A stretch of DNA of 64,000 bases, taken from Eledone cirrhosa. Lineage: Eukaryota. Made by a program: the position numbers and the translations under genes. The stretch is from the NCBI GenBank assembly GCA_964016885.1, contig OZ024742.1:324322001-324386000 (forward strand). The letters are read 5' to 3'. This document shows, piece after piece, positions 1-64,000 of the stretch (position 1 is the first letter of the stretch; every line of letters begins with the position of its first letter). A model generated the notes under the pieces. It worked only from the letters and a program-made list of their open reading frames with translations, ran no database searches and was not told the DNA's origin.

Positions 1-23
1 TATTTATTAAAATAACAGATTAA

Positions 24-73
24 AGTTTAAGCAAAGAATGGCTGCTTTCACCCTTAACGGATCTTCTGAAACT
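24..73 (-). ncRNA. Degenerate type I hammerhead ribozyme in a PLE terminal-repeat remnant
   Basis: Minus strand reads AGTTT-CAGAAGA-tccgttaagggt-GAAA-GCA..TGC-TT-AAACT. All three stems close, but the core has U4>A. The flanking sequence (1-50) recurs at about 31984-32030. Confidence 0.45.
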
Positions 74-336
74 AACAAAGTCAATCTGTAAACGCAGAAG
101 TGGATATTTCAAAAAACATTGCAACCGGAGGAAGACAGGAAGACGATATGAATGTATATATTCTTATTCACAACTCTCTATTTATATTATTCTTAATATA
201 TAACGTACATGTATATGCTTGTCTGTACATCTATGCGTGAGTGTGTATGCATAGACGTGTATTTATGTGTTTCATATGAATATGTCTGTCTGTCTCTGTG
301 TATGTATGTTTATATGTATGCATCTATGAACGTATA

Positions 337-401
<65 letters not shown>

Positions 402-402
<1 letters not shown>

Positions 403-580
403 ACGAAGGAAATGTGATAAGGAACCAGATGGACCATAACGCACCAAAGTAATCAAGTAGAGTCGGTAATAGGAACAAGTATGACCCCGACGACAGAGCT
501 CAAGCCTTTTCGACGGCTAATTCTGGACAAGAATTAACCGTCGAAACGGCTTGAGCTCTGCCGTCGGGGTCATACTTGTT

Positions 581-584
<4 letters not shown>
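402..584 (-). mobile_element. Short PLE-end hairpin insertion in (TA)n (family A)
   Basis: Inverted arms (about 468-520 and 535-584) plus a unique tail, flanked by (TA)n. Contains the 3' half of an HHR (GAAA-CGGC..GCCG-TC). Homologous copies at 12366-12495, 26877-27050, 32128-32264 and 32517-32715. Confidence 0.7.
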
Positions 585-629
<45 letters not shown>

Positions 630-808
630 ATATTGGAACGAGTAGGACCCCTTCGTTATATATATATATATGTGTGTGTGTATTGTATGCATGTTGGTAT
701 GCATGTCCGTATGTATGCAAGCATATGTTTTCTCTTTCTCTTAATTTCGAGTATATTTTTTTGACCGGCCACCTTCCTGGTGGCAAGGTTGTAAAGGAAA
801 AGAAATTG

Positions 809-1930
809 TCATCCCTTGAATCGCAAGAATGTTTTGCATATTTTGAAGGTGCCAGCTATCGCAGCCATTTGTAGACTATGAATTAGGGAGCTGCGCTTTT
901 TGTCCGCAAATCCAAGTTCGGTCATACTTTGGTCCAAGCGGGTTGGTATATAACCCGTAGCACCAATAATGATGGGTATGAAGCTAAAGGTGTATCTTGG
1001 ATACTGGATTTGTAAGCTCCTCATCAATGGTCCGTAGATGTCCTCCTTCTCCTGTATTTTTCTGACAACGTTTACATCAAGTGGGCAGCTGATCTCCACA
1101 ACAGAACACGTTTTCAATGTGTGGTCCCAAACTACAATATCAGGCCGGTTGTGCTTTAATTTGGTGGCAGTTTTTATTTTCAGGTTCCACCAGTATTCCT
1201 TAGTGCCATCTGTCTCAATATATTCTTCCTCGTTTGTTGTTAATTTTGTTTTCCGAAGTGCGTTCCAGATAGTTCTAGCTATCCCATCGTGTCTCATGGG
1301 GAGGTAGTAGCGAGATGACTTTCTTTCGCAGCTGGCAACAATGTGGCTTACATCCTCGATCTTTGTTTTACATAGCCTACATTTATTGTCAGCTGCTGGC
1401 CCTCCTCTTTTGTGCAGCAGATATTTGGTAGGGAGTTCTTGTTCCTGTATTGCATAGAGATATCCCTCAAGGTGTGATGTCATAAACTTGTCGGAACTCC
1501 ATGCCAGGCTTTTTGAGTGGTTTATCCCCTCTATGGTCTGTGTTTTACGCCTCAAGTATCCATGCACAACTTTCTCTGTAAATTGGTCAATTTTCTTTTC
1601 TTGTTTGAACATTGAATAGGATCTTCCGATTTCTCTGGGTGAGAGATTTATATCAGGCTTTATTCCATATCTCTCCTCCAGATCAGTCGCTATTCTAATG
1701 ATATTTCTTTTTTCATGCTCATAAACCTGAGCAAGATGGTCGCCAACCTTTTTCCTCTGTTGAAGGTGTTGCTTCAGTGTTACTATCCGGGTCTCATATG
1801 TTGTTAATATTGATTTTAGACCCCGGCCACCTTCCTTGCGTGAGAAGTATAGCCTATCCACATCACCATTGATGTTAAAGTTCCTGATGTTTAACACTGA
1901 GAAGTTTTCGAGTTCTAACATCCATCTCAC
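809..1930 (-). pseudogene. C-terminal part of the R4/Dong-like ORF: CCHC finger and RLE nuclease
   Basis: Motifs RLYFSRKEGGRGL, AIQEQ, CRLC..EDVSHIVASC, RHD, RPDIVVWD, VVEISCP..K..Y and PIIIGATG are the typical RLE-clade signature. Confidence 0.9.
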
Positions 1931-1972
1931 TTAGTTCTTGCAATGACCAGTTCAGTAGGCCAAATGTTGGCG

Positions 1973-3820
1973 TTAGAATTGGCACAGCATAGGTATTGTG
2001 GGCAATGTATTTGTTGTATGCTGACAGTTCTGATGACCATATTTTTTTACTCTTCTGAGGTATTCAGTTCTGGTTCTCTCCTTATTTATGGGTCCATCAT
2101 ATCTGACATTCTCATCCTGTCCAAGATATCTGTAGTTGTCACCTGACTGCAGAGGTTGTATTGTCAGGCCGTTCATATCTAGATTTCTAGAGGAGGGCAC
2201 AGCTCTTCCACGTTTTACTGCCAAATATGCACACTTGGACTCACCAAATTTCATTTTGATGTCGGTTGAAAATTGTGTAATGAGGTCCAATTGTTTCTTG
2301 ATGTCATTGATATTTGGCCCATACAACTTCAGGTCATCAACAAAGAAAAGATGGGAGATACTTCTGGGCCCACTTCTTTGTCCACCTTGTTTCCTGAGTA
2401 GGTAAGATAGTGGATTCAGTGAGAGAACGAAGAGTAGTACTGACAAGCTATCACCCTGAAAGATGCCCTTCTGGTAATGTATCCTATCAGTCTTAACCTG
2501 CTCCTTCTCACCTCTAAGGATCAAATTGGTGTACCAGTTCTTGGTCAGGCGTTCAACAGCAGCTACTAATGGTTGTGGGACTTTAGCTAACTGTAAAGCC
2601 TTAATAATCCACCCATGAGGTACACTATCAAATGCTTTTTGATAGTCCAGCCACACGACAGTCATGTTTCTGCGATTCTTTGTTGTTTTTTCCTGAATCA
2701 TTTTGTTAGTTAGTAGGTGATCTATGCAATCCCACACCTCCCTCTTTCCACCAGCTTGCTCAGGTGTTATGATGTTGTTGGTAGCACAGTGATCCTGTAA
2801 GAACAGGTTAAGGCACCCAGTATATAATTTATACATGATGTTTTGGCAGGCAATTGGGCGGTAATTTTTAGCAAGGGTGGTTTGGCTATTTTTGGGAATG
2901 AGGAGAGTAGTGGCAGTTGATAACCATCTGGGCAGTTCTTGTGTGCCCTTAATGGTTTCTGTAAACAGCCGTATGAGATCTTGCCGATAGAAAGTGAAAT
3001 TCTTCAACCAGTATCCTGTAATGAGGTCTGGGCCTGGCGATTTCCTATTCGACATTTTCTGTAGAGCTGTTTCCAGTATTGACCCATCTATGTCATATTG
3101 TTTTGTCTGGACATGTTGGCAGTAGTCCTGTTCCAGTTGTTTTAGCCAATTAGCTTGTCTGTTGAATCCGTCATCCGTTTCCCATACAGATCTCCAGTAG
3201 CTCTCAATCTGTTCTTTTGAAGGGGTGTCGTTTACAGGGATTGAGCTTTTGCCACCGAAGCTGCGATAAACTGATTTAGGATCTCTGGCAAACAATCTAT
3301 TTAGCACTTGTCGTTTATGGGCTGTTGACTTATATTTTAGTCTTTCTGTTGTAGCTGTGAGTTGTTGTTTCAACTGGTGTAATTTGGAGTTCAAAGTTTT
3401 AAATTTGGTATCTCCAAATCGTCTCTCTAACTTTTTCTTTAGGTCTTCCTGGTGTCGTGTGAAGTTTCTCTCTATGTTGCATTTCATAACGACTGCGATG
3501 TGTGAGATACTTCGTCTCAGGGACAAAATTTTGGTTTTTAAATTTCGCATCCACGCTGGTTCAGGCTTTCTGTTTGTATCTTGATTGCGTGGTTTTAGAT
3601 GTGTGTTATATGATAGCAATGTGACAGCTGAAACATATAACAAAACATTGAGCGTTTCAAATGTCGTTTCTATACCTTTAGATCGTATAGCCTTCAGATA
3701 ATTGCCAGCTATTTCGTTCACCGCTTCCAATTCCAATTTAGTGGGTTCTTTACTGACTCTAGTGTTGTATGGTCTGTCACTCACATTAGGCTGTGTATCT
3801 CTTGAAACATATCGTTCCAT
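1973..3820 (-). pseudogene. Reverse transcriptase region of the R4/Dong-like ORF
   Basis: Motifs KSPGPD, NYRPIAC, WLDYQKAFDSVPH, GIFQGDSLS, HLFFVDDLKLY and YRYLG. Confidence 0.92.
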
Positions 3821-4320
3821 ATCACTTGTAGCGTGCCCACAAGTTTTTGGTGCTCTGTTTGTTCAGTAGAGTCATGAATTGCAGCCTCGTTGTTGATGTG
3901 GTGACAATTACTACTAGAGTCAGCTGACCTTTCTCGCTGTTCTTCAGTGGAAGTGGGATGGATTTCAGCAAAATTGTTGGTGAGCTGTTCACTGTTAGAT
4001 TTAGCTGGCCATTCTCTTTGTCTGTCAGTGGAGGTGGGGTGGTTGTCTACAAGGGCTGTATTTGTAGTATCACTCGATTCCGTTAGATGTATCAATTTAC
4101 ATCTAATGATACGTTTTGCCTGTTCATTTAGATGCTTTGGAGAAAAGTCTAATTCTGGGTGTTTGGAGTTCCATAAAGTTTTTAGCCTTTGCATAAAACC
4201 GAACTTTTGGGGTTCAGATTGTTTGTATGCTTCATATAATTCTTTGTTAAGCTCGTAGCTCCACTGTATACAATGGTTGTAATTGCGATTTGGTCGAAGG
4301 AGACTTGTACTTTTTGCCAT
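3781..4320 (-). pseudogene. N-terminal fragment of the R4/Dong-like ORF
   Basis: Overlaps the RT ORF in a shifted frame. W..ELN..LY..Y....P...G.M.RL..LW...HP pattern as recalled for the N-terminus of this clade. Confidence 0.6.
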
Positions 4321-4961
4321 GATGAGTTCGTCTATTCACTAATATTTTGTATTTATTTTTTTTAAATAGTCGATGATCTTCTTTAAAAGTTACGACAAAG
4401 TTCTGTCAGAATCAAATTTAAAGTTATTCACAGCTTGGGTAATATTTCTTTTCAGTTAGTTTTTAATTCTACAACTGTGTTTTAAACGTTGTTCTTGAAT
4501 CGTTTGAATCGAGAACAAAAAGAACCGTTACTTAGTATATTCCTTTACGAATGTAATATAATATAACAACGCTGTATTTATATGTTAAAGTTTATGTATC
4601 ATTCATATAAATAGGTGTTCTACAACATATTCACAACATTCACAGTTCAAACACTTATATTTTTGTTTCTGAATCGAAAACGTTACTTTTATATTTCTTT
4701 ATAAATGTAATATAACAACGTTGCATTTATATGTTAAAGTGTATGTATCGTTCATATATCATAAGTGTATGTATCGTTCATATAAATAGGTGTTTTACAA
4801 CACACTTACAGTTCAAACACTTATGTAGAATTATTGTATGTAATCTTACCGCGTAATGTAGCTCAACTTTTTCCAATATATGGTATGTTGCCTTCATGTA
4901 AGCCGTAATTACACACGTCCGATTATCGGACACTGACCACAACGGTCGCCATATGTATATG

Positions 4962-4993
<32 letters not shown>

Positions 4994-5037
4994 TGTATGT
5001 ATGTATGTATGTATGTATGTATGTATGTATGTATATG

Positions 5038-5643
5038 TCAGGTCACCAGTTGGTGCTACTGGTAACATGTATCCCAGTACAACCTGTCTCATGGTCGGGT
5101 CGTTGGCGACTAAACTGGCAACCCCACCAAGGTTTCTTGGTGAGGAGGGTGACTTTGGACATCCTGCAGGACTAAAAACAAAACCTGTCAAAGGGCAAAG
5201 GAGCTCTTAAGAGTCAGTGGCCATCCAAAATCACCGGGAGAGATGACCCCTTAGCCTTTGTCAAGGCAGAATTCTAGGAGAAGGAAAACTCTGATATAAT
5301 ACCTGCAACTCTGATGGTATCCAATGATGTTGACTTGTTCTTCTTTTTGGTAAATATCATCTTGGTTAAGAGAGTGGGACTGGCTTTGTGCAGTACCTTT
5401 GATCACTATAAAAGCTTCACGGCAAAGGCATTTTTTTATATCTGGAGATCTCTCTGCACTTGTCATCACATGGTATCATGGACCCAGCACTATGTGTCAA
5501 TATTTGTCACAAGTGTAGTGTTTGTACCAGAGTTTTCAAGTCGCTGGCTGGACTAAAAAGTCACTCGTTCAGCGCATCGGTAGGAGTTCTCCTACATGGA
5601 TATAAAGTAGTGGCCATACTCGAAAACGAATTGGCAGCCACCA
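5038..5643 (+). mobile_element. Internally deleted RTE-clade element (5' UTR joined to 3' end)
   Basis: The 3' part encodes the C2H2 finger CSVCTRVFKSLAGLKSH typical of RTE C-termini. The 5' part is GC-richer and UTR-like. Flanked by (ATGT)n on the left and ATGTATGT on the right. Confidence 0.55.
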
Positions 5644-8343
5644 TGTATGTGTATATGTGTTTATGCATGCACGTGCGAATTTGTGTGTCTATGTATAATT
5701 TAGCTGACAACTAGAATATACACTTAATCTATTTTATTGTGGAAAATAGTTTTGCTCGTAAAATTAATAACTATTTCACCGCCATTAATTTAGCCTACAT
5801 ATTTTTATAAAGACCGCTGACGTACAGAGCCATTTCAATGTCGCCATTATACATCTGATTAAAACGTACATAAGAGCTCGCAAAAGCATGAACATTTTCA
5901 GAAAACGTATAATAAATAAATCTCCATTCCATTATCTCGAAACGAGTTTATTTTAATGGAATTTATCAAGATTGAAGGGTTAGGAACGACGTTATCAATC
6001 AGTTGGCTTTGTTGTTGTCAGTTACTCTTGCTGCTGTTGCTGCTAATGTTGCTGATGTTGTTAGTTACTTTTGTTGTTGTTACTGTTGTTGTTTCTGTTG
6101 TTGTTGAACTCAGATCAGCCATGATTGAATAAATCGAATATCAAATGACTTAATTCGTCACCCGGTTTAACACCACCACTTGACTCGGTGCCTTTAACAA
6201 AGCCCTTTCTATTGTAAGCATTCGAGTTTAGTCTCCGGTTTTTCAAAGCGACCAGATTGAATGGGGATGGCAGGGTATAATAAGTCGTGCGACAACTTAG
6301 AGGCTGCTTCTTTGGATCTAGATGCTAGAGTCTAGTCTGTAGGTGATGTAGCTGCTATATGATGTAGCTGTTATCTGGATAAGTAGAGTGTTAGAAAATG
6401 CTGTATTTTGTGAGGCAAGGAGCTGTTTGTAGTTTGTACCCATGATGTTTCGCAAGCTTTGACGAACTTCCAAAATGCGGAAGTTGTCAATGGTGTTTTG
6501 TGGTATCGTGTAGATCAACTCTGAAGTGGAGGGTCTCTCTATGTTTCGTGGGCCCATGGATCTTCACCGAGAAATTTCCCCATCAAGGCGGAAGCCCGGA
6601 AAAGTTTTTCATGTGTCAGACGAGCCGGCGTCTTTGCATGCAAATCTGCCATCACTATACCATTCAAGGGAAAAGCAGGGGCCAATGCTGCCTAACACCT
6701 GTGCCGTCGCAGGTAAACTTACACTGCAAAATGCAGAAACGGTCACACCAAGATATTACGTGCGATGCTCTAAGAATTTTGGGAATCTACAGCCCGACTG
6801 GTACATTATTTATCGAGCTCAAAAGAATGAAAGGAAAGTTGATTTCACCGGAATTTGAATTCAGAAAGCAAACAGACGGGACAAATATAGCATGGAATTT
6901 AATTCGACATTGTAACAACTCTCCCAATTCGTTGCCTGTGGATCAGATATAAGGAGTCATGATACCAACTACTGCAGACAGTTCAGAGTGCGAACATTTC
7001 AGACACTGAGCCTTCAGAATCGATATGAGAAATGTACAGAAGCCAACAACAACGAAATACCCAACCACAACTCTTCAACTAACAAGTCTCTCAAAGTTTC
7101 AACAACAATGTGCGCAGTCAAATGACTGAGGATGATCACTTAAGATAAAGGGATGAGTTTACTAATTTATCATCAACGCAGGACAAGATATAATTGAAAA
7201 GTTGCTGGTTGTTTTACTAGAAGAGGTTCGAGTTAAGGAGAGTTAATAAATGAGACGTCGAGCCAGAGTAGCTTTATTACTGAAATGTAAGTAAATTTGA
7301 TGCATGGAAACATGATTCTATGCATGCAGAAAAAAAGCAACTAAATTCACAACCAAGCTGGAAGAGTGAATGCAACTTAGACAACAGGGATAGACGAGAG
7401 ATTTGTCTCAGAAGGATAAAATTAATATATATTTTCTCGTTTGAAAAGATGTAATGTACACTTTCAGCTTAATAGAAAAAAAACGTTTCAGATTTACTGT
7501 TCTTTCAATATCTATTCCGGAATTGGTTAGTTGTCTTAAACTTCTCAATGTATCTTGATGATAATCGATTCGAGTTTGCGTGAGACAATCATACAATCAA
7601 TCGATTCATACGCGGATACAATCGATTTTAGTATGTAGAATGTTTATACTAGAAGACTATCCTGCTGAGCTGTCTTCACCTAAAATTAACCCATGTAATG
7701 CTGAGCCAATAAAAGAGCCTCCATGCGGTCGTTCGATATGATAGAAATAGCAACCATATGATTCTCCAACGTCTTAAAAGAAAAAGAGGAAGTACATATT
7801 TTGTAACATCGTCCTAAATATACAAGAAAAAAAATTAAAACTTACAGCGTTTGATCATAGATCATCACTATCCCCCCCCCCACACATATATATATATATT
7901 ATTCAATTTAGGAAAGTCGGTTGATTAGATAATCCACCGACCTTTGTTTTAAACAGAAGTAAAGCACTCTACGAATTTGTATTCCTTAAAATGTTATTGA
8001 TAAGGTATCAACTGGAGTATCGATATCATAAAGAAGATAGACGGTTATAATACACAGAGGATGTACATTTAAAACTGTCTCCCCTCTTTATAATATATAT
8101 ATATAAAGAATTCGACAATGCAGGTTCGGACAGAGAAAAAATCAAAACGTAAGAAGCAGGGTTTTTTTATTTTTACCTTAATTTGTCCAGATGTCGGATG
8201 AAGAGATATTAATCTGGAAATATCAGGACATATGAGTATGTCCAAATCTCTGTCCAAATCTGCATCTCGTGGCTTTCTAACTTCGAATTCTTTATACCAT
8301 ATACAATGCTTCAAGTAAACTACAAATTCTTTCTTTATATATC

Positions 8344-8379
<36 letters not shown>

Positions 8380-8647
8380 ATCTATATATCTATCTACACT
8401 TACATACATAAATAAATACATACATACACATATATATTTATAGGTACGTCTCAGTGTCTGTCTATGTCTGTGTTTACGTTTATAGCGGTTTGCTAAAAAG
8501 GAGATCGATAGAATGAACAGAAGACTTGAATAAACATACTATAAGTAATGGGGCCAGTAAGATTGACTAACCAAATCCTGTAAAATTATAAAAGATAAAA
8601 AGAGTAACTTAATACAATTTCAAAGTATCACCATTAAGTTTATTCAG

Positions 8648-8740
8648 GCGTGACGCGCGTTTCGTGATTAATCAGCCCAAAGTTCGACCTGTATCGATCG
8701 GGCACAATACTGGAATCAATAGCTCATCAGTCTCTACGTA
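8648..8740 (-). ncRNA. Hammerhead ribozyme motif in a PLE pseudo-LTR remnant
   Basis: Minus strand CTGATGA-(long branched stem II)-GAAAC-GCGC-GTC, followed by AATAAA. Stem I is weak. Confidence 0.6.
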
Positions 8741-8896
8741 TCGAGTGCTCAAGTTGGTGAACCAATAGTAACGTAAAGTTACAATACACAAAGAGTTGTA
8801 GTGCACCTCATTTTACTAGCTTCAAGAACGCGTCTACACGACGTGAGAAAGAATCCCAAAAGGTAGACGCGTTCTTGAAGCTAGTAAAATGAGGTA

Positions 8897-8986
8897 TCCT
8901 CTTGATAAGTCGGCAGACCTCGCAAAGACTCTATATCTTTGTGATGTATTGTTTTTGTTTATGCCACGAAACTACGTAGTCGAGGA
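8897..8986 (+). ncRNA. Type I hammerhead ribozyme, U3-A8 core variant (copy 1)
   Basis: TCCTC-TTGATAA-GTCGGCA...TGCCAC-GAAA-CTACGTAG-TC-GAGGA: 5-bp stem I, extended stem II with inner hairpin TCGCAAAGA/TCTTTGTGA, palindromic stem III. Predicted cleavage after C8981. Confidence 0.8.
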
Positions 8987-9489
8987 ATCTAGGAGCAGTT
9001 TAGGTATGATACATTTTATTACTAATTGTATCTAAATGTTTCTTCTCTCTTCATAATGTATTTTTGACTCTGATACTGGTTCGGTCTAATTCAACCGGAT
9101 TGGTCTGTCCCAGTCATTCATTGAGAAACATCGGTAAGGTTGGCACCATTAACTCACGGTTGGGTGTGGATGCATTCATGTATATGTGTGTGTCCGCATG
9201 TATCTGTGTGTTTCTAAATGTGTTGTTCATGACTCCCTCTGGTCGAGTAATCTTTGAAGTGTGGTGACTGCTGGAAAGCTGCCATTACTCATACTTCTCG
9301 CCTCCTTCACCACCTCTTCTACGGCTTCGATATAAATACCCCCTCCGCCTCCGTGGTATTTTCTTCGGGGTTATAAGAGGCTTAGCTCTGTTTCTCGACC
9401 GTTATATCGCGTGACTATCTCCCCCTCCGCCTTTTGGGATTCTTTCTCACGTCGTGTAGACGCGTTCTTGAAGCTAGTAAAATGAGGTA

Positions 9490-9579
9490 TCCTCTTGATA
9501 AGTCGGCAGACCTCGCAAAGACTCTATATCTTTGTGATGTATTGTTTTTGTTTATGCCACGAAACTACGTAGTCGAGGA
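9490..9579 (+). ncRNA. Type I hammerhead ribozyme, U3-A8 variant (copy 2)
   Basis: Identical to copy 1. Predicted cleavage after C9574. Confidence 0.8.
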
Positions 9580-10082
9580 ATCTAGGAGCAGTTTAGGTAT
9601 GATACATTTTATTACTAATTGTATCTAAATGTTTCTTCTCTCTTCATAATGTATTTTTGACTCTGATACTGGTTCGGTGAAATTCAACCGGATTGGTCTG
9701 TCCCAGTCATTCATTGAGCAACATCGGTAAGGTTGGCACCATTAACTCACGGTTGGGTGTGGATGCATTCATGTATATGTGTGTGTCCGCATGTATCTGT
9801 GTGTTTCTAAATGTGTTGTTCATGACTCCCTCTGGTCGAGTAATCTTTGAAGTGTGGTGACTGCTGGAAAGCTGCCATTACTCATACTTCTCGCCTCCTT
9901 CACCACCTCTTCTACGGCTTCGATATAAATACCCCCTCCGCCTCCGTGGTATTTTCTTCGGGGTTATAAGAGGCTTAGCTCTGTTTCTCGACCGTTATAT
10001 CGCGTGACTATCTCCCCCTCCGCCTTTTGGGATTCTTTCTCACGTCGTGTAGACGCGTTCTTGAAGCTAGTAAAATGAGGTA

Positions 10083-10172
10083 TCCTCTTGATAAGTCGGC
10101 AGACCTCGCAAAGACTCTATATCTTTGTGATGTATTGTTTTTGTTTATGCCACGAAACTACGTAGTCGAGGA
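10083..10172 (+). ncRNA. Type I hammerhead ribozyme, U3-A8 variant (copy 3)
   Basis: Identical to copy 1. Predicted cleavage after C10167. Confidence 0.8.
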
Positions 10173-10408
10173 ATCTAGGAGCAGTTTAGGTATGATACAT
10201 TTTATTACTAATTGTATCTAAATGTTTCTTCTCTCTTCATAATGTATTTTTGACTCTGATACTGGTTCGGTGAAATTCAACCGGATTGGTCTGTCCCAGT
10301 CATTCATTGAGCAACATCGGTAAGGTTGGCACCATTAACTCACGGTTGGGTGTGGATGCATTCATGTATATGTGTGTGTCCGCATGTATCTGTGTGTTTT
10401 TAAATGTG

Positions 10409-10461
<53 letters not shown>

Positions 10462-10466
<5 letters not shown>

Positions 10467-10608
10467 ATATTTGGGGAGGGTCATATTGTTATAATATTGC
10501 CAGAAATAATAACAGAACACACTCACTGTTATTATTTCTGGCAATATTATAACAATATGACCCTCCCTAAATATAACAATATTTGTTTCAACACACGATT
10601 TCATATAA
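10462..10608 (+). mobile_element. Miniature hairpin derivative of the 19.9-24.5 kb PLE family
   Basis: Near-perfect inverted arms (about 10460-10514 and 10527-10581). Encodes [17 protein letters not shown], the N-terminus of ORF 20313. Inserted in (TA)n. Confidence 0.8.
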
Positions 10609-10636
10609 ATATATAAATATATATATATATATATAA

Positions 10637-11451
10637 CATATCGCCAATTGTGCTCACAACCAGCATCCAAACTTCAAAATTTTCCCCATTTACAAATTCA
10701 TAGACAACGCTACTTTCATCCAACGTACCAATAAGGAAACATATTTCATTAGCAAATTCCAACCTCTACTTAATGCTCTAAAAATCGGACCAATCTAAAA
10801 CTGCAACAAACAATCAAACATTTACAAGAGTTACTTCCCTCACACCCTACCTAATCCTTTTTCTTAAATAAATTAAATATCATGCAGCAAGAATTGCTTC
10901 CCCCTGCATATTAACTCTCTAAAAAGGGAAATCATATCAAACCTCAGTCCACCATTTGCCTCCATCATGGAATCATGGATCAACTAAGCACTCTTGCTAT
11001 ATTAACACATTTTGATCTGCTTAACTTCAAGAACTATGCCTGTAAATAACATTATTTTTTCTTCCACATTGACTTTTTATGCTCTACATTATGTCCGTTT
11101 TCTTTTTCTTTTTTCTTTTTTCTTTTTTCTTTTCACTTCATAAACCTTGTTTGTAAATAACATTATTCTTTCTGCACCTTCTCTTTAACATGTGTGACAC
11201 CACACTAATACATTTCACTATCATTTGATAATGCATAAAAATGGTGAAACCGGTAATAGAAAATTATTAAACATATAAATATATAAATAAATGCCATTGT
11301 TAAATAATAAATAAATCAACTAATACCTTAACACTTCACATAAAGTAAAACATTTCGTTTTAATTATTTTCTAACCCAGAAAAGAGAGAGAGAAACAAAA
11401 AAGAAAAAAAATATTTTTCTTCCTAATAATCGTCTCTTTCTCCCTGTTTTC
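10637..11451 (+). mobile_element. 5'-truncated PLE: GIY-YIG C-terminus plus 3' UTR
   Basis: 10637-10798 translates to HIANCAHNQHPNFKIFPIYKFIDNATFIQRTNKETYFISKFQPLLNALKIGPI* (R..E..FI...P.LN, a GIY-YIG tail). Degenerate HHR TTGATAA..GAAACCGGTA at 11218-11259. (TA)n on both sides. Confidence 0.75.
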
Positions 11452-11454
11452 ATA

Positions 11455-11590
<136 letters not shown>

Positions 11591-11662
11591 TAGCGAAGCA
11601 AACGGTTATTAAACAATTTTCTAAATAAATTAAAAAATGATTAAATAATCACCTGTTCAGAC

Positions 11663-11743
11663 GCTGTTACCGACGGTTTCATCATTCCGAAAGATTGAAA
11701 ATCCAACGAATTTCTAATGGAAAGAAATGAATCTTCAGACAGC
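11663..11743 (-). ncRNA. Type I hammerhead ribozyme (inverted arm)
   Basis: Reverse complement of 12028-12108 with about 2 substitutions in stem II. Confidence 0.8.
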
Positions 11744-12027
11744 CCTATTTCCACGCCATAAGGTATCTAGCCTAATGGCAAGTAAATATTATGCTCCCTG
11801 CCCAACGCATGCGGTCAAGCCGTTAAAATGACACACACGCAAATCAGGTCGCTGATAAAAGCTGGATATTATAAACATGTCGAATTGCCACTAAAATTAG
11901 AATATCCAGCTTTTATCAGCGACCTGATTTGCGTGTGTGTCATTTTAACGGCTTGACCGCATGCGTTGGGCAGGGAGCATAATATTTACTTGCCATTAGG
12001 CTAGATACCTTATGGCGTAGAAATAGG

Positions 12028-12108
12028 GCTGTCTGAAGATTCATTTCTTTCCATTGGAAATTCGTTGGATTTCCAATCTTTCGGAATGATGAAACCGTCG
12101 GTAACAGC
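12028..12108 (+). ncRNA. Canonical type I hammerhead ribozyme
   Basis: GCTGT-CTGAAGA-TTCATTT...GAATGAT-GAAA-CCGTCGG-TA-ACAGC. Confidence 0.85.
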
Positions 12109-12290
12109 GTCTGAACAGGTGATTATTTAATCATTTTTTAATTTATTTAGAAAATTGTTTAATAACCGTTTGCTTCGCTACTTTTATATTGTTCTGGTAT
12201 CTCGAATTAGTGCCATTGAACCACATGTATTATAAACAACTTGAATATTTCTACAGGTACATTGTACCTGTTGAAGTATCCATCCACTTC

Positions 12291-12319
<29 letters not shown>

Positions 12320-12322
<3 letters not shown>

Positions 12323-12492
12323 ATGAGATTCTACAGGACTAGAACTGTTTCATTCTTGAGAAATATAGCCGTCGAAACCGCTTGAGCTCTGCCGCCGGGG
12401 TCATACTTTTTCCTATTACCCACTCTACTACCCTAAGTATTGAGTACTCTGGTGCGTTATGGTCCATCTGGTTCCTTACCACAATTCCTTCG

Positions 12493-12495
<3 letters not shown>
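12320..12495 (+). mobile_element. Chimeric short PLE-end insertion (family B inverted arm plus family A arm)
   Basis: 12329-12356 matches 31079-31105. 12366-12495 matches 32586-32715. Flanked by (TA)n. Confidence 0.65.
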
Positions 12496-12527
<32 letters not shown>

Positions 12528-13106
12528 GTGTGTATCAATTCAAATGATGATAGTAACTGTGATGAGTAGAAATGGTAGTTCTAAAAATCTGTAGCGTACC
12601 CTTGGAGACCATCTAGCTCTAGGCTTGAAATCTTTAAAAAAGACATAATTAGCGGGTAGAGACTCTATATACTAGTGTTTAATGCATTTACCCGCTTCCT
12701 GAAAAATGCGGGTTTCGATTAATCGCAGGCGTACGAGACCCGATTTGCTAAATCAAACGAAACAACCATACCTATAAATACTACCTGCTAATATAATTAA
12801 CCGTCCTCCCTATCTAATATATTGAGTATTTTACCAATAATTGTGATCTCCTTCCATTGATCAACATTCTACAATATCTATCTATCTATCTATCTCTCTG
12901 TCTGAAGCGTGGAAAATTGCCGGTAAGATTCTTTGTAAATTTATATACGAAAAACAGAACAAATTGTTTGAAAAAACATATTATTTTGTAGATTAACCCC
13001 GAAGATGAATTGTCAGCTGGGTGGTAATCCCATTTTTCTCCCCTTTAGGGGCGAAAATTTAATTTAAAAATTGTTATAAAATATCAAATTTTGCCAACTA
13101 TAAAAC

Positions 13107-15024
13107 ATGAATAACACAAAGGGAACGCTGGAGAACGTAAACAGAGAAAATAGAGAGAAAGAGGCAGATTTTAACGTTATATCTGCTTCTGCTACTATGG
13201 ACGTCGTCATAGATACGACTCTTAACAAAGAGGAAAAAATGTTACCACTCGAAAATTGTACAATTTCTACCGTCGAAGCGGAGAAAAATAACACTAACTC
13301 ACATGTAAACACAGAAATTAAACCTATTAACATACATACACATGGAAAAAACATCAACAACTCCACAGATACATCTACACATAAAGTTTCACCTCGTCAA
13401 CGAACTGAGATTTCCAACACCGAGGCTAACAACGATAACAACAACAATAACAACAACAACAGCAACACCACACAAAAAAAGAAAATGTCTTTTGCTGAAA
13501 CAGTGAACAAAAAACAAGATTTTATAAATCTTGACATCTCCAATGCAAGAGATATGCTCCAGCAAGGGAGAAAATTTGTAACTTTCGAAGAGAAGGGTGG
13601 GTTTAGAATTAACTCACTCCTTGAAATAAAGGAAGACACAGTTGGAAGATCAGTCACCTTTAGGACTGCGTCCAATTCCACGAGAAAGCCGATATTTGTT
13701 AGTCAAGCAGATATAGAAGCTACTTTCAAGGAAATTCTAGCAAATATCGATTTTCTCCAACGAGGAAAACAGTACGGAAGTGTTTCCGTACTGTTTAAAA
13801 GCGAGGCACTCGCCCCAAAACATTCTGTGACACCAATGGCGTCAAAAGCATTCACCTTTTTCCCTACATACATGGGAAAAAGGAGACAAAAAAAAAATAT
13901 ACCCCCAAACATTAACATCTGGTGGATCTTAGCTGGCTTCGTAGAGCCAGAAACTGATGTGATTCTTTCGATACGAAAGTCTATTCGACAAAGGTGGGCG
14001 GGTACTGATTTGGAAATTCTGTTGCAAATGAGGCCGGAGAGAATCTCCAAAATACCCGAAAGTGTCGTCATCGATGATAAAAAAAACAAAAACATTTCGG
14101 TAGAAGAACGAAAATTTCATTGCTTTCGCTGTGGCAGCACAGCTCACCTAAAAGCCTCTTGTCCTTCACAAACACACCACAACAACATCATTAAAAAAAA
14201 CACTATTACCAACACCAACACCAAAACAACCACCACCACCACAAGTACAACGACAGAGGAAACGAGCAACCACACCAAAACAAACAGACACTCAACCAAC
14301 AACAACAGAAAAAACAGAGACAACACCCCTGAAGAACACAGCCCCACCCCATCTCATTCCATCAAAAACTACCATAAACACACACACCGAAACACCACCA
14401 CCACACAACATACCCCTACCCCACACTCCTGACGATGATTATTCATCGACGGATGAAGCTGCTTCTCCTTCTTTAAGTGAAGAAGAGGGAGAGCCGCGGA
14501 AATCTAAAAAACAAAAAAAAGAGACACCACAAAACCCCCCAAACTCCAATCACCAACACTAAAACACAACCACAGACACAAACAACAACACAAACAATAC
14601 CACAGTCAAAAATCCCCTTACCAGCAAAGCCAACACCAACACCACCCCAAACACAAGCACCCACCATAAAAAGAAAACTCCCGGACGAACAACAAATTAA
14701 AACAACACAACAAAAACACAAATAACAATATGCATACATCAACACAAACAACAAGAATTTGATGGAGGTCATCTCCCCAAACCCCAAGGTGGCGACGGAG
14801 GAAAAAACTTTCGTCAAGGCAGAATCCTCTCCACACCTTAATCTTATAAGGGTTTCTATGGAAACCTATAATGACCTAAAAAATAAACTTTCACAGGAGG
14901 TGGGCAACCCCTGCCAGAAACCCATCAACCGCGTCCTGTTAAAATGTTTCCCCACCCACCCAACACCCCATCCAGCACCCAAATGGAGATTGAACAACCC
15001 GATCTCCAGAAAACGAAAAGGTAA
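13107..15024 (+). pseudogene. LINE ORF1 (gag-like, zinc knuckle), frameshifted
   Basis: CFRCGSTAHLKASC. Homologous to 42928-44808 (LQRGKQ.GSVSVLFKSE, FFPTYMG, NIWWIL, QMRPER). Confidence 0.8.
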
Positions 15025-15066
15025 GTGCACCTTTCGTTCTTTTTCTCCAACTCTTTTTCACTAACA

Positions 15067-16547
15067 TGGCTAGTTTACGAGTTGGAAGCGTGAATGTGCG
15101 TGGCCCTGGAAACAGGGCCAACTTTTAAACGACCTTAGGTCACACGGTATGGATGTGATAGCCATCACCGAGTCCAGGATCCACAACAGGCAGCAACTAA
15201 CCCCCATCTACGACGACTTTGAGATCTACGCATCTCTCTGTCAGCCAGGAGGTGGAGGGTGAGTGGCTGTCATGTTTCGGAAGAACCTGGACGTCGAAGT
15301 ACAGCAAGTACACTTGGACCCGGAGGGTAGCCTGGTAGTCCTAGATGTGAACAGTATTGGAGGTGGAGCCTTCAGACTGGTGGCCGTTTATGCCCAGACC
15401 GGGCAATCGCAATCACTTCTTTAAGCGTCTAGAGACTTTTATGGGAACGTCTTGCTCCTTACTTTTAGTGTGGGACTGGAATGGTATCCTAGATGCACGA
15501 TGGAACTATGTAGGAGCATGTCCCCGTAGAGAGGGTGCAACAGCCTCAAAACTTTAATCGGCCAATTCCAATTGGCCGATAGGTATCGACTGGATTTCCC
15601 GACTGCATCACAGTGGACGTGGGCAAACAGCAGCGGGACATATAGATCATATTTAGATAGGTTCTTCATTAGAGAAAGGGACAAGGAGATGTTAAGCTGT
15701 CCACGAATGCACATGGTTGCCTATTCAGATCACAAATTAGTCGTCTGCTTATTCAACCGTGATAGAACAGATAGACAAGGACCCGGATACTGGAAGCTGA
15801 ATGTGTCGTTGCCGGTACGTAAAGCTTACAGTGAACAGATAAGTAGACTAGTCAAGCAACAGTTAACGGGAGCCATCGTCAACAATAAATGGTGGTACTC
15901 TCTCAAGAAAGCAATTAGAATAGAATCGATAGCGTTTAGCATAGAGTTAGCCTTAGAGAAAAACAAAATAGAAAGAGAACTAGTAGCCAAGGTAGAGGAG
16001 GCACTTAGTAGTGGCAACGCGGCTAGCGTGTTAGCGTCGAGAACGGCACTGGACCAGTTCTTCGATGCGAAACACGAAGGCTGCGTGGTCAGAAGCAAAA
16101 CACGTGCTTTAGGAAACGAAGGAGCGAAAGCTGTCAGCTGGGCCCGAGTGGCGGAGGCGAAAAGTGGCAACAAGTCCACGATTCGGTCTTTGAAAGACCA
16201 AAACGGACACGTGCTACTTGACCCCAAGCAAATGTGGAGAGGCAAACCGATGACGTCCGACAGCGTCGTTGGACGCTGGACGGACCGCTGAAATTGCTCG
16301 GGGTCAGGTTCGGTCCAAACCTCCAGGTGGAGAAAAACTGGAACGAGGTCACGGCCAAGGTGTTTGCACTCACTCAGAAGTGGGCAGAGTGCAAACTGTC
16401 CTTGAAAGGTCGAGCGGAGGTGGCGAACACTTTCATAGCGTCCGTCATCTACTACCGCTTGACTGTCGTGCCTTGTCCCCGTGAACACCTCGCCAAGATG
16501 GAACGCATGCTCTTCCAGTTTCTGTGGAAGAAGCAGGCTCCGCTGGT
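15067..16547 (+). pseudogene. LINE ORF2 remnant (APE endonuclease plus post-RT region)
   Basis: Motifs WDWNGILD, YLDRF, SDH, GYWKLN, then a jump at about 16232 to KLLGVRFG..LSLKGRAEV. Confidence 0.85.
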
Positions 16548-16783
16548 GTATGTGCATTCGCGTGCGGGTGCGAATGTGTGTATCTAAAGAAAGATATCTA
16601 TCTATCTACCTGTCTGTCCGTCTATCTGTCTGTATATATATATATACATATGTGTGTGTGTGTGTGTGTGCATGTGTGTGAAAGAAAGACAGATTAAGAG
16701 AAAGAAGTTAATCTAAATGGCTCTTAACATTATTTCTGGTCAATTGAAAACATATATCTGGAAGAGAAGAGATAACTGCGTGT

Positions 16784-16923
<140 letters not shown>

Positions 16924-17347
16924 GTGTGTGTGTGTGTGCGTGCGTGTGTGTGTTTAAAATAGAATGACTGAGAACATTTCAGACAAGACTCAATAGTAAT
17001 TTCCGCTCCAAAATCAAATCTTCATTGTGATGTGCCAATGAAACCAGACATTATCATTTTTTCAGCTCAGTTTTTATGTTCAGAAATACGCAATCATTAC
17101 TCACACGTACATGCATACATATACATATACACACATTCGTACCCGCACACGAATGCACATACATATGTACACACACACTGAAATATAGACATGTCTTTCT
17201 CCCTTATCTACCCACTACATAACGCTTGTCTGACTATCTTTTTCGCAACAACAGTTACATCTCATGTTCATCCCACACACATGCACATATATTTATGTAT
17301 GTGTTTGTGGATATAACCAGATATATAAATCTAAACTCTCTCTCTCG

Positions 17348-17382
<35 letters not shown>

Positions 17383-18335
17383 TTAAAACAATGAAATAAA
17401 AAATCAAGTCATTAGAGATATACTTCACTGCTTTACGATCGTTTCTAGATGATGATAATACATTGTAGCTATACTCCGTTATTGATCTATGTAAGGTTAG
17501 TTACAAAATATCAGATAAAGAGAATATTTACTTACATGCATATCACCAGCTGTTTTCAAAAGTAATAATAATTTTATTCAATAATAATTTTATTCAGAAA
17601 TTAGTAATATGTTAGTATCATGTCCTTATTTGGACGTAGTTGAAGAACTAACGAATCAAATTGTTTTTTTCATATGGTGTTAAGATGAAAAGTAATACAC
17701 TTTAGTTGAGGTCATGACCCTTTGAAAGGAATGGTTGAATGGTGTTAATAGTAGAATTGGCATAAACATCTATTAGGAGGAAAGGGATTGTCAAACTGAT
17801 AGTTGAATGTATCTGGTATAGTGAAGTTTAAAAGGATGTCAAAATAAATGGTGATTAGTGTTGTATTGAGTTTTTAGGTGAATATAAATTAAGGTTATGG
17901 CTAAGAAAGATAGTATATTAAAAGATGAAAATTATAATAAGATAATGAAATACAGTAATGCGATAATATATATCTTAACCAACAGCATATAGTACGGTGT
18001 GGTAAATTGCACTTAGTATAATACAGCATATGATAAGCTCTAAAATACTATCAAGTATGTTTATGCATAAATAATCAAACTCAGATAAATACATGTTGGC
18101 ATAGTTAAAACACATAAATTTCATAGATTACAAAGTGCATATATCCACACTACATATAGAGAGAGGTACAGTTATATTGATATCTAACCAAAAATATACA
18201 TACGCACAAATAGATGCAAACCTAAATACACATTTACACATATGCACATAATCATATACACACATATCCATACATATCTATATACACACATACATATTTA
18301 TATCCACATATATACATATATATACATACACACAT

Positions 18336-18420
<85 letters not shown>

Positions 18421-18610
18421 CACATATATTTATATACACACACACACATATATATGTGTGTATGTACACTACTCATACATGTACACACACTTATATATAA
18501 ACACTCATACACCTATACTCACATATACACACACACATACACACATATATATACATACACACACATACATATACATATATATATATACATAGATATATAC
18601 ACATACAGAA

Positions 18611-18641
<31 letters not shown>

Positions 18642-18890
18642 AATATATTTCCATATCATACATAGATATATATTTACTCATGCAATTACGGGTGGTTGTG
18701 TACCTTTTTGCCTTTAGTCATTAACGCATAAACCTAAGGAAGCTAAAACATTAAAAGGTAAGAAATAAGCATGAATGCATATAATTAGGGGAAAGGGGTA
18801 CTAATAAATGTTACGCTATATAGAATTATAGTGAGTTGCTATTTAGAATATTTAATTAGGTTTATAGTATTTAATTAGGTTTATAGTATT

Positions 18891-19533
18891 TAATTAGGTT
18901 TATAGTATTTAAATGTTCTTCGTATACGGTGATTACAAACTATGATCAGTTCCTGCCTTTTATTTAATAAATCGTCCTTAGATTTAGTAATTTCCAAATC
19001 TCCCCTGAACATAACATGCATTCTCTCCTGTTCCCAAGATATGGAGTTCTTTGTAGAATGGTGTTCCACGATAACTTGAAATCTATTTTTTTCTTTTTAT
19101 AATTATTTACCGCTTCAGCTAAAGATGTGGTGTTAGCTAGTTTAGTATTGTTAAAACTACTAGAGTGTGCGTAAAATTTTTTCTTAAATGTGTTTGATGT
19201 AGATCCTATATATGTTTTGTTGGAGTCTGTAGTAGACACAGTGCATTTATATATTACATTATTAATCAAACAGTTGCCATTTAAGGAGCAAATGCTTCTA
19301 TTTCTGCAATTACAGCCATACGTAAGATGGTTGTTGGGGGTGCCTATACTATTCTCATTAATCCTTGAGTTATTCCTATTGTAATTAATGATAGCAGGAG
19401 AATGAAGGTTGCTTTGTGGGTGGTTTGGTGCTAGGGTTGTATTGTGATTTTGTGTTCTGTTGTTTTTGTGTTGGTGATTTGGATGGTTGTGTTTTCTAGG
19501 TTGAAGGATTGTATTATTTGCCTTTTTATACAA
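18891..19533 (-). pseudogene. Naiad-type PLE GIY-YIG endonuclease domain (one frameshift)
   Basis: CNCRNRSICSLNGNCLINNVIYKC..KTYIGST..FK....H.SSF...W....CMLCSGE, then a shifted frame LLNKRQELIIVCNHR..*. The CxC/CxLC/LNKR.E pattern fits the Naiad group. Confidence 0.85.
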
Positions 19534-19539
19534 AAATCC

Positions 19540-19761
19540 TCCTCATAATATTCAACTTGAAAATTATGAGAGCGCCCTACGGAACATGATTAAAAACATA
19601 AAGTTCAGAAAACACAAATCAGAATTCCAAAAGGGATTGGAATACCCTTCTACAACTGAAAAATTCAAACAAGGTCCATGTCCATTCTGATAAAACTGGT
19701 AACTTGTACCATATGGATATCGATAAATATAACCAGTTTATATATAAAGAACTTAGATAAA
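19540..19761 (+). pseudogene. Inverted fragment of a PLE N-terminal/pre-RT region
   Basis: Translates to LENYESALRNMIKNIKFRKHKSEFQK and, shifted, KVHVHSDKTGNLYHMDIDKY (the DKT/DKG motif of PLEs). Confidence 0.7.
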
Positions 19762-19840
19762 ACTAAAAGCAACAAGGTACACAACCACCCGTAATTGCAT
19801 GAGTAAATATATATCTATGTATGATATGGAAATATATTTA

Positions 19841-19915
<75 letters not shown>

Positions 19916-20089
19916 TTGCGAGGTTTTTTATATGAAATCGTGTGTCGAAACAGATATTGTTATATTTGGGGAGGGTCATATTTGCGTAATATTGCCAGAA
20001 TTAATAACAGAACACACTCACTGTTTGGTTGGTTTTCGCTTCTCGCGTAGACATACAACACAACAGGAGGAACAATGAATATAACACCA

Positions 20090-20117
20090 CTGACGATGTT
20101 GCAGATGTGCAACGAAA
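20090..20117 (+). ncRNA. Hammerhead-like core in pseudo-LTR (second copy 24231-24258)
   Basis: CTGACGA-tGTTGCA-gatg-TGCAAC-GAAA with a perfect stem II. Stems I and III were not convincingly closed by eye. Confidence 0.45.
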
Positions 20118-20312
20118 GATTTATGTAAACTATATATATATGTGTTTGTCTATATTGTATCTGTATTATTTTTGACCGCCGGTCAGTCAATGGCAACATT
20201 GAGGACCGAGTAAGTTAGATCGCAGATATATATATATAAAAGACAGCGAGAAGCGAAAACCAACCAAACAGTGAGTGTGTTCTGTTATTAATTCTGGCAA
20301 TATTACGCAAAT

Positions 20313-23300
20313 ATGACCCTCCCCAAATATAACAATATCTGTTTCGACACACGATTTCATATAAAAAACCTCGCAAAACTAATTCATCGCCGCTATGGCA
20401 TTAGCTTGTGCCAAGCTGAAAGGTTATTGAAAGACACTGTTTTCTGTTATATAAAAACTACAATAACAACAGAACAAATCCGCTTCTTAAAACACTGTGT
20501 TTCCTCCAAAACATACACAACAAACATATCAAAACAAGTAAATAATTTATTATTGAACAAAACACAAGCTGAACGGCTAAAACACACAATAACAGTTAAT
20601 ATGAAAAGAACAACATACACAAAAGTCAACGCACTCTACAGACAAAAACGCATCAACGGTAAGGAAATCCGAAATCTCATCACAGCAAACGAGAGAGATG
20701 ACTTCATGAGCGTCATCCGACGCGAAACGAAATATGCTCAAAACGAATGCTGTAGGCATTTCAAGAAGAAATTAGAATGGATGAATAAGAAAAAACTACA
20801 AGAAAGGAAAATCGAATATTCTCAAAAATACCCAGATAACATCGACAACATCCGTATGAGTGATGTAAAACTACCGGAAGAATTTACCAATGACCACACA
20901 GTAAATATCTATGGGAACACTTTAATCAGTGAACAAGAACAACAAATCCTAAAGTTACCACCAAAATTTGCCATCTACAAAAAGATTAATCCTATGGAAT
21001 GCAAAACGGAGCTGGAAAAGTGTTTCACAAAAATACGTTGGAATGCAAAGGTAAACAACAACAACAATAATAACGGTAGTAGTAATATAAACAATAACTC
21101 TGGGTATAGAAATAACAGCCATAACCATAACAATGGCAGGAAAGTGAGAAATAGTGATAATGGTAATAATACTAGCGATAGACAGAACAACAACAACCAC
21201 AATAGTAATAATAATAGAAACGTTAACCACAGACACAGCAACAGTGACCACAGTAGTAATAACGGTAACAATACGAACAACAACAACAACAATAACCACA
21301 GTGGTAATAATGGAAATAGTACATGTAGCAACATCAACAAAAACAAAAACAAGAAACATAATAATAGTAACAACCACAATGGTAGAAATAGCAGTAACAA
21401 CAACAACAATAACGGTGAAGTAAACAACAATACATCTAGCAATCATAACAATAATAATATTAATGCTAAGGATAGAAACAACAACAACCACCATGATAAC
21501 AATAATAGCAACACACACAACTATGACGATAGAAATAACGACAACCCCTTAGAGAAACTATTTTTCAACCCAGCTGACAAAACATATAAGATGGGTAATA
21601 TCTATCCTACGAGGTTACCCTTTAATAAAAGAGTTTGCATACCACAACAAATAGATGACGAGACGGAGGCACAGTTCACCATAGCTAGAAATAAGATTAG
21701 ACAAGTAGTAGACAGGTACACTATGAGACAGAGCAGACCAGAGGCCCAACAACTTGGGATAAAACCTGTAGAAGGCTTGGTTAGCCTCAAGCAGCGCACA
21801 AGGGATGGTGAGGTAGTGTGTCTACCCACAGATAAGTCTGGTAGGATGTCAATAGATAGCATGCCGAACTACATCGAGGCAATGCAACCCCACATCACCA
21901 ACACGAGCGAAGTTGCACAACTAACACACGATGGGAGAGAAAAAATCCTCAACGCTCACATGATGATGTGGACTGACATCCTAAAGCCAAGCAGACGCAC
22001 TGCCAACAACTTCCAGGCGTCTAACAATGGCATACCACCCTTGTATGGGCTCCGCAAAGACCACAAGACTGTCGACGACCCGACAATAGGACCACCAACA
22101 AGACCTGTATGCGGAGCTAATATAGCTAGCAACTACAGGATCTCCTACTTCCTCTCAATGGTTATACGCCCCATAATCAAGATGTCCCCAGATGTATGTG
22201 AAAGTACAGAGGACCTCCTCAGCAGAATCAGTGAGTGCAACAAAAACAGGAGCCTATCCAACTGCATAATAGGCAGCATGGATGTGGTGTCACTGTACCC
22301 ATCCATTAACATTGATTTTGCTGTGAAAAGATGTGTGGAGATGATCATTGAGAGTGAGGTGGAGTTCTGCGACGTCGACACAGACGAACTGGGCCTCCTA
22401 CTTAGACTTACCTACGACACTGACTACCTAGACAGCCATGACCTTAGATGTTTCTGCCCTAGTAGACCTATAAGAGGTAGACCCCCCACCATAACCTCAA
22501 TGGCTAAAAAGACTCCCATAGGAAGGTGGATTGGGTGGACCAAAGCTATACGGACCCCCCAAAACACTGATCAGGTAAGAAAAATGGTCGCACATGCAAT
22601 AGGGGCTAGTATCAAAACTACCCTAAAGGGCCACATATTTAAGTTCAATGAGAAAATCTACACCCAAAATGAGGGAGCAGCCATCGGCGTCAGCATAGCT
22701 GGCGATGTTGCCAACCTTTTCATGGTATGGTGGGAAAGGAGACTTAAAGATCTCCTTAATGAAAGCTCCATAGACCTCATCATGTACTCTCGTTATGTAG
22801 ACGATATCAATATAGTTATAAGAACACCCCCACTAGAGAGCACTAACAAGTTTGATTTAGAACGTAGCACGATGGAAAGCATCCAGCAGATAGCTAATTC
22901 CATACACCAGAGTATAACTGTAACTATAGACTTCCCTTCCAAACACCCTAACAATAGACTACCTGTATTAGACACAGAACTCTGGATCAACACTATAGAC
23001 GAGAGAGCCCAAATTCTCCACTCACACTATGCTAAACCCATGGCCTCCAAATACCTGATACTCAAAAACTCAGCAATGTCCAGTAGTGCTAAGTTTAATA
23101 TTCTGATCGCAGATTTGGTACGAGTGATGAAGAATGTGTCCAGCATGTGCGACCCAACAGAAATGGAAGGACACATCCAACACTTCATCAACCGCATGCA
23201 GTTCTCTGGCTACAACCAAAGAGACAGAGTCAGAGTATACGAAGGAGCCATGGAAAAGTATAAGACCCTCATAGAACTGGACATGAAAGGAATTTGCCCA

Positions 23301-23951
23301 CTATACAGGAGCAAATCATGGAATAGCTTAGATAGGGCTAGACATAAGATAGGGAAGGCCACATCATGGTACGACAACCAGAGATATCAGAGTGTCATGT
23401 TTGTGGACGCCACCCCTGGAGGGAAATTAGCTAACCAGTGTAGAAAGGCCCTGAGAAAGACCCACTTAAAAATAAAGGTGGTAGAAAAGCCAGGAACCAC
23501 CATAAAATCCCTGATCAGCAAAACCTACCCTTTTAAGAAAACCCACTGTACCAATAGGAAATGTATCATATGTAAGGTGAACCCCCGGATAAACTGTAAA
23601 ACTAGAAACGTAGTCTATAGCATAAGATGTACAGAGGGTACTTGCAGAAACACGACAACAACATACATAGGTGAGACAGCTCGTAGCATAGGTGAAAGGA
23701 TAGACCAACACTGGGGGGAACTAAAAGGACGAAAAAACGGGTCAGTACTATATGAACATGCTAGACAACATCATGACGGTAACATAGACAACATAGAAAT
23801 TAGAATAATATCTAAACATAGGAATGACCCAGCAGATAGGCAAATCAGAGAGGCCAGTGAAATAGAAATTAGAAGACCAAAGCTAAACAGAAAGAATGAG
23901 TGGAACAACAACAACACCCAAACAAACAACACTGACCTAAGAGAAGTATAA
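20313..23951 (+). CDS. PLE polyprotein: RT plus Cys-rich linker plus GIY-YIG endonuclease (Neptune/Nematis-like; clade not resolved)
   Basis: 1212 aa uninterrupted. Motifs TDKSG, LYGLRKDHK, RPVC, DVVSLYPSI, GAAIG, YSRYVDD, LPVLD, C.NRKCIIC, NVVYSIRC..YIGETAR...R..QH, IREA.EI..LNRKNEW. Confidence 0.95.
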   Translation: MTLPKYNNICFDTRFHIKNLAKLIHRRYGISLCQAERLLKDTVFCYIKTTITTEQIRFLKHCVSSKTYTTNISKQVNNLLLNKTQAERLKHTITVNMKRTTYTKVNALYRQKRINGKEIRNLITANERDDFMSVIRRETKYAQNECCRHFKKKLEWMNKKKLQERKIEYSQKYPDNIDNIRMSDVKLPEEFTNDHTVNIYGNTLISEQEQQILKLPPKFAIYKKINPMECKTELEKCFTKIRWNAKVNNNNNNNGSSNINNNSGYRNNSHNHNNGRKVRNSDNGNNTSDRQNNNNHNSNNNRNVNHRHSNSDHSSNNGNNTNNNNNNNHSGNNGNSTCSNINKNKNKKHNNSNNHNGRNSSNNNNNNGEVNNNTSSNHNNNNINAKDRNNNNHHDNNNSNTHNYDDRNNDNPLEKLFFNPADKTYKMGNIYPTRLPFNKRVCIPQQIDDETEAQFTIARNKIRQVVDRYTMRQSRPEAQQLGIKPVEGLVSLKQRTRDGEVVCLPTDKSGRMSIDSMPNYIEAMQPHITNTSEVAQLTHDGREKILNAHMMMWTDILKPSRRTANNFQASNNGIPPLYGLRKDHKTVDDPTIGPPTRPVCGANIASNYRISYFLSMVIRPIIKMSPDVCESTEDLLSRISECNKNRSLSNCIIGSMDVVSLYPSINIDFAVKRCVEMIIESEVEFCDVDTDELGLLLRLTYDTDYLDSHDLRCFCPSRPIRGRPPTITSMAKKTPIGRWIGWTKAIRTPQNTDQVRKMVAHAIGASIKTTLKGHIFKFNEKIYTQNEGAAIGVSIAGDVANLFMVWWERRLKDLLNESSIDLIMYSRYVDDINIVIRTPPLESTNKFDLERSTMESIQQIANSIHQSITVTIDFPSKHPNNRLPVLDTELWINTIDERAQILHSHYAKPMASKYLILKNSAMSSSAKFNILIADLVRVMKNVSSMCDPTEMEGHIQHFINRMQFSGYNQRDRVRVYEGAMEKYKTLIELDMKGICPLYRSKSWNSLDRARHKIGKATSWYDNQRYQSVMFVDATPGGKLANQCRKALRKTHLKIKVVEKPGTTIKSLISKTYPFKKTHCTNRKCIICKVNPRINCKTRNVVYSIRCTEGTCRNTTTTYIGETARSIGERIDQHWGELKGRKNGSVLYEHARQHHDGNIDNIEIRIISKHRNDPADRQIREASEIEIRRPKLNRKNEWNNNNTQTNNTDLREV

Positions 23952-24471
23952 ATAAATAAGTAAATTAAATTAAATAAAATAAGATAAATAAATACATACA
24001 CAAGCACATAAACACACACTAGTCACCCAGCAGACACAACACTATACACACTAGTCACACATCACACATAACACTATACACACACGCAAACGCATGCGCA
24101 AAGAAGACAAAATAAAATAAGATAAACAAACAAGCAAATAAATAAATAAATATATAGACAGACTGAACAAAAAAAAAAAAAAATGGCGTAGACATACAAC
24201 ACAACAGGAGGAACAATGAATATAACACCACTGACGATGTTGCAGATGTGCAACGAAAGATTTATGTAAACTATATATATATGTGTTTGTCTATATTGTA
24301 TCTGTATTATTTTTGACCGCCGGTCAGTCAATGGCAACATTGAGGACCGAGTAAGTTAGATCGCAGATATATATATATAAAAGACAGCGAGAAGCGAAAA
24401 CCAACCAAACAGTGAGTGTGTTCTGTTATTAATTCTGGCAATATTACGCAAATATGACCCTCCCCAAATAT

Positions 24472-24517
<46 letters not shown>

Positions 24518-24705
24518 GTATGTGTATATATGTATGTATATATATATATATGTATATTTATGTGCGTGTGTGTATGTATGTATATATATGTGTGCATATG
24601 TGAGTATAGGTGTATGAGTGTTTATATATGAGTGTGTGTACATGTATGAGTAGTGTACATACACACATATATATATGTGTGTGTGTGTGTATATAAATAT
24701 ATGTG

Positions 24706-24808
<103 letters not shown>

Positions 24809-25892
24809 GTGTGTATGTATATATATGTATATATGTGGATATAGATATGTATGTGTGTATATAGATATGTATGGATATGTGTGTATATGATTATGTGCAT
24901 ATGTGTAAATGTGTATTTAGGTTTGCATCTATTTGTGCGTATGTATATTTTTGGTTAGATATCAATATAACTGTACCTCTCTCTATATGTAGTGTGGATA
25001 TATGCACTTTGTAATCTATGAAATTTATGTGTTTTAACTATGCCAACATGTATTTATCTGAGTTTGATTATTTATGCATAAACATACTTGATAGTATTTT
25101 AGAGCTTATTATGCTGTATTATACTAAGTGCAATTTACCACACCGTACTATATGCTGTTGGTTAAGATATATATTATCGCATTACTGTGTTTCATTATCT
25201 TATTATAATTTTCATCTTTTAATATACTATCTTTCCTAGCCATAACCTTAATTTATATTCACCTAAAAACTCAATACAACACTAATCACCATTTATTTTG
25301 ACATCCTTTTAAACTTCACTATACCAGATACATTCAACTATCAGTTTGACAATCCCTTTCCTCCTAATAGATGTTTATGCCAATTCTACTATTAACACCA
25401 TTCAACCATTCTTTTCAAAGGGTCATGACCTCAACTAAAGTGTATTACTTTTCATCTTAACACCATATGAAAAAAACAATTTGATTCGTTAGTTCTTCAA
25501 CTACGTCCAAATAAGGACATGATACTAACATACTACTAATTCTGAATAAAATTATTATTGAATAAAATTATTATTACTTTTGAAAACAGCTGGTGATATG
25601 CATGTAAGTAAATATTCTCTTTATCTGATATTTTGTAACTAACCTTACATAGATCAATAACGGAGTATAGCTACAATGTATTATCATCATCTAGAAACGA
25701 TCGTAAAGCAGTGAAGTATATCTCTAATGACTTGATTTTTTATTTCATTGTTTTAACTTATGTCATGACTCTGTTTTCCTTTTAATCTTTTATTGTTTTC
25801 CGAGATTTATCTTAACCTATAACATTTTCAACATATGGATTACATCGAGTTCTTCATGCAGAATAGACCCCACAACTTACTGTGGATACCTT

Positions 25893-26116
<224 letters not shown>

Positions 26117-26608
26117 AATAAAATATAGAGTTATTAACTCATATAGATACCCTGGAATTAACTAGCTCAAAGTATAAATACTGAGCATTGTAATTGCTGG
26201 CCTTGTGCCTAAAGTAGAAACAATTATAATATTAATATGTGTAGAAGTAAACACACTAAATCCCGTGTCTAAAATTACGAGGGTAGATTACACCACAAAT
26301 GTTATATATCATTCAACCTGAATCATATGGGATGTTACAAGATTTCTTACAAGATTTCTCATACATACCATATCAATAACCATTTCATCTCCCGGACAGA
26401 CTAAAGATTTAATCTGTTTCGCCCTGAATGAATCGTGTTTGTAACAAGTAATCCGTAGGCATTTCGTCAGCGAGAGATAAGACTAAATGCTACACAACAC
26501 CTATAACAATAAACTCACTAAAGTTTACACCTCGTGCGTAGAAATTCATATGCGGTGCGAGTGGTTATGCTAGAAATAATAGCCTATTTACACTCATTTT
26601 TATATATG

Positions 26609-26642
<34 letters not shown>

Positions 26643-26678
26643 CATATATTTACATATATATATTTACATATATATATT

Positions 26679-26758
<80 letters not shown>

Positions 26759-26876
26759 AATATATGCACAAAATATCCTCTATTTGTACACCACACATGT
26801 ATGTATGGTTGTGTATTTACACACCATAAACTTACACGACATACCCCCCCCTATATATATATATATATATATATAT

Positions 26877-27050
26877 AGGAAACGAGTCACGACGCCGACG
26901 GCTGAGTACCGGCCGTTTCGACAGCTAGATCCGAACAGCGAGATTCGACAGCCGTCGGAGTCTTGACTCTTTTCCTATTACCCACTCTACTACCCTAAGT
27001 ATTGAGTACTCTGGTGCGTTCTGATCCACCTGGTATCCTACCACACCTTT
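26877..27050 (+). mobile_element. Family A PLE-end insertion (diverged)
   Basis: Shares CCTATTACCCACTCTACTACCCTAAGTATTGAGTACTCTGGTGCGTT and has a short inverted arm. (TA)n on the left. Confidence 0.65.
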
Positions 27051-27062
27051 TCTGTTCCCTCC

Positions 27063-27194
<132 letters not shown>

Positions 27195-27320
27195 GAAAAT
27201 TGAGAGTGTGTAACACTCAACTTATCAGATAGGCAGTATATGGTTAGCTCAATGTCTGAAGACAGAGCCGTAATACAATTAACAACAAAGAGCGCTTAGA
27301 ACATAGGTATATCTTTAATT

Positions 27321-27364
27321 GCTGACAATGTTTCGTCCACACTAAAAGTGGGACTCTTCAGAGC
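27321..27364 (-). ncRNA. Minimal type I hammerhead ribozyme
   Basis: GCT-CTGAAGA-GTCCCAC-tttta-GTGTGGAC-GAAA-CATTG-TC-AGC. Confidence 0.8.
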
Positions 27365-28886
27365 TTAAAGAGTAGATACAGAGTATAGAAGCATTAACAA
27401 ATCCAAAACAGAAGAATATAATGTAGGGGATATCATAAGGTGGGAGGAATTTAAAGTATTGTTCATGTACAAGATAAGGATTAACGAATAAAGGATAACA
27501 AAAAAAAAAAAAAAAAAAAAAAAAAAATAAAAATAAAAAATAAAAAATAAAATCAAGCAAAAGATAGTGAATATGAGGAATATACTAATACTAATAAGGA
27601 TACGGATCTAAAATGTTATCACTCACAGTTGGGTAGGGTTATATTATGACCGGCAATCATGGAAGCAATGATGTGATTGGTTAACACACAGCTACGTATG
27701 CATACACTCACATAAAAGTATACGTATAAGCATGAGCACCCGCATGCACCTACACGCAAGCATCCATATGCAATACAGAAAGTATACACTAATACAAATA
27801 ACATATCAAAAACGGATGGGCACATACTCCATACTGTGACAAAATATAGCAATAACAGTAGAAACGATGACATATAACATGGAGGAGTACAATATAAAGA
27901 AATATAATAAATTATAAAAACGTATAAAAATATGGGAACATATTATTTTTATAAATATGTATTATTTTGACTGATATATATATATATCCTTATATATATG
28001 TTTCTTTTATATATTTTACGTATATCACTTGTTGCACATAGCTTGATAACTTATACCTTTGCCAGTTTCATCTTTATTCACACCTTCCTTTATGGTGTAT
28101 ATTTTACTTTAATTTTTATCTATTTTTTATCTAGTTTTTATCTATTTTTATCTCTTAACTTCTTTTAAAAAATTTTTTTACCATGCATTTTATACTTTTT
28201 ATATTCTTATTCCTTTATTGTTTATTTCTCATCTATTACGGTGTACTCCTTATGAGTTTCCTACCATGTATGTTCCTTCCGTTATTTGTCCTTATGTTCC
28301 CATATTTTTATACGTTTTTATAATTTATTATATTTCTTTATATTGTACTCCTCCATGTTATATGTCATCGTTTCTACTGTTATTGCTATATTTTGTCACA
28401 GTATGGAGTATGTGCCCATCCGTTTTTGATATGTTATTTGTATTAGTGTATACTTTCTGTATTGCATATGGATGCTTGCGTGTAGGTGCATGCGGGTGCT
28501 CATGCTTATACGTATACTTTTATGTGAGTGTATGCATACGTAGCTGTGTGTTAACCAATCACATCATTGCTTCCATGATTGCCGGTCATAATATAACCCT
28601 ACCCAACAGTGAGTGATAACATTTTAGATCCGTATCCTTATTAGTATTAGTATATTCCTCATATTCACTATCTTTTGCTTGATTTTATTTTTTATTTTTT
28701 ATTTTTTTTTATTTTTTATTTATTTTTATTTTTTATTTTTTATTTTTTATTTTTTATCCTTTATTCGTTAATCCTTATCTTGTACATGAACAATACTTTA
28801 AATTCCTCCCACCTTATGATATCCCCACATTATATTCTTCTGTTTTGGATTTGTTAGTGCTTCTATACTCTGTATCTACTCTTTAA

Positions 28887-28929
28887 GCTCTGAAGAGTCC
28901 CACTTTTAGTGTGGACGAAAATTGTCAGC
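28887..28929 (+). ncRNA. Hammerhead copy in the opposite arm (stem III damaged)
   Basis: Same as 27321-27364 but reads GAAAATTGTC instead of GAAACATTGTC. Confidence 0.6.
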
Positions 28930-29758
28930 AATTAAAGATATACCTATGTTCTAAGCGCTCTTTGTTGTTAATTGTATATATATATATATAAATGTATATA
29001 TATATATATATATCATCCACACATACAATAACGCCCATACCTGCACACACATGCATGCAGACATGCGGACATATCTACCGAGTTGATATTGTCTACATTC
29101 CCATGAAAGAGTCTTGTGTCTATGTTAGAAACCGACTCTCTCTCTCTATTGGTAAACATTGATAAAACTATAAAACCAGACGAAAATATATAGTCTACTA
29201 TTATATTGGGATCTTATCCATTATTATAGGAAATAATTTAAATAGGAAACAATTCAATATTCTATTTCCTATATCCCTATTTCCTTCTTCCTTTGTCATA
29301 TACCTCAATTACTATTCATAATAGCTAGTGGAATCCCATTTCAAATCGTCTTACACTATTAGATCAGTTCAGATCCGTACTCACTCGAAGTCGAAAAGAT
29401 GTATTTCACAGATGTACTTGATACAGAATGTATTCTGAGATCATGTCTCACTGTAGCCCACTTAGATGCTGAATTTAATCTGTCGCCAGTTTTAACACGA
29501 CCACCTCACGCCTGGCTGCTTTCGACAGAATTTTCCTTGTTGAAAGCCTTCGGGTCAGCTCTTCGGTTTCAGGATGTCATTTTCTCATCTATTTTCAATG
29601 CTCTGAAAAGGGTTATAGTCACTTCTCTTCCCCCACTGACTAAATAGTAGTAAAACATATAGTAAAACTGTAGATACCTTCCTCCCACACAGCAATTTTG
29701 GATGTACTGACAAAGGTTTTTTTCCTGACTAAGCGATAGAAACATCATTATTACACAT

Positions 29759-29862
29759 GCCGAGGTTAACTTTGCCTTTCATCCTTACGGGGTCGATAAA
29801 ATAAAGTACCAGTAATACACTGGGAAATTGCTGGCCTTGTGCCAAAAGTAGAAACAATTATT
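29759..29862 (+). mobile_element. 5'-truncated tRNA-derived SINE (family of 56987-57171)
   Basis: GCCGAGGTTAACTTTGCCTTTCATCCTTACGGGGTCGATAAAATAAAGTACCAG...GTAGAAACAATTATT. Confidence 0.8.
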
Positions 29863-30358
29863 ACACATATATAAAAATGATGTCCGATTGAAAAAAAAAT
29901 GTATACTCTGGGAATAATTACCACGATGTTTTCGTATCTTTCGTCCTGAGTTCAAATCCTTATAGGATCCAATTTGTCTTCTATACATGAGATAGGTGAA
30001 GCTATTACCAAGCATGTACTGTGCTCTTCTATCAATGTGAGAAAATAAGAATCCAATACTATAAAATACAGATCATGCATAAACATGAGAAATAGATATT
30101 ACTAGAGAAATATAGATAATATTCCGACTGTGAAAACCAATAACCAAAGTATACACTTTATCTCTCAATGTAAGAAGTTGCTATTAAAGCAAATAATAAA
30201 TATATTGGTAATAATAAGTTTAATATAATTTTCATAAGAAATATTTTGATACTGAACTCTATTCTTAATAAAATATTGTATCTTATATACAGATCTCTCC
30301 CCAAATGAATAAATAAAATAAAACCTTAATATATATAATTCAAATTTAAAAGATATTT

Positions 30359-30419
<61 letters not shown>

Positions 30420-30636
30420 GAGAGAGATAGAGAAAGAGAGATAGAGATAGCGATAGAGAGAGAGAGAGAGTCGTATATCGTTAAAGTATGTACATTTTCT
30501 GGAATATTATTTGCTTTGTAAATGTGTACAAAATACTGTGTTTCTCAAACGATATGTTACTCCTCTCTACATATATCTTTTAAATTTGAATTATTGATGC
30601 TCTGAGAAACATGATCATTATACATATTAAATATAT

Positions 30637-30676
<40 letters not shown>

Positions 30677-30677
30677 G

Positions 30678-30764
<87 letters not shown>

Positions 30765-31076
30765 GCACACACACACACACATATAAACAAATTAACTCGA
30801 AAATAGAGTTTTGAGACGCTAGTGTATAGGATTCTCAGGGAAATGGGAAAACTCGGCGTATGGGAGCTGTTAGAACAGAAAAATGCCGTCGAAGTGGCGT
30901 TGGGTAAAATATTACTGGAAGGATAAAGATCACTTGTTAGCTGTTGACTGGAAGGAAGAGAAGATAGGAAGCAGGAAAAAGAATGTATGAAAGTAAACAG
31001 GTCACACACATTAAATTATGCTCTTCAGATCTCAACCTCCTGCAGTATATATATATATATATATATAAATATAAAG

Positions 31077-31125
31077 GCTTCTACAGGACTAGAACTGTTT
31101 CATTCGGGAGAAATCATCAGGAAGC
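31077..31125 (-). ncRNA. Canonical minimal type I hammerhead ribozyme (family B PLE end, element 31074-31243)
   Basis: GCTTC-CTGATGA-TTTCtcccGAAT-GAAA-CAG..CTG-TA-GAAGC. Inverted partial copy at 31128-31156 plus tail. Inserted in (TA)n. Confidence 0.85.
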
Positions 31126-31289
31126 CTGAATGAAACAGTTCTAGTCCTGTAGAAGCCCTTACTATATTAAATATTTATACTCTGCTTTGTATTGAGTACC
31201 TTACTTACTGTGGTTACTCCCGATTGAACCCGGGATTAACTTATATATATATATATATATATATAAATAGTGAGGTGCTACACTATAAC

Positions 31290-31345
<56 letters not shown>

Positions 31346-31348
<3 letters not shown>

Positions 31349-31610
31349 GTTATACTTTGGGAGGGTCATGTTGCCAATAAGAAACACACGCACCAGTTGC
31401 TTTCACTTCAATTTATTATAATAAATTTCTGGTTGGTTGGTTGGTTCCACAACCAGATAGTTGTTTATATATAGTCATAGTTCTTTCGTCACACACTCTG
31501 TGACCTCTTCAGTGACTTTGTTTCTTTGCCTCTCCTTTGTTCTGTCCTACGCCATTTTGTTTCTGTGTGTGTGTTGTGTGCTCAGTCTGCGCATGCGCCA
31601 CATCCGGGTG

Positions 31611-31663
<53 letters not shown>

Positions 31664-31778
31664 ATACTTTGGGAGGGTCATGTTGCCAATAAGGCAACAT
31701 GACCCTCCCAAAGTATAACAATATCGGTTTCAACACACGATTTCAGATAAAGAATCTTGCTAAACAAATTCAGAAACG

Positions 31779-31812
<34 letters not shown>

Positions 31813-31847
31813 CGTTTCTTATTGGCAACATGACCCTCCCAAAGCAT

Positions 31848-31853
<6 letters not shown>
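31346..31853. mobile_element. Cluster of short PLE ends related to the 20313 ORF family (31346-31612, 31658-31780, 31810-31853)
   Basis: All carry ATGACCCTCCCAAAG(T/C)ATAACAATAT fused to (AT)n. 31699-31780 encodes [27 protein letters not shown]. Confidence 0.75.
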
Positions 31854-31899
<46 letters not shown>

Positions 31900-32059
31900 A
31901 TAATAATAAATTTGAAGACTAAAATCCAAAGAGGGTTCGATAAGGATAAATATATATCAAATATATAAGAACCGTAGAGCAAATATTTATTAAAATAACA
32001 GATTAAAGTTTAAACAAAGAATCGCTGCTTTAATCTGGTGCTTTAAACTTTAATCTGCA

Positions 32060-32127
<68 letters not shown>

Positions 32128-32130
<3 letters not shown>

Positions 32131-32264
32131 CGAAGGAAATGTGGGAAGGAACCAGGTGGACCATAACGTACCAAAGTACTCAATACTTAGGGTAGTAGAG
32201 TGGGTAATAGGAACGAGTAGGACCACGACGGCTGAGCTCAAGCCTATGTATGGTAACTCGTTCC
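32128..32264 (-). mobile_element. Family A PLE-end insertion
   Basis: Homologous to 402-505. Short inverted end CTCGTTCCTA. (TA)n on both sides. Confidence 0.7.
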
Positions 32265-32516
32265 TATATATATATATATATGTCGGGTTACCATACATTT
32301 TCTGTCTACAAAATGTCAATGTCAAGGTATTCTTCAGCATAGAACTATCATGATACCACTTTTCTACTTAGAAGAAATATTTCTAGACTCTACCCATCAG
32401 TATTGAGTGTTCATTCCCTAATATTTGAATGTTTTAAATACTGCGGTATTTTGAACATATATTCTCATCCATCTAACTATGTTTCTGTCCCCCACTCTCT
32501 TTATATATATATATAT

Positions 32517-32715
32517 AGGAACAAGTATGAACCCGACGGCAGAGCTCAAGCCGTTTCGACGGTTATTTCTGGACTAAGTCCAGAAATAGCCGTCGAAACG
32601 GCTTGAGCTCTGCCGTCGGGGTCATACTTGTTCCTATTACCCACTCTACTACACTAAGTATTGAGTACTTTGGTGCGTTATGGTCTATCTGGTTCCTTAC
32701 CACTATTCCTTCGTT
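32517..32715 (+). mobile_element. Family A PLE-end hairpin insertion
   Basis: Inverted arms 32517-32574 and 32578-32636 plus a tail ending CTTCGTTA(TA)n. Confidence 0.75.
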
Positions 32716-32751
32716 ATATATATATACACACACACACACACTCACACGCAA

Positions 32752-32830
<79 letters not shown>

Positions 32831-33861
32831 CCCCCCCTCCATATATATATATATATATAGATATTCGTGTTATACTTTTCACAAGATAGTATCTAAAAAG
32901 TATTACTTGAAGTGTCAAGGTAGATTCATATTATATCTATCTTATTCAGAGCCCCCAAGCTCTCGTAGATTGATAAAGTTAACTTAGAAGGTAGAGGAAT
33001 ATCGAGATTACGAAGTCACAAGATGAATTGTATTCTAGGTTATAAGTTAGTAATGCTACTTATTCTCGCATACCTTTATAAGAGATTATATATTCTATTA
33101 AGAGATTTTAGACAAGGTTAAACACATGTAGATATATTCTATGCAAAAATTTCCTATAATCTTATTCAATTTATCACTCGAAGATCTTAAGTGTCAGTAG
33201 CAATAGCACCAACCAATATGAAACGAATCAGAATCGGTAGTGATTCTATTTGCAGATCATAAATTGCAGCTTACTTGTTTGTCGAACGGCCCCCAGGTTC
33301 CATTGGCTTTAAGCAAATTTAAATATTAGTTATAACCATTCTTCAGATTAAGATAGTTGAAGATAAGAAGGAAGAATGTGGTTCAGAATTTTCAGGGTGA
33401 CTTTTCATATATAAGGATTATACTCATAAATATTAGTTAGAATTTAAAGATAAATATACCATCATTGTTGTTTTTTGTCGTGGCCTAACCTCATCTTAAT
33501 TCTGAAAGAATTGGAATGTAATCAAAAGCGTTCCAGTTATGACCATCGCATCTAATATATAGATAGAGTATATATTCATATTGAAAAAGACATGAGACTG
33601 TAGAGTTACCAATTAATATTTTTATACAGTTTTGTTTTATGAACAATAGAATATTTTGTAATAAAGAAACCAAGGAAGCAACTGCGAAATTATGTTGAAG
33701 ATCCAACCAAAATATTTCGTGAAAAAGTTATATCATTTCAATGAATAAACACAAAACTAGTATAATTTGAAACAGCATTGTGGTAGGATACAGTTTTGAA
33801 AGAATTGTATGCAGGGCCAGCACCAGGATGGAGATTTAGCGGCCTAGTTAGTCCTTAGTGA

Positions 33862-33990
33862 AGGTGTGTGGCTTAATGGTTAGAGAGTTGGATTCACAAT
33901 CGTGAGCTTGCGAGTTCAATTCCGGGATCGGGTGATGCTCTGTGTCCTTGAGCAAAACACTTTATTTCACGTTGCTCGTTCTGCCAGAAG
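33862..33990 (+). mobile_element. tRNA-derived SINE, second family (another copy at about 34692-34810)
   Basis: A box TGGCTTAATGG, B box GAGTTCAATTCC, shared body GTGTCCTTGAGCAAAACACTTTATTTCACGTTGCTC. Confidence 0.7.
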
Positions 33991-35014
33991 TTGCGACCGG
34001 TATCAACAATGGAAAGACCAATGGAAACATTGTTTCCTTGGTCCGATTTGACGAGGTCCACCTCATTCTGCAAGCGAATGAGGTCTGGTATCTTGTCGAT
34101 CGATCAGCGAGCGAGGTTAGTCATACAATGTACACCACTTTCTCCCAGTTATGCACCTCATTCTCCCAGATGAAATGATTTCAACTTACAGTTTGGCAAG
34201 TTGACAAACCAAGGTTTTGACAGTTCTGACTCTGAAAATACAAAACAAATAAAACAAATTAAATTACTAAACCTGCATTTTCCTCTACAAATCATGTTAC
34301 ACGTTATAACACCATACAGCTCTCTCCCCCGCTCTGGGTATTTTCCCAATGTTGAAAGGTGGCAAATGATTTATTTATTGATTGGAAGAAATTATTATAT
34401 ATTTGATTTAATTATACAAATTTCTATAAAACTGATGTTTTAAGCTTCAGCAATTTGCCTCTCTATAATTATTTGCCTGTATTATCCATTGTGTTCATTA
34501 TTAAGACAAGCAGAGTTTCATTTGTGCGTAATTGATCTGCTATTTCTAGCAGTTCGATAAGAGAAACTTACTACCATCTATGGTAAAATTGTTTGTTGCT
34601 GAGCACAGGAATATCTTTTACGAAACTGAGATTAATTGAGATTTTTTTTAAAAGAAAAAGAACCGACAAAGTTATATATATCAACAGTCGATCGCGTGGC
34701 TAAATGGTTAGAGAATTGCACTCTCAATCGTAAAGTTGTGAGTTCGGTTCCCGGACCGGGCGATGCGTTATGTCTTTGAAAAAGACACTTTATTTCACGT
34801 TGCTCCTTCTACCTGGAGTTCTGACCGTTAGAAAGTATTACATCTAGTTCCAGTCAGGAACTAGATGTTGAAGCGGCAAGAAGTCAGCTGTTTGGGTCCC
34901 GACTCTTTATAATATAAACATACTCTACTACCCCAGCTATCGAGTACTCTGTTGAGTAAAGGTCTAACCAGTTTCAAACTGAATCCATCCATCCAGATTT
35001 ATATATACATACAT

Positions 35015-35046
<32 letters not shown>

Positions 35047-35859
35047 GTACAAAAAGGAAAAGGAAAGGAGTCGACCGTCAGATCAGGTCAATGAAACAAT
35101 GTTTCCATAACTCTTTCTTTCTATTTGCTGAAATTGTCAGCCGGTCAGAACTTTTGGCTGAAGGAAGCAGGATTTGAACTAAGTACACACAAAATCGGAT
35201 CAGATATCACAAAGCACCTTCTTCCACTCTTCAATAATATAACCAATCCACTAAATTCAGTATAAAATGCAAAGCTGACCTCCATGGGAGAGGAAGTCAG
35301 AGCACTGAAATCTGAAACGAACACTAAGACATTTTATCCGACACCTATAACGACTCTACCACTTTCGCTGATTCAGCGCTTGTCTAAAAGTAGAGATTAT
35401 TCAAAACTAGAACATGTTTCACCATATGTTATTTATTTAGTTATTTTTTATTTTCCATTGGTGACGTTTATCAATTAAGACAGTTAACACTCTGCTAAGA
35501 TTTCTTTATATTCTGACATAAAAGAAAACTTTGTTTCTATAAAGCGGAACCTAATTATTCTTAATAGAAGCCGTATATGGAAATTGACAGATCTAATTGC
35601 TAAGGAGTCATTCTTTGAGGAGGCGACAGAGCCAATGACAATAATGATAATAATAACAACAACAACAACAACAGTAATAATGATAAATTCTTTATTGGCC
35701 ACAAGTGTCTAAATATGTAGGACAATTCAAAAGTAAGGGACAGTGTGGATTTACAAAAAAAAAAAATCGAGTAAAAAAAGATAACAAATAAGAATAAACA
35801 ATGCAATTATAACAAGATGGGAGGAGAGGTCTGTTCTTCCTTGTCTTTGTTGAGAGCAG

Positions 35860-36210
35860 AAAGCTCTCAACACAAGACCGTTTGTCCCCAAAGATGGCAA
35901 TAAGGCCTCTTCCCCTCAAACACTAATGTGGAATTCTACTCCATCCGGCAAGCGAATAAAGTCTGAAATCTTTTCGATCCTTTCTAGGTTGATGTGGAGG
36001 AGTATCTCCACACTCATCTAAGACTAGTTTTCTCTTTTTGTCTTCACCTCGAGGAGGGTGTCGCTCCCCTCAAGAATCATGCTAGCCAGGATCCACCAAA
36101 TATCCAGCTCTGGCGGGATTCCTTCAATTCAGACCGTTACGTTCCTTGGTACAACGGATAGAGTATGAATTTGTCTGTTCAACAGTGGACCACATAATTT
36201 TCGCGGCCAC
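35860..36210 (-). pseudogene. Fragment of a third Tx1-family ORF1
   Basis: Minus strand gives GIPPELDIWWILASMIL and EGKRPYCH, homologous to PAEVNIWWIL and EGKRPQCHKC of copy 2. Confidence 0.65.
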
Positions 36211-36420
36211 AGCTTAACATCTATTAATGTTAATCTTATAAGTGCTGTTACTTCAATTAATAAGTATTATCTCATCTCTAGTTGTATTCCTATAACATTC
36301 TTTTAGGTGTGTTTGTGTGTAACATTCAAGGAAAATATTTCCAGTCATTGCACGTAATATCTTTATTACTAATAACATTTTAATTGTGTGTTTAATCTTC
36401 CATAAAGTTTTAACTGTATT

Positions 36421-36636
36421 TTAACCCTTTAACATTTAAACCGGTCGTATCCGGCTAGAATTCTCTCACTTCTTTCTGTTCAAACCGGCTGTAACCAGCC
36501 GCTCATACCTAAATTAAGGTATTGTTTTCGAAATAAATAATACCAACATCTCATAGATTCAATATTATGTCAGATAAAGCCTTTACCGTGAAAATAAAAA
36601 AGTAAATATAGAGTATTGTAAATGCTAAAGGATTAA
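36421..36636. mobile_element. piggyBac-type MITE
   Basis: TTAA-CCCTTTAACATTTA ... TAAATGCTAAAGG(A/G)-TTAA: inverted termini bounded by TTAA. Confidence 0.55.
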
Positions 36637-36927
36637 ATAGGAACCCTTAAAATACAATAGTAAATATAGAGTATTGTAAATGCTAAAGGGCTAAATAGGA
36701 ACCCTTAAAATACAATAGTAAATATAGAGTATTGTAAATGCTAAAGGATTAAATAGGAACTCTTAAAATACAATAGTAAATATAGAGTATTGTAAATGCT
36801 AAAGGATTAAATAGGAACCCTTAAAATACAATAGTAAATATAGGGTAATGTAAATACTAAAGGGCTAAATAGGAACCCTTAAAATACAATAGTAAATATA
36901 GAGTAATGTAAATACTAAAGGGCTAAA
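36601..36927. repeat. 58-bp minisatellite, about 5.6 copies
   Basis: Units start at 36601, 36659, 36717, 36775, 36833 and 36891. Confidence 0.92.
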
Positions 36928-37340
36928 TTTCTTTGTTTTAGGAATTGAGAAGTTCGGACATGTGGTTGGTAAATAATTATGCTATTTATGTTGTTTAAAA
37001 GATTCTGTTGAAATCAATACGGTAGAAATGTGTTTTCCTATTGATTTGATAGAAATGTTCGTAAATTAATTACATAATTTAATGTAATTCAATCCTGGTT
37101 CTTTTTATTCATTTTATATATGTGCTCTGTGATATTGTAAAATTACTGTGATTAGAAATTTACCTATAGCATTAAACTCTGAACTGACTTTTACCTATCT
37201 TGCTGTTGACTATATTTGAGCTTTGATTTAGTCTTTGCCTCTATATGGTTGTGTTATTAGCGTAAAACTAATAATATATTTCTTTATTGTACTGTGTCGT
37301 TTGCTTTGTTATGTCTGTTTACATTTTACACACACACACA

Positions 37341-37386
<46 letters not shown>

Positions 37387-38682
37387 GCTAACTAGCTAGC
37401 TGTCTATCTATCTATGTATCTTTCTTTCTCTCTTTCCCTCCCCCCCTCTTTCTATTTCTCTCTGTCTATCTATTTATCTATGTATCTACCTATCTATCTG
37501 CTAATCTGTCCTATCTAATTATTTTCTATATTTCTGTTTCCAATGTTGTAAATACTACACCTCGAATAATACCAGTTATTTAACGCTATATTTTCCGTAA
37601 TATATAAAAACACAATTTACATTTTATGTAGCTCGGTCATCTGATGCTTTGATATTTATTTTACTAAATATTAAAGATAAAACACCGAAAATTTCACAAG
37701 TGTTGATTGATCGACGTTTCATTTATGATATTATTTGCAATCAAAGTTTATCTCCACTTTAGAAGCTCATCAGAGTGGCGCAAATTCGGGTTTCAAGTGA
37801 CGGTAAGCGACTGAAAGTCTATTACAGTGTGAACCCCATCTTTTGCTGGCACTCATTCTTTAGCTGCGTGGACTTGAACTTATGTTTCATATTCAAGAAC
37901 ACAACGCTCCTCGAGCCTACGACCGAGAGTCAAACATCTTATTATATTACGCACTTTCACAAATAATTACGTAAATAAGTTCTGAAATCAAAATTGCACA
38001 ATTCATTGAAAATAATTCTAACAGTCTCCTGTATTTTGTGCAACCATGAGACACAATGGCAAGAGATACGCACGAATAGATGAAATTGTGAAAGTTCATA
38101 TAGATAACAGCGTAGAGAGAGCAAACAACAAAAAGACATAATTTCTGAGAAAGAACTATAAAGATTTACATTTAGATTTAGACACTAGAGATTCTATAAA
38201 TGAAGCTATGATTTATAATTAGATAATTACGGTACTTTTGAGACGAAACTGCTAAATTTTCTGCAGCTAGACTGTTAGTAATTCTGGTTAGGGTGATGAA
38301 AGATAGCAGAAGATTGAGATAAACGACATCGAAAATAAGCAAAAAAAAAAAAATAAAATTGAGATGAAAAGATAAGGAAATGGTGTACTGCAATGAGGAA
38401 AAAGAAGAGAAAAATAAAGAACATTTAAAGCTGGCATTAATTACAAGCAATAGTCAGATAACTCTCGGAACAATAACTGTATTTAAGAGAAGGCAGACAG
38501 TGTACAATTATGAACTCAGTAGACCGGTTACAACTACCAGTTGATAATATTTGAACTCCAAAACAAAGGAAGGCACTCGTACAGACACAATCGACCTGTT
38601 GGAAGTAGCAGCCAGGTCTACCTCAAACTAGACCCTGCCGTATGTTTAGCAGAGTATTAATGACACTTTGGTAACATGGTTA

Positions 38683-38869
38683 ATAATTGTTTCTACTTTT
38701 GGCACAAAGCCAGCAATTATCCCAGTGCATTACTGGTACTTTATTTTATCGACCCCGTAAGGATGAAAGGCAAAGTTAACCTCGGCGGGATTTGAACTCA
38801 GATCATAAAGGGAGGTAACTCTATCCTTCAAAGCATGGCGCCCCACCCTCTACCGATACTGCCAATCCA
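38683..38869 (-). mobile_element. tRNA-derived SINE (family of 56987-57171); a diverged relative lies at about 39280-39397
   Basis: Reverse complement of the SINE consensus, including the B box GAGTTCAAATCCC. Confidence 0.85.
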
Positions 38870-40098
38870 AATAATTACATTCTGTAAGTATAGCTGTTAT
38901 GTTTCAGTGTAGGGAGTCCTAGGAATGAATCTGTTGATAGATCTGTTGATAGATCGTGTATTGAGTCCTAATTTGAAAATCATGGGTTCGATTACAAATT
39001 CTTATTTTTAACCACTTTCTCCTGCCATTAATCAACATAAACTATAGGATTTCTCTTATGCAAACCATTAATTTATAAAGAAAAATGTAAATTTCCCAGT
39101 CTGTATGATTGTTCATATATTCAGTAATCTTGTTATAAAAAAAGATCCCATAACTCCATGTGGAGTCGTAGAGGCACCGTTATAAGGCGTGTCTTGGGCA
39201 CATTTAAAATCGGCGGAGCCCAATCCTCTCCAGGTCTGAACACCTCCGATTTTTCTATAGAGGAAGAATCGACCTCAATACTGAACTGGTACGTTTATAT
39301 CGACCTCAAAAGGATGAAAGGCGAAATTGACAACGGCGGGATTTGAACTGAGAGCGTGCAAAGAGGTGGGGTGAATACCGTAAAGCCAATTCGCCGCCTA
39401 ATCTTGTTATAATTTTGGGATTCCAAAAATGAAGTATGTTCAATGTTATTGCCGCCATTATTGTCGAAATGGACAAGAGGTCGCATATTCAAATTCGAAC
39501 CATTTGGCAAGAAGTATGAAGTAATCATCAGTGAGATGACTGAATGATAAACCTTAATTAGAATGTAATCCTCTAAAATTCCTCATATCCTCTCAATTTT
39601 TATCTCTTCTGTTATATTATTTGTATAACTCAGAAATTATTAAATAATGAAATTATCATGTTCTTTACTTCTCTTTCGTCATCACTTTCATCCTTCCATT
39701 ATCTCCCTTTCTTTCTCTTTTTTCCCTATTTTCTCTCATTTTTTTCTCTCATTTTCTCCCTCTGTCTAACATCCCCATCTTTCTCTATATCATTTATCTG
39801 TTTATCATTTGCTTTCTCTATCCCCCTTCTCTTCATATATTTCCCCCTATCTCTCTTTCTCTCATTCCCGCTCTTTCTGCATCCTATTCCATCTTCATTT
39901 ATCTTTCGCGTTTTCTCTCCCTTCATCTCTATTACATATTCCCTCTCTCTATCTCTATTTTTGGTCTATCTCCATCTCTTTTTCCATGGTGTCCCTAATT
40001 TATCTCTCATTTTCTCTCTCCTCTTTGGTCCATATCTCTTATTCTTTCTCATTTTCTCTCTCCTCTTTGGTCCATATCTATTATTCTCTCTCTATTAC

Positions 40099-40194
<96 letters not shown>

Positions 40195-42082
40195 CATCTA
40201 TTTATCTATCTGGCCAATCTCCAGCATTATTCTCAGATGTCTCTATTTTCTGAAGTTAATTTTAGATTATCGATACATTCGTTCAAAATAAAACAAACTA
40301 AAAAAACAACAACGGCAACAGCAACAAAAACAACATCGGCAACAGCAACAAAAACAACATCGGCAACAGCAACAAAACAAAAAAATAAAAAAACAACAAC
40401 AGCAGGAAAACAATAAATATAAAAACAAACAAAATCCACTCATTTACAGAAAAACTGGAAATTTGTTGCAGAGTTTAATAAAATTCGACTAAAGAAGAAT
40501 GGTAATCAAGAATTTGCATATTATTTTATCATTTTATTCTTGTTTTGAATTTGAATTCATGTTTAGAATGGTGGTTAATGGATTTACTAAATTCTTTATA
40601 GCAGATGAATTTTAATAACAGTTTCAAAAGAAAAAAAAATCTACTTGTTAACACGTACAGATGTACACATAAATACACCCATGTCCATATCCACACAGAT
40701 GTATATATATAAACATATATACCTCTATTAAGTGAGTCAGTGAGCTGTTATTCAGGAACTTCTGTATATTTACTGTGTTATCAGACAGATTTTTAATGAC
40801 CTAAGGTCACTAACTCACTAAGTAAAGAGAGATTTGTTCATTAAGTAGTTCAACAAAGCAACGTATTGGACAACACACGATTTCGACAACGAAATGGTAT
40901 ACTCTTTTACTCTTTTACCTGTTCCAGCCATCCGGCTGAGGCCATGCTGGGGCGTACACTTTATGATCAATACTCCTCTTTTTCCAAAGAATACTCCCTT
41001 AACGAAAAACGAATTCATACAGCATTGGTTATTCCAATTATTTGAAATACCTGCTACTGCATCTTCTGTTTTTGAAACCATGGTAGGGAGACAGACTTAT
41101 ACTCCCCTGAATAGAATTTTGTTTTCGGCGTGGTACCTTATTTGTATATTTTATCCATTCATTGAGATGTCTAAGTACACACATATTTGTATAGTCGTGT
41201 TGGTTAATTGATTGTGCTGTAGTGTTGATTCGTTTGTTGCGTGCGTGCTCACTTGTAGCTTTCTGTGTCGTGTGGACACTGTTGTGTGATACAGTGTGAC
41301 CAGAGGTTGCATGTGTGCAAGTGAGTAAGTATTCAATAAAATGATGATGATATGATAGTTCCTTGAACAAACCGAAAATGAATATATATAAATGAACCAC
41401 GATGACATCAAACCTCTATATTATTAATTTATTGAAAATAGCCCACGTCGGAGCTATACGAAAAATACACAGGAATTATGTACGTTATTTGTTTGTTTGT
41501 AAAAGTAGAATTAAATTGTATTTACCAAGAAAACTTCATGAACTTAAGAGAGAGACCAAGAGAAAAAAAACAACAACTAGGATTAACTCAATCCCATTAC
41601 TGCACTAGGGCTTGATGAGCATAATCACAAGGATATGGTCCGAACGTGGAAGAGCCGAGCTTCAACTGTCATCGCCTCCATCTATCTCGCCCTCCCCATC
41701 TCTCCGTATGGTGAGCAAATGGGGTCCCACGTGCTAGCCTTCCCACAGCCCGGGCGGGCAGAATGGAGAAAGCGTTTCCCCGGAGGATGGCAAGGGAGGA
41801 AAGAGAGAGAGAGAGAAAGAGAGTAAGAGAAAGTAAGAGTCTGTAAATATTTTACATGTTTACTCTATCAAGAATTGCTTCGAACTGCTCTCGTCTGGCC
41901 CAAGACAGGGTATTTATCTATGTCGCTTCCTCTGTCCCCAAGCATTGAGAACAAAAGGGTGACTTTTAGAGGTCGTCCACTCTCAGACTTGTTTAAGCCC
42001 GAAAGGATATAACCCAGAAAATGACCGTTAAATATCACCCAGGGGTCAAGGTGTGGACATATTTCGCCACACACACACACAC

Positions 42083-42126
<44 letters not shown>

Positions 42127-42530
42127 AAATGGGGAGAAGAATACTGTAGGTTGCACATGGATAACATGTATTAAAATGAGTCCCTCATCAGTGATTTGCC
42201 GACGATCATAGATATTTCATTGCATTAAAAATCATATATCTCACGTCGGTGCAATAATAACTAAATTAAGTTATTAGGACAATTAAAACGCGTAAAGCGA
42301 GTGAGACAAGATAACAACAAAGAGGAGAGCTAACCGTAGAGAGGAAGGGAACAAGCTACATAGTTATTCGGTTAGCATAAGCTAGGTGAATATATGAGCG
42401 CTTAGAAAAAAGACCTTTCGAGTTGAATCCAAATGTGAGAAAGAGAGAAAATGTTTTCGTCGCGAACGGGGTGAAGTGAGAAGGGGAGAAACAGTGAGTG
42501 AGTGAGTGGAAGTGTGAGGAAGAGTTAACT

Positions 42531-42669
<139 letters not shown>

Positions 42670-42927
42670 CTCTCTAGGATGGACACATGTAAAGTAATAA
42701 AGAAATATATCGCTGGGATGGACACGTGTTAAACTTGCTCGGTAAGTTTTGTTTAAATTTCTTTAGAAATTTGTCATTGAGATCTTTTATTTTTATACCA
42801 ATTTGTAGAGGGACTGACAGGTCAAATTTTGATCTGGTCAGTCTCCCAAAATATCGTGCTCCTCAGGGCAAAAACATCCAAAATATTTTCGAAAAAAGTT
42901 TTTGCAAAACACTTCAAATTTTAAAAA

Positions 42928-44808
42928 ATGGCTGAAGCAAAGGCACCTACTTTTTTGTCAAAACAAGAAAATGGGAAGGGAAAGCCATGCCTACTTGACC
43001 AGCAGGTAGCAGCAGACATGGAAAAAGGAATGCCAACATTATCGCCTCAACATTTAGAAGAGGAACAAGCTTCAGCTGCTTGTAAGCAACTGAACACGCC
43101 TGACGTCACAAACGTCACATATATCCACACACAGAAGGAAATATGTGTAGCAAACAGTAATACCACCTCAAGCAACAACAACAACACAATAAATGAGAAC
43201 AACAACACAACAAAAGGAATCAGTGGCAACACAACGAATGAGACCATCATCACCACCAACAACAACAATAACAAAATTTCATTTGCACCAACAGTTGCTA
43301 AGCAACAGGATTTTAAATACTACTCAATGGACATTTCCCAAAAGTCCCAATATTTGGAAGAAGCTTCCAACTATGTGACGTTTGAGGGAGACACCCCACA
43401 CATACACATACCCCCACAAATAAGAGAAATGACACAGAAAAAGAAGCTAATTTATAGAACAGTTGACATCACTACCAAAAAACCCATAACGCTCCCAACA
43501 AGCACTATTGAAGCTGCACTAAAAGACATCAAGCCAGACGTGACATACCTCCAAAGAGGTAAACAGAATGGAAGTGTGTCAGTGCTCTTTAAGAGCGAAA
43601 CTCTGGCACAAAAACACTCGGTTCACCCAATAAAAACGGATCAACACATCTTCTTCCCCACATACATGGGAAGAAGATCCTACAAAATAAAAATAACCAG
43701 GATCCCAGCAGAGGTCAACATATGGTGGATTCTACGCTGCATCCTGAAGAAGGATGAGGACACCCTCCTATCTGTAGACAGGACAGACCGGCATAACTGG
43801 TTTGGAACCTGCATCGAGGTTCTGGTACAAATGAGGCCAGAGAGAGTTGAAAAAATACCGGACATGATCGTCCTTGAGGAAGAATCTCATCTCCATTTTA
43901 GTGGAGGGGAAAAGACCTCAGTGCCATAAGTGTGGGAAAACCACACACTTAAAGGCCTTTTGCCCTCTCTTAAACAAACTGAGGACAAACAAGGTGTTAT
44001 TACCAACACCAAAACCTCAACATCAACACTCCAAACCAAACACAACACAAACACCTGCAACATCCACTCCCGCACCACCTCAGACCAGAGACAACCACAC
44101 ACAAAAAATCCCACTGAAAAACCCTCCATTGCCTCTTACCCCCTGTCAAATACTTCCACAAACACCTGCACAAACACTCCACCACACAACATACCCCTCC
44201 CATCTACCCATGATTCAGAAGTCTCAGATACGGGAACCTCTACATCTCCAAGTGAGAATGAAGAGGAACCCCAAAAATCCCCCAAACAAAAAAGACACAA
44301 AAAAGACACAAAAACATCTACAGAAAACACGCACACACCCAACCCCACCATAAACACACCGCCACAAACGACAAACACACCAACAACACAATTACCACCA
44401 ACACAACCAAACACTTTACCAACAAAACAAACACCCACACCACCACAATCACAAACCCCAACCACAAAAAGAAAACTACAAACAGAAACAGTACACATAA
44501 AAAACAAAACACACTACACATACATAAAAACAAGAAACAAAGAACTGGTGGAAACTGTCCGAAAGGACCCCACAATACAAACGGAAGGGAAAACTTTCCC
44601 CACCAACGATCCACCCCCAAACCTCAAACTTATCAGGGTAACAACCCTACAGTATGAAACTTTAAAAGAGAACTTCCAACATGATGTGGGCCCCCCTTGC
44701 CAAAATCCCCTTAACCGTGTCCTGCTAAAAGGATTCCCTCCCTCCTCAAACACCACCAATATGGACATGGAGATCGAACAACCCGACCTCCAGGAAACGA
44801 AAAGGTAA
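42928..44808 (+). pseudogene. LINE ORF1, frameshifted
   Basis: ORFs 42928-43929, 43874-44353 and 43930-44808 together rebuild ORF1 with a CCHC knuckle and a Thr/Pro-rich tail. Confidence 0.8.
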
Positions 44809-44848
44809 GTGTTCCTGCCTTTTCTCTCCTTAACTCTTCTTCACCAAC

Positions 44849-47697
44849 ATGGCGACTATACAAGCTGGATGTTTGAATGTACGTGGCCTGGGCATGTCCT
44901 GGAAAGAGGACCAGCTTTTAAATGATCTCAGGTCACATTGTATAGATGTGATAGCCATCACCGAGTCCAGAATTCACGACAAGCAGCAGCTAACCCCCAA
45001 GTTCGATGATTTTGAGATCTACACATCTCTCTGTCAGCCAGGAGGTGGAGGGGGAGTTGCTGTTCTGTTTCGAAAAAACCTGGATCTCAAAATACAGACG
45101 ATTCACTTGGACCCGGAGGGAAGCCTGGTGGTTCTGGACGTGAATGGTAGTGAAGGTGGAGCTTTCAGACTGGTGGCCGTATATGCCCCGACTGGGACAT
45201 CGCGACCAGAGTTCTTCAAGCGTCTGGAGCCATTCCTGGGAACGTCTCGCTCCTTAGTGTTAGCGGGGGACTGGAATGGCATCTTAGACGCACGTTGGGA
45301 CTATGTAGGAGCTTGTGATAATAGAGGGGTGTGTAATAGCCTAAAAAATCTCACCAGCCAATTCCAACTGGCTGATAGAAATCGACTAGACTTCCCAAGT
45401 GCACCACTGTGGACGTGGAGCAACCGCACTGGGTCTTCTAGATTGTATTTAAATAGATTTTTAATTAGACAGAATGATAAGGAAACATTAAGCTGTCCAC
45501 AAATGCACATGGTTGCCTAAACAGACCACAAATTAGTCACCTGCGTAGTCAACCTTGATAGAACACATAGACAGGGACCCGGATACTGGAAGCTAAACAT
45601 GTAGCTCCCGGCGCGTAAGGCATACAGTAAACGGATTAGCACCTTAGTTAAGTGCCAGTTGACGGGGGCGATCGTCAACAACAGGTGGTGGAGCTCTCCC
45701 AAGAGAACAATTTGAATAGAATCAATAGCATTTAGCAAGGAAGTAGCTTTAGAAAAAAACAAAACTGAAAAGGAACTGGTAGCTAAAGTAGAAGAGGCAC
45801 TTAGGAATGGCAGTACAGCTGACGTGCTAGCGACGAGAACGGCAATAGACCAGTTCTTCAACGTGAAATACGAAGGTTGTATTGTCAGAAGTAGAACACG
45901 TGCTCTAAGAAACGAGGGAGCCAAAGCTGTTAGCTGGGCCCGAGTGGCAGATGCAAAAAGTGGCAACAAATCCACAATTCGGTCTTTGCAAGACAAAGAT
46001 GTACGCATTATACTTGAATCCAAGCAGATGTGCACGACCTTCCAGCAGCATTTTGCACAACTGTTCGGGCAAAGGGGTACATCGAGCGAGGTGATGGACT
46101 TTAGCTCCTACCTCGACGGCGTACCGCTACTCTCGAGCACGGATGCGGAGAGTTGCGAAAGGCCGATCACAGCGGGAGAAATAGAAGATGCCCTAGGCCG
46201 CTGCGGGAAACGCAAATCACCCGGTTTAGATGATCTACCCTATGAGTTTTACATAGGCATGCCAGACTTGTTCGAAGCGGTCTACTGCAACTGGCAGCAG
46301 AATGGGAGGATTCCCAGTTCTGTAGGCAGAGGAGTAGTAACGCTGATCAGGAAAGATGAGAACAAGGGGGGTGAGATAAGCAATTTCAGGCTCATAATTC
46401 TGCTCAACACAGAGTTAAAGATTTTGGCCGAGGTGTTAGTAGCAAGGCTGGCGCTTGTCGTCGAGAACCTGGTAGGGGAAGCCCAAACGTGTGCATTCCC
46501 GACCAGGTCCATACACAACAACCTCCACCTCATGCGATACATCATAAAGAGGGTAGGGTGTAAACCTGGCTTTGGTGGGGCTCTGATCAATTTAGATCAA
46601 TCTAAGGCATTTGATAGGGTCAACCATCAATACTTGGAAGCAGTTCTCAAGGCGGGCGGCTTCGGTCCCGTCTTCAGAGGCTGGATCGCTGCCATGCACA
46701 CCAGCATCTGCTCGGCAGTCAAGGTGAATGGCTACCTATAAGAGCCATTCCAAATCATGCGTTCCATCCGTCAGGGATGCCCTCTCCCCTCCATTCGGTA
46801 TGTACTGACTCTCGAGTCGTTACTGCGGAAATTGGAGCTGTTGCAGGGCATCCCGATCGAACCAGAACTGCGGAAAGCAGCGTCAACCTATGCTGACGAC
46901 ATAACCGTAATGGTGTCGAAAACCTCGGAAATCAGGGTAATCGGCAACCTTTTACAGGAATACGAAACGTTGACAGGAACAAGACTAAACCCAAACAAGT
47001 CTGTCGGTTTGCAACTCGGCGCATGGAGAGGCAAACCCATGCCTTCCGACAGTGTCGTTGGACGCTGGACGAAAGGACCGGTGAAATTGCTCGGAGTCTT
47101 GTTTGGTCCAGACCTCCAGGTGGACAAGAACTGGAACGAGGTCACGGCGAAGGTGTTTGCACTCACCCAGAAGTGGGCTGAGTGCAAACTCTCCTTGAAA
47201 GGTCGAGCGGAGGTGGCGAACACTTACATAGCGTCCGTCATCTACTACCGCTTGACAGTCGTGCCTTGCCCCCGCGAATACCTTACCAAAATGGAACGCC
47301 TATTCTTCAAGTTCCTCTGGAAGAAACAGGCTCCATTGGCGAGGAGATCCATCTGCTGTCAACACCCTTCTAACGGAGGGCTGGGCATGCCGTGGCTGAT
47401 GATGCGCAAACATGCGCTGAGGCTACGCCATCTCCAGGTATTCCTGACCGGTGAACCGGTGTGGCTGTCGTTTGTGAGACAAGCTCTTCCACAACTCGTC
47501 TCACTAACAGAGCTGCAGTCCTGGGTCAAGCGAAACCAAAAATGGGTGCCTAGCACCTCGAGTGCCTACAGGTGCTTACAGCCCTCTACCAAGCGGAAAC
47601 GGCAATCAGCGGAGACTCTACTTCGACATTCTATAGGGGATTAGTGGAGGATAAGTGCGATGACGTTCTCGGGGAAACTCTAGGCATCGAGGAGGTC
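44849..47697 (+). pseudogene. LINE ORF2 (APE plus RT), disrupted
   Basis: Motifs CLNVRGL, AITES, VYAP, LAGDWN, KSPGLDDLPYEFY, LDQSKAFDRVNH, IRQGCPL, YADD, KLLGV, GGLGMP. Confidence 0.92.
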
Positions 47698-47730
47698 TAT
47701 GATCGATTGTAAATATAATTTGAACGCACA

Positions 47731-47818
<88 letters not shown>

Positions 47819-47868
47819 AAATAAAGTTAAATAAAAAGTCAAATGTTTATAATTTAGCTTCGTTTATT

Positions 47869-47923
47869 ACTGCTATATATATTTCAGTGACAGCCATCTT
47901 TGGCTGTGACCTCTTCAGGCAGT
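47869..47923 (-). ncRNA. Canonical type I hammerhead ribozyme in a PLE 3' UTR remnant (about 47820-48830)
   Basis: ACTGC-CTGAAGA-GGTCACAGCC-aaagat-GGCTGTCACT-GAAA-TATATA-TA-GCAGT, followed by AATAAA. Confidence 0.85.
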
Positions 47924-49728
47924 CCGAATTAGTGTGGTATAGACAAGTACATATGTTGTTGAGGTGTATAATTTTGTCAATACTCTGATATGTCCAGTTC
48001 CTGGTTAGGTTGTTATTTCTCTGAAGAACTGGAATCATATGAATTCAAACAAACGAATTTCAGTGTCAAAGGGCCTCTTCTCCTCTCATTCGTCAGTTGT
48101 TAGAACATTCATCATTCTAAGTGTTGTTATTGTTGGAATTAGCTTAAAAAATTGATAAAGTGGTAGAAGGAACAAGGTGGTAAAGGAACAAAATAGCAAA
48201 AAAAGTGTCAAACTTCCCATTGGTCAGTTTTGAGAGCATTCCTCAGTCAGAAGTCTATAGAATTCTTTCTGGGGTGAGGCTCCCTGTAGTGTTTGTGTTT
48301 GCTATTGTTAAGTACATTTAACCTCTACCATTATTTCGGTAGTGTTGTTGGTGTTGTGGTCAGCTTATGTCTTGCTGCTGCTGATAATTTAGAAGTATCT
48401 GTGTGTGTTTTTTCTTCATCCCTCCTGCCACCATCTCTCATAGTGGTGGTGGAGGGGGGGGGGGGCTTCTTCCATGTATATGAAGAAATATAAGGCAATA
48501 AATGAAGAAAACAGAAAATAAATAATAAATAGAGAATAAAGAATAAAGAATATATGAAAAATTGGTGAAAAAGTAATGAAAATGAATATGGAGAAGTGAA
48601 AAATAAAATGAAGATTCAAATAAAGTAGGGTAAAGTGTGTGTGTGCTATAACCAATCTCAAGGTCAGAAATATGTTGGATAGATTGGTATGAGGTACAAG
48701 ATGTTAAAATAAGATAATCAAACAAAATGTGCTTGTGTTATAATCAATCTCAACTTAAAAATAAATATAAGGTGATACAGTGAAGAGGGCAGAAAACAAA
48801 TAACAAATGTAACAGTACTTAAGTAAGAGACATACGTGAGGTATATGATTTTTAATGCAATGAAATACCTATGACCGTTGGTAAATCACTGATGAGGGAC
48901 TCATTTTATAACATGTTATCCACGTGCAACCATGCAGTATTCTTCTCTCCATTTTTTCATATATATATATATATATTTGTGTGTGTGTGTGTGTGTAGGA
49001 TACCTTCGTAAATAGCCAAAACAAAACGGTGCATAATGGAAAAATAAGTGATATAACCCTGAAATGGGCTAAAACAGGTTTGACGTAAATCGACATAAAC
49101 ATATTTCTCGAATGATGAAAATAGTTGAATAATTATAAAGAAAAAATTTTTCAGTGATTTCTCAGTGAATATGATTTCAAAACTACAAGTTGTTTGTACT
49201 TCAAGTATATATATTCAAGCTTTCTTTAAACAGACGATATTTTAATTATCAGAAAAGCATTAAGTGAATATCACTGAAAAATACCAGTTGGTGTTAAACA
49301 GTAGGTGTTTCTATTTTTGCTTTTGTTAAAAAGAATATTTCAATTATTTAGAAATATTTTAAAGTGAATTTGATTTCACAAATAGCTTTATTTACATAGA
49401 CAATATCTTCATTTTTAAAAAATTATTTTCAAGTGAATACGATGGAAAAAATATTTCTTGGCATATTTAAAAAATATTCTTAAATGAAAATGACTTAAAA
49501 AATGCAAATTATTTGTACACTGAGTATATATATTTCAGCTTTCTTTAAACAGAATATTTTAATTATTAATAAGTATTTTTTAAGTGAATATGATTTGAAA
49601 AATACGAGTTGTTTAAATAGACAATATTTTCATTATTTAGAAATATTTCTAAATGATGATTTAAAAAATATATTTGTTGGGTAATAGGAATTTTTTCTAA
49701 GGTGAATACGATTTTCTATTCTTAAATA

Positions 49729-52700
49729 ATGCCTCGACGAGTAAGAAAGGAAACATCTTGTTGGTCTATCGATAGTGGAAAGAAAGCACGGCTAAGGAGA
49801 GCCGAAGAAGGTGAGTAAGATAATGGTCAACGCCAACAAGATCGGGACAGGCATGCGAATAGAAGGATCGATGAGACTGATAAAGCAAGGGCTGCGCGTC
49901 TGGCGGAACAGAGGGAAAGAGACAGAAGCAGGAGAGATCATGAATCGGATGGTCGGAGAGCTGAGCGTCTGGCGGAACAGAGGGAAAGAGACAGAAGAAG
50001 GAGAGATCATGAATCGGACGCTCGGAGAACTGAACGTCTTTGCCAACAAACCATTAGGGATAGAGCAAGGACAGTTCAACCTCTCTGCTGATGTTGGACA
50101 GATGAATAAAATCTGTGTCTGTTGTCATGCAATGCTTTTTCATGGTGAAACTGCTAACTTTTGCTGTATGAATGGAAAAGTCAGGTTGGGGAATCTGCAG
50201 CCTTTACCCCAGGAACTTCACAGTTTATTTAGTACTGATCAACCTAGGGTAAACGAGTTCAGGAAGAACCTCAGACAATACAACTGCCTGTTCCAAATGA
50301 CATCTTTTGGGGCCGAAGAAGTTCTTCCTCAAGGAGTGGATGGAATCCTTCTATCGTTATTCATGGTCAAATTCACCATTACATCGGTTCCTTAACCCCT
50401 AATCCCAACGAACAACCCCAATCTCTTCAAATTTACTTCTTGGATCCTCAGGATAGTGTTGATTTGAGGATCAGGATACACCATAACGATGGCATTCAGC
50501 GCGACATAGTTGAATTATTGGAAATAATTGTTTCTACCTTTGGCACAAGGCCAGCAATTACCCAGTACATTACTGGTACTTTATTTTATCGACCCCGCAA
50601 GGATGAAAGGCAAAGTCAACCTCAGCGGGATTTGAACTCAGATCGAAAAGGGACGTAACTATGCTGGAAAGCATGGCGTCCGAGCCTCTACCGATACTGC
50701 CAATCCACCGCCTGAATTATTGGAAATAATACTCAGACAATATAACCCTTACGTTGCTTCATTTCGAATGGCAAAAGAACAAATTAAAAATATTCTCGAA
50801 GCTTCGATATTTATTGATCCTGATAGGAGACCAGCAATGGAACATGAGAGAAGATTCAATGCACAAACTGCAAACGAAGTTGCCGTTATTATACAAAACA
50901 GCACCGAACTTCAAGCAAAAGCACGGCACATTGTGTTGAAATAAAAAAGGCGGATAATTGCAAATAATCTCAGAGTCCCATCGGTCCTATGACAGTTTGC
51001 AGTATGTTCTATTTTTTCCTTTTGGCGATGACAGATGGCATCATGAGCTGTTAATGAGCAACAACAAGAAGTTGACGCCAATGCGCTACTATGCCTATCG
51101 AATAATGAACCATGAGAATGAATTCAGCCAACTTCTCAGAGGCGGTCGTATATTTCAGCAATATTTGGTTGACATGGCTGCGAAGATTGAAGGAGATAGA
51201 CTGCAATACATCCGAATGAATCAAACATCATTGCGATCTACAACATACAAGGGCCTTCCTGACGCATTGAATGATGATGACGATTTTCGCAATATTGGTA
51301 GGCGAATCATACTCTCTTCCACATTTATCAGTGGACCGAGATATATGAAGGAGCGATGCCAGGATGCCATGATGTACAAACGGAAGTACGGCAATCCTTC
51401 GTTCTTCATCACAATGACATGCAATCCAAACTGGCCTGAAATCTGGCAAAACCTATTCCTGAATCAGAAGCCACATGACAGGCCAGATTTAATTGCCAGA
51501 GTATTTGACCTGAAGCGGAAACCGTTAAGAAAGTATCTTACTGGAGTAGATGGCCTATTTGGCAAGTGCATTGCTTACGTGCTCACAGTCGAATATCAAA
51601 AGCAAGGTCTTCCTCATGTGCACTGTTTGCTATGGCTCAATGAAGCCTCCAAGCCCAGACCGCAGGAATATGATAAATTTGTTCAAACCGAAATACCAGA
51701 TCCAAACAAAGGTCCAGAGGGTCATGAATTGGTGCTGAAGCACATGATCCACGGTCCGAATTGCTCTAACAATTCGCCGTGTTGGAAAGATGGAACGTGC
51801 AGTAAGTGGTACCCTAAGCCTTTCAATGAATATACATTGTGTGGAGAGGACTCTTATCCTGTGTACAGAAGACGGTCTCCAGGAATGGGAGGATTTGAGG
51901 GGCACCAAGAAGGAAGGGGAAGCCGAAATATAACTTCGGAATGGGTGGTTCCCTACAATATGAAACTATTAAAACTGTTCAACTGCCACCTAAACGTAGA
52001 GATGTGATCTTCCGTGAAATCGATGAAATACGTTATCAAATATACCATGACGGGCAGTGATTAGGCAATGTTTGGAGTGAACAGAGAAGATGAGATAATA
52101 CAGTATTTAACAGGAAGATATATCGGTCCTTCAGAAGCCGTTGCCTTGGTACTTGGATTTCCAATTCATGAGAGAGAACCAGCCGTAGTTCGCCTTCAAG
52201 TTCATCTACCTGAGGGAAATCAAATCTTCTTTCGGGTCAATGCTGCTGTTAAAGTAAACAATAACATGGCTAAGACGACTCTGACTGAGTTCATGGATCT
52301 TTGCGATCGCGATCCGTTTGCAAAAACATTGTATTATGGCGATGTGCCAAAGTTTTACACTTGGAGTAATAAGAGATGGGAAAGGAGAAAGGTGGGGAAA
52401 ACAGTTGAGCAGTATCCAGGGATTTTTGAGGCGAACGTTTTGGGACGAGTATACACTGTTTCTCCACGAAGTGGTGACCTGTATTATTTAAGACTCCTTC
52501 TGCATCACGTCAAAGGGCTAGTATCCTTCAACTCTTTGACAATGTGTGATGGAGAACTCCTGCCATTATTCAAAGACGTCTGCAGAGAGAAAGGTTTGCT
52601 TCAATCGGATGATCATTGGCAGCAGACTCTGGGAAATGCTGAGCGAACAAGACTTCCCAAAGCCATGAGAGATCTATTCATCATGCTCCTCACAAATACG

Positions 52701-54344
52701 GAAATTGACAATTCCAGTGCTTTATGGGTTCGATTTAAGCATTCGCTGTCTGAGGATTACCTTCAAATAGAAAAAAAGGGCTTCCAGAAACTCTAACCTC
52801 TTGATTAGCGAGAGACAATATGATCAATGTCTTCTGTATTTTGAAGACAAACCTAACGACCTGGGCAAAAGTGTTAGTGACTTTAACTTGCCAAGGCCAA
52901 ATAATATTGTTGCTAATCAGGATATTGGCAATTTGAAGTTATTGCATGAATTGCAATGAATTGCAGAGAAGAGCAGCGACGATTTGTAGAAGAGAGGGAG
53001 CTTCTATTGAATAGTGAACAAAAACACGTGTACGACTTCGTTTGTAACAGTTTAGAGATGAACACATTTGCATTGATTTTCATTGACGCTCCAGGTGGAA
53101 CAGGAAAGACATTCCTGATTAACTTAATTCTTTCAAAAGTCAGGGGAAACGGTGACGTGGCTATTACTGCTGCGTCATATGGCATTGCCTGGTGGAAGAA
53201 CAGCGCATTCTAGGTTCAAAATACCGATAGTAGTGAAAGAAAATGGTCTGTGCAACATTGATAAAAACTCAAAGACGGCAAACCTCTTCCAGCATACAAG
53301 GCTCATTGTTTGGGATGAGTGACCTATGATTCGGAGGGAAAGCTTCGAAGCTGTTGACCTCACTCTGCGTGACATATGCGACAACAATGAGGCATTCGGT
53401 GGAATTTTGACAATTTGCTGTGACGATTTCCGTCAGCTTCTTCCGGTAGTAAAAAGGGGAAATGAAGCGGACGTGGATAACGTCTGCATTAAAAAATCCT
53501 ACTTATGGCGAAGCTTCAAAAGATTTCAGTTGAAGACAAACATGCGATTGGGTGGGGGAGCAGGAGACTATTCCCAGTTCCTATTGGATATTGGAGAAGA
53601 TAAGATAAAAAAAACTGAAAATGAGGAATTATTTTGCCAAAAGAAATTGTTCTCCAAGCAACAACTATGGAAGAATGTATTGATTTCATCTACTCCTCAT
53701 TCGACAATCCAGCTGAAGTGTTTTCGAACAATTGCATCTTAGTACCTCTCAATGAAATGATGAGAAGCATCAATTCCACCTGTATCAGACGCTTCCCTGG
53801 AACCATAAAAGAGTACCGATCCTATAATTCTGTGAGTGATGGTGTCAATGCCACTCGTTTCCCGACTGAATTCCTTGATTCGGTTGAACTATCAGGACTG
53901 CTACCACATAACCTGGAATTGAAAAAAGGATCGCCAATAATTCTTATGAGAAACTTGAATCCTCCAAGGCTTTGTAATGGAACGTGCATGATTGTGGAAG
54001 AACTGCACAACAATCTCATAGTAGCAAGAATCAACACTGCTGCTTTCAGAAATGAGATCGTTATGATACCTAGCATAAGAATTAATCTATCCGAAGGTGA
54101 GGATATCCCTTTGCAGTGAAGCCAATTCCTAGTTCAATCGTGCTTCGCTATGACTATTCATAAAGCACAAGGACAAACTATGGAAAACGTCTTGGTTTAT
54201 CTGGAACGACCTGTATTCTAACACGGTCAACTGTATGTAGCCCTTAGCCGCGGAAAACGAAAAGAAAATGTCAGAGTGTTTCTGAAGGATGCCCAGTCAA
54301 CTAAGAATGTTGTCATCAAAAGCATTCTTTTTAACAAACTGTAA
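49729..54344 (+). pseudogene. Helitron Rep/PIF1-like helicase, multiple stops and frameshifts
   Basis: HUH Rep motifs FITMTCNPNWPEI, DRPDLIARVF, VEYQKQGLPHVH, HMIHGP. Helicase motifs APGGTGKTF, VWDE, DFRQLLPV, FPTEFL, RLCNGT, FAMTIHKAQGQT, HGQLYVALSR. Confidence 0.93.
50529..50712 (-). mobile_element. Full-length tRNA-derived SINE inserted in the Helitron ORF
   Basis: 18-bp target-site duplication TGAATTATTGGAAATAAT at 50511-50528 and 50713-50730. A and B boxes on the minus strand. Confidence 0.92.
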
Positions 54345-56923
54345 CAGCGTAAATATAAGAAAATGTTGATTCCGATGTCAGAAAATGAAAGGAAAAGGAA
54401 AAACTAAGACAAGCAAGAATAATTTCTTTCAAATTTTTGTAAATAAAACCAGCTTTTCATTAACATTGCAACTTTTTAAGCAGAAAAATCTTTCAGAACA
54501 AACAGTCAAGCATCCATAGAGATATAGAAAAAATAATTTTGAAGTCGAGTGATTCGATAGCTATTAGTGAAAAATGATTTGATATTTTCTTTGTGAAAAT
54601 ACTTGTGAATAATACAGTGAAAAGACAAGTTTCGCGTAAATCGGACCACGGGATCCCGAGATACGCGGGTTTTTTCGGGTACCTTTATAAATAACCAAAT
54701 CAGCGCATAATGGGAAAATTCTTTGAAAGTAAGCTACCATTGAAATGTGAATACAAACGCAGATAGTGGTTGTGAGAGAGAGAGAGAGAGAGAGCTGGTG
54801 GTGTTGTTGAATGAAATTATGACAGGTGACTTCAAAGAATCGAATACAGCATTACTGTATCTAGCTTGAATTTGGTGACTGAATATTAAGTTATATGTAT
54901 CTTATAACTTGTGTTAGGACAGGATGTATGTGTGTGTGTGTCTGTAACCAGTCTATATAGGCCACAGACACGCACACACACAAACACACACACACATATA
55001 TATATATACACGTACATATACACACACACATACACGTATATATATATATATTGGCTTTCCAATGTAATTTTACATTATATGCATTTTGTGTATATTTTAA
55101 TTATTTAAAAATTATTTTTAAGTGAACATGACCCAACGGGTCACGGGTGGTCTAGTTATAATATCATTTTTTTTATTATTTTATAATGTTATAATGTCTA
55201 GCTCTATTTTGTCTTCTCTTGATAAGGAGTGTGTGGACGCAAACTATATTCACTAATACGTTTCCGAATGTGTTGGTGGTTGGTAGGTTTCAGTTTCGAG
55301 GCGGCTACATTAAGGGACTTTTTTATCGATGATAAATGAAAATATAACCCCCACTTTATATTTCTTTTACTAAAGCTTCAATCTTCATTAAACGGCAAAG
55401 AACCAGTGAAACTCATCTACCATAGACAACAACAAACTTCTTAATACTCCAACGTAAAAGCGTCTTCGAGGATTCTCGTCGCAGCCAAATCTTACTCAAA
55501 GCATGTTATAGCGTCTTAAAAAAGGACACATTGGATAATATGGTACTATTTTAACTAAACATAAGAAATTGATGGAATACCTTTGATCATAGTTTTACTT
55601 GATCACAGCTGCTTTGAGGCTGAACAACAACAAAAATCTTTAACTTGAACTATAAGCAAACATTGCGTTTATGAAATATTGTAGTAACAAGTGTAAAAAG
55701 TACTTATTTACATTACATAAGTACGTATATGGAGTTATATCAGTTTATATTTAATTATGCTGTGAAATTATGGCCCATAACGACGTCACCAAACAACGAC
55801 ATTTTCAGTAGATTGATATAAAAATCAAATCGACTGGCTTCATTGTTATTTAAACAAATATGTGAAATGAATAATAGACGTGAAAGAATCCTACAGTCAG
55901 TTTGTCTGTCTGTCTGTCTGTCTGCTTGTCTGTCTGAACCCCCCTCTCTTTTTCTCTCTTTCTCTCTCTATATATGAACACGCATATGAATATCCGTATC
56001 GTTTAAAAATGTTAAGAAGTGAAAACCTCTTTATATACACACACAGATACACCCCCCACATATATATACACGTAGGTAGATAGATAGTTAGATATATATA
56101 TATACACATACATATATAAAATATTTTCTTCAACGAAAAAACACACCAACCATATAGACAAGCGCATACACACATAAGCATACACACATACATGCACACA
56201 CAAACAGCCCCAACACATGCACACATTCGATGGTTTTATACAGTTTCTATATACTGTATTCCACTCACAATGTATTATTAGAGTCAGCCCATGGCTATAG
56301 AAGACACTTGTTCAATACGCTACGCAGGGGGATGCTTCTATGAATTTCCCTGTAAAAAGAAGCTGCGTTATTGATGACCTCAAGGGGGTGAAATTTCCGA
56401 ATGCAGATGAATAAAATATTAACTAGATTAACGTATCCATTATTTGCTTGTTTCTGATTTTCATTTCCAATTTTGTAAAGAAAGCTAGCTTTTAAATTTT
56501 TTTATACCTTTTTCAAGATTTTAGTACCGGATGATAGCGAAGTGACACGATAGAGACCGTAATTTTACAAGACAAAATATGTTTCGTTATTCATAAATAA
56601 ATAAAGCGTATTTATTTATTCATAACACAGTCTGTATTACTGAGTGGATGATTGATTTTAGACATTAAAAAATGCATAAAACATGTTAACTCTCCTATAT
56701 ATTTGTCATGTATTTGTTTGTGTCAAAACCCTTTTCATACTGTCTGCAACCCGGTCGGAACTGTGTCAGTTACATGTAACAAAAATGTCGACACCAAGAA
56801 ATAAATGAGAAGTATAAAGTAAAGTTTAATTTTTGTATTCTTTTAATGGCTAAAATGATTCTTCCACGCAGAAATTATTTAGTTTTAACGCATTCTCAGA
56901 TTAAGTTACTTGCCAGACAAGTA

Positions 56924-57669
56924 CAGGGTAGTCCGAAAGTCTTGTCACCCCTGCATATTATTTTAACTTTCATTATTTTTTGTTTTGGCGGTGGATTGGC
57001 AGTATCGGTAGAGGGTCGGACGCCATGCTTTCCAGCATAGTTACATCCCTTTACGATCTGAGTTCAAATCCCGCCGAGGTTGACTTTGCCTTTCATCCTT
57101 ACGGAGTCGATAAAATAAAGTACCAGTAATGCACTGGGTAATTGCTGGCCTTGTGCCTAAAGTAGAAACAATTATTTTTTGTTTTAAGGGCGGTGGATTG
57201 GTAGAGGGTTGGACGCCATGCTTTGACGCAAAGAGTTACGTCCCTTTATGATCTGAGGACAAATCCCGCCGAGGTTAACTTTGCCTTTCATCCTTACGGG
57301 GTCGATAAAATAAAGTACCAGTAATGTACTGGTTAATTGCTGGCCTTGTGCCAAAAAGTAGAAACAATTATTTTTTGTTTTAATAATATAATATATAATA
57401 TCATTAATTATAATATATAATAATAATAATATAATTTTCTATTTCAGATGGCTGACACGAGCTCCTACAGTTTGGAAGAGAGGCTGCTTGCAAGTGTATG
57501 GACACATGATCGTGTGCATTGTGGCAAGAGCATGGAGGATGTGCAACATGACTTTACTGCAAGATTCGGCAAACCAGCTCCTCCGAAGAGGACGATACTG
57601 CGATGGGAACATAAACTGTTTCTCACATTACTTTTTGGTAGGGGGTGACAAGACTTTCGGACCACCCTG
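56924..57669 (+). mobile_element. Internally deleted Tc1/mariner element
   Basis: 27-bp TIRs CAGGGT(A/G)GTCCGAAAGTCTTGTCACCC with a TA duplication on both sides. ORF 57448-57620 resembles a transposase N-terminal HTH (YSLEER...F..RF..PAP.KRTI.RW..K). Confidence 0.85.
56987..57370 (+). mobile_element. Two tandem full-length tRNA-derived SINEs (56987-57171, 57189-57370)
   Basis: Each begins GGCGGTGGATTGG and ends GTAGAAACAA. TTATTTTTTGTTTT is repeated before, between and after them. Confidence 0.9.
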
Positions 57670-58423
57670 TACAACTCCGAAACAGTGTTGATGGTCTGGT
57701 AATTATTGCTTGACTGTCAACATTGTACTATTATGTAAATGAAATGTACCGAGACACATACTTATTTACCTATCCCCTATCATTGGTACTTTATTTCACA
57801 TTACTTCAGTTCACTCAGCTGTAGAAATGAGTTTCTGGCACCAAGCTGTGTCGGCTTTTGCCTTTTCCTTGGACAACATCGGTGGCGTAGAGGGCGAGGC
57901 TGGTATGCATGAGCTGGTCTTCCACAGAAAAACCTTGCTTAGACGATGTGCCACAAAAACCTTGCTTAGACAACAACGGTGGCGTAGAGTTCGAGGGTGG
58001 TATGCATGAGCTTGTCTTCCACCAAAAAAAAATTGCTTAAACGATGTGCCTCGGAGTGGAACTTCTAGGTTCAAATACCATGGTGATTCGTCACCGAAAG
58101 AGGTCTCTATCAGTGACAATTTTGAGTGAACATATTTTGAGCGAATCCTGAGGAATTATGGAATAATAATGAAACCAGTCGGATTCTTACTTATAAGTAA
58201 GAAAGCAATATGGTGTCAAGCCAATGAGAGAGCCTCTACATAGCCACTTAGCATGCTAGAATAGCAGGGAAATTCTCCCTCAAACCACACGCTACTGATT
58301 TAATGAAAGTAAGGATATACTGAATAATGTAGTTCTAGATATGTCAGAGACATATGATATGATAGTCACGGCTGGAATGATTTTGGTCATAGATCTACTC
58401 AACCCGGGCTTACCTGGGTTAAA

Positions 58424-58693
58424 TATCATCACCTTGATCATCATCATCATCCTCCTCCTCCTCATCATCATCTCCTCTTACTACTACTACCACGATCACC
58501 ACCACCACCATCACCGCGAGCATTATTCTCACCAGCACTACCGCCAGCCGCAGAAGCAACAGCACCGCCATCATAACGATGATCACAACCACCAATACAA
58601 CCACAACCACCAACACCACCAACATCATCATCACCACTACCACTATAATCGTCGTCGTCGTCCTCCTCCTCCTCCTCCTCCTCCTCCTCCTCC

Positions 58694-58730
<37 letters not shown>

Positions 58731-58731
58731 T

Positions 58732-58763
<32 letters not shown>

Positions 58764-58770
58764 CAACATC
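58424..58770. repeat. Compound trinucleotide microsatellite (CAT/CAC/CGT/CCT/CAG)
   Basis: Directly visible. Confidence 0.9.
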
Positions 58771-59623
58771 CAGCAACAGAGGCATATTAATAGAAAGTAC
58801 TCTAACACATTCAGTGAAAAACAAAATACCAACTGGAGATGAGGGTTGGCTATATTTATGGAAGTGCAGCTTGAAAGACTTCCCAGTAACACCTGAAAGA
58901 AATACACTCAGTAACAGATGGTATATTATATTGTATATTAGAATACACATTATATTACACTATTATATCATCATTTTCAATGATGCCGTTGAAAAAATTT
59001 CTAAGTGATTCTTATAAAATACTTCATAGTCTTGCTATCACATATTAACAGTTTCCAATCTTATTAAAAGAAGACCACTTGTTTCTTCCTTCCCTTCTTT
59101 GTTTGCTCTTTCTCTTCTTTGTTTATTCTTTCTCTTCTTTGTTTATTTGTTTGTTAGATCGGTGATAGAGTTGAGTAGATGGGCGGTCGATGGTTGATGG
59201 GCAGATTTCCTTTCATGTTGTTAATAACGCCTGTTCTTTAATAAACTAGGATTTTTTTCCAACACGCTTACGCGTATGTGCATGTATGTGTGCATGTGTG
59301 TATGTGTATATCTATGAGTATATGTGTGTATATGTGTATACGACGATATGTGTGTATGTGTATATCTATGAATATATGTGTGTATATCTATGAGTATATG
59401 TGTGTATATGTGTGTATATCTATGAGTATATAAATATAAAAGCACAAACACAGACAGACAAAAATGCACACTTACAGATATACATTCACACAAATACACA
59501 TACATTCACACAAACACACACATACAGATACACTCACACATACAGCATAGCAAATGAAACGCCAGCCACTCTTTTGCTATAGTTTTTTTTCACCATCTCC
59601 TTCCTTCCTTTTACAAACACATA

Positions 59624-59722
<99 letters not shown>

Positions 59723-59774
59723 TGTGTGACGGAAGGACGAACGGAAGTCGCTCAAATTTATATATAGATACTAT

Positions 59775-62700
59775 ATTACTGCTGTTACTGTTGTTTCTGT
59801 GGTTGCTGTTACTATTGATATTATTGTTACTGTTGTTACTGTTGTTACTGTTGTTATTGTTGTTACTGTTGTTACTGTTGTTACTGTTATTACTGTTGTT
59901 ACTGTGGTTACTGTTGTTACTGTTGTTACTGTTGTTACTGTTGTTACTGTGGTTACTGTTGTTACTGTTGTTACTGTTGTTACTGTTGTTACTGTTGTTA
60001 CTGTTGTTACAGTTGTTACTGTTATTACCGTTGTTACTGTGGTTACTGTTGTTACTGTTGTTACTGTTGTTACTGTGGTTACTGTTGTTACTGTTGTTAC
60101 TGTGGTTACTGTTGTTACTGTTGTTACTGTTGTTACTGTTGTTACTGTTGTTACTGTTGTTACAGTTGTTACTGTTGTTACTGTTGTTACAGTTGTTACT
60201 GTTGTTACTGTTGTTACTGTTGTTACAGTTGTTACTGTGGTTACTGTTGTTACTGTTGTTACTGTTGTTACTGTTGTTACTGTGGTTACTGTTGTTACTG
60301 TGGTTACTGTTGTTACTGTAGTTACTGTTGTTACTGTGGTTACTGTTGTTACTGTTGTTACTGTTGTTACTGTGGTTACTGTTGTTACTGTTGTTACCGT
60401 TGTTACTGTTGTTACTGTTGTTACTGTTGTTACTGTTGTTACTGTTGTTACTGTTGTTACTGTTGTTACAGTTGTTACTGTTGTTACTGTGGTTACTGTT
60501 GTTACTGTTGTTACTGTTGTTACTGTTGTTACTGTTGTTACTGTTGTTACTGTTGTTACAGTTGTTACTGTTGTTACTGTTGTTACTGTTGTTACTGTGG
60601 TTACTGTTGTTACCGTTGTTACTGTTGTTACCGTTGTTACTGTTGTTACCGTTGTTACTGTTGTTACTGTTGTTACTGTGGTTACTGTTGTTACTGTGGT
60701 TACTGTTGTTACTGTTGTTACTGTGGTTACTGTTGTTACTGTTGTTACTGTTGTTACCGTTGTTACTGTGGTTACTGTTGTTACTGTTGTTACTGTTGTT
60801 ACTGTTGTTACTGTTGTTACTGTGGTTACTGTTGTTACTGTTGTTACTGTTGTTACTGTTGTTACTGTTGTTACTGTTGTTACTGTGGTTACTGTTGTTA
60901 CTGTTGTTACTGTTGTTACTGTTGTTACTGTTGTTACTGTGGTTACTGTTGTTACTGTTGTTACTGTTGTTACTTTTGTTACTTTTGTTACTGTTGTTAC
61001 TGTTGTTACTGTTGTTACTGTTGTTACTGTTGTTACTGTTGTTACTGTTGTTACTGTTGTTACTGTTGTTACTGTTGTTACAGTTGTTACTGTTATTACC
61101 GTTGTTACTGTTGTTACTGTTGTTACTGTTGTTACTGTTGTTACTGTTGTTACTGTTGTTACTGTTGTTACTGTTGTTACAGTTGTTACTGTTGTTACTG
61201 TTGTTACAGTTGTTACTGTTGTTACTGTTGTTACTGTTGTTACTGTTGTTACTGTTGTTACTGTTGTTACAGTTGTTACTGTTGTTACTGTGGTTACTGT
61301 TGTTACTGTTGTTACTGTTGTTACTGTTGTTACTGTTGTTACTGTTGTTACTGTTGTTACAGTTGTTACTGTTGTTACTGTTGTTACTGTTGTTACTGTG
61401 GTTACTGTTGTTACTGTTGTTACTGTTGTTACTGTTGTTACTGTGGTTACTGTTGTTACTGTTGTTACTGTTGTTACTGTTGTTACTGTTGTTACTGTTG
61501 TTACTGTTGTTACAGTTGTTACTGTTGTTACTGTTGTTACTGTTGTTACTGTTGTTACTGTTGTTACTGTTGTTACTGTTGTTACTGTTGTTACTGTTGT
61601 TACAGTTGTTACTGTTATTACCGTTGTTACTGTTGTTACTGTTGTTACTGTTGTTACTGTTGTTACTGTTGTTACTGTTGTTACAGTTGTTACTGTTGTT
61701 ACTGTTGTTACTGTTGTTACTGTTGTTACTGTTGTTACTGTTGTTACTGTTGTTACTGTTGTTACTGTTGTTACTGTTGTTACTGTTGTTACAGTTGTTA
61801 CTGTTATTACCGTTGTTACTGTTGTTACTGTTGTTACTGTTGTTACTGTTGTTACTGTTGTTACTGTTGTTACTGTTGTTACTGTTGTTACAGTTGTTAC
61901 TGTTGTTACTGTTGTTACAGTTGTTACTGTTGTTACTGTTGTTACAGTTGTTACTGTGGTTACTGTTGTTACTGTTGTTACTGTGGTTACTGTTGTTACT
62001 GTGGTTACTGTTGTTACTGTAGTTACTGTTGTTACTGTTGTTACTGTGGTTACTGTTGTTACTGTTGTTACTGTTGTTACTGTGGTTACCGTTGTTACTG
62101 TTGTTACTGTTGTTACTGTTGTTACTGTTGTTACTGTTGTTACTGTTGTTACTGTTGTTACTGTTGTTACTGTTGTTACTGTGGTTACTGTTGTTACCGT
62201 TGTTACTGTTGTTACCGTTGTTACTGTTGTTACCGTTGTTACTGTTGTTACTGTTGTTACTGTTGTTACTGTGGTTACTGTGGTTACTGTTGTTACTGTG
62301 GTTACTGTTGTTACTGTTGTTACTGTGGTTACTGTTGTTACTGTTGTTACTGTTGTTACCGTTGTTACTGTTGTTACCGTTGTTACTGTTGTTACTGTTG
62401 TTACTGTTGTTACTGTTGTTACTGTTGTTACTGTTGTTACTGTTGTTACTGTGGTTACTGTTGTTACTGTTGTTACTGTTGTTACTGTTGTTACTGTTGT
62501 TACTGTTGTTACTGTGGTTACTGTTGTTACTGTTGTTACTGTTGTTACTTTTGTTACTTTTGTTACTGTTGTTACCGTTGTTACTGTTGTTACCGTTGTT
62601 ACTGTTGTTACTGTTGTTACTGTTGTTACTGTTGTTACTGTTGTTACTGTTGTTACTGTTGTTACTGTGGTCACTGTTGTTACTGTTGTTACTGTTGTTA

Positions 62701-63845
62701 CTGTTGTTACTGTGGTTACTGTTGTTACTGTTGTTACTGTTGTTACTGTGGTTACTGTTGTTACTGTTGTTACTGTTGTTACTGTTGTTACTGTTGTTAC
62801 TGTGGTTACTGTTGTTACTGTTGTTACTGTTGTTTCTGTTTTTACTGTTGTTACTGTTGTTACTGTGGTTACTGTTGTTACTGTTGTTACTGTTGTTACT
62901 GTTGTTACTGTTGTTACTGTTGTTACTGTGGTTACTGTTGTTACTGTTGTTACTGTTGTTACTGTTGTTACTGTTGTTACTGTTGTTACTGTGGTTACTG
63001 TTGTTACTGTTGTTACTGTTGTTACTTTTGTTACTTTTGTTACCGTTGTTACCGTTGTTACTGTTGTTACTGTTGTTACTGTTGTTACTGTTGTTACTGT
63101 TGTTACTGTTGTTACTGTTGTTACTGTGGTTACTGTTGTTACTGTTGTTACTGTTGTTACTGTTGTTACTGTTGTTACTGTTGTTACTGTTGTTACTGTT
63201 GTTACCGTTGTTACTGTTGTTACTGTTGTTACTGTTGTTACTGTTGTTACTGTTGTTACTGTTGTTACTGTTGTTACCGTTGTTACTGTTGTTACTGTTG
63301 TTACTGTTGTTACTGTTGTTACAGTTGTTACTGTTGTTACTGTTGTTACAGTTGTTACTGTTGTTACTGTGGTTACTGTTGCTACTGTTGTTACTGTGGT
63401 TACTGTGGTTACTGTTGTTACTGTTGTTACTGTTGTTACAGTTGTTACTGTTGTTACAGTTGTTACTGTTGTTACTGTTGTTACTGTTGTTACTGTTGTT
63501 ACTGTTGAAACTGTGGTTACTGTTGTTACTGTTGTTACTGTTGTTACTGTTGTTACTGTTCTTACTGTTCTTACTGTTGTTACTGTTGTTACTGTTGTTA
63601 CTGTTGAAACTGTGGTTACTGTTGTTACTGTTGTTACAGTTGTTACTGTTGTTACTGTTGTTACTGTTGTTACTGTTGTTACTGTTGTTACTGTGGTTAC
63701 TGTGGTTACTGTTGTTACTGTTGTTACTGTTGTTACTGTTGTTACTGTTGTTACTGTTGAAACTGTTGTTACTGTTGTTACCGTTGTTACCGTTGTTACT
63801 GTGGTTACCGTTGTTACTGTTGTTACTGTTGTTACTGTTGTTATT
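59775..63845. repeat. About 4-kb 9-bp minisatellite (GTTACTGTT)n
   Basis: About 450 units with recurrent variants GTTACTGTG, GTTACAGTT, GTTACCGTT and GTTACTTTT. Confidence 0.97.
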
Positions 63846-63942
63846 AAGCTTGTTGATGGAGGTTCTGGTAGTGGTAGTAGTAGCAGTGTTGTTGCTACTG
63901 ACGTGGCGGTGGTACTGCTGTTGCCGCTGTTGTTATTATTGA

Positions 63943-64000
63943 GGGCGGTGGATTGACAGTATCGGTAGAGGGAGGACGCCATGCCTTGCGGCATAGAGTT
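63943..64000 (+). mobile_element. 5' part of a tRNA-derived SINE (cut by the window end)
   Basis: GGCGGTGGATTGACAGTATCGGTAGAGG matches the 56987 copy. Confidence 0.8.

Follow-up and report, generated by a model that had tools for sequence, protein, structure and literature searches.

The window, a stretch of 64,000 nucleotides of the Eledone cirrhosa genome (GCA_964016885.1, contig OZ024742.1, positions 324,322,001 to 324,386,000 of the forward strand), contains a tandem array of 593-bp units at a (TA)n microsatellite, as well as an intact young Penelope-like element (PLE) and a fragment of an older one (Table 1). The period of 593 holds over 1,547 nt (8864-10410) with four mismatched bases (9086, 9087, 9126, and 9807). 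The units are purely head-to-tail, without a central region, and the longest stop-free frame of the circularised unit is 85 codons. TTGATAA recurs at 8902, 9495, and 10088, and GAAACTACGTAGTC ends at 8981, 9574, and 10167, while the inverted copy at the 5' end (8805-8863) matches 9430-9488 perfectly over its 59 nt. A sequence-only reading of the window is borne out in these respects, namely, in its claim of about 2.6 tandem units without an ORF, in that of a U3-A8 hammerhead per unit (all core positions of the predicted fold are found in each), and in that of a 3' end fused to (TA)n with an inverted copy at the 5' end. The box that it placed at 9330 and 9923 is present as well, with true starts one base further on, at 9331 and 9924. 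The inverted arm of the window is unusual for the family, as it has its outer end at unit position 507 rather than in (TA)n (unit position 1 being the first base 3' of the predicted cut site). The left flank of the array (8620-8800) is a lower-copy repeat with hairpin joints in the contigs examined. Elsewhere in the window, a 4-kb minisatellite, (TTACTGTTG)n, of about 452 copies (59776-63843) has several frames open, and a 58-bp tandem repeat (36591-36928) has 5.8 copies that are 95% alike. Pfam matches mark a LINE-type RT with zf-RVT (809-3862), a broken LINE with endonuclease and RT (44834-47644), and a Helitron Rep fragment (50958-52007).

Table 1. Features of the repeat array and of the PLEs in the window (positions count from the first base of the window).
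Feature	Position	Strand	Remark
Main arm, 2.6 tandem 593-bp units	8864..10410	+	5'-truncated at unit position 475; ends at tailed 3' site T
Inverted arm, unit positions 449-507	8805..8863	-	head-to-head with main arm
Predicted type I hammerhead 1	8897..8986	+	predicted cut after 8981
Predicted hammerhead 2	9490..9579	+	predicted cut after 9574
Predicted hammerhead 3	10083..10172	+	predicted cut after 10167
Cut-to-cut monomer, 593 nt, predicted circle	8982..9574	+	
Short 3' end site S, unit position 80	9041..9061	+	read through here, also at 9654 and 10247
Tailed 3' end site T, unit positions 238-249	10390..10410	+	used at window locus, fused to (TA)n
TATAAATA box	9331..9338, also 9924-9931	+	variable among copies
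(TA)26 target microsatellite	10410..10462	.	adjoins 3' end of main arm
Separate short head-to-head PLE-end insertion, same (TA)n	10461..10640	.	one short and one tailed end
3' fragment of older Neptune-type PLE	10649..11452	+	endonuclease end, then U3-A8 hammerhead at ~11222-11258; ends in (TA)n
Intact young PLE	19911..24479	+	stop-free frame 20292-23951; RT and C-terminal GIY-YIG

The predicted ribozyme comprises stem I (UCCUC/GAGGA), the core UUGAUAA with U3-A8, a long stem II closed by G-C, GAAA, and stem III (ACU-ACGU-AGU), followed by the C at the predicted cut. Hammerheads with U3-A8 are described as natural and active in vitro in passages of PMC3088659 and PMC4209133. An Rfam scan of 6000-13000 (E <= 10) gave 31 matches, none of them a hammerhead. 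Stem III had been read as a loopless palindrome, of which the palindrome stands and the looplessness does not, for in the monomer an ACGU tetraloop closes 3 bp, a fold computed to lie 1.1 kcal/mol above the minimum-energy fold. Between two copies, the palindrome could form a 10-bp duplex (-12.9 kcal/mol, computed). The active fold of the circular monomer is computed to lie 6.2 kcal/mol above the best fold, and the unit folds more strongly than shuffled sequences (z = -4.25 for the monomer that follows 8982..9574). Among 34 distinct ribozyme sequences, 97.7% of the stem cells are paired. Across the consensuses of three subfamilies, 3 of 44 ribozyme positions vary versus 125 of 549 elsewhere (p 0.012 on rotated sequences; a version with end gaps had given 6/44, p 0.19), and none of the 23 positions of the core and stem III does. 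Two of the three variable positions form one stem I pair (U-A in 24, U.G in 4, and C-G in 6 of the 34 sequences), which is the single pair with a two-sided change, while the four variable pairs in the distal 7-bp extension of stem II changed mostly in a wobble-compatible manner. The covariation sought in stems I-III is therefore present in one stem I pair, and since the ribozyme sequences are related, it probably reflects a single event. The invariance of the core across roughly 20% divergence suggests that the ribozyme is under selection, and self-cleavage of the repeat RNA is predicted from this conservation and the one compensatory pair.

In the 3.0-Gb genome, both halves of the core were matched exactly 7,025 times and the reversed control 0 times, so the hammerhead repeat is not a product of chance. 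Its copies are spread over many contigs at thousands of sites, which answers the call of the sequence-only reading for a genome-wide search for dispersed multimers and shows that the unit is not confined to a single locus. The canonical CTGATGAG core with the same stem III had 0 matches genome-wide, which argues against a C3-G8 sister family with that stem III; pattern scans of metagenome and viral contigs also gave 0 matches. Out of probably a few thousand loci, 140 distinct ones were read, i.e., a first set of 86 (the 26 closest to the window unit and 60 taken at 9 kb, of which 50 were among the first 100 pattern hits on contig 1 and 10 were further close matches to the window unit), and two more sets, of 26 and 28 loci, that represent two older subfamilies; ten loci that overlapped or recurred were removed. 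The three subfamily consensuses (593, 598, and 590 nt) are mutually 80-88% alike and are separated by frame-breaking indels, and neighbouring hammerheads lie 586-609 nt apart with no ORF between them. The TATA box of the sequence-only reading did not hold up as a conserved element, as 54 of the 88 units from the main subfamily have TATAAAT and 25 have TATGAAT, which is also found in 6 of 16 units of the second, and it is on that account a weak promoter argument. Apparent differences of terminal units at positions 114-117 were explained by gap placement. The window repeat belongs to a real, large, and young retrozyme family. Its unit had been thought longer than those of known animal retrozymes; 593 bp lies within the range of 51-972 bp given in a passage of 10.64898/2026.07.22.740005.

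Copies of the repeat end in (TA)n at two fixed sites, S (position 80) and T (mostly 238-249, classed as 205-250), while their 5' ends vary. Permuted ends had been expected; the 3' ends are instead fixed, and in three contig runs the same two end sites appear as loose (TA)n ends. The (TA)n target hides target-site duplications. In the first set, 50 of the 86 loci are head-to-head two-armed insertions, and one arm ends at S and the other at T in all 42 classifiable ones (binomial p 4.5e-13). The other eight, including the window locus, are unclassifiable, and on inspection three of them are three-piece insertions with S and T outside, which were left uncounted. The 36 single arms end at S (21), T (14), or elsewhere (1), and two that bear a very short T arm on inspection were likewise left uncounted. 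The second set gave S+T in 13/13 with five unclassed (scored by eye, one pair belonging to the main subfamily), and the third, for which the query favoured T arms, gave S+T in 13/14, also with five unclassed. The lone T+T case (L179) has one end without a TA flank. Over all sets, S and T are paired in 68 of 69 classifiable two-armed loci, with 18 unclassed. The tail of the repeat is about 160 nt, versus 43-66 nt in two PLE families measured. A pyrimidine-rich motif is common to S, T, and the Neptune ends; because it was defined after the ends had been seen and is of low complexity, it is a lead only.

PLEs are the closest relatives of telomerase RT. The intact young PLE of the window has a tailed inverted 5' arm and a short 3' end, and its 92 scored copies (40,747 candidates) are all identical over 460 aa. 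Its monomer measures 4,118 nt, several of its arms are longer than that, and a short end is combined with a tailed one (43-58 nt) in 17 of 17 head-to-head insertions, three further loci being cut off. It carries a C3-G8-type hammerhead-like motif and A/C-rich ends, and its protein has its best match (69%) in an Octopus vulgaris entry. The protein has an asparagine-rich insert and is not caught by Pfam RVT_1, and tandem and head-to-head copies of the element are common. As an ancestor of the unit this PLE was rejected, the best match being just 12 nt (E 0.27).

Other PLE families in this genome were found by a Pfam search for an endonuclease that we take to be Neptune-type, the clade being assigned by motifs, partly from passages of PMC8557442, and not by a tree. 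The older fragment of this type in the window has the same type of ribozyme core as the repeat. A U3-A8 hammerhead-like motif lies downstream in 20 of 30 Neptune-type loci, five with GCAA for GAAA, and the motif has 19,479 matches in the genome versus 5 for the control. In one subfamily (L191, L193, L206, L209, and L211), GCAA replaces GAAA in all five loci. A young Neptune-type family (L263-L282, e.g., L264:4210-8899) has a 409-aa first frame, a 775-aa RT-endonuclease frame, and a U3-A8 hammerhead, and the 775-residue frame, with 0-7 changes from one copy, is present in 16 of 20 fetched loci. In this family, the two ends fall 75 and 141 nt 3' of the cut, the hammerheads are spaced 4,689 nt apart, and short and tailed ends are combined in 8 of 9 pairs, the exception (L263, S+S) resembling part of an inverted duplication. 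The repeat and this family have in common the U3-A8 core, the distance from cut to short end, and pyrimidine-rich ends. Comparison of the unit with the window PLE, a second related family, the young Neptune family, and 30 GIY-YIG loci gave low-complexity matches only. Since no homology of the unit to either PLE was found, the Neptune partner stays a candidate, and the chances that this young family is the partner are evenly balanced. More generally, as the repeat encodes no protein and yet has the same lopsided two-armed ends as PLEs, it likely borrows a PLE enzyme. It is very probable that PLE machinery mobilises the repeat, and the mobilisation proposed by the sequence-only reading gains support from this end signature, common to the repeat and autonomous PLEs.

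The arrays themselves appear to be copied from one template each. Full units of opposite arms of the same insertion differ by 0-1 change in eight comparisons, and units of different loci by a median of 24 (5th percentile 7, minimum 1). In 35 loci with at least three copies, 21 rare variants are fixed array-wide, nine of them across both arms, 126 are singletons, and 13 are of intermediate frequency, several of the latter being the complement of a singleton. At L075, eight hammerheads in two arms show 0-2 differences inside the locus and at least 9 to any other, while three older arrays differ internally by 12-21 changes. Multimers made from one template, as had been proposed, are thus supported by the private variants common to both arms. 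The T arm extends beyond site S in 32 of 42 insertions, and both arms exceed one unit in 8 of 42. Template jumping between linear monomers is disfavoured because 202 cut-site junctions are free of insertions and deletions. Nor do 5' ends favour the cut site, where chance would place 4.4 of 130 within 10 nt and 4 are seen, which argues against a template end there. An apparent pile-up of 5' ends at the cut site was an artefact of linear queries and was gone with tandem references. The inner ends of both arms coincide within 15 nt (modulo 593) in 6 of 42 insertions (1.9 expected, p 0.011), a coincidence that is not significant at 30 or 60 nt and is kept as weak. In two arrays, a variant alternates between successive units (G-A-G-A at unit position 503 of L082 and T-C-T-C at 322 of L011), as a dimer circle would give, though these are single sites and may also reflect recurrent mutation. 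Judged from the genomic copies, the arrays come with good probability from a circular RNA template, and a circle accounts most simply for the private variants, the seamless junctions, and the distribution of 5' ends. Speaking against a circle are the variants of intermediate frequency, the internal changes of the three older arrays, an excess of 5' ends at unit positions 331-480, and the local duplications seen at L044 and L066, although the latter carry TA spacers.

It is rather unlikely, by comparison, that a PLE parasite with the same two-site priming was copied from the uncleaved linear read-through transcript of an existing array, with a hammerhead that is slow or acts later, and arrays that regrow by occasional duplication or template jumping. 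Unprocessed RNA is the main substrate of the Anolis PLE in vitro according to a passage of PMC11167929, uncleaved RNA would account just as well for the seamless junctions and for the missing pile-up at the cut site, and some of the intermediate-frequency variants also fit. Unit positions 331-480 hold an excess of 5' ends (53 of 130), as would be seen if linear transcripts started near the TATA-like box, though sampling could also be the cause. For the 4.1-kb PLE (L133-L149), the two arms of 4 out of 15 two-armed insertions reach template positions no more than 40 nt apart (0.5 expected), as if at one RNA end, which suggests that one RNA served both arms. However, linear copying with 5' truncation makes arrays shorter and never longer, and cannot alone fix 21 private variants, nine of them across arms. 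All that an active ribozyme could do to such a template is destroy it, yet the core has stayed invariant, and in three pairs the arms end on different turns at positions no more than 15 nt apart, a weak point.

Expansion after insertion, in which a short PLE-type terminal repeat was inserted once and then multiplied by local unequal crossover, is very improbable, even though arrays of vertebrate retrozymes are ascribed to it in a passage of 10.64898/2026.07.22.740005. Tandem duplication after insertion does occur in this genome, with whole insertions locally duplicated at L044 and L066. At L066:7070-8160, a short two-armed PLE insertion is present in four tandem copies with (TA)n between them, a local duplication through the microsatellite. 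These duplications carry TA spacers and both arms, unlike the seamless 593-bp units; moreover, the young array at L075 has near-identical units in two opposite arms, and the 4.1-kb PLE likewise has arms longer than its own monomer.

Attachment to a PLE ORF, which the sequence-only reading had named as speaking against a retrozyme, was looked for and seen at none of the 140 loci, 80 of which had flanks of about 1.5 kb only; since no copy joins such an ORF, the repeat is taken as a non-autonomous retrozyme. PLE proteins match 19 of the 140 loci, and in all but two the match lies beyond a (TA)n run; of these two, L040 also has a (TA)n run, and at L159 the match is 1.3 kb away. L050 and L040, considered as chimeras of retrozyme and PLE, were read instead as neighbours at a common (TA)n. 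At L159:1975-2450, an arm of the repeat joins a decayed GIY-YIG fragment of another PLE type without a TA spacer. An autonomous PLE that left these repeats as its 5'-truncated terminal repeats, and whose copies with an ORF went unsampled, is hardly credible, for although this sample of the few thousand loci is small and partly short-flanked, and the L159 junction would fit, the hammerheads are 586-609 nt apart here versus 4,118 and 4,689 nt in PLEs, an ORF is joined in 0/140 loci, and the subfamilies are separated by frame-breaking indels.

On balance, the repeat is likely a non-LTR retrozyme copied into (TA)n by a PLE enzyme from a circle of about 590 nt that had been cleaved and re-ligated. 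Together, the end rule, the multimeric arms that share variants, and the seamless junctions suggest that PLE machinery copied a single template, probably a circle, at the time of insertion. Six steps can be envisaged, namely, I) a read-through transcript of two units would be cut at both hammerheads to give the monomer; II) a host ligase would close the monomer into a circle; III) a PLE RT-endonuclease, probably a dimer and likeliest from a Neptune-type family with a U3-A8 hammerhead, would bind the RNA downstream of the cut site and cut both strands of (TA)n; IV) one DNA end would prime at S (+80) and the other at T (~+240) of the same RNA; V) both RTs would copy the template in a rolling manner, displacing strands, for as many as about five turns; and VI) microhomology would join the two cDNA ends head-to-head. 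Tentatively, and with some doubt, the PLE dimer may sit asymmetrically on one circular RNA, so that its subunits prime at their own sites and the two RTs chase each other round. If so, one mechanism would give rise to retrozyme arrays and, in PLEs, to the tail, the inverted arm, and the tandem pseudo-LTRs, and a ribozyme and two priming sites would suffice for a retrozyme, which need not descend from the terminal repeat of its partner.

The kind of element, the unit length, and the U3-A8 core are known already; new is the genomic evidence on mechanism, namely, the near-strict two-site pairing common to PLEs and the multimeric arms from one template. A literature search outside Repbase and most subscription papers found no description of the family or of PLE-type ends on retrozymes. 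What moves animal retrozymes and how their arrays arise is debated, as passages of PMC7761336 and 10.64898/2026.07.22.740005 show. According to the former, a review of 2020, retrozyme repeats show no motif that identifies their helper, while the latter, a 2026 preprint by Li et al. that prefers unequal crossover as the source of the arrays, reports homology of Xenopus retrozymes to PLE ends (24 of 57 families with Repbase matches) and in vitro cleavage of one in nine retrozyme dimers, eight having failed to cleave. Circles of animal retrozymes have been shown, with rolling reverse transcription and help from PLEs proposed (Cervera and de la Pena 2020, PMC7229834, in part). The repeat described here bears the PLE signature in nearly every two-armed copy, beside young intact PLEs with the same signature, and, as a defined RNA with two predicted start sites, it could enter the published in vitro PLE assay, for which there are two candidate enzymes.

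Like the animal non-LTR retrozymes of coral, mussel, and axolotl, as far as these are described in passages of PMC7229834 and 10.64898/2026.07.22.740005, the repeat consists of tandem non-coding units with type I hammerheads, has a palindromic stem III, a GC content below 50%, and a strongly folded monomer, and is present in thousands of copies in a genome that also contains PLEs. It differs from them in its U3-A8 core and very long stem II, and in its dispersed insertions targeted to (TA)n, where the 3' ends are fixed at two sites and the multimeric arms stand head-to-head, ends of a kind not described in those passages. Unlike 24 of the 57 Xenopus families, it matches no PLE terminal repeat tested, and whereas circular RNA has been shown for known animal retrozymes, that of the repeat is a prediction. 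In the giant squid, 235 hammerhead-1 hits are reported in a passage of PMC6962438 that describes no family. Chlamydomonas MRC1 and other non-autonomous Chlamys elements (PMC8557442, in part) are likewise PLE dependants in multicopy head-to-tail arrangement, but their 3' end generally resembles that of the partner, and the clade is mostly without canonical hammerheads. The same compensatory core pair is found in the U3-A8 hammerheads of Perreault et al. (2011; PMC3088659) and of the Schistosoma Cercyon PLEs (PMC4209133), the Schistosoma motifs numbering about 1,300 hits in passages of these two papers. Those known motifs are mostly single, heterogeneous, and minimal, whereas the repeat is a tandem non-coding family with a fixed core and a three-stem fold.

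There are also parallels with EN+ PLEs, i.e., the Neptune clade and the Anolis Poseidon PAc, as described in passages of PMC8557442, PMC11167929, and PMC3846280. They have in common with the repeat an AT-rich target, a tail at one end, partial-tandem and inverted 5'-truncated arms, and two RT start sites downstream of the hammerhead; a one-end tail with two start sites is described as PLE-specific (PMC11167929, PMC8557442). For PAc, the distance between the two internal start sites equals the tail, both strands are cut and extended, a dimer is predicted, no difference between strands is seen in vitro, and the hammerhead is dispensable for insertion in vitro (PMC11167929, in part). The distance from cut to start is about 85-92 nt in PAc (by subtraction), 75 in the local Neptune family, and 80 in the repeat. 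The repeat differs from EN+ PLEs in having no ORF and in its tail of about 160 nt, compared with 30-66 nt. Lastly, whereas the PLE tail is described as often at one end (PMC8557442) or as optional on one inverted repeat, with a self-priming model (PMC3846280), in the relevant passages, the pairing of one short with one tailed end is almost strict here, and this near-strict pairing constrains models of PLE integration.
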